Of a stretch of 64,000 bases of DNA, positions 1-64,000 are shown piece after piece. The position numbers were made by a program, and so were the translations under genes. Numbering within the stretch: the stretch's first letter is position 1; each line of letters opens with the position of its first letter. Under the pieces are notes generated by a model, which worked only from the letters and a program-made list of their open reading frames with translations, made no database searches and was not told where the DNA came from. Source of the stretch: Naegleria gruberi (taxonomy: Eukaryota). Location of the stretch: assembly GCA_000004985.1 (NCBI GenBank), contig GG738867.1; one strand, written 5' to 3'.

Positions 1-1100
1 GGAGTAGAGACCTCTTCCTCAATTTGTTTGGTAGGTGTTGATGATGTATTGGAAACAATATCAATGTTTTTAACCATCTTTTCAATTGTCTTTTTTCGTT
101 CAGAAGTTGAGATGTTAACTCTCCTTTCCAGAGTTTGACGTCTTCTTGCCATTCTTTCTTTTTCATCGTTAGATTCTTGATCTTCCATGAGAGTTGCCAA
201 TCGCTCCATAAGTTGTGAATCGTTTTCAATTGCTGGAATTGGTGGTGTCTGTATTATTGATTTAGGTTTAGCAAATCTGACAGAAACTTTTCTTGGAGCT
301 TGCTCCACAGCTTCATCATCTGGTAATGTACCATTTCCAAATATATATTCTGTATATTCAATAAGTGTTTTTGTCAAGTGATTAATCCATTTGGCATGTC
401 TCATCAAATCCATTACATCCAATTCACCTCTATCCCTCAAAATGTTTGGAGCAAAAACAATTGCAAGATTATCTGCCGTCATTTTGTTTTTAGAGGAATT
501 AAGACTGACCAAACGTAAAAAGTCACATAACATTTTCAAAGTATTGAAATAGTGTTTTGGTAAAAATTGAATAACTTTCTTGATGGTTTCCAATCTTGCC
601 CTCTCTTCTGGAATTCTCTCTGCAGCAATAAACATTCCATAACAATCAAATGATAATAAAGGATCACTCAATTCTCTAAAGTAAATCTTGATCAAGGCTG
701 CAGGTAAATGTACATCATGCTTTGAAAAATCAATATCCATATTTACATCATTCTCCAGTTGAGAAATTACAGAATCCAAACTATCCTTCATAGTCGATAC
801 TCTAAATAATCCCTCCTCATCTAAACCATTCTGAGTCAGATAAATAATTGCACTACAAACAAACTTGGGAATTAAATTCATATCCTCTGGAAGTGGATGT
901 CCAAACACCACTGAATTTGGATAATTTTCACTGGTCGATAGTTCGGTGCTACATATTGACGAAGATGATGATGCCGATGGAAAGTGTTTGCTTTTTCCTC
1001 CCTTTGGTGTTGTTGGAGTGGTTGGTGTATTCTCGCCACTGCTTGATGTTCCCTTCCTAAAGCTTTTTTGTTTTAATTTAAAAAACGATGCAATTTTCAT
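1..1100 (-). CDS. RhoGAP domain-containing protein (3' end runs off window start)
   Basis: ATG is the reverse complement of 1098..1100. The minus-strand translation is continuous to position 1 and shows RhoGAP motifs (EGLFRVS arginine finger, DPLLSF, NLAIVFAPNIL) followed by a coiled-coil tail. The ORF track misses it because there is no stop codon inside the window. Confidence 0.8.
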   Translation of the reverse strand, partial: MKIASFFKLKQKSFRKGTSSSGENTPTTPTTPKGGKSKHFPSASSSSSICSTELSTSENYPNSVVFGHPLPEDMNLIPKFVCSAIIYLTQNGLDEEGLFRVSTMKDSLDSVISQLENDVNMDIDFSKHDVHLPAALIKIYFRELSDPLLSFDCYGMFIAAERIPEERARLETIKKVIQFLPKHYFNTLKMLCDFLRLVSLNSSKNKMTADNLAIVFAPNILRDRGELDVMDLMRHAKWINHLTKTLIEYTEYIFGNGTLPDDEAVEQAPRKVSVRFAKPKSIIQTPPIPAIENDSQLMERLATLMEDQESNDEKERMARRRQTLERRVNISTSERKKTIEKMVKNIDIVSNTSSTPTKQIEEEVST

Positions 1101-1453
1101 TGTGTAAATTTTGGCGCCAATTTATGTCAGTTTTGTAGAATGTTCTAGTTGGTGGTGAAATAGTGATATGATGATTGGTAATTGTTTTTTGAAAATGATG
1201 AGGGTTCTATCAGTAGCTGATCAGAGAGAAGTACTGTGTGGCTACACAACCTGTCAGCATACGAGAACTTTGGGAGTTTTTTTTGTCGCTTGTCAAGTGT
1301 TTTGACATGTTGAATAGAGAAGAAATAAAGAGGCCTTTTTGGCTTGATCTGGTCTATCAGGCTATTAATGTTTGAGAGAAAATTAATAATTTATGAATAA
1401 TTCTAAAATCATACAGTAAATGCAATGTAAAATCCCATGTTATTAACTTTGCA

Positions 1454-2473
1454 TTACCACCATTTCTTTGAAAAGAGACTTGTCCATGTGTTTTGAACAA
1501 AATCGAATGGTCTTTTGAAAATACTTTTCAGTAAAATCCCAAAAACATTCTTGAGCATAAAGACACTTGGGTCAACTTTTGGTTTTGGTAATGTGACAAG
1601 GGTGGCACTTGGCAGGTAATAAATGGTGAGTGGAATAATTTTGATCTTTTGTTCACATTCACGTGAAATTTGCAAATCTTGTTCAAATTCTTCCTTTGAA
1701 AAGCATTCTAGTAATGTATTGTGTAAATAATTTCTATCGAAAATTTTCTTTCCAATTCCTGGATAAGCAATAAGGAATGGTTTCTTGAATTGTGTATCAA
1801 ATTTGGAAAAGTTCAATAACACAGCTTCGTAGAGCTTTTCGACTGTATCCTTAGTAGATAATACTAATTTTTGAACAGCACCATTCACATATCTAATATT
1901 GATTTGGACATGTTCAGCTTCAGTAACAACTTTAGAAGCTTCACTCTTTGATAAACTATCAGAAATGCATTTTTGATTATTCTTCAACATTTCCTTAATT
2001 GTCGATATTAATTGATTTTCCTCATCCAATCCAGAACAAATATCCAACCCACCAACAAGTTCCTTATTCACATAAACTTGAGGGAATGTTGGGAAATTTC
2101 CATACTTTTTAAATCCCAAATAAATTTTCTTTTGAGCCTCATCATTTTGATCCAGAGATTTAACATCAAATGAAGAAAATTGAATACCCCTACTAATCAA
2201 CAGGGAAACAATTCTCTTTGAAAATTTACAGAAAGGTCTATCGGCATCTCCTTTTATCAGTAAAACAATTGGAGTTTTTCCCAGAATTTCCTCAACTTTT
2301 TTCCTTGTTTCTTCATCTAGTGGTGTATCATCAATAGTTTGTTTATTCTTCAATTCCGATGATGGTTGTTCATCATCTTTAACTTTTAATATGGGTTCTA
2401 TTGTGTTGTTATTGTTGCTGGACATTTTTTTCAAGTTGTTAAATATTAACAATGAATTCGGAGAAAACGACAT
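1454..2473 (-). CDS. Glutaredoxin-domain protein (monothiol C-K-F-S active site, PICOT-like) with C-terminal UBX-like domain
   Basis: Single 339-aa ORF. A Grx fold segment (TPIVLLIKGDADRPFCKFS ... GGLDICSGL) is followed by a UBX-like beta-grasp segment (INIRYVNGAVQKLVLSTKDTVEKLYEAV ... FLIAYPGIGKKIFD). Confidence 0.6.
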   Translation of the reverse strand: MSFSPNSLLIFNNLKKMSSNNNNTIEPILKVKDDEQPSSELKNKQTIDDTPLDEETRKKVEEILGKTPIVLLIKGDADRPFCKFSKRIVSLLISRGIQFSSFDVKSLDQNDEAQKKIYLGFKKYGNFPTFPQVYVNKELVGGLDICSGLDEENQLISTIKEMLKNNQKCISDSLSKSEASKVVTEAEHVQINIRYVNGAVQKLVLSTKDTVEKLYEAVLLNFSKFDTQFKKPFLIAYPGIGKKIFDRNYLHNTLLECFSKEEFEQDLQISRECEQKIKIIPLTIYYLPSATLVTLPKPKVDPSVFMLKNVFGILLKSIFKRPFDFVQNTWTSLFSKKWW

Positions 2474-2893
2474 TTTCGGAATGTGTCGAGTTGTAAGCTT
2501 TGTTATTGAATATTAATATTGTTTAATATTAAATATCCAAATGGGAAAACACCACATATTTTCTTCTCTACCAACACATTTGATTTTTTCCTGTATATTC
2601 TAATAAAACAATGTACATTGATTCAAATAACAACATCATTATCCATTGAATTAAATTATGCTACTATTTCCATCATCCTATATTGTTGTATTTTGCTTCA
2701 TCTCTCCTTAATCATTGTAGTGGAAATTTTTCCTATTCGCTCTCTTGACGTGGCTGAACATATTTCAACGTTCATATTTTTACTCCATCAAGCAAACAAC
2801 AATTCAGCGCTAAGCATAGAAGCAGAGGATTGAAGCGGACAATGAAAAGTTTTTAATAAAAAATAATTCTTTAAATCTTTATTATCTATCACC

Positions 2894-3710
2894 ATGTTCC
2901 TCTTCGATTGGTTTTGGTCCATCTTGAGTGCTCTCGGCTTGTATCAAAAGTCTGGTAAGATTTTGTTTTTGGGATTGGACAATGCTGGTAAGACTACTCT
3001 CTTGCACATGTTGAAGAGCGAAAAACTTGGTACTTACTCACCAACTCAACATCCAAGTAAGTATTAATACAATGTAGTGGAGTGAGGAGAATTCTTTTGT
3101 CATCATATGATCATCAATTATTGATAATATTTTAAAAATCTTTTGTATTATTGTAAAATTATTATAATATTAATAATATTGATAATAATATTAATAATAA
3201 TAGACGTTGAGGAACTCACTATGGGAAATATGAATTTTAAAACAATAGATCTTGGTGGACACGTCTTAGGTAAATATTAATATGTGATGATTTGTTGATT
3301 AAAATTATTTAGCTAGAAGATTGTGGAAGGATTACTTTACATCAGACGTTAGTGCTGTTGTCTTCTTAGTCGACTCTGCTGATAATGGTCGTTTCGAAGA
3401 AGCTTCAAAGGAATTGCACGGTCTTCTCGGATATGAAGATTTGCAAAAGGTTCCATTCTTAATTTTAGGTAACAAGATCGACAAGCCACAAGCTATTGGT
3501 GAACAACAATTGGCTTACTATTTGAAGGTTGATGGTTTGCTCACAGGCAAGCAACACGGAATTGACAAGGATGGAGGTCGTCGTCCAGTTGAAATTTTCA
3601 TGTGCAGCATAGTGAATCAAATGGGTTATGGAGAAGGTTTCCAAGTAAGTATTTTGATTTTCAAACTGTTTTATTAACTATTTCAAAAGTGGCTTTCATC
3701 CAAGTTCTAA
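2894..3710 (+). CDS. sar1: Sar1 (COPII) small GTPase, 4 exons
   Basis: Exons 2894..3056, 3204..3269, 3313..3644 and 3690..3710. Each has a GT donor and AG acceptor with consistent phase. The product reads [41 protein letters not shown]...[14 protein letters not shown]...LGNKID...[24 protein letters not shown]. The 21-nt terminal micro-exon restores the Sar1 C-terminus (WLSxx). Confidence 0.85.
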
Positions 3711-3762
3711 ATTCTTTTGTAAATTTCAATAAATTCAACATATGTAATTTAAATCTGCTTTC

Positions 3763-5057
3763 TTAAGCTATTTTATGAGAGAGTGAATGTCTTTTGCCTA
3801 TAACTTTGATTTCGTGAGATGAAATATCAAGTCCGAAAACTGAATCAAACGACTTGTCAATGGAGAGCTTGTCCAACAAAGATTTTCTGTCAATTCCTAC
3901 CTGTTGCAAAGTTGATTCAGAATTATCTTGAAATTGATTATTTTTGTAATCTGTGCAAATCCAAATATCTAAATTACAGTTAGATTTTTCGAATACATGC
4001 ATTGGAATCAACTCGGTAGTACCTTCCAACATGCTTTCATCCAAAGAGGGGAAGTATTGACAAAACTCAACTCCTGGCTTCATATCAATAATAACACCTT
4101 TGAGCTAATAATGATTTCAATGAATGTTAATTCTCAGCAAATTGTGCAGCTTACCTGTTTACAGAGGAGGAAATTGGAATCAAAAGATGGATGAGAGGTA
4201 TCACTAAAGAAAATATTCCACGTTGTGTTCGGCACTTTGTAACTCTTTACAAATCCAAGACAATCCACCAATTTGGTCTTATAACTTTCAATAATTTTGA
4301 AAGTATTCTCAGTAGAGGGTTCTCTCATTAACATGGGTCTCAATTCAGGGAACTCCTGAGCAATTTCATTCTTTGTGTAGAGTTCATCTCCCTTGATGAG
4401 AGCAAGAGTTTGACCCAATTGAAAGGCAAAACTCTTAATCATATCCTTATTATTGACAAGTTCATAAAAACTAGAATCTGAAATGTCAATTATATCCTTC
4501 AATGTTTTTATATAATGTCCAAAATCATTTGATCTCAAAGTTTCCTTAATTTGAGCTCTGTACTTTTTATATTTGGTGAAATAGGTGAGAATAGCTCTAC
4601 ATGCTCTAACAACTTTCAAAATGGTAACTCTTTCAACAGTGTTTTTGATTGGATGTTCAAATTCTTGCTTTGTTAAATGATTAGCATAGGTTTTCAACAA
4701 TCCATTATTGGCTTCATCTTCATTTCCTATTTTAATCAAATTCCAAAATAATTATCATCAAATAATTCATAATTTACCTTTGTAAATCTTTACAATTATT
4801 CCATCCTGTATCAGTGCAACATTTCTATTCTCCTCAATTTCCTTTCCATTTTCAATAATTTTCACACTCCGACAAAATACAGAACAATCCTGAAATGATG
4901 GAAATGGATTCGGATCCACAATGAAATAGAGAATATCCTTATCGGTTGAATTTTCTGAACCGTGAATAACATATCCATCACATTTAATTTTATGTGCCAC
5001 CATAGATTCAGTCCCCATGTGAGAGTCAGCAATTAGTTCTGGTTTATTGTCTTGCAT
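3763..5057 (-). CDS. Hypothetical protein, 3 exons (~397 aa), function not recognised
   Basis: Exons on the minus strand are 5057..4778, 4726..4155 and 4104..3763, with gtaaat/gtaagc donors and atag/ttag acceptors that keep the frame. The start codon (complement of 5055..5057) abuts the retroelement target-site duplication. Confidence 0.5.
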
Positions 5058-5071
5058 TTTTTTTTGATATT
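5056..5071. repeat. Target-site duplication, 5' copy (atttttttttgatatt)
   Basis: Exact 16-nt identity with 9386..9401. The two copies flank the region that contains the retroelement ORFs. Confidence 0.6.
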
Positions 5072-5086
5072 CGTCCTTCTAAAAAA

Positions 5087-5756
5087 ATGCCTCAACATGA
5101 CCACCCTCCGGATACGGAAGGGAGTACTCTGCTCGCTAACAGAATCTTTGTGTTAGAGAGAGCATTAGAAACCTCCCAAAAGGAAAACACATGTCTCCGG
5201 GAATCTATTCAAAATTTTGTAAATATTATAAGCGACCACATACTAAATAATAATAATAACGGTCCAATCACACTTGTAAATAATCTAATGGATGAGGCAA
5301 ATAAGTTTACATCTATTACACAAAAAAGTGGAAATCCATCAAATGATGGAAATCTATCAAATAATAGAAATCTATCAAATTGTGGAAAAACTACTGAATC
5401 GGAAATTATTCCAGATGACAGTGGTAAAACTAAAAATAGACCTGCTACATATTCAGAAATAACAAGGTCAACTCCTATTAAAAGTCAACCAAATATCAGA
5501 TGCAACTAATCACTCTGGTACTTCAAAATATAAATTAGTTAAATTATCACACACAGATAAGGATGAAATGGATGAATTCTGTAAGAAAAATATTTCTCTT
5601 ATTGATAAGCACAAAAACCATTTCAATTTCTATTTCAAACCTTCTATTGAGATTTTAGATCTTAAAATAGAACAGAAAAATAGATTATTTCCTTATTTAC
5701 CTACTATTAATTCTACTAATAATATTGCAACAACTAAATCAGTTGCTAAAACAACA

Positions 5757-5796
<40 letters not shown>

Positions 5797-6035
5797 TTAA
5801 TAATAATAATATTAATAATAATAATAATAATGAAAATAATCTGTTAATATTACTCACCAAAGCTTTTTCAAGCCTTGTTGTAGGATTGGCAAATAATAAT
5901 GTAATTCCATTAGATAATAACTTAATGGAAATTGTCAATATTACTAATAATATAAATAATGTAAATAATACTAACTCTGTAATGATAGATGATGATTTGA
6001 TTTCAACATCATCTAATGAATCTACTCAACCTTGA
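5087..6035 (+). CDS. Retroelement ORF1-like region (two frames, frameshifted; poly-Asn tract)
   Basis: ORFs 5087..5509 and 5568..6035 lie in different frames. An (AAT)n microsatellite at about 5758..5830 encodes poly-Asn. The second ORF overlaps the ORF2 start. Confidence 0.4.
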
Positions 6036-9000
6036 GTGGAACTACCACTAGTTTAAGACTTGCATGCTACAATGTTAACGGTCTATACAAGCATGCAGTC
6101 CATAAATCTGTAACTCAAGAATTGAAATCTATGTGTTTAACACATGGAGTTCATATGATGAGTATTACAGAAACACACGTTAACACTACTGAATTAGAAA
6201 TTAAAGTTAGAAATTCTGGTTCAGGTTATTTATTATTTAACTCCCTTATGGGTCGATCTAAAGGCTGTAAAGGAACAGCAGTTATGCACTTTTTAAATAA
6301 TCATAGAAAGCGTAACATTACCAATAATAATTTAGTACCTGGAATCTTACAATGGACAAGATTTGAAAGCAGGGGAATTCCAATTAATTTATTTACTATT
6401 TATTTAAGTGGCAGATCAGATGATTATGAAAATGATCAAGAAGCCATTAACAGTTTTATCAATGCTGTTTTAACATGTAAAGATGAACATATTATTTTAA
6501 GTGGGGATCTTAATATTGATACTCAAAACCCCACTACTACAAGAGAAAAGGATTGGATTTGGATTCTTGAAATGTTAAAATTGACAGAATTCAAAACACC
6601 AAATTATACATGGATTAGACGAAGTCAGGGAACTTTAATTAGATCTAGACCTGACCATATCTTTGTCTCAAAGAATATTAGAGTGGTAAAGGAAGTAATT
6701 ATGACACCTTTGACCACTAATGATCATGTCCCTTTTTATTTAGATTTAGAATTTAAATCTAATCTTACTTGGAGAACTTACTTTAGTAAGAATAAGAGGA
6801 AAAGAATGTACGAAGCAATTAATAAGTGTAAAATTGACAATTTTCAAGAGCTGAATCAAGCAATTGAGGCTCAAATAATTAAATATGGATCCAAAGTAGA
6901 TAGATTAGGAGTTGGAAGAATTTCTACAGCATTTAAAGAAGAAATTCAAGATTTAGAGGATGAAATATTATCTAAAATTAATAACCCTAATATTCCTCAA
7001 TCAGAAATACAAGAACTACAAACACTCCTAAAAGAAACACATATTAATAATGCAAAAGAGATTAAGGAAAAACTTATAGATGAATTTAATGATAACTCTT
7101 CATCTAGAATGTATCAATTTGATAAAATGATACACTCTAACCAAATTATGTGGAAAGACCTTAACTTTGAAGAAGAAGAAATAGTGGATTACTTTACAAA
7201 CAAATTTACCTCCACTAATCAACAACCAACATTCACACCAAGTAATTCAACTATCAAAGAAGGTCCAGATTGGAGCAATTCGATTCATATTAAAGAGCTA
7301 CAAGATGCTCTCAAACGAATGAAATCAAACACTTCTGGGCCTGATCTAATCTCACTTGATATAATTAAACATCTTACAGAAGCTAATCAAGGAATCCTCT
7401 TAGAAGAATATAATAGATGTTTAAGAGATGGTGATATTCCACAAAATTGGAAACAAGGATGGGTAAAACTCATTCCTAAAAGAGAAATTAATACCTTAAG
7501 TGATATTCGCCCAATTACTATTTTACCAATATTTTACAGAATATTATTTAATATTATAGCATTTAGATTGAGATCTTGGGCATCAACTCATATTAATGTT
7601 AGACAACAAGCATTTATTACAGACAGAAATACTTTGAATCATGGTGTATTACTCTCTGCCTTAGCAATGAAAACAAGGAAAAGGACTTTTATTTTAGTGA
7701 ATTTAGATATAGAAGGGGCGTATGATGCAGTCGAATTACCTGTCATCAAAATGGCCCTAGACCACTGCAAATACCCTTCAGAACTTACTCAATTCATTTT
7801 AAATGCTTATGCTAACCATGAACTTCAATTAGAAATTGATAATCATCTCTCTGATAAATTTAAGAAAACAAGAGGAATACCACAAGGCTGTCCACTGGCC
7901 CCTCTTATTTACGATTGTATTACCCAATTAATAATTGACAAAGCAATTGATAAGTGGAAGATACCAATCAAACCAGGCAAACTATGTGCAAATGATATTG
8001 CACTCTGCTGTTTTGCTGATGATATGAATGTTGTATGTGACAGATATGCCAAATATAATGAGAGACTAGACAATATTCATGATTGGTTACATCAATTATT
8101 ATTTAAATTGAATGCTAAGAAATCAGTAGCAACTCTATTACCTAAAAAGAGCACAGTCTCACCTAAAATCAAAGGTACTCCAGTACCTAAACAGAAAAAC
8201 CTTAGAGTACTTGGCCATTACCCTTGGGATGATACTTTGGTAACACAAGACATCCAATCCAAGATAGACAAATTCACAAAATCATTAAGATTTTTACCAT
8301 TATTCAAATTACAGCCAACAAACCTTAAAATAATTATGCATGCTAAAGCAATCAGCCTATTCACTCACCTCTCAAAAATCAATATAATCCCTTTAAAGAA
8401 AGCTCAGGAAATAGATCGTGCAATTAGAGGTGCAATCAGACGTAAATTATTAATGGACAGAGCAACTCCAACAAGTTTCTTTCACCTGCCATTAGAAGAA
8501 GGTGGATTAGGATTACCATCAATTGAGGAATTCTCTGAAAGAATGAATTTAAGAACTATGAATTTAATCGCCAATAATAAGAATAAGTTAATAAGAAAAG
8601 CTTTCAAACATGGTATCAAACATTGTGAGGAAACTAAAGATAATATGTATGCTAAATGGTTATCTGTACTTTAAGAATATAATCTCACATTTGTGCAGAA
8701 TGATACGAACTTTAGAATAGCCGGNNNNNNNNNNNNNNNNNNNNNNNNNNNNNNNNNNNNNNNNNNNNNNNNNNACTCAGAATCACACCTCCTTGTTAAG
8801 GATGGTGTTGTCATCTTCAATCATAAGAAGATGACCATAACAAGACATTTAAGTGTAAGACATAATAAGATGAATGAAAACCCTAACTTTATTCTAAACC
8901 AAAGTTGGGATTCTCTTAATGTGCAATACCTTAAAACTCGTCTTACTCCTAAAACTAAATACTTTATATGGAGAAATTCCATCAATGCCCATATCAATTT

Positions 9001-9334
9001 TGGTAAGGGTAAAAGTTTCTGTTACGATTGTGGTACAGAATCTGATTTATTCCATTACATTCATGAGTGCCCTGGCTTGGATAGTGCCAGGTATTTTTGT
9101 CAGTCAAAGATATCTGATATTCTTGAAGGGAGAGAGTGCTTACTTTCTCATTTTCAATTCAAACCAGAAAAGCATCACCATGCATTACATTTCCATCATA
9201 ACGGAATCACCTCTTTCGAAGATGGATACATGCAATTCCATAAAGACATCGCTAAGAAGTGGCCAGAGATCCAAGGTGCCATTTCTAACTTTGTCGGCCG
9301 TTCCTATTCTAACTATTATATTGACTCCAAATAA
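6032..9334 (+). CDS. Retroelement ORF2: apurinic-endonuclease-like + reverse transcriptase + CCHC zinc knuckle (interrupted)
   Basis: APE motifs: LRLACYNVNGL, ILSGDLNID, RPDHIFVS. RT motifs: ILVNLDIEGAYD, PQGCPLAP, CCFADDMNVV. CCHC: CYDCGTESDLFHYIHEC at 8775..9334. An in-frame TAA at 8672..8674 and the N gap at 8725..8774 interrupt the ORF. The frame across the gap is not interpretable. Confidence 0.75.
8725..8774. other. Assembly gap (50 N) inside retroelement
   Basis: A run of exactly 50 N characters. Confidence 0.99.
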
Positions 9335-9385
9335 TTTATATAACCTATGAGAATCTGAATAGATTCGTTATTGTCGTAATAAAAG

Positions 9386-9401
9386 ATTTTTTTTTGATAT
9401 T
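9386..9401. repeat. Target-site duplication, 3' copy (atttttttttgatatt)
   Basis: Identical to 5056..5071. Confidence 0.6.
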
Positions 9402-9537
9402 GTAAAGTGCAATTTCGTTTTGGAACTTTCTAAGCAAGGAATTTATGCAATTAGCTCTATGCAAAGAGTTGGATTTAACAACTTGGGAACTCGAGCTGCA
9501 TAATTATTTAACTCACAAATTAGTCAACTAGAGATAT

Positions 9538-10887
9538 TTAACAACAACAAAGGAATGAACTTCCAGAAGAGAATTCAATGTCCAATCCAATTAATTCGGC
9601 CAACTCCTTAACAAATAGAATGTCATCTCCACATAGACTGAGAGCACCACTTTGTTTCTCAGTGACAATCATCTTCTTATTGATTGAATCATTCATAGCA
9701 AGGAATAAAATTGTTTGATTATTGATAAAGGCAAAGTATTTTCTGAATAGATATTCCTGTTCTGTGCGTGACATGTGTTGAATTCTTGAAAGCAGATCGT
9801 CTAACATTTTAGTTTTTTCCACATCACTTGATGATTTCTTGAGAATTTTTGCCAATTCCTTATCATGAATAATAATTTCCTTCTCCTTGATCAAGATATC
9901 AAAGCATTCCTTCTTGGTTTCCAGAATTTCATCGCATGTACAGGCCAAATAGTGATCCTGTTTGGCAATTTGTTGATAATCATTGAGGGAGACATAGTAT
10001 CCAAACACAATATCATTTCCAAAATGTTTTTCAATATATTGCATATTCTGTTGAGGAGCAAAATAAGTAAGAAAGTGAATGGCATGGACTTTTGAACAGC
10101 CATTCAAACCGATTGGTACGTTGGTAGAGATGAGTACTCTCTTCTTCAATAAGAGTGCCTTCCACAATGTGAAAATATTCTCCCTATAAGAATAGAATAG
10201 AGAAACCAACGATCCAAAATGAAGATGGTTATCAATCTCTATTTTGGTAATTTCCGATAATCTGACCTTCTTAGAGCCATTGAAAGAATCATTTGCTGTA
10301 AAGTAATTGTTCAATTTTTGAATGCAATCAGAGAGGGTTTTCTTTCCCTCTAGACTTTCGTCACATCTATTCAACTTGGCCAATAACTTTTTCAAGAAGG
10401 AGGCATGAGCCATCATTCCTCTATATTCATTACAAATAACTCCCATAGCTCGTATTCTAGAACCACGATCCAACTCCTCCGATCTGAAAATATCTACACA
10501 AGCCATTCCAAAGAATTCTTGTGTATTATGCACGTGTCTAAACATGACAATATCTGTATCAAGTTTATGTGTTCCACTTGGTAAACATTTAAATTCAATA
10601 CCTCCCAAATCGATCGGATATGATTCATTTTGAAATTGATATTCAATTCTATATCCAATCTTTAAATCAAATTTAACAACGAACAAACAAACAATATTCG
10701 TTTCAATCATTGGGTTTACAATTGATACTTGATTAATTTTCTCCACCATTTCCGAATCATTCTTTTTCATTTCAAATTTCCCAGAATCATGTCGTTGTGC
10801 AGCTAACCTCTGACTCTTCAGCAATGAGACAGTTTCATCAACTTCATCTTCAGAATTCGGAGAGGGAGCAACTCTATTTTGTGGCAT
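9538..10887 (-). CDS. DENN/AVL9-like domain protein (tentative)
   Basis: Single 449-aa ORF. The N-terminal uDENN-like longin region and central DENN-like segment are recognised only by overall pattern, with no sharp motif. Confidence 0.45.
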   Translation of the reverse strand: MPQNRVAPSPNSEDEVDETVSLLKSQRLAAQRHDSGKFEMKKNDSEMVEKINQVSIVNPMIETNIVCLFVVKFDLKIGYRIEYQFQNESYPIDLGGIEFKCLPSGTHKLDTDIVMFRHVHNTQEFFGMACVDIFRSEELDRGSRIRAMGVICNEYRGMMAHASFLKKLLAKLNRCDESLEGKKTLSDCIQKLNNYFTANDSFNGSKKVRLSEITKIEIDNHLHFGSLVSLFYSYRENIFTLWKALLLKKRVLISTNVPIGLNGCSKVHAIHFLTYFAPQQNMQYIEKHFGNDIVFGYYVSLNDYQQIAKQDHYLACTCDEILETKKECFDILIKEKEIIIHDKELAKILKKSSSDVEKTKMLDDLLSRIQHMSRTEQEYLFRKYFAFINNQTILFLAMNDSINKKMIVTEKQSGALSLCGDDILFVKELAELIGLDIEFSSGSSFLCCC

Positions 10888-11336
10888 TTTTTTTTGAATT
10901 AGATTTTTCCCATATAATAATCAACATCAATTATTTTACCATCATCACAAATATTTTCATAAATCTCTAATTTATTATTATTAATATTATTCTCTAATAA
11001 GATAGATAAGGGAACTGCTTATTAAATCTCTTTTGAATTTTTTTAAAATTGTGATGATGAAAATTCTTGATGATGAAATTTTGTGTTATTTTTCATATCG
11101 GAACAACAAAAATTGATTCCAAACGAATGAAGTGTTGCAAGTATGCTGTAAAAGAACCTTCTGCCAAAAAAAACTCTTCCCTTGTGTTGTTCAAGATTCA
11201 TTATGAAATAGCTTGATGTGGTGCGTGGTCCAATACGAATGAGCGGTTGACGAGCCGTTGTAAATTCTGACGCGTGGTTGTACAAAGACTTGCGTTGGAA
11301 AAACTCGTTTCAAAAAAATACCTCAATAATAACAAC

Positions 11337-11909
11337 ATGTCTGACGAAGATACTACATTCGAACAAGCTGGTTCTGGTGCTTCCCACACTTTCCCAATGC
11401 AAGCGTATGTATTCTAATATTATGATCATGAGAAAAATAACAATATTCAAATATAATATTATATTCACAATATAAATCATTTTAACATGTAAAATCACAG
11501 TGGTAACTTGAAGAAGGGCGGTCACGTCGTCATCAAGGAAAGACCTTGCAAGATTACTGAAGTCACCACCTCAAAGACTGGTAAGCACGGTCACGCTAAG
11601 GCCAATATTACTGGTATTGATATTTTCACTGGTAGAAAGTATGAAGATGTCTGTCCAACTTCCCACAACATGCCAGTTCCAAACGTCGCAAGAAACGAAT
11701 ATCAAGTCCTCGCTATTGATGGTGATTTCATCCATCTTATGCTTGAAGATGGTTCTTCTCGTGAAGACATTAAGTTGCCAACTGAAACTGATGAAGATAA
11801 GCTTTTGACTGAAAAGATTAGAGCTGCTTATGACAATGGTGATGAATTCAACGTCATCCTCGTTGCTGCTATGGGCATTGAAAAGGTCATGGAAATCAAG
11901 ATGCAATAA
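11337..11909 (+). CDS. eif5a: Translation initiation factor eIF5A, 2 exons
   Basis: Exon 1 is 11337..11404, with a gtatgt donor and a 96-nt intron. Exon 2 is 11501..11909. The hypusination loop is STSKTGKHGHAK, and codon usage is strongly biased, as expected for a highly expressed gene. Confidence 0.9.
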
Positions 11910-12056
11910 ATTTTCTCCCAATTTCTTTCTTATTCCGTTAATGTCATTACTTATCAATGATTTACTCTTTTCACATTATTACTTCTTTGTGGATGGATAA
12001 GATTAACAATTAGTCCATTCTAAATTGTTCCAATACAAATCAATTTAAATAAAAAA

Positions 12057-13453
12057 ATGAAATTCGTAATTGACAAGAGTGCACTTACCCATAATGCCTC
12101 GATACCTCTTGTTGGAGGATTGTTAACATTGAATGTACAACATAGCAATCCACAGGCAGGATCATCTTCACCATTATCCATTTCTGAAGATAATAGTAGT
12201 AATACATCATCATCAGTTAATAATAACACTCCGATCAATGTTGCCAATAATAACAATCAAAATTGTAGTCATGGTTGCCAGCATCATGATCATCACCATC
12301 AACATCAACATCGCCATCACAACAAGGACACTCAACCTCTCCTTCACAATCATCCTCACCTCGAGGAAGATAATTCAAAGAGAAGAAAAAAGGATGATTG
12401 TTGTTCATCATTTGTCAAATGTTGTCAATCTTCTCTGTTACCTGGAGTTGTTGCATCACTCTCTGTTGGTGCCTATCTTGTTGGTGCTTTTGTCATTGTT
12501 CCATTCGCCTTTCCTCTCTTCAATCCTGTAAAATCAACCAACATTATGATAATTGTTCATATTTTGAATCAAATCTTTGGATTGTTTGAATTGAGTATGC
12601 TGTTACTCAGTTATTTCAGATGTATGAAAACAAATCCCGGAATAGTTTCAAATAATTGGCAAGAAACATTCTCTGATGAAGAATTAAAAGTTCTTCTCAG
12701 TTTGGAACCACAAAAGAATGGAGAACCAAGATATTGTTCAAAAACTGGAATGATAATACCTCCTAGAGCTCACTTTTCATCAGTTCAAAAGAAGGTTGTT
12801 TTGAGAATGGATCACTATTGTGTTTGGGTTAATAATTGTGTTGGATTGTACAACCACAAATATTTCTATTTATTTTTAACTTATTTAGGTAAGGAGTTTG
12901 ATGAAAGTTATATTAATTGTTTCAAGTTATTGCAATTACTCACTTTTTTGGAATTACAATTTTTGTTGTCATTGAGTTTATTAAGGATTCACAAAATATT
13001 GATGTTGCAGTTTTTCTATTAACACTTGTATTTAACGTCTTTTTGGTACCAATGTCATGCATGATTTATTTATTCTGGGGCTGGAATACTTATTTAATCT
13101 TGTTGAATCAAACATCTATTGAGAATTATCAATTATCTGAAAAGAGAAATAGAGCTCGTATGAAGAAACTCAACACTGAACATTTGAAATATCTCAATTT
13201 TTACAATATTTCATTCATGGAAAATGCCAAACAGGTGATGGGAAGAACAGTTTGGAAATGGCCTTTCCCAATACCTGACAATCTTGGAACTGATGGTTTC
13301 AGATATCCAACAGTATTACCATACGATACTATTATTGAAATGCAAAAGGAAACATTCACTCACGTACTCCCAGACCAATCTCACAGACCACCAAATGATA
13401 GACGAAGAAGTTATGACAGTGACTATAGTGACAGTGATGATGAAATGGTATAA
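12057..13453 (+). CDS. DHHC-type palmitoyltransferase, 2 exons
   Basis: Exon 1 is 12057..12888 (gtaagg donor) and exon 2 is 12927..13453. The catalytic motif is CSKTG...DHYCVWVNNCVG. A downstream TTxE-like motif (TSIENY) and four TM helices are present. The N-terminus carries a His-rich tract (HHDHHHQHQHRHH). Confidence 0.85.
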
Positions 13454-13601
13454 ATTTATTATTGATTTATTTGAACATTCAAATATATAATACATATTGG
13501 ATTGGATTAATTTATTTACATTATTTAATACAGATAAATAGTAGTACTCTCTTAGATCACATACAGAAGTGAAATTGAATCAATTAATTGAGGAATGCGG
13601 A

Positions 13602-13805
13602 CTATTTTTCATTCGAAGATGATGTTGATGATACATTCTCTTTTCTATACTTTTGTTCGAATTGTTTTAATTGTTGCCACATTCCACCTTCACCACTCTG
13701 ACTATCTTTTACAAACTTTGGCTTGACATCTTCAAAAATTCTCTCGACATCATAATTCTTGTAAACGTACATGCCTGAGGCAAATCCTGCAAGAAAGACG
13801 AACAT
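13602..13805 (-). CDS. Small membrane protein (67 aa) with N-terminal TM carrying a GxxxG motif; possibly ATP synthase subunit e-like
   Basis: The first ATG that follows the upstream low-complexity read-through yields MFVFLAGFASGMYVYKNYD... with a charged coiled tail. The upstream part of track ORF 13602..13949 is probably leader sequence containing a (TTTG)n microsatellite. Confidence 0.35.
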   Translation of the reverse strand: MFVFLAGFASGMYVYKNYDVERIFEDVKPKFVKDSQSGEGGMWQQLKQFEQKYRKENVSSTSSSNEK

Positions 13806-14280
13806 TTTGTAGTTGATATATTTGTTGTTGTTTTGTTTTGTTTTGTTTTGTTGATTTTCTCCAATGTTCTCTCTCAATCTCTTCAATTTATCTGAGTTTA
13901 AAATTAGATAAAATTGATTGAGCTGTGTGTTAAAATACGTGTTTTTCAAATCATGATACGACTGCTATCAATTTGAATTGGAAGATTTGATGGACTTTAG
14001 CGGACATAAAGTAATGGCAATACAATCAATTTTATTATCCAACATTGTTGTAAAGAGGTTTGATTTCAGGGATTTGATTGAATGGGCATGTATTAAGCGC
14101 ACTGCTAAATGTCCAACATTTCATATTGATTAAGGATTCTATACATTATTATTCAATACCATTCCATTCACAGCAGTAAAGAACACACTGTGTTCAGAGT
14201 TTCATTATTTCGCCTGGTGTAACCCTCTGCACGTGGTTTGGCTTTGTTTAGTTTCAATTACATGTCAACTTTAAAAAAAA

Positions 14281-15519
14281 ATGAATTTTCAAAGTGTTGC
14301 TTTTCCTGATGATATTTGTTTTGAAGTGTTCAAGTATTCAGAGCAGAAACACATGCTTGCCAACTTTCTTGTTTGCCAGCAATGGTTTCGTATTGGAATG
14401 ACAAGATATTCGTTTTCTATTAAACTAAATCAAACATCACAGCAATTAAACAAGTGGTGGAAGAGATTAGTTTCGGATAAAATTGATCACAAGTGGGGTT
14501 TTACAGGATCATCAATTAAAAAATTAAAATTCTCACATTTGACAATCAAATCAACAGATTTTATGAAAATTTATTCGAATATGAAAAATTTAAAATCACT
14601 TTCCATGAAAAAGTGCAGAATTGAAAAGAAAGATTTTGTTTATTTAATGAAAATTAAACAATTGGAAAGTTTGAATATTATCCCACATTTCTCAAATATC
14701 ACAAATGAAGAGATTTGCAAAATTTGTACGAATTTAACAAATTTGAAAGATTTTGGAATTAGTGGAATGTCATTACAATATAAAACTCTTCAATATATTA
14801 CAAATATGAAAAGTTTAACATCATTGGATATTTCAAATACTGAATTATATGAAGAATATTTGCAAGAAATTGGTAAAATGACTCATTTGACCTCTCTTAA
14901 TATTGGAGATAATGGGACGATTCCACTACAATATATTAAATCATTAGCAGGATTGAAATCATTAAATATTAACGGAAGATTTATCAATAATGGATTTTAT
15001 GAGCTGAGAGAATTGAAGGATTTACACTCATTGACAGAGTTGAGTGTTTCACACAATACAATTAAAACGAAAGGACTAAAGTACTTGATTGACACATTTC
15101 CAGATTTGACAAGTCTTGATATTTCTTACAATGGATTGGGAAGTATCAAGAAAATTAGAAAATTGAAACATCTTACAAAACTGGACATTTCTAATAATTC
15201 TATTAGCGATCAAGATCTCATATATATAACTTGTCTTCCTCAACTGACAAAACTCAACATTTCAAGTAATCAGATTACAGATAATGGAGCACTACTATTT
15301 GCTTCCATGGAAAGTTTGAGAAATATTGATGTCCGTTTCAATGACATCACAAATGACAAGGTATTTCAAGGAATGATAAATTTGGAAAAGCTAAAATTCA
15401 AATCATTCTCTCTTGAACCTTCTTCAAGAAAAAACAAGGATGGTCAAGCATGTTTATCAATTCTATTTACTCTGTTCATTTCCTTAATTACAATGTATTT
15501 CATGTATTTTAAAAGGTAA
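14281..15519 (+). CDS. Leucine-rich repeat protein with F-box-like N-terminus and C-terminal hydrophobic segment
   Basis: 412-aa ORF with about 12 LRRs (LxxLxLxxN). The N-terminal segment DDICFEVFKY is F-box-like. Confidence 0.65.
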   Translation: MNFQSVAFPDDICFEVFKYSEQKHMLANFLVCQQWFRIGMTRYSFSIKLNQTSQQLNKWWKRLVSDKIDHKWGFTGSSIKKLKFSHLTIKSTDFMKIYSNMKNLKSLSMKKCRIEKKDFVYLMKIKQLESLNIIPHFSNITNEEICKICTNLTNLKDFGISGMSLQYKTLQYITNMKSLTSLDISNTELYEEYLQEIGKMTHLTSLNIGDNGTIPLQYIKSLAGLKSLNINGRFINNGFYELRELKDLHSLTELSVSHNTIKTKGLKYLIDTFPDLTSLDISYNGLGSIKKIRKLKHLTKLDISNNSISDQDLIYITCLPQLTKLNISSNQITDNGALLFASMESLRNIDVRFNDITNDKVFQGMINLEKLKFKSFSLEPSSRKNKDGQACLSILFTLFISLITMYFMYFKR

Positions 15520-15849
15520 TTACTACTATTCGAAATATTAAGAGAACATCAAGAGTCATTGGTAACACTTTCTTTCGGAATGATTTCTTTAATGATGACT
15601 GAAATTTGTAAACAACTAAATAGATTAGCTATTTATTATGATCTTAAAGTATTTTCTTAATAAACTGTAGTTATCTGTAAACAGCTTAACAACTTTTCTT
15701 CCTGAAATTTAATAATTAATCGAAGACGAACCTGCTTGTTGTGGTGTGCAAGACAGCTCAGAAACAACTGTTGATGGAGGGGACAGCCTATTCTTTGAGA
15801 ACATGGTCGTAAAACAACAAATCTACACACCTTTGGCAACCACCATGAG

Positions 15850-16506
15850 ATGGAAAAATCATTTCTCGAGCACTATCCCTCTTATTATGAGAAAGCCATG
15901 GCCAAGCAGTGGGTAGTCTCTTTTGCATTTACACACATTCGAATCAAAGGTCAAAACATGTTTCAACAGGAACAGCCTTGTATTTCACCAAGACATTTGG
16001 TAACTGCCCAACATGTTGTGAAACCAACAAGGAATTTAGATGGAAATGCATTTAATTTAACATCCATTCTAATTGATTTCTCTCCCGAAGCAAGTACTAA
16101 TCACTTCTCTCCAAACAACCCGTGGTTGAAACTCTTACGGCCTGTAGTAAAAGAAAGTGTTGGAATGGATGAGTGTGCACAGATGGGGGGAGCCGAATGT
16201 TGGAAGTCAGTTAATGATTTTGCATTCCTTTCATTTGAAGATTGCAACTACAAACATGATTACTTTTTATTGCCCACATCTATTAAGGTTATACAACAGT
16301 TGAGTTCAATGCTAGTTGTTGGATTCCCGAATAAAATTGAAAAGAAAGCATTCCAAGAAGAGTACACCAGAGACAAACAAGAACAAAACAAGAAGGATGA
16401 GTTTTACGAGAGAATGAGAGAATTAATGTCAGGTTTTGAACGAAAAACATTAAGTTTTGGATCTGGTATGGTGAAAGATATGGTGAAGAACAAACTAAAA
16501 TCTTGA
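15850..16506 (+). CDS. Hypothetical protein (218 aa)
   Basis: Intact ORF with coding-like composition. LVTAQHVV faintly resembles the trypsin-fold His region. Not assignable. Confidence 0.4.
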   Translation: MEKSFLEHYPSYYEKAMAKQWVVSFAFTHIRIKGQNMFQQEQPCISPRHLVTAQHVVKPTRNLDGNAFNLTSILIDFSPEASTNHFSPNNPWLKLLRPVVKESVGMDECAQMGGAECWKSVNDFAFLSFEDCNYKHDYFLLPTSIKVIQQLSSMLVVGFPNKIEKKAFQEEYTRDKQEQNKKDEFYERMRELMSGFERKTLSFGSGMVKDMVKNKLKS

Positions 16507-16574
16507 TTAAGAAAAATTCCTTACAATCCTAGGTGTTGTAAAAGATTTAGTACTCAGAAATTAACATAATGAAT

Positions 16575-16693
16575 GGCTACGGCCATATCACGATGAATGC
16601 ACCTCATCCCGTCCGATTTGAGAAGTTAAGCATCGTCGAGCCACATCAGTACTGAGGTTGGAGACAACTTGGGAACCTGTGGTGCTGTAGTCT
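16575..16693 (+). rRNA. 5S ribosomal RNA
   Basis: The 119-nt sequence GGCTACGGCCATATCACGATGAATGCACCTCATCCCGTCCGATTTGAGAAGTTAAGCATCGTCGAGCCACATCAGTACTGAGGTTGGAGACAACTTGGGAACCTGTGGTGCTGTAGTCT aligns to the eukaryotic 5S consensus along its whole length, including the box C region. The 5' and 3' ends pair to form helix I. Confidence 0.9.
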
Positions 16694-16698
16694 TTTTT
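16693..16698 (+). terminator. Pol III terminator T-run after 5S rRNA
   Basis: A TTTTTT run directly follows the 5S 3' end. Confidence 0.7.
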
Positions 16699-17083
16699 CT
16701 CTATAAAACCAGATCTATTCTAACAAAAGCGCACTATTATTGGGATTCTCCTTCAATTGTTGTTTTAACACCACCACATTGCAATCCTTTGAATATTGTA
16801 GACATACAATAGATTCTTTGAATAACCCTTTCACCATCACCAAATGATGTACTTCATCCTGAAATCTTGGACACCTAGGAAATATTTGGCTGTTGTGGTA
16901 AATTAGGTACCAGCTTAAAAACAAAGCAAAATGAGAAACACGTTTCATCATTTGGCGAAATCACAATGCAAAACCATACAATCTATTTAATGACTTAAAG
17001 TCTTTTCGAAATATTTAGAGAATTTTATCAAAATTTTTATTAGTTTTACGCAAATAAATTAGTTAGTTTTCAATATAATACAA

Positions 17084-17758
17084 TTATTGCTTGTTAGCAA
17101 AGATACATCCACCAGTTCCAGTTTGACCACTGACAGGACACTTATCACACTTTTCAACAATTCCATGTCTTGAATTATCATCAACATAATATTTGGCAAA
17201 CAAATCATTTTGAATCCACAACAACTTGTTGAAAGCCAACAATGTCTTGACTCTTTGTTCTTCACTCAAATCCTTACAAGTAGCAATAGTTCCCAACAAG
17301 ACATCAGAAACATAACCAAATAAGGCATTGATGTGAATATAATCAATAATAATATCCTTATTACCAGCCTTGGCAGTGTGAATCTTACCAACCCAATCCA
17401 AATAATTAACAAAAGCCTTTGATGTATAATCAGCAGTGACAAGCTTGACAAGATACTTGCTCAACATGTCCTTTCTGAATCTGATTTGTTCACTAGCCTT
17501 ATCATCTAATTCATCCAAATTTTCTTCCATCTTTCCTTCAAATTGATCATTTCTAACAAGGAAAGTTCTTTTAGTAACATCAAAACTGAATAACTTTTTG
17601 TAAACCAAATCAACAACAGTTGGAACCAAAGGAGCCAAAACTGTAGCAGATTCATGAATATACTTGATATCTTCTTCACCAAAACCAATAAATTTGGTAA
17701 CATAGCTGAATCTATATTGCAAGTCAGTGAAAAGTTGCTTTTCTTCGATAGTTTGCAT
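17084..17758 (-). CDS. Globin-sensor/protoglobin-like domain protein (tentative) with Cys-rich C-terminus
   Basis: 224-aa ORF. Family assignment rests on overall helical pattern only. The C-terminus is Cys-rich (KCDKCPVSGQTGTGGC). Confidence 0.4.
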   Translation of the reverse strand: MQTIEEKQLFTDLQYRFSYVTKFIGFGEEDIKYIHESATVLAPLVPTVVDLVYKKLFSFDVTKRTFLVRNDQFEGKMEENLDELDDKASEQIRFRKDMLSKYLVKLVTADYTSKAFVNYLDWVGKIHTAKAGNKDIIIDYIHINALFGYVSDVLLGTIATCKDLSEEQRVKTLLAFNKLLWIQNDLFAKYYVDDNSRHGIVEKCDKCPVSGQTGTGGCIFANKQ

Positions 17759-18328
17759 TTTGTATTGTTGTTGTTGTTGTTTTTTGTTTGTTGAATTTGT
17801 GTGTTAGAGAATTAAAAAGCAAGTGGGTTTTATAGTCCAATTGCATGCGTGGAAATGGTTCAATGAACGATGCAGTTATGCTTTTTGGAGAATTTACAAC
17901 CAAGTTGAATATTCTAATGTGAAATACCATTTGTGCGTTTTTTTGTAATGAGACAAATATGGGCATAAAAATGACCACTAGGAGAATAACGAACAAAAAA
18001 GGTGATAAGAAAGAGTATCAAAAAAAGGCGCGATAAAGATTCAATCCATGGAAATGATCTTGAAGACAAAACAGATTGATTCCATACTCAATTGTATGTT
18101 GAGATCATTTTGTTATCTATTATCTCCCGGCTGTAATGTATACAATTATACAAAAACAAGCCTTTGATGAGGATTCACCCAACCTGGTGAACCTGTATTA
18201 CTTACGGAATTGATTGGCAAATCAAGGAATCCATGGAATCATTCTGATTAAGAATATATTATTTTTAATTAAATAATAAAATAATTTAATTTTCGGAATG
18301 TGATGAGAGTAAGGATGTGTTGAGATAA

Positions 18329-18949
18329 TTATTGTTTTACAAATTTGGAAGTGAATTGTTTCTTTGTAAAGGCTAATAAATATCTTGCATAGAGAAAATG
18401 TAAATTCAATATAATTTTATCAACTACTGGTGGTAATTTGGCATGTGGTGAATCACTCATCATGGAACTTCCAAAGTTTAGTTGAACTTTCTTATTCGAT
18501 TCATTGGCTAATTTCAACCACAATAAATAACCATCACTTGATCTGAACATGATTTCATTCTGATTCTTTTCAATGACTTTAAATTCAGATACCTTATCAC
18601 CAATATCAAATTTACATTCGTCCACTTGTTGTTCACTTGTTACTTGACTATCTAATATTCTAGTTTGTGTTCTAAACAATGGATTGGAAAAGAATGAATT
18701 TGCCAATTGATCAATAGTAAAACTTCCATCTTTTGGTAATTCAATAAATGTTCTATAATGATCAATTCCACACAATGAAGGTTCACTTGGATTTCTCTGT
18801 GAAAAAGTTCCTAACAAGTCATGTTCAGCATTTTCATAACAATAATTGACATTGTAATATTTCTTGACGAGAAGATAATCAGCAGAGACGGCACCAAGTG
18901 TTAATCCTGTTGTGAAAGTAAGAAGCTTTCGAATAGACATTTTTTTCAT
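18329..18949 (-). CDS. Hypothetical protein with N-terminal hydrophobic segment (206 aa)
   Basis: Intact ORF. The N-terminal segment LLTFTTGLTLGAVSADYLL could be a signal peptide or anchor. Confidence 0.45.
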   Translation of the reverse strand: MKKMSIRKLLTFTTGLTLGAVSADYLLVKKYYNVNYCYENAEHDLLGTFSQRNPSEPSLCGIDHYRTFIELPKDGSFTIDQLANSFFSNPLFRTQTRILDSQVTSEQQVDECKFDIGDKVSEFKVIEKNQNEIMFRSSDGYLLWLKLANESNKKVQLNFGSSMMSDSPHAKLPPVVDKIILNLHFLYARYLLAFTKKQFTSKFVKQ

Positions 18950-20398
18950 TTCGTTTTATGTATTCAAAGAGTTTCTTCAAATTTCAAATGTTTTTCATGA
19001 TTATTATGATGTTACATGTAAGGGTAAGTCCAAAGTAAATGGTGGTCAATGGGTATGTTGGAGGTTTCGGCTGAGTTTGGATCTGCCAACATCAGATGAT
19101 TCCTTCAGCAACCAAAGGGAATTCAGTACAATCAATGGCTGAGCGGGCCACCAATGGTTGGGCGGGCCACCAACAACATTTCGCCGCACCAACAACATTT
19201 GACCGCCTCAACTGCTACAGGCGCAAAGGTAGCAGGAGGCCTCTACCGGTCAACATTAAAAACATGGAAGACTGATTTTGTCATCATTCAATATGGAGTC
19301 TGTATTCAGCTTGATACAGTGCGAATTGTTTCTTCATTGATTTGGGATGGAATTTCAGACAGAAATTGAGTTGTTGCTCTCCGTTATTGTTCACTTAATC
19401 AAAGTCCCAAGCCTACGAAAACTAATCGAATGCACTTCATCCACACTCTCATCCTCCAACTCATCATTGGTTCATCAACACTCTCCTAGACCAAATCTCA
19501 ACCAAAGAAGCCGAACATTGTTGTATCTGTTGGAAGAGAACTTCTTAAAGAATTTCAAACCACTCTTCATCGTTTCTTAATGTCAAAGTTGATCAATTAC
19601 TGGCAAACATGTTGTCCTCACCTATTATCAGAAATGTAACATCATGATAAGGATTTTGTTTGCAACTAAAATCATCAATAATGGTCAAGATGACAGAAGA
19701 AGAATTAGAAGAAGAACTTGAGCGTACTTTTACCCTTTCAGATTTGCAATAATTAAAGCCAGCCAAGATATTATACTGCCCAAACCAAAATCAAATCCTC
19801 AATCAATATCAGAACTTCCGCTGAGATCAGCCAAGACCTAAAACGGAAACTCCACCAACAAGAAGAAAAGTCATAGAACCCAACAACATACCACATACCA
19901 CCAAGCACAGAAGAAGATATTACTCATTTAATGATGCAGATGTGGTGTATAAGGTAACAAGAGAAGTAGAAATGCTACTAAGCATATTGGCATGACTAGC
20001 ATTAGCTTTGTTTTGTTGGAGCGGCCAATTAATGTTGGCCCGGGCAAATAGGTTTTGGCGTGGCGGGAAACCATTGGCGTGGCTGGCTTTTATTTACTCC
20101 CCCAGCAACAATTGGCTACCTCAACAACCAAAAAAAGTACCAGAAATCATCTACCGCCACCAGTACACACGATTTTGGAGTTACCCTCTTTGGAAAGGAT
20201 GGAGTGTCAAGTAACGAAGGCGCTTCAATTCAATCAACTAACCAATCAATATCTGAAAATGGCTAAAGAGTCGCAGATTTTTTGATTGACCAGGAGAATC
20301 CTTTGCTAGGTCAAAAATATATGAAATTCAAAAAAAGTCTTATTAACATCTTCTAAAAAAAAAAGAATAATCACCTTAATTTGGCAATAATTGGTAAA

Positions 20399-20487
20399 AG
20401 GCGACTGAGGGAATTGAACCCTCGACCCTCAGTTATCTCGACATTTCTGCCTACAAGACTGATGCACTGCCACTGTGCTAAGCCGCC
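20399..20487 (-). tRNA. tRNA-Thr(UGU) with a 17-nt intron (tentative isotype)
   Basis: On the minus strand the 7-bp acceptor stem is GGCGGCT/AGTCGCC with one G-U pair. The D arm is GCAC-AGTGGCA-GTGC and the T arm is GAGGG-TTCAATT-CCCTC. The anticodon stem TCAGT/ACTGA is formed only if 17 nt (GGCAGAAATGTCGAGAT) are removed 3' of position 37. The loop is C-T-TGT-A, giving anticodon UGU. TTTT follows the 3' end. Confidence 0.7.
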
Positions 20488-20707
20488 TTACAATCGATGA
20501 ATTCACTCAAAAATAAATGCAAAACAATTGCTAAAATAAAAGTGTTTATCTTAAATTCCTCATTCTAACTCTCTATTCCAATCTTTACTCATTCACATAT
20601 TCACAAACACAAATCAAAAGAACTTTAATTGCCAATTATCTAAGTTTGTGAGCTCATGTCATTCGTGCCAACACTAAATTATATATCAAACTTGAATTGT
20701 CATCAGA

Positions 20708-22456
20708 TCATTCGAATGGTTCATAGGATGAAGTATTATTCTCTTCCGATGTTTGTTGATTCAGAGATGTGGTGAGTGTTGACGTCTCACAGGAATTTGT
20801 TGACTTTTCCTTATTGAAACATTTGTAAAGTGTTAAAAATTCTTCCTTATCAAATTCCATAAAGGCCACCCCAATTCCAAGCAAAGTACTACTCAAATAG
20901 GTTGATAATGAGATGAAAGTCAAAATACCAGGTCCAATAAAAGTTGGTTGGGACAATGCCAACACAGCATAGGACAAGGAAATGGCAAATAGAATTACTG
21001 ATGAGAAAATGATAAATCTAACATGCTACATGTATCATTTAAATCCATATTCCAAAATATTAGCTTACTTACATTTGTTTGCACTAGGTTAATATCTGAT
21101 AATTGTTTCATTACTCGATGAGTATAAAGTGAGGCACAAATAAATACTTGATTTTTCATGTTAATTTTTCAAATTGGCTTGGAACTTACCACACAAGGCC
21201 GCAAATGAAAAAACTGACAAGTAAATGTAATAGAACATTTGAAATTGTCCCATGTCATTTGGAAATGCAACAGAGGCAACTATTGGTGAAATTATTCCAA
21301 CTGTAAAAAAGAGTAAACCTAGGAAAATGTAGCAAACTCTTACTGAAATAGTTATTTTACGAGCTCTCGCTAACTCAACAATTCTATACAAGCCGAAAAT
21401 CCAAGCAAATAAACCGAATATAGAAATAATATTAGAAAGAGCTGCAAAAATCAAGGTAGTCTTAGAATAAGAATCTGATGCCAGAATCTGCACACTTGCT
21501 ATTATCTGAAATAGAAATCCAATCACAACACAAGAGGTTGGAATCAAATTAGCAAACCTTTTAGTTTTGACAACTTTTCCTAATTTTGGAATAAAACCTG
21601 CAAAAAAGATAATTACAGAGAGAATGAAATGTGTAAATGTCACACCAATTCTCGTTATTAAATTTGCAATCATATCATTCATTCCAAATGTGCATTTGGG
21701 TCCAAACGATTTGCTCTCCACACACGAGCATATATAGGAATAGGTTCCCAATAAAGAACTCTTCACAATTTGACTATTATTAACCAAAATGGGAAATCCA
21801 AAGATTGTATATCCACAATAGAGTATTGATCTTGGAAATCCAAGAATCATTTCTCTAGCAATTGAATCTCTCGGCTGGCATGTACCTTCCAAGATTCTCC
21901 TCTTGTAATTCCTCGATTCCTCTCCACAATATTGACATGCATTAATCCAATCAGTTAACATGGTCTCTCCATTCGTTGAATTGTAAATAAAATCATTCAA
22001 AGAACCAATTCCATTATTCAACATCATCTGCGACCGATCACACAACAATTCAGTGCACGAACTATTCATAATTCTCTCCCAACGTTTCACACTTTGGCAA
22101 ATATCAAAACTCTCTTTCGGAAGCAGTGCAATATCATTAATAAATTCATAGAACTTTACATGAATATTCATTTCATAATATTTAGCTAGTTTTACATTTT
22201 CACATGAAAAGAAGGGTGAAATTTCTTCTGAATTTAATGCATGTTTTCTTAATTCTGCACCATTGGTCATCAATTCGGAGGCATTCCTACAATTTTCAAA
22301 GGAATTTAATTGTGTATAATTTTCATTCCACTCAGTCGTTGATGATTTGTTAATCATCATGAATAATAGAACAATTATTTCCGCAAACACAACAATAATA
22401 TTCTTCCTATTTGTGATCAATGCTGGGCTGGGTGTGATCTTCCCTTGTCTCGTCAT
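20708..22456 (-). CDS. Paralogue A of a Cys-rich-ectodomain multi-pass (probable 7TM) receptor-like family, 2 exons (~518 aa)
   Basis: Exon 1 is 22456..21190, with a phase-1 gtaagt donor, and exon 2 is 20997..20708, after an atcag acceptor. The protein has a signal anchor and an N-glycosylated ectodomain of about 200 aa with 12 Cys. Conserved ectodomain motifs are C-T-E-L-L-C-D, TDWINACQYC, CQPRD, FPRSILYCG, FGFPILV and CSC. Six to seven TM helices follow, with an acidic Ser/Thr tail. Confidence 0.7.
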
Positions 22457-22482
22457 TTTTTTAGGCTTTTTATAGATCTATT

Positions 22483-24196
22483 TCAGTTCTGTGGTGAAAT
22501 GTCGTCTGATGTGGTGGTGAGAGGAAGTGATTCTTCTTTGGTGGGAATATTATCTATATAATTATCACTATTAACATTTGACTGTCTCTTGAATTTACAG
22601 GGAAGGTACATTTCTTTGAATTCAACTGAATCAAATTCTACAATGATTAAACCTAATGAAACGATGGAGAATAGAGCAGAAACTAGAGAGTAGATACCTG
22701 AGGACCACCTATCGTCAATGATTGAATTAATGCAGAGAATGTGGAGCAAATATCCAAGACAAACCAGAACAAATGCAACAATTACAAAAATGGAAAATTT
22801 CAAAAACTTATACAGTTAATAAAAGAAAAATAGAGAAACATACTGGTGATTGCATCAAATTGATATCAGAAATCTTTCTCATCTCAACATAAATCCAAAC
22901 AGATGAGACAATAATTGCTTGTAAAAGTTAATAGAATCAATTCATCCATGAAACATACCAATCACACTAACAATAGAAGCTCCTAATAAATAAGATTCCA
23001 AAGCATTTACAAAATAAATTGCATAAACATTTTGAGTATAGATTGAGGCAACTATAAAAGGAAGAATAACTCCAAATGAGATTGAGGCAAACAATGGAAT
23101 TACATAGAGGAAAATTGTAGCTCTCAATGATAAAGGACTATGTCTAACTAATCTAATCCAATTGGACAACCATGAAAATATGGCCAATTGTAAAAAGTTG
23201 AAAGACAATTGATAAGCAATTAAGAAAATAAAAATAATGAGCGAATTTGAAAATAACACAACTCCAAAGCAAATACTCCAAGATCCTACAAATATTCCAT
23301 TGTAAATACTTGGTATAATATTCAGATACTTTCTATCTCTGAGCATTCTCTTTGTTTTTGGAATGATACTTATAAAAGTATTGAGAATAAAGAGAACTAA
23401 TGAAGAAGCAAAGAAAAAGTAAATTGATGCCATGTCAAAGTTTGAATCTTCACCTAAGTAACATTTGGATACCTGAAAAGCAACTGCACAGATACAGGAA
23501 ATCATTCGTATATTTTCCAAACAAACTATTCGATTGTACTAGAAATGGAATTCCAAATGATTGAGTTCCACAAAAATAAATTGATGTTGGAAATTCACTA
23601 ATCATTCTATTGGAGAGTTGATCTCGCGATTGGCAACTCCCAGCAGAAACTCTTTTCTTAAAATGTTCACTTCTTCCAAGACAATACTGACATCCATTAA
23701 TCCAATCTGTTAAATTATTCGTTCCATTAGTATTTAACATTAAATATTCCTGTAAATTCTCAATTTTCCCATCATAATCACACAACAAATCAATACACGT
23801 CCTATTAAGTCTCGATTCCCAATAATTCAACTGCATACAAGCATCCACATCCCCAAAATACGAATCAACCCTAAATTCACCACTTTTTCCCTGTATTTGT
23901 TGAATAGTTTGAATTGTATAAATCATCATTGAATTACACTCAAAAGAGAGTGGTATCTTTGGTTCTCGGAATGTTCCCTTCCCAAACTCAACAGGATTAA
24001 ACATGTACGGTGATGAATGATTACAACCGGAAAAGATTGGAAAATATTCTTCTTGACCATTCACGGCATATAATTGATCATGATAATAAATGAATAGGAA
24101 GAGGAGGAGGATCGAGAGGATTATTCGGAATCTATTGTTGTTTGGATAGAAAATGCTTTTCATCGATTCCAATTCATTTCTGTTTTGGAGTTTCAA
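22483..24196 (-). pseudogene. Paralogue B of the same receptor-like family, disrupted by two apparent 1-nt frameshifts (pseudogene or homopolymer sequencing errors)
   Basis: It has the same ectodomain motifs (CIDLLCD, TDWINGCQYC, CQSRD, FPTSIYFCG, FGIPFLV, LCSC). The frame shifts between LYLCSC and the following KC at about 23466..23480, next to TTTT. The donor at 22958 is phase 1 but the only usable acceptor at 22807 is phase 0, next to a TTTTT run. The last exon 22483..22806 encodes TM6-7 and the tail. Confidence 0.55.
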
Positions 24197-24382
24197 TAGC
24201 TATTGAAATAGGTTACTTGATTGTGTTATGCATTGATTGGTTAACCTGGATTCTGTCTATTTTTGAATAACAAGGAATGCATTCCAAGTTATTTTGTTTC
24301 CCGCCACTTTAGTAAAGAGTTCATCAGATAACATCTTGTATCTGAACAATGTCAGTTTCTTTCAAAATCCATAATTAAAAAA

Positions 24383-26729
24383 ATGAAAGTGTCACCAGAG
24401 GTTAATACTGTACTGAGCTCCCAAGAAATTGACGTTTCTGACAAGCAACTGCTTCTCCAAGAAAAGAGAAGAAAATTCTATCAAGGAGTAGTTCCCTTAA
24501 ATTTATTCATTGTTTGCACCATTTCCTTATTGATTTTGAGTGGTTGCATATTCGTTTGGGTTTCGTCTTTTATCGTTACTAGCAATTCAATAGAAAATTT
24601 GAATGCCATGTTTATTGAAGAATCTGGTCAAAAGATCATTAAGAGTTTGACTGGTTATCTGGACCCAGCTGCAAAACTTACGAAAATGTTGGCCAAAGAT
24701 TGGAATTCTGGCTCGGTTAATCTTACTCAATTGAGAGAGTACTTATTTCCAAAATTCCAACAATTTGAAACGAGTGGTTGTGGTTTCTTTTTCAATGATA
24801 CCTATTCTTATAGATACACTTATACAGTGAGTGGTACTGCAAGTAATCCAGTTGTAGGTAAGTTGTTTCTTTTTTGAATATGGAAGGAATTTGAAACTTT
24901 TCAGTTTATAGTCAACAACCTTATGGTTTCATAGGTTCCATTCGTGACATGATTAATATCACAACAGGAGATGTTATTAAATATAAATACCAAGTAATTT
25001 ACACTCCAATTATCATGGTTGACCAAGACTATTGGATTTATCTTTCTAAATATACTAAACAGACTGGGCAAGAAGGTGTTCTGGGAGATCCTTATCTTGC
25101 ACCAGGTGCTAGTATGACAATCTATTATGCACAATGGGTATACGATCAAATATTGTGGAAAACTCAAAAGCAAAAGAGAATTATTGGGCTTGCAAAGATT
25201 AATCTTTCTCTTGATTCCATTGTCAATTATCTATCCAAGATTAAACTCTTAGGTGACGGTTATGTAGTAGTCACATTAAACTCTGGACTGGTAATTGGTG
25301 GTTCCATAAACACAACCGTCAATGATGGTCTGACATCTGCTCATATTTTTGATATTGAAACCAGAGGTGCTGGAAAGTTGATTAAGAAATTCTATGAGAA
25401 TAATGGAAATACTTTCCTAACCTTCCCAGAGAATATGAAGTTAAGCAGTGATGGAGTTGGATATATTATCACTCCAATCAAGTTTAAATATGAGAATTTA
25501 GAGTGGAATATTTTCTTTGTCTTGTATGAATCTGATGTGAACGAGGCATTAGTGATTAGCTCTTCCGTGAGTGTTGGTGTCACAGTGGTGATTGTCATAT
25601 TTGGTATTACTGCAAGTTTGTGCACTGGTTGGATTGTTTCTCGACCAATGAAATTCTTAGAAAATCAATTTGAATCAATTAGAATATTAGATTTGGAAGC
25701 AGTTAATTTGAGTAAGATATCCATGTTCAGAGAAGTTGATTCAATCTTTAACAATCTATATGATACAGTTTCATGGCTCAAGGAAATCAAATCTTTCATT
25801 CCAGATTATGTGTTTGAGCAAATCAAACAAAACCAGGAAGTTGAATTGCATAAAGGACAGGAAGTTAAAGAAAAGAATGATCACCTTTCTGAATCATCCT
25901 CCAGAAAATCAGTTTCATCCTCCAGAAGTGCAATGACGGCCAAACATTCTTCAGATAAGAGTTCATTCAAGAATCAACATCAATCGCTTTTCAAAATGGG
26001 TTACAGCAAGAAAGGGGTAGTATTCATTCATGCTAAATTGGAGAATTTAGTTGAGCAAGAGGTGGATTACATTTCAAACTTTTTCAAGGGATTCATTTCT
26101 GCAATATCAACAGTTGTAAAGGTTAATCAAGCAACTTTACATGTCATTTCATGTGAAGAGATTCAGATTTCACTAACTTCCAACTCTTTAGATGAGAAAA
26201 CCTATGAGAAAGGAGTTGACATTGCTTTAAAGATTGTTAAATCTTGCGACTCAAAAGTCATACCAAGAATTATTCAGAATTTGCCTCCAAGTATGATGTT
26301 AAAATAGTAACAGATTCAGAAAATATGCCACTTGATAAGTATATTAATCGTCCACTTGATATTATTGAAATGAAACAGCAGAGAGTGAGGATACATGAAT
26401 TAATTGATAAGAAGAATACTGATAATGATGAATGGTTGTACGAATTAGAAAACTCTAAAAAGAATAATAAGTATGCAGAATATTCCAAAATATTTGAAAT
26501 ATTCCATAATGATTATTGGAATGGAAAGGATGTTGCTGTGGAAGTGGAAGATTTGTTATTGGTTTTGGATCGTTTTAGAAATGTAGAGTTTTCTGGAAGG
26601 AATGACTTGTCGTGTGATGAATTATCAAACTTTTTAACAGATCTACTGCAAGTTACTGATCCACGAGAAGCAAATTCTAGATCCAGTACCTATGCTAAAA
26701 AATTGGTCCTAGACCTGAAGGTAATATAA
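24383..26729 (+). CDS. Two-TM receptor-like protein: large extracellular Cache/CHASE-like sensor domain, HAMP-like linker, degenerate class III cyclase-like cytoplasmic domain (tentative); 3' part in shifted frame
   Basis: Exon 1 is 24383..24857 (gtaagt donor) and exon 2 starts at 24935 after catag. TM1 is LNLFIVCTISLLILSGCIFVWV and TM2 is VISSSVSVGVTVVIVIFGITASL, flanking an extracellular domain of about 330 aa. A segment GVVFIHAKLENL...KVNQATLHVIS sits where the cyclase metal-binding and transition-state residues would be, but those residues are substituted. The reading frame changes at 26290..26308 to an ORF that stays open to 26729. The only GT-AG solution there is a 17-nt intron, which is implausibly short. 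Confidence 0.55.
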
Positions 26730-26773
26730 TCCCTTCAATAAGTACTATGATGAGTGAAAGCATTACTAAATAA

Positions 26774-28500
26774 CTACTTTGAAGTAGCACTGCTCTGACT
26801 GGTATAGTAGGTAATAGAATCCTTATTTGCAGTTTCCATTGATTCATCCTTCATTGATGAATATCCAGCGTTTTGATTAGTTAAAGATTCTGAAAGAGAG
26901 ACATCGAACTCCAAATCAGTGCTACCTCTTTTACAATAATAGAATGATCTAAATTCGTCGTTATTATATTCTGAATAAAACAATGCAATAGCAATTGAAA
27001 ACTCAAACACAACAAGCATGGTTCCAAAAAAAAGATACCAAACACCAATTACGTTTTCTAATGCTACAATTGAAATGAAAAATGATGCCATCAGTAACAG
27101 TAAAACTGAGACAAACACTACAAATTTGGAGTACTAATTCAAATTAAGTTAATGTTACAAATATCACTACTTACAAAAGTGTTATGTGTAATTTCAACAT
27201 CAGTCAATTTTTTCAAACTAATATTTGCCCAAATTGATGAAATAATAAATGCTAAATGATATTAATAATGAAAATTCTCAAAGCACTTACCAAGTGTTGA
27301 TAATAAAGACAGCACTGCCATAATAATATTATAAGCATTTCTAAAAATATTAACTACAGTGAAGAAAAATACAATTGGAATGACAAATCCAAAACCAATA
27401 GCAATTAAGAATAACACAGAGTGCACAATAATTGACTTAATGAGAATGCCTCTTATTTTTTGTATAGTCCACACTATTCTTATCCAGTAATGAACCCATG
27501 AAAATAATGCCATAATCAAAAAGCTTGGACTTGCTGTATTCAGAGTTCCAAATAGTCCTCTGGCTATTGCATAGTCAGATGGTAAAAAGGAAGCGACCCA
27601 AAAGCTAATATTAAATACGAGTAAATAAAATAGGCAATATAAACTAGTAGAAATAGGAAGGTACCTCTTGGTCTTGAAGCACTGTTTCATCTTTGGTAAG
27701 AAGACGAAAAATACAAAGCAAACCATTAAAATTGTCTCAAAAATAATGATAGCAAAATTAATTAAAGTCAAAAATTGATTCAATGCTAATTCTGTATCAC
27801 AATTGAATGCAAAAAATAAAAGTTCTGGGCATGTACAATAGTATGAGAAAGTTTCTGAACTGGAATATCCAGACAACACACTATTATTGATTACTAATGG
27901 AAACCCAAAATTATTTCTTCCACAATAAGTAATTGTTGAAGGAAATTGATTAATCATTAGATTAGCAACTGAATCTCTTGGATTACATTGTTGTAATAAG
28001 GTCCTTGTCTTAAATTCCTTTGCATGCTTACAGTATTGACACGAATTAATCCAATCATGTAATTGCAATCCTCCGTAAGAGGTTACTAAGCTCAAATCCT
28101 CCAAACCACTATCACACAATAAATCCACACATGTAATATTCAATATATTTTCCATATATTCCACTACCTGGCATGTGTCATACATTGGTGAAGACTGAAT
28201 CAACAGACGATTCCACATCGAATATGAAAACGGTGATGAAGCATCATACGTCTGTGCAACATAGGTAGAATTACAATAAAAATCAAGTGGAAATCGTTCA
28301 TTAGTTATCATGTTAGTATGATTAAAATATATCATTTCAATAGATGGATTCCTACAATTCTGAAAATATGCATATTGATATATTCCCGGAGCAGTAATTG
28401 TCGTCATATTGGATGCCGCCTCCACTTGTAAATTCATCATCATCATTAAAAGTAGTAAAATTGTGGAGGAGAAAATATGTTGTAGATAATTATCTTGCAT
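26774..28500 (-). CDS. Paralogue C of the Cys-rich-ectodomain multi-pass receptor-like family, 2 exons (~517 aa)
   Basis: Exon 1 is 28500..27291, with a phase-1 gtaagt donor, and exon 2 is 27117..26774, after a ttgtag acceptor. The signal peptide is MQDNYLQHIFSSTILLLLMMMMNLQVEA. The 12-Cys ectodomain carries ITCVDLLCD, HDWINSCQYC, CNPRD, FPSTITYCG, FGFPLVI and YCTC, followed by the TM bundle and an acidic tail. Confidence 0.7.
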
Positions 28501-28603
28501 TTTTTTTTAAATATTTTTAAAGAGGAGAGCGCAAACGTGTGATTTGAAAGATCTTTTGTAATTTTTAAATATTGTTATTCATATTAAGAATCAAATGATT
28601 ACA

Positions 28604-29644
28604 ATGACATCTATTTTTAAAATCATCAAAAAAACAACTCGAAAATGTTACAAGCCATTTATCGTATGTAAACACTTTTTCCGAATAATTGATGATTAAT
28701 ACTAATAATATTAATAATAATACTATTTAACATTATAAAGATGAACAACAAGAGGCTAGATTATGTGCCATGCACGCATTAAACAATCTCCTTCAGGGAT
28801 CTTACTTTTCCGAGGTTGATTTGATGGAATTGGCCAGACAACTCGATCAGAAGGAACGTTCTTTATTGGAGGGCAATGATTCAAAAAGTAGTCAGAATGT
28901 TAGTGATGAAGGTGATTTTAGTATTGGAGTAATTCAGGCTGCATTGGAAGTGTGGGGATTAACAACCATTCCAATAGGACATCCATCAATTACTTTATAT
29001 ACGAGGTTTGTTTTTTTAGTATTAATATACTATAATAATATATATTTAATATTTAAAAATACAATCATGTATTAATTGTATCGGAATTGATGAAAAATTA
29101 ATTTTGGAATTGATGATCAATTTTTATTTATTAATATTCGGAATTAAATAGAGAAAATCCGTGGAGTGAAAATGCATACATTTGTAATCATAGAGAACAT
29201 TGGTTTGTGTTTAGAAAATTCGGAAATCACTGGTTTAATTTAAATTCTACATTGGATGAGCCTGAATATCTCTCACAGACCTACATTTCACTTTTCATTG
29301 AACAATTGAAACAGGAAGGATATTCAATCTTTGCAGTGAGAGGTGAATTACCTCAATCTGAGGCTGAACTCTTATCAGCAACTTTTGATCCTAGCTCTAT
29401 TAAGAAGAAACCACCTAAAAAGAAGGAAAATTCGAATCCTATCGATTGGATTACTCGAATGCAGGAACAAATTTTGGGATCTCAACAAGAATCACAACAC
29501 GAAGGAATGGATGATGAAATGATGCAACAAGTATTGGCTCTCTCACGTCAAGATTTTCAACATGATTCTTCCACCACCACTAATCAAATGAATGATGACG
29601 ATGATTTGGAAGAAGCCATTCGAAAGAGTCTTCAAGAGCAATAA
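28604..29644 (+). CDS. Ataxin-3 (Josephin-domain deubiquitinase) homologue with two C-terminal UIMs, 3 exons (exon 1 inferred)
   Basis: Exon 2 is 28741..29005 and exon 3 is 29152..29644. Together they encode RLCAMHALNNLLQGSYFSEV (catalytic Cys), ICNHREHWFVFRKFGNHWFNLNS, EGYSIFAV, and the UIMs MMQQVLALSRQDF and DDLEEAIRKSLQE. An in-frame stop at 28728 forces an upstream exon. The candidate exon 1 is 28604..28667 (MTSIFKIIKK...; phase-1 gtaaac donor with a 73-nt intron). Confidence 0.75.
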
Positions 29645-29939
29645 CACACTGTAAATAAACTCTGTAAATAACATGTTCACTCTCTTTATTCCACAGTTCA
29701 TTTCGAATACTCTTTCGTCCACATAAAATACTCCATTTTTGGCAACTACACTTTCACAAAATTTCAAAGCCTTCCTCCTCCAACAAGCCTTCATGTTAAA
29801 AAAGCCTATTCCTTACAAAAACTCACTAAAATACAACTCTCCAAACCTATAAATTGCGCCTCTCCACCAACACCTTGATTTTCCAACTCAAAACAAATAA
29901 CTCAAAATCAAATCTAAAACAAATCAAAAACTTCTAACA

Positions 29940-30998
29940 ATGTCTTCCATTGAACAACAAAATCCAACTCCACAAGAAGAACAAGTTGAACACTGCCTTG
30001 TTACTACCACTCATGATAATACTCATAATGATGCTGAATTGAATTCTTCCGAGATTAAAGGCTCATCCTCTACCACCCTTGATAGTGAGCAAGCTACTAC
30101 TGACGTTGAGGCTCAGGTTGTTGCTCCAACTCAATCAAGCCTTGATGAGGTTACTTCTAACAATTCTATGGAAACTTTGGCTGCTGAAACTTCATCCATG
30201 TTGACTAATGTTCCTACTAGCAGTGCTTCAGAGTCATTGGCTGAGATTAGTTGCACAACTTCTATGGAGGAAGAGGAGGCTGTGTCAGATGCTAGTATGG
30301 TTGCTGAAGTTGTTCCTACTCCAACTGGTAAGGGATATGCTTCTCTATTCGAAACTTGTGAGACACCAAAGGAATCTCCAAACAAGAGAGTCAGAGAAGT
30401 GGATCAAGATGATTCTGAAGAAACTAATGATAATACTCAAGAAGTTGCTGCTGAGGAATTTTCCACTCAATTAGAAGAACCTCAAGCAAAGAAAGTCAAA
30501 TCCAATGAAATTGAATCTTCCATGATTAGTGACACTGCCACTGATGGATCTGCAAACACAAGCTCTGTTACCATTTGTTGTGAAGAAGATGATGAAATTG
30601 AAGTTACTCTCGTTTATGAAGATAAGGAAAGAGCTCTCTCATTCTACAAGACTGTCTTTGAAGTTGAAGTCGTTAATCAACCAGAAGAAACTGAAACTAA
30701 ACCTGCCGAAGAAGGAAACTCTGTTGAGAATGGTCAATCCACAACATTTGTTGAACAAGAACCTGATGATGTCAAGATTAAGGGTTTCAAGCTCAATGCC
30801 AAACTTTCACCAAAGAAGAAAGTTCAACAATCAAGTTTGCCAAAAACTCCAAGAATTTTCATTCCATCTGAAAAGTTGCAATCAACATTGGAAAGAGTTA
30901 AGGGATTTGAAGGTGCCTGTGTCGAAGAATGTTTGGATTTCACTTGTATAACTTGTCCAGAAGGTAACAAGTTGACACTTGTCAAAATTGATGTCTAA
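29940..30998 (+). CDS. Acidic Ser/Thr/Glu-rich protein (352 aa), function unknown
   Basis: Intact ORF that is low-complexity and acidic, with a Cys-containing C-terminal segment. Confidence 0.5.
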   Translation: MSSIEQQNPTPQEEQVEHCLVTTTHDNTHNDAELNSSEIKGSSSTTLDSEQATTDVEAQVVAPTQSSLDEVTSNNSMETLAAETSSMLTNVPTSSASESLAEISCTTSMEEEEAVSDASMVAEVVPTPTGKGYASLFETCETPKESPNKRVREVDQDDSEETNDNTQEVAAEEFSTQLEEPQAKKVKSNEIESSMISDTATDGSANTSSVTICCEEDDEIEVTLVYEDKERALSFYKTVFEVEVVNQPEETETKPAEEGNSVENGQSTTFVEQEPDDVKIKGFKLNAKLSPKKKVQQSSLPKTPRIFIPSEKLQSTLERVKGFEGACVEECLDFTCITCPEGNKLTLVKIDV

Positions 30999-31097
30999 AA
31001 CAATTATTACCTTAGATTTGTATATTATTAATATCTGTATTTCTGTAAATAAACATTAAATCTATTATTTATTTAATTTCAAACAAATTAGTTTCGT

Positions 31098-32531
31098 TTA
31101 TTTGGAACGAAGAATCTTTTTGAATTTGCCCTTCAAAATTCTTCTAAATGTTTTTCCACTAAATAGCTCTGCAAATATTACCAAACATAGAATTACCAAA
31201 AGATAAACACTCAATCCAATAAACCACTCAGAAGTTGCATAAATTCCGTGCACTCCAAAGTATAAATTCAAAATTCCAGCCAAAACAATAATTCTTCCTC
31301 CCCAAATATGGAAAAATGTTGAAATTTGTTTTGAAATCTTTTTAAAATTACTTGATTTTCTGAGGAATGATTCTTGTTCTGTTGATTTTCCATTTCCTGA
31401 CACCTGTTGACTATCTTTCTTTTTAAAGAATAAATGAAATACTGCTGTCAATGGTCCTGTCAACATTAATTGATATAATATCAATGCTAAAAATACAAAT
31501 AATCCAATCCACTTGTGAATACTATCAAAATGTCTATTCGTTGTCAGTGAACAAGCAACCAGTGATAAAATAAATGCAATGACAATGCAAACAACTCCAA
31601 CAATTGAGAGAACAATGTGAGTGGCAACTCCTTTGATTTTTGCAGAGAAACGAGCCGAATGTCTCACAGCCAACATGGATGCCACTAAAATTAATGAAAA
31701 TCCAATAATCATCAAGATTCCATGTGTAATTCTCAATCCCTGTAGTGTTACAGTTACAGGATAATAGTAAATACTTTGAAATTCAAACCAACCATATCCC
31801 ATATTCGAAAAAACAATATTCGAAAGTACATTCTCACCACTTGAAGTCCAAGTTGCAAAATTCAAAAACATAATTCCTCTCTCATTCTTTTTCGATGGTA
31901 AGAAAACATCATGTTCAACATCTGTCGTATTTTTCAATCTACTAAATTCAATAACTTTTACAATACATTTATCCTTTCCCACACAAGTCAACTCTTGATT
32001 TGATGTAATTTCTATATTACTCAACCCACCATCCAATTGATCTAATTTGGCATTCTTAAATATTTCACTCGTAGAAAATCCAGTTAAATCATCATTCGTA
32101 TTATTTGTTTTGTAATACATGTCATAGGCATTGTCATTATTAAATATCATCACATCAACAATGTATCTCATCGGAATGGTTGATCTTTCCACTATAATAT
32201 TAGGTACGGCTAAACTCACACCAATTATTCTACTTTCGTCCAACACCATTGGATTCACAACAAATTCACTCACAACTGATCCATTAAACATAATGCCATC
32301 TTTCTGCCAGTAAAAAACAAATAATGGTAAATCACTGAGAATGGCATAATTGTTATTATTCTTGATGTAATTGGTGTGAAGTTTGCTTGTTAAATAATTT
32401 GATAAATTAATTTCTGTTGATGATGAAAAGTGACACACAAATGTCAACACAATAATGCAAATAAGTGATAGGTGGTGTAGATGTGTTGACATTCTTTTTG
32501 AGGATGGAAAAATCGGGAAGAAATTATCCAA
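31098..32531 (-). CDS. DOMON domain + cytochrome b561 protein (ferric-chelate reductase 1-like)
   Basis: 477-aa ORF. It has a signal peptide, an extracellular beta-rich domain, and then six TM helices carrying paired His residues (HGILMIIGF...RH, HIVLSIVG, HKWIGLFVF, HIWGGRIIVLAG...HG). This is typical of the b561 di-heme core. Confidence 0.6.
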   Translation of the reverse strand: MDNFFPIFPSSKRMSTHLHHLSLICIIVLTFVCHFSSSTEINLSNYLTSKLHTNYIKNNNNYAILSDLPLFVFYWQKDGIMFNGSVVSEFVVNPMVLDESRIIGVSLAVPNIIVERSTIPMRYIVDVMIFNNDNAYDMYYKTNNTNDDLTGFSTSEIFKNAKLDQLDGGLSNIEITSNQELTCVGKDKCIVKVIEFSRLKNTTDVEHDVFLPSKKNERGIMFLNFATWTSSGENVLSNIVFSNMGYGWFEFQSIYYYPVTVTLQGLRITHGILMIIGFSLILVASMLAVRHSARFSAKIKGVATHIVLSIVGVVCIVIAFILSLVACSLTTNRHFDSIHKWIGLFVFLALILYQLMLTGPLTAVFHLFFKKKDSQQVSGNGKSTEQESFLRKSSNFKKISKQISTFFHIWGGRIIVLAGILNLYFGVHGIYATSEWFIGLSVYLLVILCLVIFAELFSGKTFRRILKGKFKKILRSK

Positions 32532-32639
32532 TCAACTCCTAAAGATTACAATAAAGTTTCGTTTAGTTTCTACTTGATGCAAAACTATTTCTGGCGCCAA
32601 ATTTTTAACAAACATTTTTATAGTTTCATCTTGTGTTGA

Positions 32640-34025
32640 CTACCACCAACCTCCAACCTTAAATACATCTTTATACAATGCACGAGCTATTTCAATGAAT
32701 TCACTTTGAACTTCTTTAGGAATGAACTCAAACGCCAAAATCTTAAATGATGGCCGTTTTGTTCGATTCTTGGCATCTGACTTGATGGCTTCTAAAATAA
32801 TCACTCGATCACGTTTCAATTCATCGGATGCAAATTGAATTGCGTTTCCATCTTGTTGCACAGCTCGTAACACCAAATCTCTGTCATTTTTCAATATTAA
32901 GGAAGCATATTCCAGAGCCATGCCTTCTTGTTTGACAGCTTCAAACATGACATCTCTGTCATTACTGCAAAATGAACCTCTGATTATATCAATTACAGAA
33001 CCAGAGTAGTATCTATAACTGTTTAGAGTTTGTAAAACTATTTCCTTTTCATTTTGTAGCTCAATAGATGCATATTCAAATGCCATTCCATTCGATTGAA
33101 GTGCTTTCATAACTATTTCTCTATGGTTTCTCAATTCGTGTGATGCAAATTCAAGAGAAATTCCATTTTGCTTAACAGCTTTCATTACAATTTCCTCATC
33201 TCTGTTAAATTCTTCTGATAAATATTCTAAAACAGTTCCTTTGGTTTTCACGCATTGTAAAACAAATTCTCTGAACCATTTCTTGTCATTTCTCAAATCT
33301 TGTGAAGGAAATCTGACAGCAATTCCATCATATTGAGCTGCTTTCATCAAAATTTCCTTGTCATTCCTTGCAATAGCTGACCATTTCAATATTTCTTCAG
33401 TTCCATTATACGATTTGCTTGTTTCCAGAGCTTTCAAAATCAAATCTCTATCCTCAGGAATATTCTCAAATATCCAATAAATCAATTTCCAATTTTCCAC
33501 AGCTTTTAACACAAATTGTTTGTTCTCCCACAAGTTGAGCACTTTTGCAATTCTAATTAACTTGTTTTCGTCTTTGAGTTTGAGAATTTCTTGAATAATA
33601 AACTTTTCGTCTCGTTTCCAATTCAATGAATTTCGAAAATTTAGAAAGGGTGAATTCTTGGAATGTTTTTTCATTGGGTTTTCTTCATCACTTTCATCTT
33701 CCAAATCTGAATCACTAGTTTCGTCTTCTTGATTACTTTCGTCTTGTTCATCTGAATCTGAATTTTCGTTATCAGAATTTTCTATGTTGGAATTTTCAAC
33801 GTCATGATGAAAGTGTGAAGGTTTCAAGTGAAAAGTTTCGAATATCGGTTTCATTATCATTTCAATTTTCAAAGCTTGGGGAACATCTTGGATTCGAATA
33901 GGAAGAAGTTTCGATTTGTGATGTATATCGAGAGAAATTATGACTGGTCCTGTGGTTGCATTTTGATCGGATTTGTTTTTCTTGTTCTTGTTGTGTGAAG
34001 CAGTATCTTGTAAGGATCGTTTCAT
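32640..34025 (-). CDS. DUF4116-like repeat protein with acidic N-terminal region
   Basis: 461-aa ORF with about eight repeats of the pattern EIVMKAVKQNGISLEFASHELRN(D/H)R. Confidence 0.55.
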   Translation of the reverse strand: MKRSLQDTASHNKNKKNKSDQNATTGPVIISLDIHHKSKLLPIRIQDVPQALKIEMIMKPIFETFHLKPSHFHHDVENSNIENSDNENSDSDEQDESNQEDETSDSDLEDESDEENPMKKHSKNSPFLNFRNSLNWKRDEKFIIQEILKLKDENKLIRIAKVLNLWENKQFVLKAVENWKLIYWIFENIPEDRDLILKALETSKSYNGTEEILKWSAIARNDKEILMKAAQYDGIAVRFPSQDLRNDKKWFREFVLQCVKTKGTVLEYLSEEFNRDEEIVMKAVKQNGISLEFASHELRNHREIVMKALQSNGMAFEYASIELQNEKEIVLQTLNSYRYYSGSVIDIIRGSFCSNDRDVMFEAVKQEGMALEYASLILKNDRDLVLRAVQQDGNAIQFASDELKRDRVIILEAIKSDAKNRTKRPSFKILAFEFIPKEVQSEFIEIARALYKDVFKVGGWW

Positions 34026-34139
34026 TGTTTTTTTTTGGTTGACTTGTGAACGTTTCTGTGGCCTATGTCTTTGCCTAGCTCTTCAAACATTCAGTGTTCT
34101 TAATAAAGGCAACTTATAACTTGAATACAAAGTAATAAT

Positions 34140-35012
34140 TTATTGTTCTAACATTTTAGTGACAGCAGCGTTAATGTCACCATTAGTTTCTTGCAAAACT
34201 TTGATTAAAACACTGTCATCGACTGGGAATCCAAAACTACGTAATGTGGCAAGACTGTGTGGATCAACATTTGATTGTTGTGGTTGAACAGGTTGTGATA
34301 CTAATGGTGGTTGATTTACAACTGGTGGTTGTTGAACTGGTGATTGAGATGTAACACTTGGTGAGCTAAAGCTAGAATTGAGTGGATGTGGTTGTTGCAT
34401 AGTGACACTATTAGTCAATGTCTTTGTTGGAGTTGTAGTGGCAACTAATGGTGAAACATTACGAGGAACTCCACTTGCTTGAGTCATTGGTTGATTCATA
34501 GCAAATGGTTGCAATTGTGGTTGAGTGGATCCAAATGCCATAACTGGTGGTTGAACTGGTCTAATTGAAGGTTGTTGTGGTTGTTGTGGATACATTGGTT
34601 GGAAAGGATATGGATTTACAGGTTGAACTGGTTGAATAAATGGTGATTGTGTTACAGGAGGTTGAGGTTGAACAAATGGTGATTGAGTTACAGGTGGCTT
34701 TACAGGTTGAATTGGTTGAACAATAGGTTGTGTTACAGGAGGTTGAATTGGCTTTTGCTCAACAACAATTGTTTGTTCAACAACAGGATTTGTTTGTTTC
34801 TTTGGAGTCTTTCCTTCCTTTGCTTGGATCTTGAAAACACCATTCACAGATAACAAATGTCTGGCATGATTCATAGCATCATTAAATTCGGAATCAGTAT
34901 CAAAACGGATCCATTCATTTTGATCATCATTCCAAGCTAACAAAAGATCCTTATCAGCAACACTGGCATATCTTTTGATTTGTTCGGTTACTTGTTGCAA
35001 GTGAGTGGCCAC
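34140..35012 (-). CDS. PB1-domain and UBA-domain protein with Pro/Gln-rich linker (sequestosome/NBR1-like architecture); 5' end unresolved
   Basis: The PB1 core reads KDLLLAWNDDQNEWIRFDTDSEFNDAM. The C-terminal UBA reads LATLRSFGFPVDDSVLIKVLQETNGDINAAVTKMLEQ. The ORF is open upstream of 35012 with no in-frame ATG. An ATG-initiated ORF 34988..35266 lies in another frame and is separated from it by a (CAA)5 tract. Confidence 0.6.
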   Translation of the reverse strand: MATHLQQVTEQIKRYASVADKDLLLAWNDDQNEWIRFDTDSEFNDAMNHARHLLSVNGVFKIQAKEGKTPKKQTNPVVEQTIVVEQKPIQPPVTQPIVQPIQPVKPPVTQSPFVQPQPPVTQSPFIQPVQPVNPYPFQPMYPQQPQQPSIRPVQPPVMAFGSTQPQLQPFAMNQPMTQASGVPRNVSPLVATTTPTKTLTNSVTMQQPHPLNSSFSSPSVTSQSPVQQPPVVNQPPLVSQPVQPQQSNVDPHSLATLRSFGFPVDDSVLIKVLQETNGDINAAVTKMLEQ

Positions 35013-35346
35013 GATGGTGTTTGTTGTTGTTGTTGGGAAGTTGTTTGTGGAGGAGGTGATTGAAAAACACCGGATTGATTGAGAGGTCTGGCGTGGAACA
35101 TGTTGTTGCTTTGATTTTTTTCTTGTGATTGAATTGGAATGCTTTTCGATGGAAGCGAGTTTTTGAGTCTTTTTCGCTTGGATGGAAACAAGGAACCTTG
35201 AAAACTATTTTTAAAAAAACAAAAGGAATTGTTTGAGGTGATGACTAAACGTGTTTTTTTGACCATCAGGAGGATGGGAATTCTCTCTCGGGTTGAGTTT
35301 TTTTATACAACAAGATTGAAAAGTTACAGTAAAATGTTTATGGAAC

Positions 35347-38037
35347 TTGTTTGGACAACTGTTGATAATTAAAAAATCTGATACCAGTCAGTTTACAATG
35401 AGTCTGTCCTCTGGTAAGGTGTGCAATGCTGTCACAAGAAAAAAAATGCTTTCCCAAGATGATGAAAAAAGTTACCGAAATTGTCAAGAATTAGTTAAAT
35501 GGTTGGAGGAACAGAGGTGTCCACCCACGATTAGAAAAGGTAGGCTGCTCTAAGTGATTTATTAATTATTAATACTTTGGGTAAATCAGCATTACAAGAT
35601 AACGCTTGTGATGAGTGGATTTTGTGTAACAGTGATGAAGAAACTCTGTTGCAAGAATTAAATCTAACCAAATTACAATTACGCGCGTTGATGAGATTCA
35701 TCACTAACTCCTCCTCATCGTCAAGCAATAGCAGCAGCTCATCATCAAACTCTACCAAGAAAGATACACCACAAATTACTTCGAATGAATTTGACAACAA
35801 GTATAACAACATTGGTTTACTGGGAAGTGGAGGTTACGGAAAAGTGTATAAAGTGACGCTCAAGCATAAACCAAGTATTATGCGAGCTGTCAAGGTAATT
35901 GAAGATCGATACGATTTTACTGTTAACGAAGCATTGAAAGAAGTAATGCAAACAATGAAAGTTGCACACAAACATGTTGTGCAAATATATGATGTTACTA
36001 TTACTAATAATCGTTCACTGATGATTGAGATGGAATGTTTGGAATGTGGAAGTTTATACGACCATTTCATTAGGAAACGAGTTAAGCCTTCTGAAAGGAT
36101 AGCCATTTCAATCATTCAGCAGATATTAAGCGCACTTCAATTTATGCAAAAAAGTTTTAAAATGGTTCACAGAGATGTCAAACCAGCAAACATTTTGATT
36201 AGATCTATCGATTTAGACAAGGGTGAAATTGATGTTTGTTTGGCAGATTTTGGATTTGCAAGATCATTTGAACCTTCATCTCAAATATCTAACATTTACG
36301 GTACATTTTCTTATTTAGCTCCTGAAGTTAAATTAGTTTTGGACAATGATGAAATGAGATCAAAACAACCCTACTCAGTAGCTTCTGATATTTATGCATT
36401 AGGTGCAACAATGTTTTATCTAATGACGTTTAATCAAGCCAACCAAGCCAATCATCAATTATTGAATTCGCTAAACCATTACTCATCGAAACTGGTTGCA
36501 ATTATTTTGAAAATGTTAAGTGAAGATCCAATAGATAGACATTTAGAAATTACTACAATCAATATGTCACAAATTTCTACTTTTGGACATGATAACCAAG
36601 TCAAGGAATTAAAGAATCAAGTGACCGAAACAACCTTAGAATCTACAATTATTCAACATACTGCAAATCAAGAAAATATAGTTACTCAATATAATTTAGG
36701 TATGAAGTATATAAAAGGAGAAGGATGTGAAAAATCATTTGAAAAAGCATTTGAATGGTTTGAAAAATCTGCAAATCAAGGATATAATGAAGCCCAATAT
36801 AGGTTAGGTTTGATGTATTGCTTTGGACAAGGATGTAACGAATCATTTGAAAAAGCATTTGAATGGTATGAAAAATCTGCAAATCAAGGACATAATGAGG
36901 CGCAATTTAGGTTAGGTTTGATGTATTATCTTGGAAATGGATGTAAACAATCATTTGAAAAAGCATTTGAATGGTATGAAAAATCTGCAAATCAAGGAAT
37001 TGCTATTGCTCAACATATGTTTGGTGAGATGTATTTACAAGGAGAAGGATGCAAACAATTATTTGAAAAAGCATTTGAATGGTTTGAAAAATCTGCAAAT
37101 CAAGGATATAATGAAGCGCAATTTAATTTAGGTTCGATGTATTTAATTGGAGAAGGATGTGACAAATCATTTGAAAAAGCATTTGAATGGTTTGAAAAAT
37201 CTGCAAATCAAGGACACAAAATGCACAATTTTATTTAGGTTTGATGTATTATAATGGACAAGGATGTCAACAATCATTTGAAAAAGCTCTTAAATGGTAT
37301 GAAAAATCTGCAAATCAAGGACATAATGAGGCGCAATTTAGGTTAGGTTTGATGTATTATCTTGGAAAAAGATGTAGACAATCATTTGAAAAAGCATTTG
37401 AATGGGTTGAAAAATCTGCAAATCAAGGATATGATGAAGCACAATTTAAGTTAGCCTGGATGTATTTTAATGGAGAAGGATGTGAAAAATCATGTGAAAA
37501 AGCATTTGAATGGTATGAAAAATCTGCAAATCAAGGTCATACAAAAGCTCCATATAGGTTAGGTTTGATGTATTATCTTGGAAAAGGATGTAAACAATCA
37601 TTTGAAAAAGCATTTGAATGGTATGAAAAATCTGCTAATCAAGAAAATGCAGTTGCTAAATTTAATTTAGGTTTGATGTATTATAATGGAGAAGGATGTC
37701 AACAATCATTTGAAAAAGCACTTAAATGGTATAAAAAAGCTGCTAATCAAGAACATGCTAATGCTCAATTTAATTTAGGTTTGATGTATTATAATGGAAA
37801 AGGATGTGAAAAATCATTTGAAAAAGCATTTGAATGGTATGAAAAAGCTGCTAATCAAGAACATGTAAATGCTCAACATGTATTTAGGTTAGATGTATTT
37901 TAATGGAGAAGGATGTAAACAATCATTTGAAAAAGCATTTGAATGGTATGAAAAATCTGCAAATCAAGGACATAATGGTGCGCAATTTAGGTTAGGTTTG
38001 ATGTATTATCTTGGAAAAGGATGTAGACAATCATTTG
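35347..38037 (+). CDS. Ser/Thr protein kinase fused to a long Sel1-like (SLR) repeat array; 3' end lost in assembly gap
   Basis: Exon 1 is 35347..35539 (phase-1 gtaggc donor, 50-nt intron) and exon 2 starts at 35590. Kinase motifs are GSGGYGKVYKV, HRDVKPANILI, DFGFAR and YLAPE. From about 36690 there are at least 12 near-identical 36-aa repeats (GEGCEKSFEKAFEWYEKSANQGHNEAQFRLGLMYY). Frame breaks occur at about 37225 and about 37890 inside the array. Confidence 0.7.
36690..38037 (+). repeat. Tandem array of ~108-bp near-identical units (Sel1 repeat coding), truncated by gap
   Basis: The period is 108 bp with more than 90 percent identity between units. The units can be read by eye in the sequence (tcatttgaaaaagcatttgaatggtatgaaaaatctgcaaatcaagg...). 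Confidence 0.85.
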
Positions 38038-38087
38038 NNNNNNNNNNNNNNNNNNNNNNNNNNNNNNNNNNNNNNNNNNNNNNNNNN
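38038..38087. other. Assembly gap (50 N) between Sel1 array and convergent gene
   Basis: A run of exactly 50 N characters. Confidence 0.99.
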
Positions 38088-40375
38088 GTTATTAAACTTT
38101 CTGTATTGTAACATTCAGAAGAATTTTTCAAATTTCGAGCAGTCTTGTTAAGTTTTTCTGTTGTCAATTCTTGGATATCGAAAAAGTCATCAATAATTGA
38201 GTCATCGGCAAAGTTGATGAAAATTCTGGATAATTTACGTTCCTCCTCGTGTAAGACATAATGTACATTCTGCCAATCGTCAATTTCCTTTGAAATTTCC
38301 TCAAATAGCATAATCCACAACTTTTTCACAAATACAAATCGATAACTATATGATGAATATTGAGAATCAGTTAAAAGGGTCAAAATACGTAATGCATGAA
38401 TAGCATTGGTGCCATACAAATTCTTTGGAAGGACTTGCTCATCGAAAACATTTTGTTTCTTGGAAGATTTCTTAGGTGTGGTTGGTGTCGAGTTATTGGA
38501 ATTATTTGCAGAGGATTTTTCACCATTACTTGATGAGGATGAAATTGGTGAGCTTGTTGGGTCATGTGAAGGACCTGGAGCAATATACAAATCTTTCTCG
38601 CTCAACAATTCAAATTCTGTTGTAACAGATGAAGATCTTAAACCAAAGAAGAGATTCATTACACTTGGAGAGAATCCTAACTTGTTACTAATCACGCTAT
38701 AAATCATTGGAATTAAGAATAGGAGAATAAAGTCCTTGTGTACCTCATCCTTTTCCGTATTCTTCTTTGAGATGTGAATGTCCATATAGGCCAGCCAAGA
38801 TTTAACAATTTCAACCAATTTTTCATTAACATCTGCAATAGCTTGAGATTTGAGAGTGATTTGCTCAACAGTTTTCTGAATTAATTGCTTGTCATGAGAT
38901 TGAATGGCTTTTAGAAGTTGAGTGAAGAGAATGGAAGATTTCATTTCCAATTCCTTATTTTGTTTAGAAACTGATGCGAGTGAGTCCAATGTCTTCTTAA
39001 TGAACTGAATTTCAGATTCATATGTTGGATAATTATCCGATACTGTGTTTGTTGAGTAAATGTCTTTGAATATTTCTTCCAAAAATTCACTTCTTATCTT
39101 TTCTCCCTTTTCATTGAGTTGCTTGATGGCTGGATCAATTCTTGAGAGATTTTCAATTTCCCTTCGTAGCATTGTGTTCTTTGTCTTGACATGGACATCA
39201 ATGGCAGAACATATTGACTGGAGAATGGAATCCAAAGATTGTCTGTCCCCAAATCTATTCAAATTCAATTTGAGAATTTGATACTCAGTATTCTGTGCAT
39301 CTCTATCAACTATGGAATCAACTTCACTTAATCTATACGATCCACCATATTCATCTCTTTTCTTATAATCTGAGGAGAATAGAGTTGTTAGATATTTAGG
39401 TTGTGTACTTTCGAATAATAGCAACTCTGAAATGGTTGTAATTTTCGTCGCACTTTCGGACAATAACACATTGGCCAATAATGCATGCTCACTTAATGAA
39501 GATGAAATGCATGATTTGTGCATTTGCTTGAGGGAAATGGATAAATTGATTGAACTTGCAACATCCTCAATTAAATTATTGAAACCATTAGATTTTTCAC
39601 CATTTCTTCTCATTGCATTGATAACATCCTCAACAAATTGAATATCAAACAAATCTTCGAGAATAATACTAACTACTTGATGGATCCAATCTTTGGAGAG
39701 TGAAGATTCCAATTGTGTCATGATTTCCATTACTAATAAATCAAAATACTTTTCAAATCCTAATTTTCTTCTCTTCTCTGGATTTTTAATGATGAATGCA
39801 ACCTTTGCAGGAAATAAATTCGTTAATTCCTTTGTCATTTTCATGACTTTTGCCAATCTTTGATGAAATTTCAATACTTCTGAATATCTTCTATGTGATG
39901 AAAGTGAACATTTTCCATTTCTGACAGTCATTGTTATTTGATATTTCATTTTCGATGTCCCAACAACAATGAATGGACAAGACAATTTGAAACACTTGAA
40001 TTCTGCTGATGGAATTAGTAATTGATCCTCCTGTGCGAGTTCACTCAACCAAGTAACTTTCTGTACATTGTTTTGTGATGTTATTGTGACTGGTGAAGAG
40101 GAAACACTATTTTCAACTCTAGGAGATTGTTGATCTTGTTTACCATTATTCGTATTGTTGTTGTTATTATTATTATTATTGTTGGCAGTATTAGAATCTG
40201 GTGGTGAAGAATTATTGGAAGAGGATTTTTGGAATCGTCCAGCCATTGGTGAAGTATTCGAAATGATTGTAGCAAATCTTCTCACTCTGACAGGTGTTGT
40301 TAGTTGACCTTGTTGCACAACTTCGGAAGAAGCATTATTCTCTTCACCTGATGATGGTGATGAGGTTTGGGACAT
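38088..40375 (-). CDS. PX-domain protein (sorting-nexin-like), C-terminus truncated by gap
   Basis: The PX motif region is RRYSEVLKFHQRL...FPAKVAFIIKNPEKRRKLGFEKYFDLL. The N-terminus has a poly-Asn tract. A long helical C-terminal region reads into the gap. Confidence 0.6.
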
Positions 40376-40933
40376 TTTCTTTTAGTTTCGTCGTCGCTTT
40401 TATTACTTCTCGAAGAGTTTGAAAAGGACGAGGGTGGAAAGTGGATTTTCTGTTCCTGGCAGTGATTCGTGCTGATATTGAATATTGTTCTGTGTGTGAT
40501 TCAGATGTTGTGAATATTGTTGCTGTGTAATAGTAGAATGAGAGAATAGAAGGGTAAAAGATCAAAAAGATCTCTTCTCACAAAGAATGTAGTTTTTTTC
40601 TGTCTGATCATTAAAGATTCGGATGAAAGGGTTGTTGGAATTGGATCCGATTGGTTGTTTTCATATGGCCTTGCAATTAATGGTGAGATGTGTGTGGTTG
40701 TTGTGAACAATACGTATATGCGCTGCTGAAAAGTGATTTCGAGATTGAAATTAATAAATAAGGTTCTAAAGCAAAAGTTGTTTTATAATTCAGCAATTCT
40801 CAATCACAGAATTATCTGATGATCACACTTGGTAAGCTTGTGTTTGGCTTCAAAGTATTCTTGAAGAATTCATAAAAATTAATTTTAATAATTTAAATTT
40901 TTTTTAAAAAATTAAAGCAGCACCAATAACAAT

Positions 40934-43900
40934 ATGATTAGAACATCATCATCGCTGCCGAAAAATAGTAGTGGCAAGGCTTCTTCAACAAAATCAAATA
41001 CTGAGGAGCTTTGTGATTATTATAAAAGATCATTTTCTTTATTGTATGGAGTTTTGACTTCTCCTGTAGATAATTTTCCGTGGGTATGTGTGGATTAATC
41101 ATCATGATGATTTTTAATATGAATTGTTTACTATTAAATAGGCTCAAGTTTTGGAAAGTGTAAAGAATTCATTAAAGGATGTATGGAAAAGTTTTGAAAA
41201 TAGAAAACCTGAAGAAAAGGATATCAAACAAAAGGATATTGTTTCTGAATTGGTGAAGAGAACGGTATGTTTTGGAGATATCAAAATTTATTGATTATCA
41301 TTCTTGTAGAAATTAAACGAAGATAGCTGTTACAGATTGTTGGAAGATTATGTTGTTTGTGAAGCTCCTGATGCTCTCACATCAGACTCACAATCCATTC
41401 AAAAAGTATGTTCACATTCTTGATTATTATAATAATTATAATAATAACTTAATTAATAATATTAATGGATTATTATCTAAATATTTAGATTATTAATTTT
41501 TATTATTCGGAAAGAATTTTATTACTAGAGTGTATTTCAACAATTCTTAGGATTGATACTGAATATTCGGAAGACGATAATTGTGATGAAAGGACAAAAG
41601 TTTGCCACGATATTGCAACTTGGCTTTTCAATAATAACCTTGAACAAACTATGCACACCCTATTTTTTGATGCCTGTGATATTAACACACATTTGAAGAG
41701 TATTAATGAGTCATCATTAACCGAGACTGAAGCCACCAGAAGAAAGGTAGAGCTTACCGAACAAAAATTGAATGAACAAGCTTCTATACTAAATGTCTTG
41801 TTCATGCTCTATTATGGAAGACAATGCGATTTCAAAACATTTTTAAATTTAATTTCTCAACATTATCATGTAAGTATACTGAAACTTAAATATATTACTC
41901 ACACTTGTTCTAAAGGCAAACGATTTCGGAAATATTAATAGAAGTATTGGAAATGTTTCTATTAAAGGATTTCAAACAATAAGGAGAATAGTATGTTTGT
42001 CTGTACTGCTCTTTGTGGAAATTCTTGGATTTGAAAACGCTCTTGAAAAAACAAATCAAGGTGGAACATACTCTTCCTTCAAAGAAAGAGAAATTGCTAT
42101 GATAAATGACAACCTCAAGACACTTATTGATGAACCTCACACGGCAGCCATCAGAATATTTTGGGCAGCTTTCCTTCATCTTACCCAAAATAATGTTTCA
42201 CCACAAGTAATTTATGATCTGGCTCAAAAAGGTATTAAAGAAAATGGATTGGAATTTATTAGAAAAATGTTTGACAGAGATGATAATCCATTTGTGGTAA
42301 ATAATAATAATATTGAGGGTTATAGAACAGTGGTTTCAGGAGGAGTTTCATGCATCTACTTTTTATTTAGATTCCACAAAATTCCATATCAAATTTTGGA
42401 GCAAGTTTTTTCTGTAACTGAAATAGTTATACAACCAAAACCATACTGTATCGAGGATCAAAAATTATCCATGATTTTTAACGATCAAATGTTACAGAAG
42501 CCATATAGCGAGCTGTTGACATATTTCAAATTAGTATTTCCTGCTAGGAAAGAAATTCTTAGATTATTATCTTTAATGTGTTGTGATAATCAAAGTACAG
42601 TGAGCGTGAGATCTATTATGGAGTCACAAGACACATACTGTATTGAGATGACCCACACAGAGCTTAAGAGAATATGCGGACTGGACCAATCAAATTCAAA
42701 TGAATGGGAAACAAAACAAACACCTTTAGTTACGATAACATCAGTTAGAGACGAGACTACTAATGTAGTGATTCCACCAAATGTACAATGCATAGTTGTT
42801 AATCAAACTGCAGAAACCTGCCTTGTAACTTTCAACTTTTCAAGCTATATTTGGAAACTCATGTTTAGTCAAATTATTGAAGTGTTGCAAAATTCTGTTT
42901 CTATCAATAATCCACATGTTCGTTCGACAATGCACTATTTTTTGAATTTACTCTATAGAGTCATTAGTTTCAAAATGCTTAACATTGAAAAATTAGAAAA
43001 ATACTTGATTGAATTGCTTTTAAGTAAGCAAATTTATTCATCCAGAGACGAGAAGAGAGGAATTGTACAACTTCTTTCACACTTATTGAAGTATTTCTCT
43101 GATTTCCCACTTTCAAGCATTCCTATGGAAATAGTATTATCATGTTCTAAATGTTTGCATGCTCTTTCTGAAGTATCTCCTGTGGATACAGCATGCCAAG
43201 TTTCTCTTTTGATTCAAAAGTATCATTTTTCAAATATTTTGAGAGAAGAATGTATGATTGGTAGATATGGTGCAACCCTAAGCTTACTGGACACAGTGTT
43301 GTCATTGGCCAAAAATCATCCAGGACCAATGGATTCTGTCATAGAAATTCAACCTTTTATTTGCAGCAACATATTTTCTGTTCATGATTCATGGAGATAT
43401 CAAAAATTGGAAGAAAGATGGTTGATTGCTCTTAAGTGTCTTCAAATTTTCAACCAAATTGCTCAAGATTCATTGTGGGCTGAAAGAAAGTCTTCTCAAT
43501 CTCTTGTAGGATGTGGTGGTAGACCACTTTTGAATGCCTTCCTTCACGATGGTAGTTTGTATCAAGTTTTGTTCTCATTGATTGGCTTGGGTGGTACTTT
43601 TCTTGAGAATATCCTTCGTCATGAAAAGACAGATGAAGCAGCAACAGTTCAAAGTCTTATTGTTGAATCTCTCAAGTTGTTGGATTCAATCTTGAGATTC
43701 AGACAAATTGCCAAAGCAACAAATATTTCAACATTTGAGGATGTACTTTTCTCAAAGTTACTAGGAAAACAACAAGTGCCACTCATTACTTCTATTTTTG
43801 AATTTATTGATCATCCTAATGCGCCAGAAATTAGAATTTTAGCATGTAAGATTATTACCTTGATTGCTCAACTCACTGAAGACTACAATTCCAGACCTCC

Positions 43901-46823
43901 ATCCCTTGTTGGTTATTTGGGTAACCAATCTAGCTCTCTAGTTGGGCGTTGCTTGTACAGACTTCAGAGTGTTGGTGAAAGTGATGAATTGAAAATTGCA
44001 CTTCTTGATTTAATTTCAACAACAGTAGAAATTCAAAGAGGTTTGGCTGACTTGTTCTTGACCTCAACACCAGCAAAGATTAAAATCAAGAAGGAGAAGA
44101 ACGATGAAGAGCTCGCCCCTGGAGGTGTTCTTGTTACAATTTTAAAGATTATAGAAAATACTGAAAATTATATTGTAGAAAAGAGAACAAGTCTAGTAAG
44201 AAGTGCTTTGGCTGTCATTCAATCTATTTTCCAAAATGGAGAGAATAGATCCAAAATTACAAAGATTTTAAGAAATGACAGCTATTTCTGGAAATCAATG
44301 AAGAATATGTTTACCATCTTTACCAAAGATGAATCCACTAGTAAGAATATTGATATCCTTAGATCTATTACTTCAGTTATTGCTATTTGCTCTGTCGATA
44401 TGTACAATCTCAGAATATTGAAACAAGACCATAGTATGGAAACTGATATTGAAAAGACTCTCTTTGAAAAGGACTCTAAAACAATTCAAACTATACTCAA
44501 GACTTCAATTTCATTCATTATGAACAATATTAACTACTTGTCTGGTCTTATTCAAGATATTGATAGACTTTCAAAGAGAGATTCACAACAATTGGGAAGA
44601 GAAATTTTCTTCTCGGACTATCTCCTTGAAAGAAATACCAAGAAGGATGTTCTGTATGATACAGATAGAATTGTGAGATGGGAAACTGGTATTAGTGCCG
44701 AGTTACTCGACTCTCTATCATTGCTAAATCAAAAAATTGCCGTAGAGGAAGCATTTATTGCTCTGCTTAAATCCTTGCATGCCTTGTTTTCTGTGAGCTT
44801 GGAATCTCCTCTTCTCACAAGAGAGGAATCATCTGAAGAATACTTTTTGAATATTATTGATATTCTAGTTGTAGGACTCAAGATTTCAGAAGGTGATGCT
44901 ATGACCAAATATGTTTTCAACCCAACCAATGAATTCGGTCTCGATCTTGAAGTTTATGTTCCATTGCCAAAACTTTTGGATAACCTATTGAATACCTTCC
45001 ACATTGAAGTTGCTGCAATGCTAGCCAAGCTAATCCACAAATTCAACGCCAATTTCCCTCCAACAGATTTGATTGAAAAGCACAGCAGTTGGCTTTCTGA
45101 CCATTTATCAAAGTTGACACATTTATTACATACACAAGTTCAAAGAAAGAAGTCTAATGCAACAAAAGAAATTTTGGGTTGTCTCTTGATGTACTTTGTT
45201 GATTTGGATGAAGCTATTGGTGTCAGAACATGTTCCAAACTCACTCCAATACTTTTCCAAATCTTGAAGACATTTAACAGATACGAGCAATGCACAGAAT
45301 TGGCTATTTCGATTTTGGCTGTTTGTATCAAAGTTACTATCAATGAAGAATATGGAAACTATATTTGCAGAGAACTATGTGAATGTTTGACCACTTTTGA
45401 TGGAGTTGACGAACAACATTCTAAACACACCATTAACGTTCTCAATTTACTTTTGGCTTTCTCCACTACTCGAGCTGGAAGTTCAATGATGGTTGCCAAC
45501 AATATCTTACAAAAGTTTTCTGGTTGTACATTTTTAAGTTCTGGATGTGGAAAATATGCAGGTCAGACCTACTTTGAAGGAGAAAGAACTTACTGGCATA
45601 CTGCTTGGAGATATAGCTTGAAGATTATCACTACTCTCTTGAATTGTTACTATGTTGCAACTCAACCTAAGAGAAATATGGCCATGATGGATGAAGATAC
45701 AAACTATGGTCAATATCAATATTTTGTTCAACAAGTTCAAGATTTTTGTAATACTCACAGAAAGAGATTAGTTTTAGGTTTGGATGAATTATGGGATAAG
45801 AGACCTTTGACTTTTGCTCTTATTGAAGAAGTTGAACTCATTGGTATGCTAGTGAATGCACTTGCCAGATCTCACATTTTACCAAATTTACCTTACCTTG
45901 TCCAATCATCTCTTGTAGCAACAGCCAAGTGCGTGAATGCTGTTAAGCATTTTAGATTGATTTTGTCTGCTGTTACCCCAATCACACAACACGAAAGAAA
46001 ACTCCACGAAAAGGACAAACATTATATGGAAGAACTTCGTGCCTCCAGACCAACCTCAACAGGTACCAAGACTAGACGCCCTTTCAGAGAAAGAACAAAC
46101 TATGAAAACACCATTCCTTACAATTCTGAAGAGTCTCCATTTATTACCCATGCTACAGATGCTATCAAGAATCTTTATCAAGGAAGAGAGATGTTAAATT
46201 GGAATACTCAAATAGATTTGACAGTTTTTGGAACATTACAAAGCTTGGTTGCATCCATTCGTTGTTTGACCATTCTTCCTAGTGATGATGGAATTGAACA
46301 ACCTGTAGAGCCTGTTATTGTTCTTTCAATGCAATCCAATAGCCCTAATATTGAAACAATCTTCAAATGTGCTGAAGCTTGTGTTGATACCCTAAAGATT
46401 ATACCTTCGAGCAAATATAATACTGAACTAAGCAACAACAAGACAGGAAATGAGCTTGGCTCTTCAACTCCAACCGAGACACTCTCACCTTCATTCAGCG
46501 CAACTACTGAAAGAATGAGCAAAGAACAAGAGGCTATGATTAAGGCTAGACTTTTGGTGACACGTGTAGTGGTGGGTACTTTACAGGAATCTATCAATGT
46601 TATTGTTTCACACGTTTTGATTTATGAATTTATTGCCTATGGAGAGGAAAGTCAATCTGTTCGTGAAGTAAGAAATCACATGAAGGAACGTTTTGAATTT
46701 TTCCACAGAACTTGTGAGGGATTGTCGACGAAAAGTTGGTTCTTTATGAAGCATCCTGAACCTTTGCGAACAGTGCTCACACTTTTGAGAGATGTTATCG
46801 ACCTAGGTGGTTTAAAACAATAA
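40934..46823 (+). CDS. Large alpha-solenoid protein (~1885 aa), 5 exons; possibly nucleoporin Nup188/Nup205-like (unassigned)
   Basis: Exons are 40934..41083, 41142..41264, 41310..41405, 41489..41869 and 41916..46823. All donors are gtatgt or gtaagt, phases are consistent, and introns are 46-84 nt. The protein is Leu-rich and helical throughout with no catalytic motif. Confidence 0.65.
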
Positions 46824-46831
46824 TTTATAAA

Positions 46832-48919
46832 TTACAATTTGTCTAGTATGTTTCTGACTCGCTTAAAGTTACTAACTTTTCGTTCCTGCAAAGTAGATTT
46901 GTCTGATTTTAAGAGCTGGTTCTTAAAATGCACTCGTTCATCAATCAAGTGTTGTTCATAATTTTCCAAATCTTTCCTCATACCTCCACCATTCATTTTA
47001 ATGTAGTGACTTAGGTTTCCTAGTAATGAATAGAAGCAACTTGTGGATACTATTCCATTTTCACTAGTTGAATATGCGACAGGAACATATTCTGGATGCT
47101 TATGTTTCTTGCTTATAAAAGTAAGAGTTGGCTGACTGCTGTGGTTTGCAACTTTTGCAGATTCATGGAAATTGGAAAACGAAAGTTCCAAATTAGTTTG
47201 GTAAATTCTTTGGGGAATTGGAACGCCAAAATTATTGTATATACAATCTAGTCCTAGTGTAGAATCGTTACTTTCTGCTGGTTGAGGTATCAGCCCAATA
47301 GCGCTGAATTTGATTTCCTTTCTCCAGTTTTGTGTGCTTAATTTGTATTTCTGTAATAAGGTTTTATCCAATATCGAAGGGAAGTATGGAATTCTAGAAG
47401 ACAACTCTACATATGATGAAATGTCAACAGAGCAAGGTGCTGTCACATTCAAAGTGAATGAATTACCCCATGCACTTGAGCTTACACCTGAAAAGTACAA
47501 TCTTCTACCATCTCGATCGGTTTCAATAAGTGTTCCCTTCACATATAGCTTGGAAACAATTTGACTGTGCACATATTCGTTTCTAGATGGTCTATGAACT
47601 CCTTTAGGTTTAAAGTTTGCTTTTTTCACTTTGGAAATTGGTGGTTGACCCTCCAATCTAATCATTCTGTATCTGTATACTAAAGCTCCAAAATCACCTG
47701 TTTTTAACCTTTGTGGTTCTCTCCAATAATCGGTAACCCAATATAACCCATCATATCTATAACCTTTAGCAGGTGCATAGGCAGAATCTAATTGATAACC
47801 TCTCACAAGTCTGACTGGCATTCTTCTTTTCATACTCTCCACCAAACTGATATTATATCGATTAAGAGTTTGATTCTCAGTATCAGTACCACCTTGACCA
47901 GTATAAATAAAAACATCTCCATAATCTTCGTCTCCATATCCACCCATAGCCATAGCAACAATAGAATCAGATGGAACACCAAAATGCCCACTGATACCAG
48001 GTTGAGTTGGTGTGTGTGAACCTTTCCTTGAGCATGTTAATCTAGTTTCATAAACTGTAAAGACGTCATCTCTGTGACCATACACTCTACTTTTAATCCT
48101 GATAGGTTCTGTGAGTAGCTCATCTGCCTTCTCATCTCTGTATCGAATAGTTTTCCACTCGGAAGCTTTTCCCATAAACTTTTTGTCCTTCTCTGTAATT
48201 GTTGAACTTCTCTTTAGTTTCATATCAATTTCAAGTTTCTTTGTTTCCTGATCCTCCTCTTCGTCATGAGTGGCAACAACAAGTCTTGAACCAGAGTGAT
48301 GCAAAAGTTTGACAGATCCATTCTTTATATCCACAAAAGCATCTGTTCTTCCAGCTTCATTATTTTCCATGCAAATTGTAACAAGATCCTTATCTTTCAC
48401 TTGAGTGATGTCCTTACTTTCATCATAGTCAATTGCACAAAATGGTGTGGAATCTGAAATGAAAGCAGTCAAAGTAACTCTTTGCTTTTTATCATTAGCC
48501 TTCTCCGTCACTTGGTCAATTTTGGCTATCATGTTGCTCTCCTTTTCATCATCCTCTTCAAGTTGCAACTTTTTTGATTGTTTCCGTGATGATGCATTTT
48601 TCCATTCCTTCGCCGAAGTTAATTTTGCCTGTTTGGCTTTGGATACTCCATTAGTTGATGTTGTCTTTCTCTTGTTGTTAGTTTTATCACTTGTTGTTGT
48701 TGATGATTTTGATTTCTTATTATTGGTTGTCTTTGACTTGGTTATAACAGGAGAAGACATTAATTCATCAGAGTCATCAGATAATTCATTCATTTTCTTC
48801 TTCTTACTCCTATTAATCTTATATTCCTCATATTGATCCGATGAAGAAGAATCATCTAAATATTTTGTGTGATTCTTGTTGGTTAGAGTAGCCGTTTCAC
48901 CACTCCTGATAATTCTCAT
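46832..48919 (-). CDS. SRA (SET and RING-associated, YDG) domain protein without recognisable SET/RING/PHD partner domains
   Basis: The SRA region is GHFGVPSDSIVAMAMGGYGDEDYGDVFIYTGQGG...PVRLVRGYQLDSAYAPAKGYRYDGLYWV. It is flanked by a basic Lys/Ser-rich N-terminus and an unassigned C-terminal domain of about 250 aa. Confidence 0.7.
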   Translation of the reverse strand: MRIIRSGETATLTNKNHTKYLDDSSSSDQYEEYKINRSKKKKMNELSDDSDELMSSPVITKSKTTNNKKSKSSTTTSDKTNNKRKTTSTNGVSKAKQAKLTSAKEWKNASSRKQSKKLQLEEDDEKESNMIAKIDQVTEKANDKKQRVTLTAFISDSTPFCAIDYDESKDITQVKDKDLVTICMENNEAGRTDAFVDIKNGSVKLLHHSGSRLVVATHDEEEDQETKKLEIDMKLKRSSTITEKDKKFMGKASEWKTIRYRDEKADELLTEPIRIKSRVYGHRDDVFTVYETRLTCSRKGSHTPTQPGISGHFGVPSDSIVAMAMGGYGDEDYGDVFIYTGQGGTDTENQTLNRYNISLVESMKRRMPVRLVRGYQLDSAYAPAKGYRYDGLYWVTDYWREPQRLKTGDFGALVYRYRMIRLEGQPPISKVKKANFKPKGVHRPSRNEYVHSQIVSKLYVKGTLIETDRDGRRLYFSGVSSSAWGNSFTLNVTAPCSVDISSYVELSSRIPYFPSILDKTLLQKYKLSTQNWRKEIKFSAIGLIPQPAESNDSTLGLDCIYNNFGVPIPQRIYQTNLELSFSNFHESAKVANHSSQPTLTFISKKHKHPEYVPVAYSTSENGIVSTSCFYSLLGNLSHYIKMNGGGMRKDLENYEQHLIDERVHFKNQLLKSDKSTLQERKVSNFKRVRNILDKL

Positions 48920-48963
48920 TTTTTTTGAACGTTTAAATGTTTTTGAAATTTGGCGGCAAAAGT

Positions 48964-49923
48964 TTATTCTCTTCTCTTGGTTGGCATGAGTGAGGCAACT
49001 CTACTCTTATCCTTTCTCTTGGTCTTTTTGATGAATTTGTTCATCTTGCCTGATTTTTTGATACCTTCAACTTTTCTTTCTTTGAGAATCTTTTTCACAT
49101 CAGAATCTTTTAAGAAGTAAGCTTGTTTACCCTTTTCTGAGATTAATTTCTTTTCTCTCTTGTAGAATGAGTCTTTGACCTCTGCAACGGCCTTTTGAGT
49201 TTCGAATTTCTTATTTCTGGTTTGAAGTCTTGAAATTTCTCTTTGAATTTCATTTCTGTCCTCATAGGTCAGTGATTTATCTCTTAATCTTTCTCTATTT
49301 TCGTCTATTTCATCCTTTAATTGATCGAAAACATGTTTATAATGGCCAGAAAATTGTTTAAACGATGATGGATCTGTATCACTTGCTGTTGGGTCAAATC
49401 TAGGATCACGTGACTTTTTTTTCACATAACCCAATCTCTTTGCAATGTCTGGAATGGATTTTGGTTTGAGTTTTGAACTCACTTCCTTTGGAGCATTCTT
49501 ATTTTTCCTTTCAATAACAGTCTTTTCACCCTTTTCAACTTTTTTCTTTGTTGGAGTATGATGTTTACCATTACGATGTCTATTTTGTTGTTGAAGATGC
49601 TTATCATTTGTTTTGAAATTTGATTTTGGTTTCATATTACTGAGTGCCAATCTTTCAGCAAATGAAAGTGTTTTTTCATCCTCCGAAGATGATTCTTTAT
49701 CCTCCTCTTCATCATCTTCCATTTCTTCATCTTCATCTTGTTCTTGTTGTTCGGAATTGTCAGCCTGTTGTTCCTCTTCATAGAGTGCATTTAGTTCATC
49801 ATCATTTAATTCATCCTCTTCATCTATTGGTTCTTGTTCCGCATCATCATATTGATTTTCCACCTCATCGTCATCGTATTGTGGTGCTGTTTGCTTTCTC
49901 TTTAGAAACATTTTTTTTGTCAA
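48964..49923 (-). CDS. Acidic/basic nucleolar-type protein, RRP36-like (tentative)
   Basis: The 319-aa ORF has a poly-acidic N-terminus, a basic C-terminus, and FLKDSDVKKILKERKVEGIKK, which resembles the DUF947/RRP36 tail. Confidence 0.4.
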   Translation of the reverse strand: MTKKMFLKRKQTAPQYDDDEVENQYDDAEQEPIDEEDELNDDELNALYEEEQQADNSEQQEQDEDEEMEDDEEEDKESSSEDEKTLSFAERLALSNMKPKSNFKTNDKHLQQQNRHRNGKHHTPTKKKVEKGEKTVIERKNKNAPKEVSSKLKPKSIPDIAKRLGYVKKKSRDPRFDPTASDTDPSSFKQFSGHYKHVFDQLKDEIDENRERLRDKSLTYEDRNEIQREISRLQTRNKKFETQKAVAEVKDSFYKREKKLISEKGKQAYFLKDSDVKKILKERKVEGIKKSGKMNKFIKKTKRKDKSRVASLMPTKRRE

Positions 49924-50293
49924 TTAACTTGTTGATCTTCTCCTATTCATAGAACAATATTAGATGACCGATTTATTGTTTGTTGTTTAGATTGTTTATT
50001 AATTTCATAAATATACTTTCAAATATTCATGGCAGCTGTGATGATATGATGAAATTCCGTTGTTTATTTGCAATAAATTTTTGGCGCCATTCTTTACAGT
50101 TTGAAAGGTTTTAACCACATTTCAAATCAGAAAAAAACAAGTTAAGGTTTGAACAACCACCCCAACCACTCTTTGTACATAACTACATTCAAAACGTTCG
50201 GATCCGATTAATAATCAGTTAATTCTTGTTTATTATTTCATTATCTTGTCTTGTTGAAAATAACAATCATATCACACAACTTTTATCATCAAA

Positions 50294-50797
50294 ATGAATA
50301 GACCTAAAGGTGTTACTCCGAATGCTGCTGTGCATTCTCTCAAGGAAACTTTAAAGAAGGAACACTATACAAGAGTCCAGTGGGAACAACAATACGGGAA
50401 ACAATTTAAGGACCAACAAAATGAGAATGAATTCCTGTCATCACGAAAGGATTTTGTCACCTCCAGATATAATGAAAGTAGTAGCAAACCAAGAAGATTG
50501 CACGTAGAGATTGATCCATCAGAGGTCGATGATGAAGGAGATTATGATGAAAGTGATCCAAACTTATTCAGTGGATACAGCTCGAGATTTTGTGGATTTT
50601 ATCTGCCAACCGAGAAAACCAATACATTTAAGACAACACAATCTCTGGAACAAACTGAGAAAGCTATTGAACTCGAACATAAGGATAACTTTAGAAAAAA
50701 GCATTGGCTCAAGATGTACTTTGAGGAGAGTGCCAAGATGCAAAATTTATTCAAGAATCCTGGTGATAAATCAGCACCTGCAGCAACCAAGAAATAA
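50294..50797 (+). CDS. Hypothetical protein (167 aa)
   Basis: Intact ORF with coding-like composition. Confidence 0.4.
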   Translation: MNRPKGVTPNAAVHSLKETLKKEHYTRVQWEQQYGKQFKDQQNENEFLSSRKDFVTSRYNESSSKPRRLHVEIDPSEVDDEGDYDESDPNLFSGYSSRFCGFYLPTEKTNTFKTTQSLEQTEKAIELEHKDNFRKKHWLKMYFEESAKMQNLFKNPGDKSAPAATKK

Positions 50798-50798
50798 A

Positions 50799-51137
50799 TT
50801 AATCTGATTGTTGATGTGAAATGACTTGGTCAAAGATATTTACATTGTATTCAGTTGAAAGTTTTCCATTCTTCTGATAGATTGCCTGAAGCATTGATTC
50901 CCTATCTTCCTTAGACATTTTCCGTATCACATCTTCCATGTGCTTTTTCCTTTGGGGTGAGATCAAGAGGATTTGTTTTAAGGGTTCAATAGAGTCCTTC
51001 ACTCGTGATGGTGAATCAGTCGTCGTCAATGATGAATGATGGTGATGATAATTATTCGTCGTTGTTGTCACAACTGATTTTATTTGTGGAGTTTGAGGGC
51101 CTTGCATTTTCATGTTGCTTGGTTTGTTGTTGTTCAT
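50799..51137 (-). CDS. Hypothetical small protein (112 aa)
   Basis: Intact ORF. It lies only 1 bp from the stop of the neighbouring convergent gene. Confidence 0.3.
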   Translation of the reverse strand: MNNNKPSNMKMQGPQTPQIKSVVTTTTNNYHHHHSSLTTTDSPSRVKDSIEPLKQILLISPQRKKHMEDVIRKMSKEDRESMLQAIYQKNGKLSTEYNVNIFDQVISHQQSD

Positions 51138-51332
51138 ATAATTTTTTTGTACTGTTAAAAAAGCTTTCCAAAATCACAGATATTTGGCGCGAAACATTAT
51201 CTGTAGTACTATTATTGGAGGCAGCATGCTTTTCATTCTCGAATGGTTCACCCATTCGTTATTCATTACTACTGTTGCGAACTGGTTTGCTTCTTTGAAA
51301 TATTAATAATAACAATATTCTCTTAACAACAG

Positions 51333-51995
51333 TTATGAAAGTAATCGACTCTGTAAAACTCTATCTTCAAGGCAGAGACAAAAGATTGGTACCACAACTC
51401 TACTATTTCCAATAAAAATCCAATCATCGTCTGTGTCTTCGTCTGAATCTCTCATCATTTCCAATTCTACTTCGTCACCAACAATTGAAACAACTCTTCC
51501 CATCTTACCATGTAAATGAAAGTCTATCATTTGGAGAATGGCACAATCCTCATCAACATTGATAATCACAATGTCTTCCTTTCTCACTACCTTTGATGTA
51601 CTATTATTTGTGATGAATCTCTTAAGGGAGGACCTTCTTGAGGAGGATAGTTTCTTCACTTGAAGTGAACTGGACACTGTTCTCTGACTGTTGTGAATGG
51701 ATGAATGGTGCTGACTCATCTTATAGTTGGACAAGTAACAATGACTAGCGTTTGGTGAATAATTACTAGAGAGCAAACATGACATTTCAGCTCGTTGTTC
51801 CCTTGCATATAGTGTTGTTGGTTGATGCTGTGGGTGATTATTATTAATACTACCACTAGCTACTACTCTCTTGAGAAACATTTCAACGTTAGTAGTGAAT
51901 GGGCGTAGATTCAACAATTTGTTGAGGGAGGTTTTGGTTTTCTTTTTTTTGATGAAGATGCCCTCTCCATTCCATGCGCCAAGTTTTCCTTGCAC
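51333..51995 (-). CDS. Hypothetical Ser-rich protein (up to 220 aa; start uncertain)
   Basis: Intact ORF. It has several candidate ATGs and an acidic C-terminus. Confidence 0.35.
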   Translation of the reverse strand: MQGKLGAWNGEGIFIKKKKTKTSLNKLLNLRPFTTNVEMFLKRVVASGSINNNHPQHQPTTLYAREQRAEMSCLLSSNYSPNASHCYLSNYKMSQHHSSIHNSQRTVSSSLQVKKLSSSRRSSLKRFITNNSTSKVVRKEDIVIINVDEDCAILQMIDFHLHGKMGRVVSIVGDEVELEMMRDSDEDTDDDWIFIGNSRVVVPIFCLCLEDRVLQSRLLS

Positions 51996-52146
51996 GTGTA
52001 AAAGTACACACTTACACTCAGGGCCCTTATTTGGAGATTTTAATTGGAATTGTCCTTATTAGAGTTGAACTACCTTAATAAAACGGCCACTTGTCGTTGT
52101 TAAAAAATTGTAAAGGTCTGCGAACGTTGAATTGGTCAAATAAATA

Positions 52147-53571
52147 TCAATGTGTATTGGAAGGTGGTGTGTTTGCTCTCAGCTCTGATGATGAAATATC
52201 AACTCTAAAATCGGGAATCTCAACAAACAAGTCTTGGAAGCCACTTGGAACTTGAATTTTTTCCATGGTTAAAAAGTGTTGTTTCTCCTTCTGATCCAAT
52301 CTTCCTCCCACGAGGAATTGGCAATTCTCCTTCTTGAAGCTCAGTAATGCATTGATCATTTCACTCTCACTATTGTTGTAATACTTCTTGTCGACAATTC
52401 TAATGGCTGTATCAGCTCCGATCACAATGAAAAGCTTGGTCTCCCTATTAAAGAGTGTTACTTTCTGATTGAAAAGTGGAGCCTTTGTAACAATGCAGGA
52501 GAAATTAGAGGTTACTGCTTTCATATCCTCCAATCGTTGTGTTACTGTCATTTCATCAATTCCCTTCTTGTCAACGTTTTGAACGGAAATTTCAAAGAGT
52601 GATTGTAGACCTACTGCTTGTTGATAGCTGTTCATATGGGAGAGAGCAATTTCTCTAGCTCTTTCCATCAACTTGACATGTCCAATGTGAAGTGGGTTGA
52701 AACTTCCAGGGAAAATTATGTAATTCATGTTTTCATCCTTGAGAATTGAGTTCGATTCAGAATGACCCAACTTGAAAGTATTCACTCCATCAAATGTGTA
52801 CAATCCAACTAATGGCTTTTCCATATTGAAATCCCAACAATCCTCGGTCCACTCTCTTTCACTGATTTTCTCAGAATCAAATAATAAACTATTAAAACTA
52901 TTCTCAAATTCAGAGATTAATTGTTGATTTTCTGCAATTGTTTTAATGTTGTGTGGAAGAGAATTTTCTATTAAAAGTTTGAGAATTAGAGAGCTAATCA
53001 AACATTCTTCTTCCTCTCTTTCTCTCCTATCCTTTTCCAAAATCAAGTGATAGGTCTTATTCACAACTTTGCCCTCACTATTCATAATATTTACAGCAAT
53101 GAAGGCTTGATGCTTTCCCTTCTTTGGAGTCTTTGATCTGATAGCTCCTGTACATCCAATACCAATAGCCTTCGATAATGATTGTGCATATTGACCCAAA
53201 ATGTTACTATTGCTACTAACAATACTATTTGAATTATTTTCATCATCCAACAACTCTTGAATATTGGAAAAGAAGGAAATTTTGGCACTTCTCTCAAAAG
53301 CCTTTCTACTCATCCCCAAAGCTGTCTCCTCACTAACATACTTTACCGAGTCGACATTCTTTTCTAGAATGGGTCTATTAGTCATCACTTCATTTGTACA
53401 AGTCATGGCATACGGAATGTAGGCATCTAATAAAACACTTGATGCTCCTGGTTCCTTTAATAGCCATGAAATAGATTGGCTTCCGACTCCTGAAACAATT
53501 AAACTAGCCTTCCGAGCAGAATGTTGAAATAAGAGTTGAATGGCAGATTGTTGCAGTTTGGAATTGATCAT
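52147..53571 (-). CDS. CinA-like N-terminal domain + HxGH nucleotidyltransferase (NMN/NaMN adenylyltransferase-like) protein
   Basis: FPGSFNPLHIGHVKL is the cytidylyltransferase (T/H)xGH signature. The N-terminal segment LIVSGVGSQSISWLLKEPGASSVLLDAYIPY resembles the CinA C-terminal domain. Confidence 0.5.
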   Translation of the reverse strand: MINSKLQQSAIQLLFQHSARKASLIVSGVGSQSISWLLKEPGASSVLLDAYIPYAMTCTNEVMTNRPILEKNVDSVKYVSEETALGMSRKAFERSAKISFFSNIQELLDDENNSNSIVSSNSNILGQYAQSLSKAIGIGCTGAIRSKTPKKGKHQAFIAVNIMNSEGKVVNKTYHLILEKDRREREEEECLISSLILKLLIENSLPHNIKTIAENQQLISEFENSFNSLLFDSEKISEREWTEDCWDFNMEKPLVGLYTFDGVNTFKLGHSESNSILKDENMNYIIFPGSFNPLHIGHVKLMERAREIALSHMNSYQQAVGLQSLFEISVQNVDKKGIDEMTVTQRLEDMKAVTSNFSCIVTKAPLFNQKVTLFNRETKLFIVIGADTAIRIVDKKYYNNSESEMINALLSFKKENCQFLVGGRLDQKEKQHFLTMEKIQVPSGFQDLFVEIPDFRVDISSSELRANTPPSNTH

Positions 53572-53681
53572 TTTTTTTAATTTTAAATAATATTAAAGTG
53601 GACTATTAATAATGATCAATAGTTGACAAGGTACCATTACAAAAGTTGTAGATATAGAGAAACAAATGTTGGAAAGATAAA

Positions 53682-55583
53682 TTATAATTTTAATTGTTCA
53701 ATAAGAGAGGAAAGTTCACTATCTGAATTCTCATCAACTGAGATGGTACTTTCGTAATCCTTGATGGCATCCTTCAGACAATTAATACTTCTCTCAGTGA
53801 ATTGGTCCTTCTTTTCGGTGAGTTGTTGCTTTGTTGGCTCATCTTGAATGAATGGTAATCCTTCAATGATATTCTCACTCATTCTGTGGTAAACTTCAAA
53901 AGTGAGAATGTTGAGTCTCACCTTCCATTCTTTCATTTCCTTATTCATGAATAGAGTAGCTCCCAAGTCCAAGCAACTTCTTGCCTCTTCCAAATAATCC
54001 AAACCATTGACCGTATCTGTAATTCCTTCCATTGTGTCAAAGGCAGAAAGATAGAGGTAAATTTCAGCCAAATAAATATTGACCTTTGGGAAGCTTTCTG
54101 AACCCATTTGTTTGGTCTTTTGCATGATTGAATCCTTTTCCTTCAAATCTGGTTTAATGACTTCGAGAGCTGCCTTCAAAATTGTGGCTGCCTTGGTGGC
54201 AGCTTGGTGTGCTGTTTTCAGAACAGTAGCATCAACCTTCTCCTCCAAAAGTTGCATATACAATTTAGTTTTCAAGAGGTGGGCATATCCTAGATTGATA
54301 TTAACAAGTCCCAAGTAGTGATCTTTGGTAGAGAGTTCCTTCCTATTTGGGTCCTGTTGTGTTGGAGCAGTTTTCAGTTTGCTGAATCCAGCTTCACTCT
54401 TATCAAACCACTCAATGGCTGTATCAATGGTTTTGATGTGATTGCTAATATCTGATGGAGATTCTTTTCTCTTTTCAAGTTTGAGAGTATCTCTCAAACC
54501 AATAACATATTCATTGAGAATAAACTTTGCAACTTGTGCAGAGCTCTTCCTTTCCTCAGAGTTTTGAGACTTGTTTTCCTCAATCTTTGCCAAGTATGTA
54601 TTGGCAATATTCATACATAGAGAAGCATACTTGGTTGGATCTGTATCATTTGGCTTTCTAACCTCCAATACTTTTTGGAATGCCTTAATGGCCTCGTCAT
54701 ACTTTTTCTTTTGTTTCAACAAGTGGGCAAGTTGTGAATAACAAACAGCAAAGTCATCTGGTGAATTTTGTACAGTGACAACGTTCAATGCACTCTTTAA
54801 ATAGTACATGGCAATATCTTCATTATTGGATCTGTAAAATTTTTCATGATTGTGAGAGTAGAGAGGTGGAAATTCCTGAGTCAGAGATTTCATATCTTTC
54901 ATAACTTGGAATGGGGAGTAGGATCTTTGCAAGTATAAACTTGCCAATTGAATTTCAATCTTTGGAGCCATCAAGATAAATCTTGAATCAGAGGCAATCT
55001 GTGGAGGAATCTTAGTCTTGTTACAATTGGTGGACTCTTTGTAATCTGAGGTTTGAATTGGAGATCGATTGGATTGGACTAAAGCTTCTAGAGCAGCAAT
55101 GGAAATTTCCTGAAAGTGATTAAAATCATACTGTTTCACTTGAGGTGCATCCGAAAGTTTATAGTCAATTTTTCTTTGCTCTTCTGGAGTCAAAATCGGA
55201 GACAAATAAGGAATAATAGCTGGCAATCTTACATTTTGTAAGAAAGTGGCAAAATTGAATAGTTGAACAGTGATTTGATATTTGGCTTGAAAGTTCATTG
55301 GTGCATTATTGGCAAATTCCTTATCAGCATCCTGAAATTTGATTTCAATATATTGTGACAAATATTTGGGAAACTCCTCGGTTTGTAACAATAGGACGGA
55401 TCCTGTCTGTGCTAAGAGTTGATAAATTTCGGAGGGATTCTGAGCATTCTTTCCCATAAAATCGAGAATGGCTGTTAAAAAACGATGAGCAACACCTTCT
55501 GCTGAGTATTGTGTTGTACCTGTTGCATTATTACTACTAGAGGTGGAGGGAGATTTATTTACGGGAGTGGTGGATGAAGACAT
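53682..55583 (-). CDS. TPR-like helical repeat protein (633 aa), possibly KIF-binding-protein-like
   Basis: It has repeated Tyr/Ala/Leu-rich helix pairs (AMYYLKSALNV, FAVCYSQLAHLLKQKKKYDEAIKAF, YASLCMNIANTYLAK, NIYLAEIYLYLSAF). Confidence 0.5.
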   Translation of the reverse strand: MSSSTTPVNKSPSTSSSNNATGTTQYSAEGVAHRFLTAILDFMGKNAQNPSEIYQLLAQTGSVLLLQTEEFPKYLSQYIEIKFQDADKEFANNAPMNFQAKYQITVQLFNFATFLQNVRLPAIIPYLSPILTPEEQRKIDYKLSDAPQVKQYDFNHFQEISIAALEALVQSNRSPIQTSDYKESTNCNKTKIPPQIASDSRFILMAPKIEIQLASLYLQRSYSPFQVMKDMKSLTQEFPPLYSHNHEKFYRSNNEDIAMYYLKSALNVVTVQNSPDDFAVCYSQLAHLLKQKKKYDEAIKAFQKVLEVRKPNDTDPTKYASLCMNIANTYLAKIEENKSQNSEERKSSAQVAKFILNEYVIGLRDTLKLEKRKESPSDISNHIKTIDTAIEWFDKSEAGFSKLKTAPTQQDPNRKELSTKDHYLGLVNINLGYAHLLKTKLYMQLLEEKVDATVLKTAHQAATKAATILKAALEVIKPDLKEKDSIMQKTKQMGSESFPKVNIYLAEIYLYLSAFDTMEGITDTVNGLDYLEEARSCLDLGATLFMNKEMKEWKVRLNILTFEVYHRMSENIIEGLPFIQDEPTKQQLTEKKDQFTERSINCLKDAIKDYESTISVDENSDSELSSLIEQLKL

Positions 55584-56297
55584 TTTTTTTTGATTGACTG
55601 ATGAAGTGAAGGATTGCTAATAGCTTTAGCCAGGCTGTAATATAATGATGGCTATTCTCTTTGGTATTAGGATATGGTTATCTATTCAAAAATTGTTCCT
55701 TTGTATGAGGTTGTTGATAGTTGTTGTTTGCTGGGAACATTCAGCATCATCCAGAGAGATAACAAAGTTGGTGTAACAATTTGGTTGCCAAGGTTGGAGC
55801 GTGAAACAGTAAATTGTTGAAAAAGTTATTAATTGATGGAACACCTTAATTGTTTATTAATAATATTTACAAGGCAATTGATGCTTTCTTCCAAAAAGGA
55901 AGCAACAATTAACAAACAATTCCTAATATTAAGTTGGTTTGTTTAAATTGTTCATTTTTATATTCTAACCATGACTTTATTGGAATCTGATGAGTTCATT
56001 CACCACTGATTAGTTTTAATATTTTTGTGTTGATGAAATAACACAGAACAAATCTAATTAGTGTGAGTTTCAAGTCCTGTCCTCAAACTATTCCTCATAA
56101 TAGACAATAAAATCATCTACTTGAAGCACAGTGATAACAAATGGGCGAAACGATTTGAGCAACTTGAATAATAAAAATCCGATTAGTACATATATTAATA
56201 ATATTTTTGTTTTTAATTTCCCATGAGATGTTTATCATCATGAATATACTAGATTTGATAGAATTAGCAAAGTGATATTCCACACAAAATAGATAAT

Positions 56298-56661
56298 TTA
56301 GTTCTTAGCGGAGAAAGAGCTGAAGAGCTTGGCTCTAACTGGTGGACAAATGAAAGCATATGAAACCATGAGACCGCCACCAATGACACCACATCTGACC
56401 AAAGCACCAAAGAAAGAAGCTTGGAGAGTTCTCTTACCAACACCTGTTAATGTTATATATTGTTATGATTCATCAAGACAGTCCACAAAAACCGCAAGGA
56501 ATTTAATAAATTTCCAATTATTAAATTCCAACATTAGGAATTATGATGATGAAGTTATGATTATTAAAACATTAATATAGAGCATTGATGATGGAGCAGA
56601 AGAAAAATTATGATGAGCAAACGCGCGAAGAGAAAAACCTACCTGCACGAAGACCGGACAT
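56298..56661 (-). CDS. Small two-exon membrane protein (54 aa): MSGLRAGVGKRTLQASFFGALVRCGVIGGGLMVSYAFICPPVRAKLFSSFSAKN
   Basis: Exon 1 is 56661..56643 (ATG plus 6 codons) with a phase-1 gtaggt donor. The intron is 199 nt (56444..56642). Exon 2 is 56443..56298 after a ttaacag acceptor. The single TM carries a Gly zipper. The ORF track does not show it. Confidence 0.4.
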
Positions 56662-56780
56662 TTTTTGAAATTTTTTTGTTGTTTGTGTCTGCTTTGTAAA
56701 GCTTTTAATAGAGCCTTCCTTGTGGAGAATTAAATAATAAGAATATTAAAATATTATTAAATAGTAAAACATAATCGGAT

Positions 56781-57366
56781 TCATTTATTCTTTAAATTCT
56801 TTGAACGAATATCAATATCTAAAATCATCAGCTCTAGCAAGGTGTCGTTTGATTTAATCAAGGTTGAACTCTCCAAGTTATTATTACCCTTCGATGGAGT
56901 ACTGGAAGAAGGGGTGACAATATCATTGAATTGAGGCTCATTAGATGTTATCTTCTTTTGATAATAGTCATCAATTGTTTGTGATGATTTGTGGATGATG
57001 CTTTTTGGTGTCAAGGCAAGGTTGAGTTGATTCTTTAAAATTCGATGTTCTTCATTGAGGCTCAATTTCTCTCCAATTAAATTCTCACATAAAGATCCTA
57101 ATAAATCGAATTGTTTTTCCAATGTGATGGTTGTTGTTTCAAGTTCCTCTCTCAATCTAAGATCATTCTCAACTATTCTTGCAAAGGCTAATTCATTGCT
57201 CAATACCTTTACAATTATGATGATGAATTAAAAAGCGAAACTTTAATCTTACCTCCTGTTGTATTTTATTAAACTCAATTGGAAATGATTTCTTTTCATC
57301 TTCCCTTCTCGAAAATACACCTTCTTCTTGCTTGATAGAATTACTAAACAGAAACTTGTGCGCCAT
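56781..57366 (-). CDS. Coiled-coil protein (179 aa), 2 exons
   Basis: Exon 1 is 57366..57253 (MAHKFLFSNSIKQEE...IQQE) with a gtaaga donor and a 46-nt intron. Exon 2 is 57206..56781 after a gtaaag acceptor. Confidence 0.5.
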
Positions 57367-57422
57367 ATTTTTTAAATCTTGTTTTTCGTATAAAGGCTTA
57401 TTTCCCACAGATTGGATTTTGC

Positions 57423-59086
57423 CTACCAAAAATCCTTATCATTGATTCCATCTTCATCTGGTTCATCGATAAAATCATCAAGAATGGTCAATTTAGATTC
57501 TTCTTCTTGTTCTAATGGAACTTGTTGCTCTTCTACAGTGTGTTGAGCGTTTAACTCTCCAGGTGTCTTGTAAGATCTTCCTTCCACAATGACAGTGGCT
57601 GTTGTAGAATCCACGGAATGTAACTTGTTAAGAATGAGAGTAGATCCACTTGGAATTGGATTTGGATTAACGTAGGCATTGGAAATGTCTGATTTGATTT
57701 CTCCATTCTTATCCAAATTGACCTTATATTCCATTCTAAATTGAACGTATGGATCCTCTTTGATGTGTAACTTTTCCAAGTAGGAACCATATTTAAGGGT
57801 AAGGTAGTCATCAACATTGTCCGTCTTGAAAATAACACGTTTTCTGAACTTTTCTTGTAATTTCTTATATGGTGAGCAATCAATGAATACTCTAAAGGAA
57901 TGAATCATACAGTACAACTTGGTGCACAATTCCTCATCTAAATTCATTGGATGATGTGCAGAATTTTGAGTCTTTGTCTCAAAGATTGCAAGATTGAGAG
58001 CATCCAATCCTAATGCCAAACCTTCCATAATACTAGTGGCAGTATCTTTGTAAATTTCCTCACTGGATGTTACGTGAACAGGTAATTGATTATTCTTTGG
58101 AGAGCTCATAGCTGTGTAGGCAGAGATTTTAATCATTCCTTGTCTTACTTTTCTTGTTATGAGTCTGAGAGAAGAGTTGATAAAATCGGTCATTAATTCT
58201 ATAGACTCAGGATCAAGTTTGTTGGAAGATCCATAATTATCTCCAAAGCTAGAACTATCCTCAAATTCTCCCAAAAATTCATTCTTTTTGGAACATTTCA
58301 AAACTTCATCATATTCCAATATTGCTTCCACGGTTTCGTAAATCATTACACTTGCAAGCTTCCATTGTTCATGCATCATGGCAGAAGCTATTGTTAAAGG
58401 TGCAATTTTTACAAGAGTTTCAGGATCTTGTCTCTTTAAAAAGAACAGTTGAGTGTACTCTATTGGTGAATTTTCATCGTAAAGTGGAGATGTAACCAAT
58501 TTTTTCTTTTCATTTGATTTTCTCTTCCCTTCACATTGGTTATTGGTAAAGATATTTTTAACTTGTTCTGGATATTGTTTGTAATATCTTCCAAAGAATA
58601 ATATAATAGAAGAAAGAGTTTGAACATCTGTTCAATAATATATTAAAATTCAAATTTGAATTAATTAATGGTAAACTTACCAACCATTGATAAATTATTC
58701 TTGAGGGTAGCCCAAATCTTTCTAACATCTTCAAGCTTTTGTTCTTTAATGGCCATCTCCAAAGCAATTGAATAAAGTGCCACATTTGGTGTAGTGTTTC
58801 CACTTGAGCTTGCAAATTTTTCAAGTTGGGTCAAACACAACCTCATCTCCTTCATATTTTTACATTTTCGGAATTGTGATGCCAATTCTCTAATTGTTTT
58901 ATTGGCCATCACATTGTCACTACTAGCAAGTCTAGCACTTGTAGCAAAGGTGAAAATATCCTCCTGTAATATTGTCATCACTCGGTTCGATTTTGTTGTA
59001 TGATGATGAGCAACATGAGAATGTTTGGTGGCTCCGCCAAGAATTTTCGAACAACAGCTTCTTAAAGGTCCGAGTTGTTTGAACAT
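57423..59086 (-). CDS. Hypothetical protein (~536 aa), 2 exons
   Basis: Exon 1 is 59086..58681, with a phase-1 gtaagt donor and a 53-nt intron. Exon 2 is 58627..57423 after a gaacag acceptor. The C-terminus is acidic. Confidence 0.55.
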
Positions 59087-59308
59087 TTTTTTGTATTATT
59101 AGAAAGGAGGAGTGCGAACTGTGTTGGATTGAAATCAATAACTGAAGATCAACGATAACAAGCAAGTTGCGATACTTTACAATCAATTGTTGACTGATCA
59201 AAGAAGGGATAATTGAAGATTTTGTTTGACAAGATTCTAATTAGCTGTTGGGAGAGGAAGATTTGAAAATATAGTTTTATTGAGACAAGCAGTTAGGTTA
59301 GTAGTTTA

Positions 59309-60199
59309 TTATATTGTACAGTGAAGAACTAATTGAGATGGAGGTGAATTAGTAAATTTGGTTTTCAGGCAATCAAGCAAATATCCATCACAAACAGGTA
59401 ATTTTCGATCGTAAAAAGATTCATACTTGATATCAATTGGGCGAAAGTTGCAAGCTGTTTCAATTGCTTGTTTCAATGTATTCACATTTGAAAAGTTCTC
59501 CAATGATAGGTAACAAGTTTTAATTTCTGTGAATTCTCCAATTTTAATTCTTACCAGCTTCCCTTTGGATTGAGTTAGTGTCTGAACCATACTTGGTTGT
59601 GAAATCTGTGCACTCTTTGAATAAAGCACACTGTCAACAATTGACAGTTGTGGAGAAATATCATCATCGTTGTTACCACGACCATTACTGGAGTCTTCTT
59701 CACTACTGATTGAAATATCATCTTTTACTTCTACCCTTTCAATAGCAATCTTTTCAAATTGTTTTATAATGGGATCATAAAAGGTCTTTTGCAATTCATC
59801 CTTGTATACATCTGCATTCGCACAAGCTTGAGGCGATATATTCCTGGTAAAGTTATTCACCTGATTGATAATTATTGCATCTAGTTTTGCTCTATCCTTT
59901 GGATCAAATTTAAAACTATCAAAGAGAATACGATTAAAGTATCCATTCATTGGAGTTTTAAAGTTACCAGTCTTTGCACACAATTCTTGAAGGTGATTAC
60001 ATTTGATTTTCTTCTTGAAGCACGCTGGACAATTCTTGGAACCTTTAGATCGAAATGAATTCATGCTGCTATTGCTACTTTTAATGGTTTTCCTTGGAGG
60101 CTTGTTCAGAGGAGTTGTGTGTTGTTTTATTGATTGGATGGTCATTGTTGTTTTTTGTTGCGTTATTTTTTTGAAACTAAAATATTTGTTGCACGCCAA
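59309..60199 (-). CDS. Hypothetical protein (296 aa) with CPACFKKKIKC Cys cluster
   Basis: Intact ORF. Confidence 0.4.
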   Translation of the reverse strand: MACNKYFSFKKITQQKTTMTIQSIKQHTTPLNKPPRKTIKSSNSSMNSFRSKGSKNCPACFKKKIKCNHLQELCAKTGNFKTPMNGYFNRILFDSFKFDPKDRAKLDAIIINQVNNFTRNISPQACANADVYKDELQKTFYDPIIKQFEKIAIERVEVKDDISISSEEDSSNGRGNNDDDISPQLSIVDSVLYSKSAQISQPSMVQTLTQSKGKLVRIKIGEFTEIKTCYLSLENFSNVNTLKQAIETACNFRPIDIKYESFYDRKLPVCDGYLLDCLKTKFTNSPPSQLVLHCTI

Positions 60200-60430
60200 G
60201 CAAAATTGTCAAATGGTGTGTTTACAGAATAAAAAATACGGATAAAAATAGAACAAAATATTTTTTCCAACAATGTTCCGATTTGCTGGTTGTTACATGA
60301 ATTCAGTTCATCATTTAGTTTGAAAGTGTTAGCTTTACTTTATTATAAACAATAAAGTTTTGTGCAGAAGAAAAATCTTGGACACATCAGGATTTTTGTT
60401 TATTTAAGTAATATTTTTTCATCACCTGTA

Positions 60431-60503
60431 GCCCGTCCAGCTCAGTCGGTAGAGCGCAAGGCTCTTAACCTTGTGGTCGTGGGTTCGACCCCCACGGTGG
60501 GCG
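60431..60503 (+). tRNA. tRNA-Lys(CUU)
   Basis: GCCCGTCCAGCTCAGTCGGTAGAGCGCAAGGCTCTTAACCTTGTGGTCGTGGGTTCGACCCCCACGGTGGGCG folds as a canonical cloverleaf. The anticodon loop is CT-CTT-AA, the T loop is TTCGACC, and the discriminator is G. TTTT lies 6 nt downstream. Confidence 0.9.
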
Positions 60504-60924
60504 AATGCCTTTTGCTAATTGTTCTCTTTTATTTTGATTTCAACAAGAATAAAATTAACTAAAAAATATTTGAAACTCCAGATTTCACTCTCTGTTAGCT
60601 CATTTCATTGTTCTTTTGATAATTTTTTTTTAGTTGGAACTTGTGAGACAGAGAAGTTGTTTTCCACCTTTCTTTATTGACCCACTATAACCTATTGCTT
60701 TCAATAAATGAAAGGAAAGTTATCTTAATTTGAATTACTAAACTGCTATTTAGAAAAATATATTATTTGAAAGTTACTAGTTTCCAGGTAGAGTAACAGA
60801 GTCACATCAATTTACAACATGCTGCCTTTCATGTTAGCTTGTCTCATTTTAGTAATTTAGAGTTTGTTAAAATGTCAGTTGACGTAACAGGAGAGTAGCA
60901 CCCATAGAAAACATTCAATGATTT

Positions 60925-63174
60925 GTGATACCACCGAAATTCACTTCTTTATTAACAAGTGCATTCTGTATTGTTAAAAAAAACATGTCGAAAGGTTTCG
61001 TACAACTCGTTGCATGTTTGTTTGCCTTGTTGATGGTGATAACCGCAACTATAGCAACAACAGTCAACATTCAAGATTATCTTCCAAACTCTGAGAAATC
61101 TCTCATTGAGCAAGGAACCAGTTCCCTTGATTGCAGCTCTATCATTTCGTCCATTGTTTCCAATACTACTAATGGAGGTTCGGTAAATGTATTCTTTCCA
61201 AAAGGTGTCTACAGTATCAAATCATCTATTACTCTCTCACTAGCCACATCCTCTCTCACCAATGAATACGAAATCACATTCACAGGTGAAGCATTTCACA
61301 GCTCTGTACTAAACTTGAAAGGAGCAAGTGGAAGAATCACATTCCAAAATTCAGATTCTAACAAGAGTTTGAGAGTTAGATTGGCCTTCTTGAGTTTCAT
61401 CAATGATGGAGACTCTACTGGAAGTCCAATGGTTGACTTGAAATCGGTCGACTCATCAGATTTTAACAGTGTTTACATTAAGAATAATAATCCAAATAAG
61501 GTGATTTCTAATTTACGTATCATGAATGGTAATTTGGTTAAATCAAATGGTCATTACAAGTTGCTTGTGTTGAATGGTGCAACTGGACATAATCTTGTAT
61601 TCGATACTGCCAGCTCAGTTGTCAGTACTCATGTCTACTCATGCGACACTTGTTTATTGACATTGGCCACTGCTCTCGATAGTCAATCCACGAATCTACT
61701 CTTCGACAATCAAAGTTCTCTCAACAAGGATTCGAATATTTTGTGGTCTCTTCCAAATTCTCATCTTTCGTACTATCCAGGTGATAATGACTATTCGAAA
61801 TATACCTATGGAATCAGATATGGTGGAATGTCCAAACAATCAAGCATTAATCTCATTATGAATGGAGGTGGATTTGAAAATCAACGTGTCATGATTCAAC
61901 CTTCGTCCAATTCGAATGACCTTTCGTCTGCTGATTTCTATTCTGCTTTATTTATGGGAAATTTGCACGGTAGCTCAGTGATGCGAGCATCCAATGACAG
62001 AAATGGAAGAATGGGATTTTATTCATGTAGATTCGTTAATTTAGTTTATGGAGTTTCGTCTAATCCATCACTTCCAAATTCAAAGACCTTAATGGGTTCT
62101 TCTATCTTTTACAATATCGAACAAGAAAAGATGACATTCGATTCAATGACAAATGTCATGGGAACAACCATTGGACTCACTCTCAAATACAATACAATAG
62201 CACAAGTTAGTGCTGGAGCTTCTTCCATTGACATTACCTATGAGAGTCAATTCGACAAGATTCCAACATTCTTCTCAATAACACCAACTTGGGATACCAT
62301 CTATTACATTTCAAAAGTTTCCACTGCTGGGTTGACTATTCAGTTTTCTTCAGCTCCTAGTGCATCCTCTTATTTATATGTTGATGTGAGTGCTCAGAGA
62401 ACTGCATCATGTTCAAAAGGATTTTCTGGTGCCAATTGTTCCATTCCAGTTTGTAATGGAATTGCAGCAGATGTCAGTGGTGTTTGTAATGGAAATGGCC
62501 AATGTTTGGCACCTGACACTTGTTCATGCAATGGAAATTCCTGGACTGCTTCTAGTTATTGTAAAGATGCCATCTGTGGTGGATTGAGTGGTGCAAGTGC
62601 ATGTGGTGGTTCAAATCGTGGCTCTTGCTCATCACCAAATACTTGCACATGCATCAACAAGTATTATGGAAATTCGTGTGAAAAATTTGATTGTTTTGGA
62701 GTTTTGTATTCCAGTTCAAAGGTTTGCTCATCGAATGGAACTTGTGTTTCACCTGATAAATGTTCATGTATGAATGGATGGTTGGGTGTTAATTGTAATG
62801 AGACTGTTTCGAATAATTCCAATGGTACAATTAATGGAACTATTGTGAATAATTCAACTAATAGTGGAAACGAAACTTTTGTTTGTCCAGCTGGATATGG
62901 AGGAGTGAATTGTTCAGCACCAATTTGTTTCGGTTATTTGGCAAATGATACGAAAGTTTGTAATAATGGAAAGGGAATTTGTCAATCTCCTAATAATTGT
63001 CTTTGTTTGGCTGGATGGAGTGGAGTCAATTGTGCCACAATGTCAGTAAGTGCCTCCAGCTCTTCAACCACCACAACACCAAAAACATCTACAAGATTGA
63101 ATGATTCGAATAGAATGATAACTGGATGGTTGATTGTTTTATTAGGTCTTTTTGCATTATTTTCTTCTATTTAA
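60925..63174 (+). CDS. Secreted/GPI-anchored-type cell-surface glycoprotein with N-terminal beta-rich domain and multiple tenascin-type EGF-like repeats
   Basis: It has a signal peptide (probably from the Met at 60985), and at least seven CxCxxG(W/Y)xGxxC EGF-like units between 62400 and 63000. A Ser/Thr stalk and a C-terminal hydrophobic tail (ITGWLIVLLGLFALFSSI) follow. N-glycosylation sites are numerous. Confidence 0.65.
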   Translation: MIPPKFTSLLTSAFCIVKKNMSKGFVQLVACLFALLMVITATIATTVNIQDYLPNSEKSLIEQGTSSLDCSSIISSIVSNTTNGGSVNVFFPKGVYSIKSSITLSLATSSLTNEYEITFTGEAFHSSVLNLKGASGRITFQNSDSNKSLRVRLAFLSFINDGDSTGSPMVDLKSVDSSDFNSVYIKNNNPNKVISNLRIMNGNLVKSNGHYKLLVLNGATGHNLVFDTASSVVSTHVYSCDTCLLTLATALDSQSTNLLFDNQSSLNKDSNILWSLPNSHLSYYPGDNDYSKYTYGIRYGGMSKQSSINLIMNGGGFENQRVMIQPSSNSNDLSSADFYSALFMGNLHGSSVMRASNDRNGRMGFYSCRFVNLVYGVSSNPSLPNSKTLMGSSIFYNIEQEKMTFDSMTNVMGTTIGLTLKYNTIAQVSAGASSIDITYESQFDKIPTFFSITPTWDTIYYISKVSTAGLTIQFSSAPSASSYLYVDVSAQRTASCSKGFSGANCSIPVCNGIAADVSGVCNGNGQCLAPDTCSCNGNSWTASSYCKDAICGGLSGASACGGSNRGSCSSPNTCTCINKYYGNSCEKFDCFGVLYSSSKVCSSNGTCVSPDKCSCMNGWLGVNCNETVSNNSNGTINGTIVNNSTNSGNETFVCPAGYGGVNCSAPICFGYLANDTKVCNNGKGICQSPNNCLCLAGWSGVNCATMSVSASSSSTTTTPKTSTRLNDSNRMITGWLIVLLGLFALFSSI

Positions 63175-63578
63175 TAAATTGAATTTTTCACTTTCCAATA
63201 TCAAAGTAAACCTTAAACTGAAAGCAATTAAGATCAGCCAACATTAAATCTCTACAGTTTATTTTATACAACTCACTACAGTAGTTGTGAACTCATCAAG
63301 AGTCTTTGTAAACGTTGTAATTGTTAAATAGGAATGTAAAATTGTACCAACTACATTCCTATTTAACAATTACAAATGGCAAATTAGCAATTTATCATTA
63401 TAAGGCAATCGATTGTGCGTAAGAATGACTACCAATTTGAAACAAACTCGGTGATTCGAAGTAACATTCTGTCTTTTCACGCTCAATACATGTCACAAAT
63501 CAACATTACAACAAGTGCTAGTCATCCTTTAAAATCAACTCATTCTTATTACTTTAACACTGTTTACAAATAAAAAAA

Positions 63579-64000
63579 ATGTCGAGAGAAACAACTAGAT
63601 CATTCCTTGTTACCACTCTCTTATTGCTCTCATTGGTTGCCTTGTGCAGAGCTGGTTCTTACACAAACACCAGAACACTTATTGAAAATTTTGAAGGAAC
63701 CACAAGTCAAATATCATTCTACAATGGTGCTGAGTTCCCAGGTGCAACTGGATCTATCGTTATTACCACTGCAGGATATAGTGGTAAAGCACTCAATATG
63801 ACATTCAACTTGTCAGGTGGTAATTATGTCGCTGCCAATATTCCAATTCCTTCAACTTTGACAGCTACTTATAATGCAATTGCATTCAAAACTAAATCTT
63901 GTAATACTAACAATTGGTTAACTTTCCGTGTCTTTGACTCCACTGGACAAGTTTTCCAATTCCAATCATTGAATAGACCTTTTGAAAATTATCATAGTTT
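63579..64000 (+). CDS. Secreted protein, N-terminal part (runs off window end)
   Basis: The ATG at 63579 is followed by a signal peptide (FLVTTLLLLSLVALCRAGS). The frame is open to the window end. Confidence 0.45.
   Translation, partial: MSRETTRSFLVTTLLLLSLVALCRAGSYTNTRTLIENFEGTTSQISFYNGAEFPGATGSIVITTAGYSGKALNMTFNLSGGNYVAANIPIPSTLTATYNAIAFKTKSCNTNNWLTFRVFDSTGQVFQFQSLNRPFENYHS

Follow-up and report, generated by a model that had tools for sequence, protein, structure and literature searches.

Naegleria genomes are very gene-dense and reportedly almost free of transposons, with a transposon content of 0.28% in N. gruberi (bioRxiv 10.64898/2026.06.24.734286), and young transposon copies in these genomes are reported to be methylated and heterochromatic (PMC12344493). 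The locus analyzed here, which lies within a 64-kb stretch of N. gruberi DNA (hereafter, the window), raises the question of how a LINE persists in such an environment. Among the known 'safe haven' solutions are the targeting of tRNA genes in Dictyostelium and of rDNA or telomeres in insects. The retrotransposon in the window has the following layout:

5056..5071, plus strand: 5' copy of the target-site duplication (TSD), ATTTTTTTTTGATATT, defined by exact repetition and by the empty site
5072..9385, plus strand: non-LTR (LINE) retrotransposon, bounded by the TSD and by the element-free contig L003, with termini conserved in contig L001
5072..5086, plus strand: 5' UTR, 15 nt, CGTCCTTCTAAAAAA, with an A7 run directly before the ORF1 ATG
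5087..5509, plus strand: ORF1a, 140 aa, no Pfam domain
5568..6035, plus strand: ORF1b, 155 aa, Asn-rich, in a frame different from that of ORF1a
6032..8674, plus strand: N-terminal part of ORF2, 880 codons, with an APE endonuclease (~6068-6736) and a reverse transcriptase (~7472-8218)
8672..8674, plus strand: in-frame TAA in ORF2, a Lys codon in the intact copies P0004 and P0042
8725..8774, no strand: assembly gap of 50 N, standing in for ~146 codons including the RNase H domain
8777..9334, plus strand: C-terminal segment of ORF2, in frame with 6032-8674, with the stop codon at 9332-9334
9335..9385, plus strand: 3' UTR, 51 nt, ending in TAATAAAAG, no poly(A) tail
9386..9401, plus strand: 3' copy of the TSD, 16 bp, defined by exact repetition and by the empty site

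The combination of APE endonuclease and reverse transcriptase (RT) domains in ORF2, a TSD, and the lack of LTRs or TIRs identifies the element as a LINE, as proposed in the initial annotation. In Pfam searches, the RVT_1 match of ORF2 is above the cut-off (3.4e-28); the Exo_endo_phos_2 match (5.4e-05, 23.5 bits) is below the curated cut-off of 27.4, which is passed by the relative P0001 (31.3 bits). The solved RT structures nearest to the RT of this family are those of R2 and human L1 ORF2p. An RNase H domain, a feature of I-group and ingi-like LINEs, is present in P0001 (RNase_H, 2.1e-13) and in P0042, an intact copy of the same family; in the window, the respective position coincides with the 50-N gap, which was absent from the initial description and corresponds to residues ~898-1043 of P0042. 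Because the gap conceals ~146 residues, the element, 4314 bp as assembled and complete at the 5' end, has a true length of ~4.7 kb. The C-terminal part of ORF2 contains a CX2C...HX4C motif (9020-9070). The N-terminus of ORF1a and its xSYxEI motif are similar to those in ORF1 of the related elements in contigs L001 and L006 (the latter from N. fowleri), and ORF1b represents a continuation of ORF1 after a frameshift or, alternatively, a second ORF native to the element. ORF2 has no ATG at its start and overlaps the stop codon of ORF1b; its in-frame TAA, located 50 nt before the assembly gap, stems from a nonsense mutation or from an error at the end of a read. The 3' UTR encompasses a conserved 20-mer, GAGAATCTGAATAGATTCGT (9349-9368), and a 6-bp hairpin (9351-9366); the hairpin energies (z = -1 to -2) are not significant alone. 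The element has no poly(A) or simple-repeat tail at its 3' end and terminates with ...GTAATAAAAG directly before the TSD, and the L006 element is likewise tail-less (...TAATTAG). Tail-less LINEs exist, and hence the missing tail does not exclude LINE membership.

The element separates two adjacent genes:

3763..5057, minus strand: gene A, 397 aa, exons 5057-4778, 4726-4155 and 4104-3763
9402..9537, minus strand: the remaining 136 nt of the former 150-nt spacer, comprising the 3' region of the DENN gene and the presumed gene A promoter
9538..10887, minus strand: DENND11-like gene, 449 aa, single ORF (Pfam DENND11, 8.7e-42)

Gene A consists of three exons and has orthologues in N. lovaniensis and Willaertia; its product is a conserved heterolobosean protein to which no function is assigned. 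The DENND11-like gene is the upstream tandem neighbor of gene A: both are on the minus strand, so that the initial description of the two genes as convergent is incorrect. The insertion point is the ATG of gene A (5057-5055, minus strand). Read on the minus strand, the 5' TSD copy is AATATCAAAAAAAAAT, that is, the 14-nt leader of gene A followed by the A and T of its start codon; the overlap with the start codon reported earlier thus holds and amounts to these two bases. The gene A ORF is intact, and the TSD preserves the native leader and ATG. On the other side, the stop codon of the DENND11-like gene (9538-9540) is 136 nt away from the 3' TSD copy (about 140 bp in the initial annotation), and this remnant of the spacer now adjoins the 3' end of the element. 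As a consequence of the insertion, the presumed former promoter region of gene A is directed into the 3' end of the element, and the sequence upstream of the 14-nt leader is the antisense 5' end of the element. An ORF starting at 28500 (minus strand), considered as a gene A paralogue in a test of leader inheritance, was rejected as an unrelated membrane protein. Also rejected was a LINE relic in N. lovaniensis, where a 393-aa gene located between the DENN and gene A orthologues encodes a Cys-rich membrane protein without any relationship to RT.

The 16-mer ATTTTTTTTTGATATT occurs exactly twice in the entire 64-kb window, at 5056-5071 and 9386-9401, bracketing the ORF1/ORF2 region as originally reported. 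The possibility that it is a common motif repeated by chance, which the initial annotation had left for verification, finds no support: the pair did not appear in any of 100 dinucleotide-preserving shuffles of the window, and, apart from an (AAT)n microsatellite and a single repeat block (36.7-38 kb), the window has no further exact 16-mer pairs spaced 1-10 kb apart. The match between the two TSD copies ends after 16 bases on both sides (C vs G on the left and C vs G on the right).

An element-free version of the site is available in contig L003, from a ~99%-identical strain, which contains the DENND11-like gene, a 150-nt spacer, a single 16-mer and the ATG of gene A. Positions 1-1588 of L003 align to 10973..9386 of the window and positions 1573-1622 align to 5071..5022, so that the two alignment blocks overlap by exactly the 16-mer. 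The distance from the DENND11-like stop to the gene A ATG is 150 nt both in L003 and in the window minus the element, in agreement with the earlier estimate of about 150 bp, and the spacers differ at 5 of the 150 positions. The 16-mer of L003 has one mismatch, in its hexamer. Because this empty site carries one copy of the 16-mer, the 16-bp duplication is real and, on the strength of this alignment, is a true TSD, as the initial annotation had claimed. Another contig of the sister strain, L002, which contains gene A, ends 50 bp before the junction.

The empty site bears on two further explanations. Under the first one, the scaffold fuses two copies of the element across the N gap and there is no real insertion. 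Although the gap does lie within the element and the family is multicopy, with ~99% identity between copies, L003 joins the left and right flanks without interruption, precisely at the duplicated 16-mer, which would not happen with two unrelated loci, making such an artefact exceedingly improbable. Under the second one, the 16-mer is borne by the element, in the form of direct repeats at its termini or of transduced flanks, and L003 is a recombination scar left by element loss. The presence of the same 16-mer at both ends of the element in two species (see below) fits this scenario, which, however, would require the host ATG to come from the element. Furthermore, the L003 variant of the 16-mer is embedded colinearly in the spacer, as native sequence should be, the collapsed contig L001 lacks the full 16-mer at its ends, and no outer second TSD was found beyond the 16-mer copies on either flank. 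We consider an element-borne origin highly improbable.

A second complete insertion, in L006 of N. fowleri, carries exact copies of the same 16-mer at 7371-7386 and 12980-12995, around an element whose ORF2 is 48% identical to that in the window. On the left, the 16-mer again shares 2 nt with an annotated ATG (7372), that of a TELO2-like gene, and, apart from the 16-mer, the L006 flanks are unrelated to those in the window. In both cases, the element and the host gene are divergent (head to head), their ATGs being separated by 28-29 nt. Contig L001 provides a partial third case: its ends are no more than 4 nt (5') and 8 nt (3') away from the homologous termini of the element, and the short flanks that remain, ATTT and T8, are similar to the ends of the 16-mer. 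Thus, as in sequence-specific LINEs, the target and the cut position are shared, in two complete insertions and in the partial flanks of L001, and the orientation relative to the target is fixed in the window and in L006. The evidence of site specificity comprises these two complete insertions and the one contig with residual flanks, with the empty site pertaining to the window insertion only.

These observations have to be weighed against an ordinary, untargeted LINE insertion that hit the start codon by chance, with the N. fowleri 16-mer being a coincidence. Many LINEs enter AT-rich DNA, there are just two complete cases, and A-runs before ATG are common in the window. An A7-9 run abutting the ATG is a signature of gene starts in the window, an observation that also speaks for the targeting of such starts: 16 of the 17 A(>=7)TG sites are the beginnings of ORFs with 96-695 codons, and 3 of the 4 A-run-TG sites in N. 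lovaniensis are annotated starts. However, the two insertions are independent, in different species and at unrelated genes, and yet all 16 bases of the TSD are identical; both also have the nick between the start-codon T and G and the same orientation, and the hexamers 5' of the other A-run starts in the window are diverse. Untargeted insertion is therefore very unlikely.

Alternatively, the endonuclease might merely prefer long A/T tracts, which occur almost exclusively at Naegleria gene starts, without recognizing GATATT or any true 16-17-nt target, comparable to L1 cutting at TTTT/AA. Runs of at least 8 A/T are indeed rare in the window (just 21) and concentrated at start codons, and the L001 flanks include the T-run but ATTT rather than TATT. 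Against such a preference, N. fowleri has the same hexamer as the window, and four other A9-ATG gene starts in the window, with other hexamers, contain no inserted element. We regard a bare tract preference as unlikely. The four unoccupied starts also weigh against site-specific targeting, and the one-base difference in the sister-strain hexamer counts against a fully defined requirement for the putative 16-nt target.

Because L006 shares the 16-mer, the 2-nt overlap with the ATG and the orientation at an unrelated gene, these features argue for site-specific integration and against the initial treatment of the start codon as a chance hit. By comparison of the insertion sites, the family probably integrates in a sequence-specific manner at AATATCAAAAAAAAAT^G, within the leader and start codon of genes, and its location at gene starts probably reflects homing, not chance. 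The broader proposition, that Naegleria carries a LINE lineage whose target, hit with single-nucleotide precision, is the A-rich leader plus start codon of protein-coding genes, is put forward tentatively, at somewhat less than an even chance. To our knowledge, no retrotransposon with this class of target has been described.

The element probably entered the short A-rich leader of a protein-coding gene by target-primed reverse transcription. The first nick would separate the T from the G of the start codon on the sense strand of the gene, and the second one would fall on the other strand, 16 nt away, at GATATT^. The hairpin in the 3' UTR, together with the TAATAAAAG end, would be the part of the RNA that is recognized by the RT. 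An AATAAA signal is located 4-9 nt before the element end; therefore, more speculatively, read-through of transcripts into the downstream 16-mer copy is probable. The read-through 16-mer tail could then base-pair with the nicked target, and such pairing would make the 16-nt specificity heritable, as proposed for R1, SART and TRAS, in which a read-through 3' tail pairs with the target. The specificity could thus be passed on through putative target-pairing read-through transcripts.

The element itself starts like a host gene: the A7-ATG of its 5' UTR mimics the host start context, and the only two A7TG sites in the 23-kb L006 locus are the starts of the TELO2-like gene and of the element ORF1. 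At the corresponding 5' end, contig L001 reads ATTT|CGTCTTCAAAAAAAATG, and L006 reads ATGACGCAAAAAAAATG. The hit genes, including the N. fowleri TELO2-like gene, may still be expressed from a putative divergent initiation region shared with the element. If gene-start targeting holds, homing between the promoter and the ATG would be a new 'safe haven' solution, explain the host-like leader of ORF1, provide a natural experiment on the minimal upstream sequence required by a Naegleria gene, and yield an APE endonuclease/RT system with 16-17-nt specificity. Should the specificity fail, there would still be a well-documented recent insertion polymorphism beside a gene start.

Several target-specific LINEs, namely R1, TRAS1/SART1 of Bombyx, the Tx1 group (Keno, Mutsu), Dong and Waldo, likewise combine APE and RT. 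As the Naegleria family probably does, these elements insert in a single orientation at a defined sequence, and their junctions are precise, with no need for poly(A); their RT recognizes a 3' UTR structure, a feature that would also apply to the Naegleria family. However, they hit multicopy RNA genes, telomeric repeats or microsatellites, whereas the probable target in Naegleria is the leader and ATG of single-copy protein-coding genes, and the TSD of the Naegleria element is 16 bp. The trypanosomatid ingi and L1Tc and the I-group (I, Tad1, LOA, R1) show the same order of ORF2 domains, APE-RT-RNase H, with a C-terminal Cys/His motif, and trypanosomatids and Naegleria both belong to Discoba. 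In ingi and L1Tc, the consensus at insertion sites is weak, the TSD spans ~12 bp, and an internal promoter lies at the very 5' end. Compared with ingi and the I-group, which it resembles in domain order, the Naegleria family has a far more specific target, located at start codons, and lacks poly(A). Tf1 of S. pombe, MLV and Ty1/Ty3 also integrate at the 5' ends of genes but are LTR elements or retroviruses that employ an integrase and regional targeting via chromatin or tethering, without nucleotide precision at the ATG.

The Dictyostelium TRE5 and TRE3 elements are also LINEs with ORF1 and an APE/RT ORF2 that occupy a positional 'safe haven' in a compact, gene-dense protist genome. Through Pol III factors, TREs insert at a constant spacing from tRNA genes, either ~50 bp upstream or ~100 bp downstream. 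In the window, tRNA and 5S genes are absent within 7 kb of the element, in line with the earlier statement that it is not tRNA-associated, and the nearest Pol III genes are a 5S rRNA at 16575 and a tRNA-Thr at 20398. The Naegleria family further differs from TREs in its heterolobosean host and in the presence of RNase H. The dictyostelid framing of the initial annotation does not hold, and a dictyostelid TRE identity is ruled out by the organism and the absence of a nearby tRNA gene.

The literature searched yielded no account of LINE families in Naegleria or of the sites that these target. A scan with the ORF2 alignment yielded no match among viral contigs and GTDB genomes and one distant LINE in JGI metagenomes (L007, 24% identity). 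Two other copies have no recognizable target, which counts against site-specific integration: L005 is 5'-truncated and degraded, without a TSD of at least 8 bp, and L008 is 3'-degraded, without a recognizable TSD. The N-terminal part of the window ORF2 is identical to the intact 1228-aa ORF2 of P0042 at 878 of 880 residues and the C-terminal part at 181 of 182; by this measure of sequence identity, the element is a very young, 5'-complete copy. N. gruberi has at least 4 loci of the family, and N. fowleri at least 12; the other N. gruberi copies are NAEGRDRAFT_61754/61755, 46411, 71761, 54134 and 54470, and those of N. fowleri include FDP41_012763, 004143, 004155, 011787, 001244/5 and 009107/8.

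The window holds exactly two copies of the 16-mer ATTTTTTTTTGATATT (5056-5071 and 9386-9401); no such pair was seen in 100 dinucleotide-preserving shuffles, and the only other exact 16-mer pairs located 1-10 kb apart in the window come from an (AAT)n microsatellite and a repeat block at 36.7-38 kb. The repeat cannot be extended in either direction, the neighboring bases being C/G on the left and C/G on the right, and hence is exactly 16 bp long. An empty site was identified in a sister strain, on a 1623-bp metagenome contig (L003) that encodes a near-identical counterpart of the DENND11-like protein: positions 1-1588 of this contig align to window 10973..9386 at 99%, and positions 1573-1622 correspond to window 5071..5022. 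Common to both alignments is exactly the 16-mer, which is present in L003 as a single copy with one mismatch. The reconstructed pre-insertion sequence is colinear with L003; the spacer, exactly 150 nt from the DENN stop codon to the start codon of the following gene, contains 5 differing positions. The 16-bp duplication is a true target-site duplication (TSD), as claimed in the initial annotation, which had also called for an empty-site comparison and estimated the original spacer at about 150 bp; the empty site also shows that the scaffold was joined correctly across the N gap.

The element and the flanking host genes are organized as follows.

Features of the insertion locus
5057-4778, 4726-4155 and 4104-3763, minus strand: exons of the host gene (gene A), 397 aa
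5087-5509, plus strand: ORF1a, between the TSD copies
5568-6035, plus strand: ORF1b, between the TSD copies
6032-8674, plus strand: N-terminal part of ORF2, 880 codons
8725-8774: assembly gap, 50 N
Ending at 9334, plus strand: continuation of ORF2 in the same frame, 185 codons
9538-10887, minus strand: DENND11-like gene (Pfam 8.7e-42)

The TSD spans the A and T of the gene A start codon and 14 nt upstream, in agreement with the proposed insertion at the start codon. After the insertion, gene A retains a 14-nt leader preceded by the antisense 5' end of the element, and the old 136-nt upstream region adjoins the 3' end of the element. The DENN gene had been described as convergent with gene A; both are on the minus strand and hence are arranged in tandem. 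Overall, the observation made in the initial annotation is confirmed and its interpretation is partly supported. No Pfam domain was found in the gene A protein, which has clear orthologs in N. lovaniensis (52% identity), Willaertia magna and several environmental heteroloboseans, with N-termini that start within a few residues of the gene A ATG. In N. lovaniensis (PYSW02000003.1; 8395-9891 of the extracted locus), an extra gene for a Cys-rich membrane protein is encoded on the opposite strand between the DENND11 and gene A orthologs; the 150-nt spacer found in N. gruberi and the sister strain lacks this gene.

The 880-codon ORF shows a strong match to RVT_1 (Pfam, E 3.4e-28); the Exo_endo_phos_2 score of the window ORF2 (23.5 bits) is under the Pfam curated cut-off of 27.4, which is passed by a related ORF2 (P0001). 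The assembly gap replaces approximately 146 residues, among them the RNase H domain that is found in the relatives (Pfam), so that the true length of the element is about 4.7 kb. The only differences from the intact copies, an in-frame TAA (8672-8674) and three other residues, all fall in the 50 or so codons before the gap, and may be low-quality read-end errors rather than mutations. ORF1 is split between two frames (5509-5568) and, compared with ORF1 of two related elements, those of a Logan contig (L001) and an N. fowleri locus (L006), falls short by about 200 codons. ORF2, which has no ATG, overlaps the stop codon of ORF1b (CCTTGAGTG; 6032-6035); this suggests reinitiation or frameshifting.

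We compared the termini with those of the 5279-bp contig L001, the element of which shows 57% ORF2 identity. The 5' ends are ATTT/CGTCTTCAAAAAAAATG in L001 and (gatatt)/CGTCCTTCTAAAAAAATG in the window, and the 3' ends are ...GAGAATCTGAATAGATTCGTGAATTGTGATTAATAAA/TTTTTTTT and ...GAGAATCTGAATAGATTCGTTATTGTCGTAATAAAAG/(ATTTTTTTTT...), respectively. L001 thus ends a few bases from the TSD-defined termini, as would be the case for a collapsed multicopy repeat. The conserved termini can be written as CGTC..TTC.A7ATG at the 5' end and the hairpin plus TAATWA..AG at the 3' end. This comparison shows that the window copy is 5'-complete, with a 5' UTR of just 15 nt, so that any promoter would be either internal or shared with the initiation region of the host gene. 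The 3' UTR consists of about 50 nt, without a poly(A) tail, and includes a 20-mer, GAGAATCTGAATAGATTCGT (window 9349-9368; L001 5235-5254), that is identical in the two LINE families, the ORF2 DNA of which is only 66% identical. A 6-bp hairpin lies within this 20-mer, which probably serves the reverse transcriptase as a cis element. A 6-bp hairpin is possible in all four related 3' UTRs examined, with different stem sequences; the folding energies of the four 3' UTRs are not significant alone.

A second insertion was found in N. fowleri, where a relative (P0005) is encoded in the locus L006.

Element in the N. fowleri locus
L006 7387-12979: LINE, with the ORF1 ATG at 7401 and the ORF2 stop at 12975

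The exact 16-mer of the window flanks this element (L006 7371-7386 and 12980-12995), and its left copy again shares the same two bases with an annotated start codon, that of a divergent TELO2-like gene (7372, minus strand). Beyond the 16-mer and the C of CAT, the two elements have unrelated flanks. The distance from the host ATG to the ORF1 ATG is 28-29 nt in both loci. Thus, two independent insertions of elements with only 48% identity, in different species and at unrelated host genes, have all 16 TSD bases, the cut position and the orientation in common, which is not the pattern that untargeted integration gives. We consider the main added result to be this evidence for site-specific homing to gene starts, with two complete cases and one partial case.

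The window contains 17 A(≥7)TG sites on both strands, of which 16 begin ORFs of 96-695 codons; A/T runs of at least 8 number only 21 in the 64 kb. Runs of A7-A9 directly precede the ATG at, for example, 2425(-), 10887(-), 14281(+), 28500(-), 48919(-) and 55583(-). In the N. lovaniensis locus, three of the four A(≥7)TG sites are annotated gene starts, and the 23-kb N. fowleri locus has just two, at the start of the hit gene and at the ORF1 start of the element. Gene starts in Naegleria are therefore marked by an A-run directly before the ATG, and a very short A-rich leader looks to be general in this genus. The hexamer upstream of the A-run is variable at other genes, whereas the two occupied sites both have AATATC, so that the hexamer also seems to matter. 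The window has four further A9-ATG starts, which carry different hexamers and no insertion. Separately, AAATATTTAAAAAAAAATGCAAGATAAT (window 28489-28515, minus strand) starts a 412-codon membrane-protein ORF unrelated to gene A; its leader and first four codons (MQDN) are nearly those of gene A, and this near-target is unoccupied.

An enzyme cutting A9T^G would locate start codons from sequence alone. Given the plus-strand orientation of the element, target-primed reverse transcription would have to begin at a minus-strand nick at the left edge of the TSD. The first nick would fall on the sense strand of the gene between T and G of the ATG (5'-AATATCAAAAAAAAAT^G), and the second nick 16 nt off, on the plus strand (GATATT^G). 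An AATAAA signal is located 4-9 nt before the end of the element, so close that transcripts are likely to run into the downstream 16-mer. Such a read-through tail could offer 16 nt for pairing with the nicked target, which would render the specificity heritable and would account for one 16-mer in two species. The same tail-pairing model is established for R1, SART1 and TRAS1.

Site-specific APE-type LINEs are well known; to our knowledge, their targets are repeated RNA genes, telomeres or microsatellites, whereas the target proposed here is the leader plus start codon of protein-coding genes present in single copy. Such homing would be new if true, and the literature searched contains no account of LINE families in Naegleria or of what they target.

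The gene A ORF is intact, but the insertion is so young that an absence of decay tells little. Young transposable elements of N. gruberi reportedly carry methylation and are heterochromatic (PMC12344493), a state that would favor silencing. For the hit TELO2-like gene of N. fowleri, on the other hand, the annotation still gives an intact 965-aa protein with TELO2 domains, a hint that such start-codon insertions can be tolerated.

The initial annotation had suggested a comparison with dictyostelid TRE/LINE consensus sequences; we reject this dictyostelid framework: ORF2 matches two N. gruberi 'predicted proteins' at 100% identity (aligned over 45% of the query), and the window copy corresponds to NAEGRDRAFT_67419/67420 on a 424-kb scaffold. 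These LINE fragments between the two host genes are annotated; in protein searches, gene A and the DENND11-like gene both failed to hit an annotated N. gruberi protein of their own, their best matches being metagenome ORFs and other Naegleria species, and both may be missing from the N. gruberi gene set. An intact ORF2 of the family (P0042, 1228 residues, from an ENA metagenome) matches the window ORF2 at 878 of 880 residues before the gap and 181 of 182 after it. By cluster membership, the family has at least four loci in N. gruberi, a second family with 58% identity has two loci in the same species, and a related family in N. fowleri has at least a dozen. Besides the window copy, the N. gruberi loci are NAEGRDRAFT_61754/61755, 46411 and 71761 for the first family and 54134 and 54470 for the second; those of N. 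fowleri include FDP41_012763, 004143, 004155, 011787, 001244/5, 009107/8, 000613/4, 001781/2, 000850, 013316 and 007335, so that about 20 copies exist in addition to the analyzed cases. The element family is low-copy and very young; the transposable element content of N. gruberi is reported as 0.28% (bioRxiv 10.64898/2026.06.24.734286). Two degraded related LINE copies from an environmental heterolobosean (ERZ27315067), one 5'-truncated (L005, k141_1928542) and one 3'-degraded (L008, k141_250299), have no recognizable TSD.

As stated in the initial annotation, the element does not adjoin a tRNA gene: none is located within 7 kb, and the nearest Pol III genes are those for 5S rRNA and tRNA-Thr.

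Pol III genes of the window, none near the element
16575-16693: dispersed 5S rRNA gene
20398-20488: tRNA-Thr(TGT), 91 nt
60431-60503: tRNA-Lys(CTT)

The 91-nt length of the tRNA-Thr gene suggests an intron. Direct repeats longer than 16 bp (36721-36830 versus 37800-37991, about 1.1-1.2 kb apart), beside a 50-N gap at 38038-38087, probably represent a repetitive coding region or a collapsed repeat.

What the first reader, a model, noticed from the sequence alone, without database searches (positions are those of the whole stretch)
20708..28500. Tandem cluster of three paralogous Cys-rich-ectodomain 7TM-like receptor genes with an interleaved Cache/CHASE-like sensor on the opposite strand
Three minus-strand genes (A 20708-22456, B 22483-24196, C 26774-28500) share the same two-exon structure and a phase-1 intron inside TM5. 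Their N-glycosylated ectodomains of about 200 aa have 12 positionally conserved Cys and shared motifs (xLLCD, DWINxCQYC, CQxRD, FPxSIxYCG, FGxPxLV, CxC-x9-C). A 6-7 helix bundle and an acidic Ser/Thr tail follow. This motif set does not match the ligand-binding domains of the classical dictyostelid GPCR groups, namely cAR/Crl, GABA-B-like Grl and frizzled CRD-containing Fsl. A two-TM protein with a large extracellular sensor fold and a degenerate cyclase-like domain (24383-26729, plus strand) sits between B and C. The arrangement looks like a locally amplified chemosensory or adhesion receptor locus from a family that may be lineage-specific or undescribed.
Basis: partly seen in the sequence, partly recalled or inferred. 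Interest (0 to 1): 0.8.

Follow-up and report, generated by a model that had tools for sequence, protein, structure and literature searches.

The report
Naegleria-only receptor family, novel ectodomain
The three genes are real, but they belong to the amoeboflagellate Naegleria gruberi rather than a slime mould, and they encode an undescribed Naegleria-only family of receptor-like membrane proteins that join a GPCR-type seven-helix bundle to a cysteine-rich outer domain with no recognisable fold.

Summary
The three minus-strand paralogs (A, B, C) exist at the stated coordinates. Each has 12 conserved ectodomain Cys, seven hydrophobic helices and an acidic Ser/Thr tail.

- **Organism.** The window is Naegleria gruberi, not a dictyostelid. 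Gene D is 99% identical to XP_002677327, and gene A is XP_002677422.
- **Gene structure.** The genes have three exons and two introns of 37-47 nt, not two exons.
- **Gene B.** It carries a frameshift in this assembly. It is intact in a 97%-identical metagenome allele.
- **Gene D.** It has lost 45 aa of its already degenerate cyclase-like core.
- **Interleaving.** The closest N. fowleri cluster has three tandem copies and no D-like gene, so the interleaving is not conserved.

The family is tiny. A profile search of 1.84 billion representatives gave 35 hits, one of them a false positive. Every named member checked is a Naegleria hypothetical protein. There is no Pfam or PDB sequence match.

Best reading: lineage-specific orphan GPCR-fold surface receptors, and candidates for the missing GPCRs of Naegleria. 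Function is inferred, not shown.

The parts
21190..22456 (-). Gene A exon 1 (NAEGRDRAFT_67427). It encodes the signal/anchor, the Cys-rich ectodomain (residues about 37-262, window 21671-22348), TM1-TM4 and the first half of TM5. It ends in a phase-1 GTAAGT donor.
   Evidence: ORF and splice sites. Splicing is identical to GenBank model P0050. That model starts at Met63 and so omits the signal peptide and the first conserved Cys.
21073..21146 (-). Gene A exon 2 (74 nt). It encodes the second half of TM5 and the ICL3 motif MKQLSDINLVQTN. It is flanked by introns at 21147-21189 (43 nt) and 21026-21072 (47 nt).
   Evidence: A 1-nt indel against allele L001 falls inside intron 1.
20708..21025 (-). 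Gene A exon 3. It encodes TM6, TM7, the helix-8 motif EFDKEEFLTLYKC, a Ser/Thr-rich acidic tail ending in YEPF, and the stop codon.
22959..24163 (-). Gene B exon 1, disrupted by a frameshift near 23467-23473 in this assembly. It is intact in allele L001. No N. gruberi protein model for B was found in the collection.
   Evidence: pN/pS against L001 is 0.19-0.37.
22844..22917 (-). Gene B exon 2 (...MRKISDINLMQSP). It is flanked by introns at 22918-22958 (41 nt) and 22807-22843 (37 nt).
   Evidence: A 1-nt indel and an AAG/CAG acceptor difference against L001 fall inside intron 2.
22483..22806 (-). Gene B exon 3. It encodes TM6, TM7, the motif EFDSVEFKEMYLPC and the tail. Its stop codon lies only 26 nt upstream of the ATG of gene A.
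27291..28500 (-). Gene C exon 1. It encodes a cleavable-looking signal peptide, the Cys-rich ectodomain and TM1 to the first half of TM5. No matching protein exists in the 15-billion-protein collection, so the gene appears unannotated.
   Evidence: Its absence is inferred, where no hit above 210 bits appears other than the A and B representatives.
27175..27251 (-). Gene C exon 2 (...LKKLTDVEITHNTF). It is flanked by introns at 27252-27290 (39 nt) and 27134-27174 (41 nt).
26774..27133 (-). Gene C exon 3. It encodes TM6, TM7, the motif EYNNDEFRSFYYC and a Ser/Thr-rich tail with TYYTS near the end.
24383..26729 (+). Gene D (NAEGRDRAFT_67428). Layout: short cytosolic N-terminus, TM, extracellular domain of about 300 aa with weak dCache_1 similarity, TM, linker, and a degenerate cyclase-homology domain that lacks 45 aa of its core. 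The intron is at 24858-24904 (47 nt). The frame changes within 26241-26307. It is not part of the receptor family and probably not functionally linked to it.
   Evidence: Pfam Guanylate_cyc hits appear only in paralogs, just under the cutoff. dCache_1 scores E 0.025.

Best explanation
A, B and C are members of a small Naegleria-restricted family of type-I, N-out/C-in seven-helix receptors. The parts, in order, are:
- a signal peptide;
- a glycosylatable ectodomain of about 200 aa, probably held by six disulfides (12 conserved Cys), with a fold not seen in solved structures;
- a transmembrane bundle with the GPCR fold;
- an amphipathic helix 8 (E-F-D/E-x-x-E-F-x-x-x-Y-x-C) followed by Cys residues that look like palmitoylation sites;
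- a Ser/Thr-rich acidic tail.

The most likely mode of action is inferred, not shown. The ectodomain would bind an extracellular ligand or surface. That event would be passed through the seven-helix bundle to cytosolic partners, most plausibly heterotrimeric G proteins, and tail phosphorylation would regulate the receptor.

The three genes arose by old tandem duplication, which their shared intron positions support. A and C look functional. B is disrupted in this strain. D is an unrelated, decaying neighbour.
For: **Shown**
- Paralogy and the three-exon gene models.
- 12 conserved Cys, and an ectodomain more conserved than the TM core.
- Seven aligned hydrophobic segments, with Lys/Arg-rich loops after TM1, TM3 and TM5 in the aligned sequences.
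- Purifying selection between alleles: pN/pS is 0.16 for A.
- AlphaFold2 model of N. gruberi paralog P0007: pLDDT 84.5, pTM 0.74, seven TM helices plus helix 8.
- The family has 35 profile hits (one a false positive), and every named member checked is from Naegleria.

**Context from the literature**
- N. fowleri has 13 G-alpha subunits. Some are slow exchangers that presumably need a receptor GEF, and arrestin-like genes are transcribed.
- Only one cAR-like GPCR candidate was recognised by homology (PMC9283941).
- G-alpha has diversified in N. gruberi (PMC3971589).
Against: - There is no sequence similarity to any GPCR class, and no DRY, NPxxY or CWxP-type motif was identified.
- Foldseek E-values are weak (8e-3 or worse).
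- There are no expression, localisation or coupling data.
- A C-terminal YxxPhi-like motif in 5 of 12 complete tails would also fit an endosomal or Golgi trafficking protein.
- The ectodomain is the conserved part, which is unusual for a diversifying chemoreceptor family.
Confidence: 0.55

Rival explanations
1. These are non-signalling seven-helix membrane proteins of the secretory or endosomal system, acting as cargo or lipid handlers in the manner of GOST proteins (TMEM87, GPR107/108, Wntless). The luminal Cys-rich domain would bind cargo, and a cytosolic tyrosine motif would drive sorting.
For: - A YxxPhi-like motif lies within the last 14 residues in 5 of 12 complete members, including A (YEPF).
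- No GPCR microswitch motifs were found.
Against: - There is no Lung_7-TM_R or GpcrRhopsn4 Pfam hit.
- Class A GPCRs score 1-3 Z units higher than TMEM87A.
- Helix 8 followed by a Cys cluster and a Ser/Thr tail is the usual GPCR layout.
Confidence: 0.2
2. These are surface adhesion or recognition molecules, for prey, substrate or self, that use the seven-helix bundle only as an anchor or signal through partners other than G proteins.
For: - The ectodomain is large, disulfide-rich, glycosylatable and structurally conserved.
- Naegleria 7TM-RGS proteins with adhesion-like N-termini show that this lineage uses 7TM scaffolds in unconventional ways (PMC9283941).
Against: - No known adhesion module (EGF, lectin, GAIN/GPS) was detected.
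- The conserved helix 8 and ICL3 motifs (K..SD[IV]N, EFDxxEF) imply a conserved cytosolic interaction.
Confidence: 0.15
3. The four genes form one sensory module. The 7TM receptors would work together with the interleaved Cache-like, cyclase-like protein D.
For: - The genes are physically interleaved.
- B and D are divergently oriented with 219 nt between their start codons.
Against: - The closest N. fowleri cluster has three tandem receptors and no D-like gene.
- D lacks 45 aa of the cyclase core and changes frame.
- D gives no Pfam hit at all.
- B is frameshifted in this strain.
- D has paralogs on other N. gruberi scaffolds.
Confidence: 0.04
4. The locus is a graveyard of decaying, non-functional gene copies.
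For: - B is frameshifted and D is internally deleted in this assembly.
- B and C have no protein model in the collection.
Against: - A and C have full open reading frames with all 12 Cys and all motifs.
- pN/pS is 0.16 for A and 0.19-0.37 for B against a second allele, and B is intact there.
Confidence: 0.06

Closest known systems
GPCR superfamily in the structural sense (orphan class A such as GPR3/GPR6; also class B1, C and T)
   Different: Identity in the structural alignments is about 10%. There is no Pfam or PDB sequence match. No class-defining motifs were found. The ectodomain is unrelated to any known GPCR ligand-binding domain.
Frizzled/Smoothened (class F: Fz cysteine-rich domain plus 7TM)
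   Same: Both join an N-terminal Cys-rich extracellular domain to a 7TM bundle.
GOST proteins (TMEM87A/B, GPR107/108, GPR180, Wntless)
   Different: There is no GOLD-type beta-sandwich and no Lung_7-TM_R Pfam hit. The structural score is lower than for class A GPCRs.
Naegleria/plant 7TM-RGS proteins and the single cAR-like candidate GPCR of N. fowleri (PMC9283941)
   Same: They come from the same organisms and are 7TM proteins proposed to sense extracellular cues for an expanded G-alpha repertoire.
   Different: This family has no RGS domain, only a short tail of 31-89 aa, and no Dicty_CAR hit. It is not mentioned in that study, which notes only that other 7TM proteins without similarity were found with 7TMRmine ('data not shown').

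Membership tests
GPCR fold (structural superfamily) | Seven TM helices in GPCR order and packing, N-terminus outside, C-terminus inside | tested here: met
GPCR (functional definition) | Ligand-dependent guanine-nucleotide exchange on a heterotrimeric G protein | not testable with these tools
   This needs biochemistry with Naegleria G-alpha subunits.
Rhodopsin, secretin/adhesion and glutamate classes (Pfam 7tm_1, 7tm_2, 7tm_3) | A sequence-profile match to the class 7TM model | tested here: not met
   There is no hit for A, B or C at E up to 10. None of the 37 family members hits these models.
Frizzled (class F) | An Fz cysteine-rich domain (10 Cys, helical) together with the Frizzled 7TM profile | tested here: not met
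Dictyostelium cAR/Crl (Dicty_CAR) | A match to the Dicty_CAR profile and a short N-terminus | tested here: not met
   There is no Pfam hit. The family has a large ectodomain.
GOST / Lung_7-TM_R | An N-terminal GOLD beta-sandwich together with the Lung_7-TM_R or GpcrRhopsn4 7TM profile | tested here: not met
Adhesion GPCR | A GAIN domain with a GPS autoproteolysis motif next to TM1 | tested here: not met
   There is no GPS or GAIN Pfam hit and no structural match for the ectodomain.
Class III nucleotidyl cyclase (for gene D) | A complete Guanylate_cyc catalytic domain with metal-binding Asp residues | tested here: not met
   D gives no Pfam hit. Its paralogs score just under the cutoff (20.5 against 21.9 bits). 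D lacks 45 aa of the core. The sequence reads FIHAKL where I recall canonical cyclases having a F-x-D-I-type metal-binding motif (the canonical motif is from memory).
dCache_1 sensor (for gene D) | A match to the dCache_1 profile between two TM helices | tested here: inconclusive
   There are only sub-threshold hits: E 0.025 and 14.5 bits against a cutoff of 45, and E 0.15 in paralog P0048. The two-TM topology fits. No structure prediction was run.

The most novel reading that the evidence does not exclude
This family supplies the missing ligand-activated GPCRs (GEFs) for the slow-exchange G-alpha subunits of Naegleria. Its ectodomain would be a new ligand-binding fold. With roughly half a dozen or more members per species it would define a new GPCR class that arose, or diverged beyond recognition, in Heterolobosea. 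It would also offer surface drug targets in the brain-eating amoeba N. fowleri.
Probability: 0.25. Interest if true: 0.75.

Novelty: new variant of a known kind. Interest (0 to 1): 0.55.

Why it matters
Naegleria has a large G-protein toolkit. N. fowleri has 13 G-alpha subunits, 28 7TM-RGS proteins and arrestin-like genes, yet only one homology-recognisable GPCR candidate (PMC9283941). Pfam-based GPCR surveys (PMC3971589) cannot see this family.

A Naegleria-specific family with the GPCR fold is therefore a concrete, testable set of candidates. They could be the receptors that activate its conventional G-alpha subunits. The family is present in the pathogen N. fowleri.

The ectodomain is confidently modelled but matches no solved structure, so it may be a new extracellular fold.

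There are also practical gains for annotation:
- the public model of gene A lacks its signal peptide and first conserved Cys;
- genes B and C appear unannotated;
- the public model of gene D hides a frame-breaking deletion behind an implausible 32-nt intron.

Tried and rejected
- I used exact exon-1 translations for that search (A2) and for the structure-prediction alignments. As a result, the full 7TM model is of paralog P0007 and not of a window protein.
- **Exact-sequence look-ups.** Look-ups of two window ORFs and of P0044 found no contig. The organism was identified instead from the 99% hit P0044 and from cluster names.
- **Third homolog search.** A search with the 37-sequence profile returned only the query's own cluster, because of the word-index limit.
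- **PDB profile searches.** These gave only noise (E above 1).
- **Stray Pfam hits.** Dredd_N (E 0.002, one protein) and 7TM_GPCR_Srab (E 6e-4, one of 37 members) are not shared across members. I treated both as chance.
- **Literature.** A search for the locus tags found nothing.
- **Two-exon model.** Rejected. Skipping the 74-nt middle exon breaks the frame, because intron 1 is phase 1 and intron 2 is phase 0.
- **Dictyostelid origin.** Rejected.
- **NJ tree.** A rough tree without bootstraps groups A, B and C with one other N. gruberi gene and puts the N. fowleri cluster elsewhere. I use it only as a hint that the tandem arrays expanded separately.
Full report
**What is in the sequence**

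Region 20.7-28.5 kb holds three minus-strand genes with clear mutual similarity. tblastn gives A vs C 1e-40 and A vs B 1e-28, and protein identity is 28-30%. One plus-strand gene lies between B and C.

Reading the DNA and assembling the exons shows three exons per receptor gene, not two:
- Exon 1 is about 1.2 kb and ends in a phase-1 GTAAGT or GTATGT donor inside TM5.
- Exon 2 is 74-77 nt and encodes the rest of TM5 plus a conserved K-x-[LIV]-[ST]-D-[IV]-[NE] loop.
- Exon 3 encodes TM6, TM7 and the tail, and follows a phase-0 intron.
- The six introns are 37-47 nt long.

Three lines of evidence support this model:
- The GenBank protein for gene A (P0050) uses exactly the same junctions.
- Against a 97%-identical allele on metagenome contig L001, length differences inside the proposed introns are 1 nt. 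Those in the exons are 3 or 9 nt, the one exception being B's frameshift described next.
- The second intron position is shared with the N. fowleri homologs, while the TM5 intron is shared only by A, B and C.

Gene A encodes 552 aa and gene C 548 aa.

Gene B is frameshifted in exon 1 of this assembly. The window reads GGTATCC where the intact allele reads GGAATCAAATCC, which gives a 538-aa protein.

pN/pS between the alleles is 0.16 for A and 0.19-0.37 for B. The genes are, or until recently were, under purifying selection.

**Protein anatomy**

All three proteins share the following features:
- an N-terminal signal or anchor;
- an ectodomain of about 200 aa with 12 aligned Cys and 4-6 NxS/T sequons;
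- seven aligned hydrophobic segments, with Lys/Arg-rich loops after TM1, TM3 and TM5, which fits N-out/C-in topology;
- the motif E-F-D/E-x-x-E-F-x-x-x-Y-x-C directly after TM7;
- a tail of 31-89 aa across the family that is 10-31% Ser/Thr and 12-20% Asp/Glu.

Five of 12 complete family tails, including A (YEPF), carry a YxxPhi-like motif near the C-terminus.

Across the family the ectodomain is the best-conserved part. It retains W-I-N-Y-C-x-Y-C, F-P, C-G, G-x-P and C-x-C...C. The TM core retains only scattered residues: P-K after TM1, L..W in TM3, and K..D in ICL3.

**Organism**

Gene D is 99% identical to XP_002677327 (NAEGRDRAFT_67428). Gene A is XP_002677422 (NAEGRDRAFT_67427). Both lie on a 424-kb Naegleria gruberi scaffold. 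The window is therefore heterolobosean, not dictyostelid.

**Family size and range**

A profile search of 1.84 billion cluster representatives found 35 proteins at E of 1e-3 or better. One of these is a repetitive false positive.

Every named member in the 20 clusters I looked up is a 'hypothetical' or 'predicted' protein of N. gruberi, N. fowleri or N. lovaniensis. The remaining hits come from metagenomes.

N. gruberi has about eight annotated members, plus B and C. Neither B nor C has a protein model in the collection.

No paper in the held library mentions the locus tags.

**Family membership**

There is no Pfam hit for A, B or C at E up to 10, apart from one stray sub-threshold match. No Pfam family is shared by more than one of 37 members. 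Profiles built from 3 and from 37 sequences find nothing in PDB sequences.

**Structure**

AlphaFold2 gave a confident full-length model of N. gruberi paralog P0007 using the 37-row family alignment. The model has pLDDT 84.5 and pTM 0.74. It shows an alpha/beta ectodomain, seven TM helices and helix 8.

- Foldseek against the PDB returned almost only GPCRs, at weak E-values (best 8e-3).

The core therefore has the GPCR fold, but no class can be assigned.

**The neighbour D**

D has two TM helices around an extracellular region of about 300 aa. That region has only sub-threshold dCache_1 similarity.

D's paralogs carry a cyclase-homology domain that scores just under the Pfam cutoff. D itself lacks 45 aa of that core and changes frame at the deletion. 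The public model bridges the break with a 32-nt GTTAAA...AG 'intron', which is unlike the other introns here.

In N. fowleri the closest relatives of A, B and C are FDP41_003040, 003041 and 003042. They form a same-strand tandem trio with no D-like gene. The interleaving is therefore not conserved, and I treat D as a bystander.

**Interpretation**

Shown:
- a lineage-restricted, selectively maintained family;
- a GPCR-fold core combined with a structurally orphan disulfide-rich ectodomain.

Inferred:
- the proteins are surface receptors;
- ectodomain occupancy is relayed through the bundle to cytosolic partners.

G proteins are the obvious candidate partners. N. fowleri has 13 G-alpha subunits, including slow exchangers that presumably need a receptor GEF, and it has arrestin-like genes. 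Only one cAR-like GPCR was recognisable by homology (PMC9283941). Pfam-based surveys (PMC3971589) would miss this family.

The main rival is a GOST-like trafficking role. The C-terminal tyrosine motif and the lack of GPCR microswitch motifs favour it. The non-GOLD ectodomain and the higher structural scores to class A GPCRs count against it.

**Verdict**

It is wrong on the taxon, the exon structure, the recency of the amplification and the relevance of D.

I rate this a new variant of a known kind (GPCR-fold receptors), of moderate-to-good interest.

Noticed in passing
window 22457-22482: Only 26 nt separate the stop codon of gene B from the ATG of gene A. Either A's promoter lies inside B, or the two genes are co-transcribed.
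   Followed up: no
window 26236-26307: The public model of NAEGRDRAFT_67428 (gene D) bridges a frame-breaking internal deletion with a 32-nt GTTAAA...AG intron. The introns verified here are 37-47 nt with GTAAGT or GTATGT donors. The model is probably an annotation artefact over a decayed gene.
   Followed up: partly
window 22271-22456: The public model of gene A (P0050) starts at Met63. It omits the signal/anchor and the first Cys, which is conserved in 96% of the family. The upstream ATG at 22456 gives the complete protein.
   Followed up: yes
L002 10001-15004 (N. fowleri VFQX01000033.1): Three family members lie in tandem on one strand: FDP41_003040, 003041 (partial model) and 003042. They have only the second intron (100-140 nt) and lack the TM5 intron seen in the N. 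gruberi trio.
   Followed up: partly
window 6032-9334: A non-LTR retrotransposon ORF has endonuclease and reverse-transcriptase domains (RVT_1 E 3e-28). An assembly gap (run of N, read as X) follows it near 8.72 kb. A second N-run lies near 38.0 kb inside the ORF at 38006-40375.
   Followed up: partly
window 35577-37903: A protein kinase is fused to a long array of Sel1 repeats (Pkinase 3e-40, Sel1 6e-55). The array is split over two adjacent ORFs, by a stop codon or possibly a small intron.
   Followed up: no
window 17084-17758 (-), 32640-34025 (-), 31098-32531 (-), 60925-63174 (+): Other genes in the window: a protoglobin-family protein (4e-40); a DUF4116-repeat protein (1.5e-66); a cytochrome b561-domain membrane protein with a large N-terminal domain; and a teneurin-type EGF-repeat surface protein with a C-terminal TM.
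   Followed up: partly
L001 (ENA ERZ929261 metagenome contig, 4384 bp): An environmental contig is 97-99% identical to window 20447-24726, so it comes from a second N. gruberi-like strain. It carries an intact B and has 3- and 9-nt in-frame indels in A and B.
   Followed up: yes

What the first reader, a model, noticed from the sequence alone, without database searches (positions are those of the whole stretch)
46832..48919. Stand-alone SRA/YDG domain protein in an amoebozoan
The SRA fold with the YDG signature, which flips 5-methylcytosine in UHRF1 and SUVH proteins, is present without SET, RING, PHD or Tudor partners. It is flanked instead by a basic N-terminus and an unassigned C-terminal domain of about 250 aa. 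Dictyostelids are reported to have only Dnmt2-type methylation. A dedicated modified-base reader, or an SRA domain coupled to an unknown effector domain, would be notable.
Basis: partly seen in the sequence, partly recalled or inferred. Interest (0 to 1): 0.6.

Follow-up and report, generated by a model that had tools for sequence, protein, structure and literature searches.

The report
Naegleria SRA-only methylcytosine reader gene
This is a real 695-residue gene of the amoeboflagellate Naegleria gruberi (not a dictyostelid) that carries a lone SRA methylcytosine-binding domain plus a tail found only in Naegleria's relatives; because Naegleria does methylate its DNA and a sister copy of the gene is already catalogued, it is a useful candidate reader, not a paradox.

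Summary
The ORF at 46832..48919 (minus strand, 695 aa) is real. It contains a strong SAD/SRA domain (Pfam 101 bits, cutoff 30.7) and no SET, RING, PHD or Tudor domain.

The taxonomic premise is wrong. The window is Naegleria gruberi (Heterolobosea), which has DNMT1 orthologues, TET-like enzymes and 5mC in all dinucleotide contexts. A 5mC reader there is expected.

The SRA domain is of the SUVH5/bacterial type. It has a thumb glutamine, an identical pocket and no NKR finger. This predicts context-independent 5mC binding, which fits Naegleria's non-CpG methylome.

The roughly 270-aa C-terminal region is shared only with heterolobosean relatives. It matches no known family or structure and is not confidently folded, apart from two terminal helices. 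It has no conserved catalytic-looking residues, so an adaptor role is more likely than an enzyme.

The paralogue XP_002680882 is already listed in the literature as an SRA-only "UHRF1". This copy was overlooked because the reference model (XP_002677427, 319 aa) contains a spurious 68-nt intron that deletes the SRA core.

Verdict: a new member of a known kind, of modest interest.

The parts
46832..48919 (-). Complete coding sequence, 695 codons plus stop. It has a single exon, and the start Met aligns with those of the orthologues.
   Evidence: ORF list. Full-length alignment with Naegleria lovaniensis, N. fowleri and Willaertia orthologues.
48266..48919 (-). Residues 1-218: N-terminal region rich in Ser, Thr, Lys and Asn, poorly conserved and probably disordered. 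It contains basic clusters that may serve nuclear localisation or non-specific DNA binding (inferred).
   Evidence: pLDDT about 30. Net charge +11 in residues 81-120 and 3-37% identity to orthologues per 20-residue block.
48146..48265 (-). Residues 219-258: conserved helical extension just upstream of the SRA domain, with the family motif ITxxDKxxxGxAxxW.
   Evidence: pLDDT 74-92 with helices 219-236, 243-248 and 252-255. The motif is present in both paralogue groups and in Acrasis.
47645..48067 (-). Residues 285-425: SAD/SRA domain.
   Evidence: Pfam 101 bits. PDB sequence hits to SUVH5, TagI and UHRF1. AF2 pLDDT 80-95. Foldseek TM 0.82-0.87 to SUVH5 SRA.
48002..48004 (-). Codon for Gln306, the thumb-loop residue equivalent to SUVH5 Gln392. 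UHRF1 has Val446 at this position.
   Evidence: Alignments. Role of Gln392 from PMC4740795. The residue is invariant in the family.
47888..47944 (-). Residues 326-344 (GGYGDEDYGDVFIYTGQGG): the walls of the 5mC pocket. Tyr328, Asp330, Tyr339 and Gln342 correspond to SUVH5 Tyr416, Asp418, Tyr428 and Gln431.
   Evidence: Alignment. Residue roles. These residues are invariant.
47847..47914 (-). A 68-nt GT..AG stretch that the reference annotation treats as an intron. It actually encodes residues 336-358 of the SRA core.
   Evidence: Mapping of P0017 (XP_002677427) onto the ORF. Sequence read directly.
47741..47761 (-). Residues 387-393 (YRYDGLY): the YDG signature.
   Evidence: Read directly from the translation. 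These residues are invariant in all SRA sequences aligned.
46979..47644 (-). Residues 426-647: C-terminal region restricted to Heterolobosea. It consists of short conserved blocks separated by variable linkers and has no known fold.
   Evidence: Alignment of the tails. No Pfam, PDB, NCBIfam or PADLOC match. An exhaustive profile search found only heterolobosean proteins. pLDDT 23-47.
46835..46978 (-). Residues 648-695: two C-terminal amphipathic helices ending in the family motif ERKxxNFxRxRxIxxKL. They are a likely site of dimerisation or partner binding (inferred).
   Evidence: Helices 648-671 and 674-694 with pLDDT 54-72. This is the best-conserved block of the tail.

Best explanation
The gene encodes a nuclear reader of 5-methylcytosine in Naegleria gruberi. 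The SRA domain (residues about 278-432, supported by a conserved helical extension at 219-258) is inferred to bind methylated DNA by flipping the modified cytosine into a pocket formed by Tyr328, Tyr339, Asp330 and Gln342. The thumb residue Gln306 would fill the gap and pair with the orphan guanine, as in Arabidopsis SUVH5 and bacterial SRA-HNH proteins. The loop that forms the NKR finger in UHRF1 is deleted. The domain is therefore predicted to read 5mC in any sequence context, hemi- or fully methylated, and probably to tolerate 5hmC. This matches the context-independent (CX) methylation of young transposons and silent genes in this organism. The protein has no enzymatic partner domain. The disordered basic N-terminus and the lineage-specific C-terminal region, which ends in a helical pair, most likely act as an adaptor that oligomerises or recruits other silencing or maintenance factors (DNMT1 orthologues or the H3K9/H3K27 methylation machinery) to methylated DNA. 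What is shown: the gene, the domain, the fold, the pocket and thumb residues, the missing finger, and the family's taxonomic distribution. What is inferred: DNA binding, its specificity, and the adaptor role.
For: An intact 695-codon ORF in roughly 35% GC DNA. The organism is N. gruberi. The SAD_SRA match scores 101 bits. The AF2 model of the SRA domain has pLDDT 80-95, and Foldseek gives TM 0.82-0.87 with rmsd 2.3-2.8 A to SUVH5 SRA-DNA complexes. All six SUVH5 contact residues are identical and invariant across the family. A 10-residue deletion lies exactly at the UHRF1 NKR finger. SRA domains with a thumb Gln and a short finger (SUVH5, Sco5333, Tbis1) bind 5mC in all contexts (PMC4333417; PDB titles). 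N. gruberi has 0.28% 5mC, equal in all four dinucleotide contexts, in 447 hypermethylated regions that coincide with H3K9me3 and H3K27me3, and it has two DNMT1 orthologues (PMC12344493). The SRA core is 75-95% identical between genera while the flanks are 5-45% identical, which indicates purifying selection on the reader module. The C-terminal region has only six invariant residues (four Arg or Leu, one Glu and one further Leu). It has no His, Asp or Cys cluster and no relation to the bacterial HNH tail (hhalign probability 0.1%).
Against: There are no binding data for any member of this family. The adaptor role rests on the absence of recognisable catalytic features. That absence is weak evidence, because only 8-9 sequences were available and the AF2 model of the tail is poor (mean pLDDT 41). 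No partner is known. Genome-wide 5mC in N. gruberi is low at 0.28%. The heterolobosean SRA domains carry their own insertions (AM before GGY, QRLKT after DYWRE), whose effect on specificity is unknown.
Confidence: 0.6

Rival explanations
1. The protein is a functional analogue of UHRF1. It would recognise newly replicated, hemimethylated DNA and recruit or activate the Naegleria DNMT1 orthologues for maintenance, using its lineage-specific tail in place of RING-dependent ubiquitin signalling.
For: The paralogue XP_002680882 is placed in the UHRF1 column of a 180-species survey. The SRA-only Cryptococcus Uhrf1 binds hemimethylated DNA selectively and promotes 5mC. N. gruberi relies on DNMT1 orthologues.
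Against: The NKR finger, which enforces hemi-CpG selectivity in UHRF1, is deleted. CpG methylation symmetry in N. gruberi is weak (r = 0.25) and sites are only partly methylated, which argues against a faithful hemimethyl-copying system. No RING, UBL, PHD or Tudor domain is present.
Confidence: 0.2
2. The C-terminal region is a new effector enzyme, such as a modification-dependent nuclease or glycosylase. The protein would then be a eukaryotic counterpart of bacterial SRA-HNH restriction enzymes.
For: By sequence, the SRA domain is slightly closer to bacterial SRA-HNH proteins (42-50% identity) than to UHRF1 or SUVH (39-41%). TagI is the top Foldseek hit and is tied for the top PDB sequence hit. 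The hydropathy of residues 480-640 is compatible with a globular domain.
Against: hhalign of the tail against the HNH tail gives a probability of 0.1%, and a full-sensitivity HMM search is negative. No match was found in Pfam, NCBIfam, PADLOC or PDB sequences. Only six residues are invariant, with no metal-binding or catalytic pattern. AF2 does not fold the region. The heterolobosean SRA domains form their own clade and are not nested within bacterial sequences.
Confidence: 0.07
3. The physiological ligand is not 5mC but an oxidised or otherwise modified base made by the expanded TET/JBP-like enzymes of Naegleria (5hmC, 5fC, 5caC or 5hmU).
For: NgTet1 oxidises 5mC stepwise in vitro (PMC4678852). 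SUVH5 SRA, whose pocket residues are identical, binds 5hmC as well as 5mC (PDB 4ygi). UHRF2 SRA prefers 5hmC.
Against: Nanopore sequencing detected no 5hmC in N. gruberi hypermethylated regions. The pocket is of the SUVH5 type, not the enlarged UHRF2 type, which has a one-residue insertion and smaller side chains.
Confidence: 0.1
4. The locus is not a functional full-length gene. The reference annotation's 319-aa spliced and truncated product would be the true product, or the locus would be a decaying pseudogene.
For: The reference model XP_002677427 splices out 68 nt with GT..AG ends.
Against: The supposed intron encodes the invariant VFIYTGQGG core and is read through in all orthologues. A 2-kb open frame in roughly 35% GC DNA is not expected by chance. 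The C-terminal 360 residues beyond the truncated model's stop are conserved across three genera.
Confidence: 0.03

Closest known systems
Naegleria gruberi XP_002680882 (NAEGRDRAFT_46701) and its Naegleria orthologues: heterolobosean SRA paralogue group B
   Same: It has the same architecture: a disordered N-terminus, the ITxxDKxxxGDAxxW extension, an SRA domain with a thumb Gln and no finger, and a C-terminal region with the same motif blocks and the same ERKxxxFxRxRxIxxKL end. It is listed as the N. gruberi 'UHRF1' (the SRA-without-RING type) in PMC10538959.
   Different: The SRA domains are 57% identical, and the two sit in separate, well-supported clades (A 88%, B 99% bootstrap). Group B has longer and better-conserved tail motifs (YYYFRERE, HWHGSSSEF, RNEPDG). 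These motifs are degenerate in the window protein.
Arabidopsis SUVH5 SRA domain (PDB 3q0b/c/d/f, 4ygi)
   Same: It is the best structural match (TM 0.82-0.87). The thumb Gln and the pocket residues Tyr, Asp, Tyr and Gln are identical, and the finger loop is short. It reads 5mC independently of sequence context.
   Different: SUVH5 fuses the SRA domain to pre-SET, SET and post-SET histone methyltransferase domains. The window protein has none. Sequence identity is 41%.
Bacterial SRA-HNH modification-dependent endonucleases (TagI 6ghs, Sco5333, Tbis1)
   Same: They show the highest SRA sequence identity outside Heterolobosea (42-50%). They share the GGYxDDEDYGD and YAPxxGYRYDGLYxVxxYW motifs, a thumb Gln and a short finger.
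   Different: No HNH or zinc-finger tail is present. The window gene is eukaryotic and belongs to its own SRA clade. The window protein is 695 aa, against about 290 aa for the bacterial proteins.
Cryptococcus neoformans Uhrf1 (CNAG_00677)
   Same: It is a eukaryotic SRA-containing protein that lacks the Tudor and RING domains. It is shown experimentally to bind methylated DNA and to promote 5mC.
   Different: It is selective for hemimethylated CG and works with Dnmt5. No sequence comparison was made here, and nothing suggests a shared C-terminal region, because the profile search for that region found only heterolobosean proteins.
Mammalian UHRF1/UHRF2
   Same: They share the SRA fold and base-flipping pocket (34% identity by BLASTP; 41% over the trimmed core; structural matches).
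   Different: The window protein has no UBL, tandem Tudor, PHD or RING domain. The NKR finger (N489, R491) is deleted, and thumb Val446 is replaced by Gln.

Membership tests
SAD/SRA domain superfamily (PF02182) | Profile HMM score above the curated gathering threshold | tested here: met
   101 bits against 30.7, E = 6.9e-29, covering profile positions 9-148 of 148.
SAD/SRA domain superfamily (PF02182) | SRA fold | tested here: met
   The AF2 model has pLDDT 80-95 over residues 278-432. All top 50 Foldseek hits in the PDB are SRA domains. SUVH5 gives TM 0.82-0.87 and rmsd 2.3-2.8 A.
SAD/SRA domain superfamily (PF02182) | Base-flipping pocket: two stacking Tyr, an acidic residue for the Watson-Crick edge, and a thumb residue | tested here: met
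   Tyr328, Tyr339, Asp330, Gln342, Gln306 and Gly308 align with SUVH5 Tyr416, Tyr428, Asp418, Gln431, Gln392 and Gly394. They are invariant in the family.
SAD/SRA domain superfamily (PF02182) | Preferential binding to 5mC-containing DNA | not testable with these tools
   This needs EMSA or ITC with recombinant protein.
UHRF1 / ORTH-VIM type E3 ligases | RING finger, plus UBL, tandem Tudor and PHD domains | tested here: not met
   SAD_SRA is the only Pfam family at E <= 1. The same holds for seven homologues at E <= 0.01.
UHRF1 / ORTH-VIM type E3 ligases | NKR finger (N489, R491) that confers hemimethylated-CpG selectivity | tested here: not met
   There is a 10-residue gap exactly at LSGNKRTAEQ. 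Its numbering is consistent with the residues cited in PMC4333417.
SUVH-type SRA-SET histone methyltransferases | Pre-SET, SET and post-SET catalytic module C-terminal to the SRA domain | tested here: not met
   There is no SET match in Pfam. The tail profile finds no PDB sequence at E <= 10.
SUVH-type SRA-SET histone methyltransferases | SUVH5-type SRA domain: thumb Gln and short finger loop | tested here: met
Bacterial SRA-HNH restriction endonucleases | C-terminal HNH (PF13391) nuclease with a zinc finger | tested here: not met
   hhalign of the tail alignment against an alignment of 60 bacterial HNH tails gives a probability of 0.1%. hmmsearch --max finds no significant hit. There is no CxxC or HNH pattern in the sequence.
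Heterolobosean SRA-plus-tail family (XP_002680882-like) | SRA domain belonging to the heterolobosean clade | tested here: met
   The NJ tree gives 87% bootstrap for the clade. The window protein lies in subclade A with N. lovaniensis and Willaertia (88%). This is a rough distance tree with limited eukaryotic sampling.
Heterolobosean SRA-plus-tail family (XP_002680882-like) | Shared C-terminal motif blocks and terminal helices | tested here: met
   A tail-only profile retrieves exactly the six heterolobosean representatives (E from 1e-55 to 1e-122) and nothing else among 1.84 billion proteins.

The most novel reading that the evidence does not exclude
The heterolobosean-specific C-terminal region could be a previously undescribed module that couples finger-less, context-independent 5mC reading directly to the DNMT1 orthologues or to heterochromatin writers. 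This would be a ubiquitin-independent route for propagating non-CpG methylation, and it could explain how an organism with only DNMT1-type enzymes keeps CX methylation on transposons.
Probability: 0.12. Interest if true: 0.6.

Novelty: new member of a known kind. Interest (0 to 1): 0.3.

Why it matters
Naegleria is one of the few discobans that keep cytosine methylation, and its methylome is unusual. Levels are low, there is no CpG preference, and only DNMT1-type enzymes are present. No reader has been discussed for it. The 2025 methylome paper does not mention SRA or UHRF1.

This gene gives N. gruberi a second SRA reader. The reference proteome hides it because of a faulty gene model. Its finger-less, SUVH5-like pocket fits context-independent methylation. 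That yields a concrete, testable candidate for how 5mC is read in an early-branching eukaryote.

There is also a practical point. Domain censuses built on the reference proteome undercount SRA genes in this species. Beyond that the finding is ordinary: SRA-only proteins are known, and the paralogue is already catalogued.

Tried and rejected
- **Amoebozoan or dictyostelid origin:** rejected. Exact protein matches place the window in N. gruberi, and all close homologues are heterolobosean.
- **A missed SET, RING, PHD or Tudor domain:** rejected. Pfam at E <= 1 on the full protein and at E <= 10 on eight tails found nothing credible.
- **A degenerate HNH nuclease tail, as in the closest bacterial SRA proteins:** rejected (hhalign 0.1%).
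- **Remote homology of the tail:** nothing was found. I tried an exhaustive profile HMM search of 1.84 billion representatives, a profile search against PDB sequences, NCBIfam and PADLOC.
- **Structure route for the tail:** AF2 with 8 sequences gave mean pLDDT 41, and the full-length run was no better. Foldseek on that model gave only noise, with a best E of 1.8 to vimentin. This is uninformative and does not show that a fold is absent.
- **afdb50 fold search:** the library was unavailable.
- **Bacterial origin of the SRA domain by lateral transfer:** not supported. The heterolobosean SRA domains form their own clade, and the identity advantage of bacterial sequences is small. The tree is too crude to settle the question.
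- **dN/dS against the 99%-identical metagenomic copy:** uninformative. There are only two codon differences.
- **Exact look-up of the 695-aa product:** not on record. The truncated reference model explains this.
Full report
**Observation**

The window contains an uninterrupted ORF of 695 codons at 46832..48919 on the minus strand, exactly as reported. Pfam places a SAD/SRA domain at residues 285-425. The match scores E = 6.9e-29 and 101 bits against a gathering cutoff of 30.7, and it covers almost the whole profile. It is the only family reported even at E <= 1, so no SET, RING, PHD or Tudor domain is present. A sequence search of the PDB returns only SRA proteins: SUVH5 (1.2e-17), the bacterial endonuclease TagI (1.4e-17), SUVH6/9/4 and UHRF1/2. 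The N-terminus is basic and low in complexity, and about 270 residues follow the SRA domain without any assignment. The sequence observation is therefore confirmed and is far beyond chance.

**Organism**

The taxonomic premise is wrong. All close homologues are heterolobosean: Naegleria lovaniensis, N. fowleri, Willaertia magna and Acrasis kona. Three other ORFs of the window are residue-for-residue identical to N. gruberi predicted proteins XP_002677419, XP_002677325 and XP_002677424, which lie on one 424-kb scaffold. The window is therefore Naegleria gruberi (Discoba), not an amoebozoan. The neighbouring genes are ordinary nuclear genes. An RRP36 homologue ends 44 bp upstream, and a NUP188 homologue converges with 8 bp between the stop codons.

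This changes the biological context completely. N. gruberi has two DNMT1 orthologues, TET-like dioxygenases and measurable 5mC (0.28%) at equal levels in all four dinucleotide contexts. The methylation is concentrated in 447 hypermethylated regions on young transposons and silent genes, and these regions coincide with H3K9me3 and H3K27me3 (PMC12344493; NgTet1 in PMC4678852). A 5mC reader is expected here.

**The gene model**

No protein identical to the ORF is on record. An SRA-only query explained why. The reference annotation has a 319-aa model at this locus (P0017 = XP_002677427 / NAEGRDRAFT_67439) with no Pfam domain called. That model starts at Met43 and is colinear with the ORF up to residue 335. 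It then removes 68 nt (window 47847..47914, GT..AG) and continues in the +2 frame for 26 codons to a stop. The supposed intron encodes VFIYTGQGGTDTENQTLNRYNISL, which is the invariant heart of the SRA pocket, and every orthologue reads through it. The residues beyond the model's stop are conserved in three genera. A metagenomic contig that is 99.5% identical carries the same open frame of 699 codons. The unspliced 695-aa product is therefore the real one, and the SRA domain is invisible in the reference proteome.

**The SRA domain**

A full-length AlphaFold2 model built from 26 sequences gives pLDDT 80-95 for residues 278-432. It also gives pLDDT 74-92 for a family-conserved helical extension at residues 219-258. 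Foldseek against the PDB returns only SRA domains. SUVH5 SRA-DNA complexes are the best superpositions (TM 0.82-0.87, rmsd 2.3-2.8 A), and TagI has the best E-value.

The alignment to SUVH5 can be combined with the residue roles described for SUVH5 (PMC4740795). The thumb residue Gln392 and Gly394, the stacking Tyr416 and Tyr428, the Watson-Crick contact Asp418 and the pocket residue Gln431 correspond to Gln306, Gly308, Tyr328, Tyr339, Asp330 and Gln342. All are identical to SUVH5 and invariant in the heterolobosean family.

I also aligned the domain against the UHRF1 SRA sequence. The alignment has a 10-residue gap exactly at the NKR finger, and Val446 is replaced by Gln. The literature shows that SRA domains with a thumb Gln and a short finger bind 5mC in all sequence contexts, hemi- or fully methylated. 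UHRF1's long finger is what enforces hemi-CpG selectivity (PMC4333417; PDB titles). I infer that the Naegleria protein reads 5mC independently of context, which matches the CX methylome.

**Relatives**

A rough bootstrapped NJ tree of SRA cores makes the heterolobosean SRA domains a clade of their own (87%). Acrasis branches first, followed by two paralogue groups. Group A (88%) contains this gene, N. lovaniensis XP_044555063 and Willaertia KAL9651734. Group B (99%) contains N. gruberi XP_002680882 and its orthologues. The clade is not nested within bacterial, UHRF1 or SUVH sequences. Identity is 42-50% to bacterial SRA-HNH proteins and 39-41% to UHRF1 and SUVH5/6.

XP_002680882 is the entry given for N. 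gruberi in the 'UHRF1' column of a 180-species survey, which marks SRA-only homologues separately (PMC10538959). The family is therefore already catalogued, and only this paralogue was missed. A functional precedent for an SRA protein without Tudor and RING domains is Cryptococcus Uhrf1, which binds hemimethylated DNA.

**The C-terminal region**

Residues 426-695 align with the tails of both paralogue groups and of Acrasis. The alignment runs through a series of short blocks separated by variable linkers, and it ends in a conserved ERKxxNFxRxRxIxxKL helix.

Nothing known matches this region:
- Pfam at E <= 10 for eight tails found nothing credible.
- A tail profile against all PDB sequences at E <= 10 found nothing.
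- NCBIfam and PADLOC found nothing.
- hhalign against the HNH tails of the closest bacterial SRA proteins gave a probability of 0.1%.
- An exhaustive profile search of 1.84 billion representatives returned only the six heterolobosean representatives.

AlphaFold2 does not fold the region (mean pLDDT 41 alone, and 23-47 in the full-length model). The exception is two terminal helices at 648-694 with pLDDT 54-72. A Foldseek search with that model gave only noise. Only six residues are invariant across the family, and they form no catalytic or metal-binding pattern. Conservation is 20-45%, against 75-95% in the SRA domain.

With so few sequences I cannot tell a novel small domain from a set of linear motifs. 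The evidence favours an interaction or oligomerisation region over an enzyme.

**Mechanism and verdict**

The best-supported reading is a nuclear base-flipping reader of 5mC that is independent of sequence context and probably tolerates 5hmC. Its disordered N-terminus and lineage-specific tail would tether or recruit other silencing or maintenance factors. The gene, domain, fold, pocket, missing finger and taxonomic distribution are shown. The binding, its specificity and the adaptor role are inferred.

The rivals, in order of likelihood, are:
- a UHRF1-like maintenance cofactor, which is weakened by the missing finger and the weak CpG symmetry of the methylome;
- a reader of oxidised bases, given that no 5hmC was detected in this species;
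- a novel effector enzyme, for which there is no supporting feature;
- a truncated gene or pseudogene, which conservation contradicts.

The finding is a new member of a known kind, the SRA-only readers, in an organism where such a reader is expected. Its value lies in correcting the gene model and in offering a specific candidate reader for Naegleria's unusual methylome. Interest is modest at 0.3.

Noticed in passing
window 47847..47914 (minus strand), within 46832..48919: The reference N. gruberi gene model at this locus (XP_002677427 / NAEGRDRAFT_67439, 319 aa) contains a spurious 68-nt GT..AG intron. The intron deletes the invariant SRA core and shifts the frame to an early stop. As a result the SRA domain is absent from the reference proteome, and domain censuses based on that proteome miss it.
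   Followed up: yes
window 41997..46823 (+): A 1608-aa ORF with no Pfam hit is a NUP188 nucleoporin homologue (PDB 7wkk and 5ijo, E about 1e-15). The listed ORF begins at TTG and aligns from residue 269 of the PDB chain, so upstream exons probably exist. Its stop codon lies only 8 bp from the stop of the convergent SRA gene.
   Followed up: partly
window 48964..49923 (-): An RRP36 rRNA-biogenesis homologue (Pfam 100 bits) ends 44 bp upstream of the SRA gene's ATG on the same strand. The SRA promoter and 5'UTR must therefore overlap the neighbour's 3' end.
   Followed up: partly
P0025 and P0026 (JGI metagenome proteins): Two environmental proteins of 260-272 aa begin inside an SRA domain (IPVRVIRGSxLESPxAPKxGYRYDGLYWVTDYWRE). 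They continue into a tail with a PKQMNWRP...SRxAYL block and a terminal RIRKAVNxLN helix. They resemble divergent, partly called members of the heterolobosean family from uncultured relatives. They did not pass the threshold in the tail-profile search.
   Followed up: no
L001 (ENA ERZ929261, contig k127_351845, 5448 nt): This metagenomic contig is 99.5% identical to window 44243..49669 (L001 1..5448) and has the same order of three genes. A Naegleria strain nearly identical to N. gruberi was therefore present in that sample. Its copy has two small in-frame insertions (T, and GEY) in the disordered N-terminus.
   Followed up: partly
P0008 (Acrasis kona KAL0489491): The Acrasis homologue is named 'E3 ubiquitin-protein ligase' in its source record, but Pfam finds only an SRA domain and no RING. 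The name appears to have been transferred from UHRF1.
   Followed up: partly
window 20398..20488 (-): The tRNA-Thr(TGT) call is 91 nt long, which is longer than a standard tRNA and suggests an intron. A normal 73-nt tRNA-Lys(CTT) lies at 60431..60503.
   Followed up: no
window 35577..37238 and 37241..37903 (+): A protein kinase with Sel1 repeats (553 aa) is followed immediately by a second ORF in a different frame that consists entirely of Sel1 repeats (220 aa). This is probably a single gene interrupted by a short intron or a frameshift.
   Followed up: no
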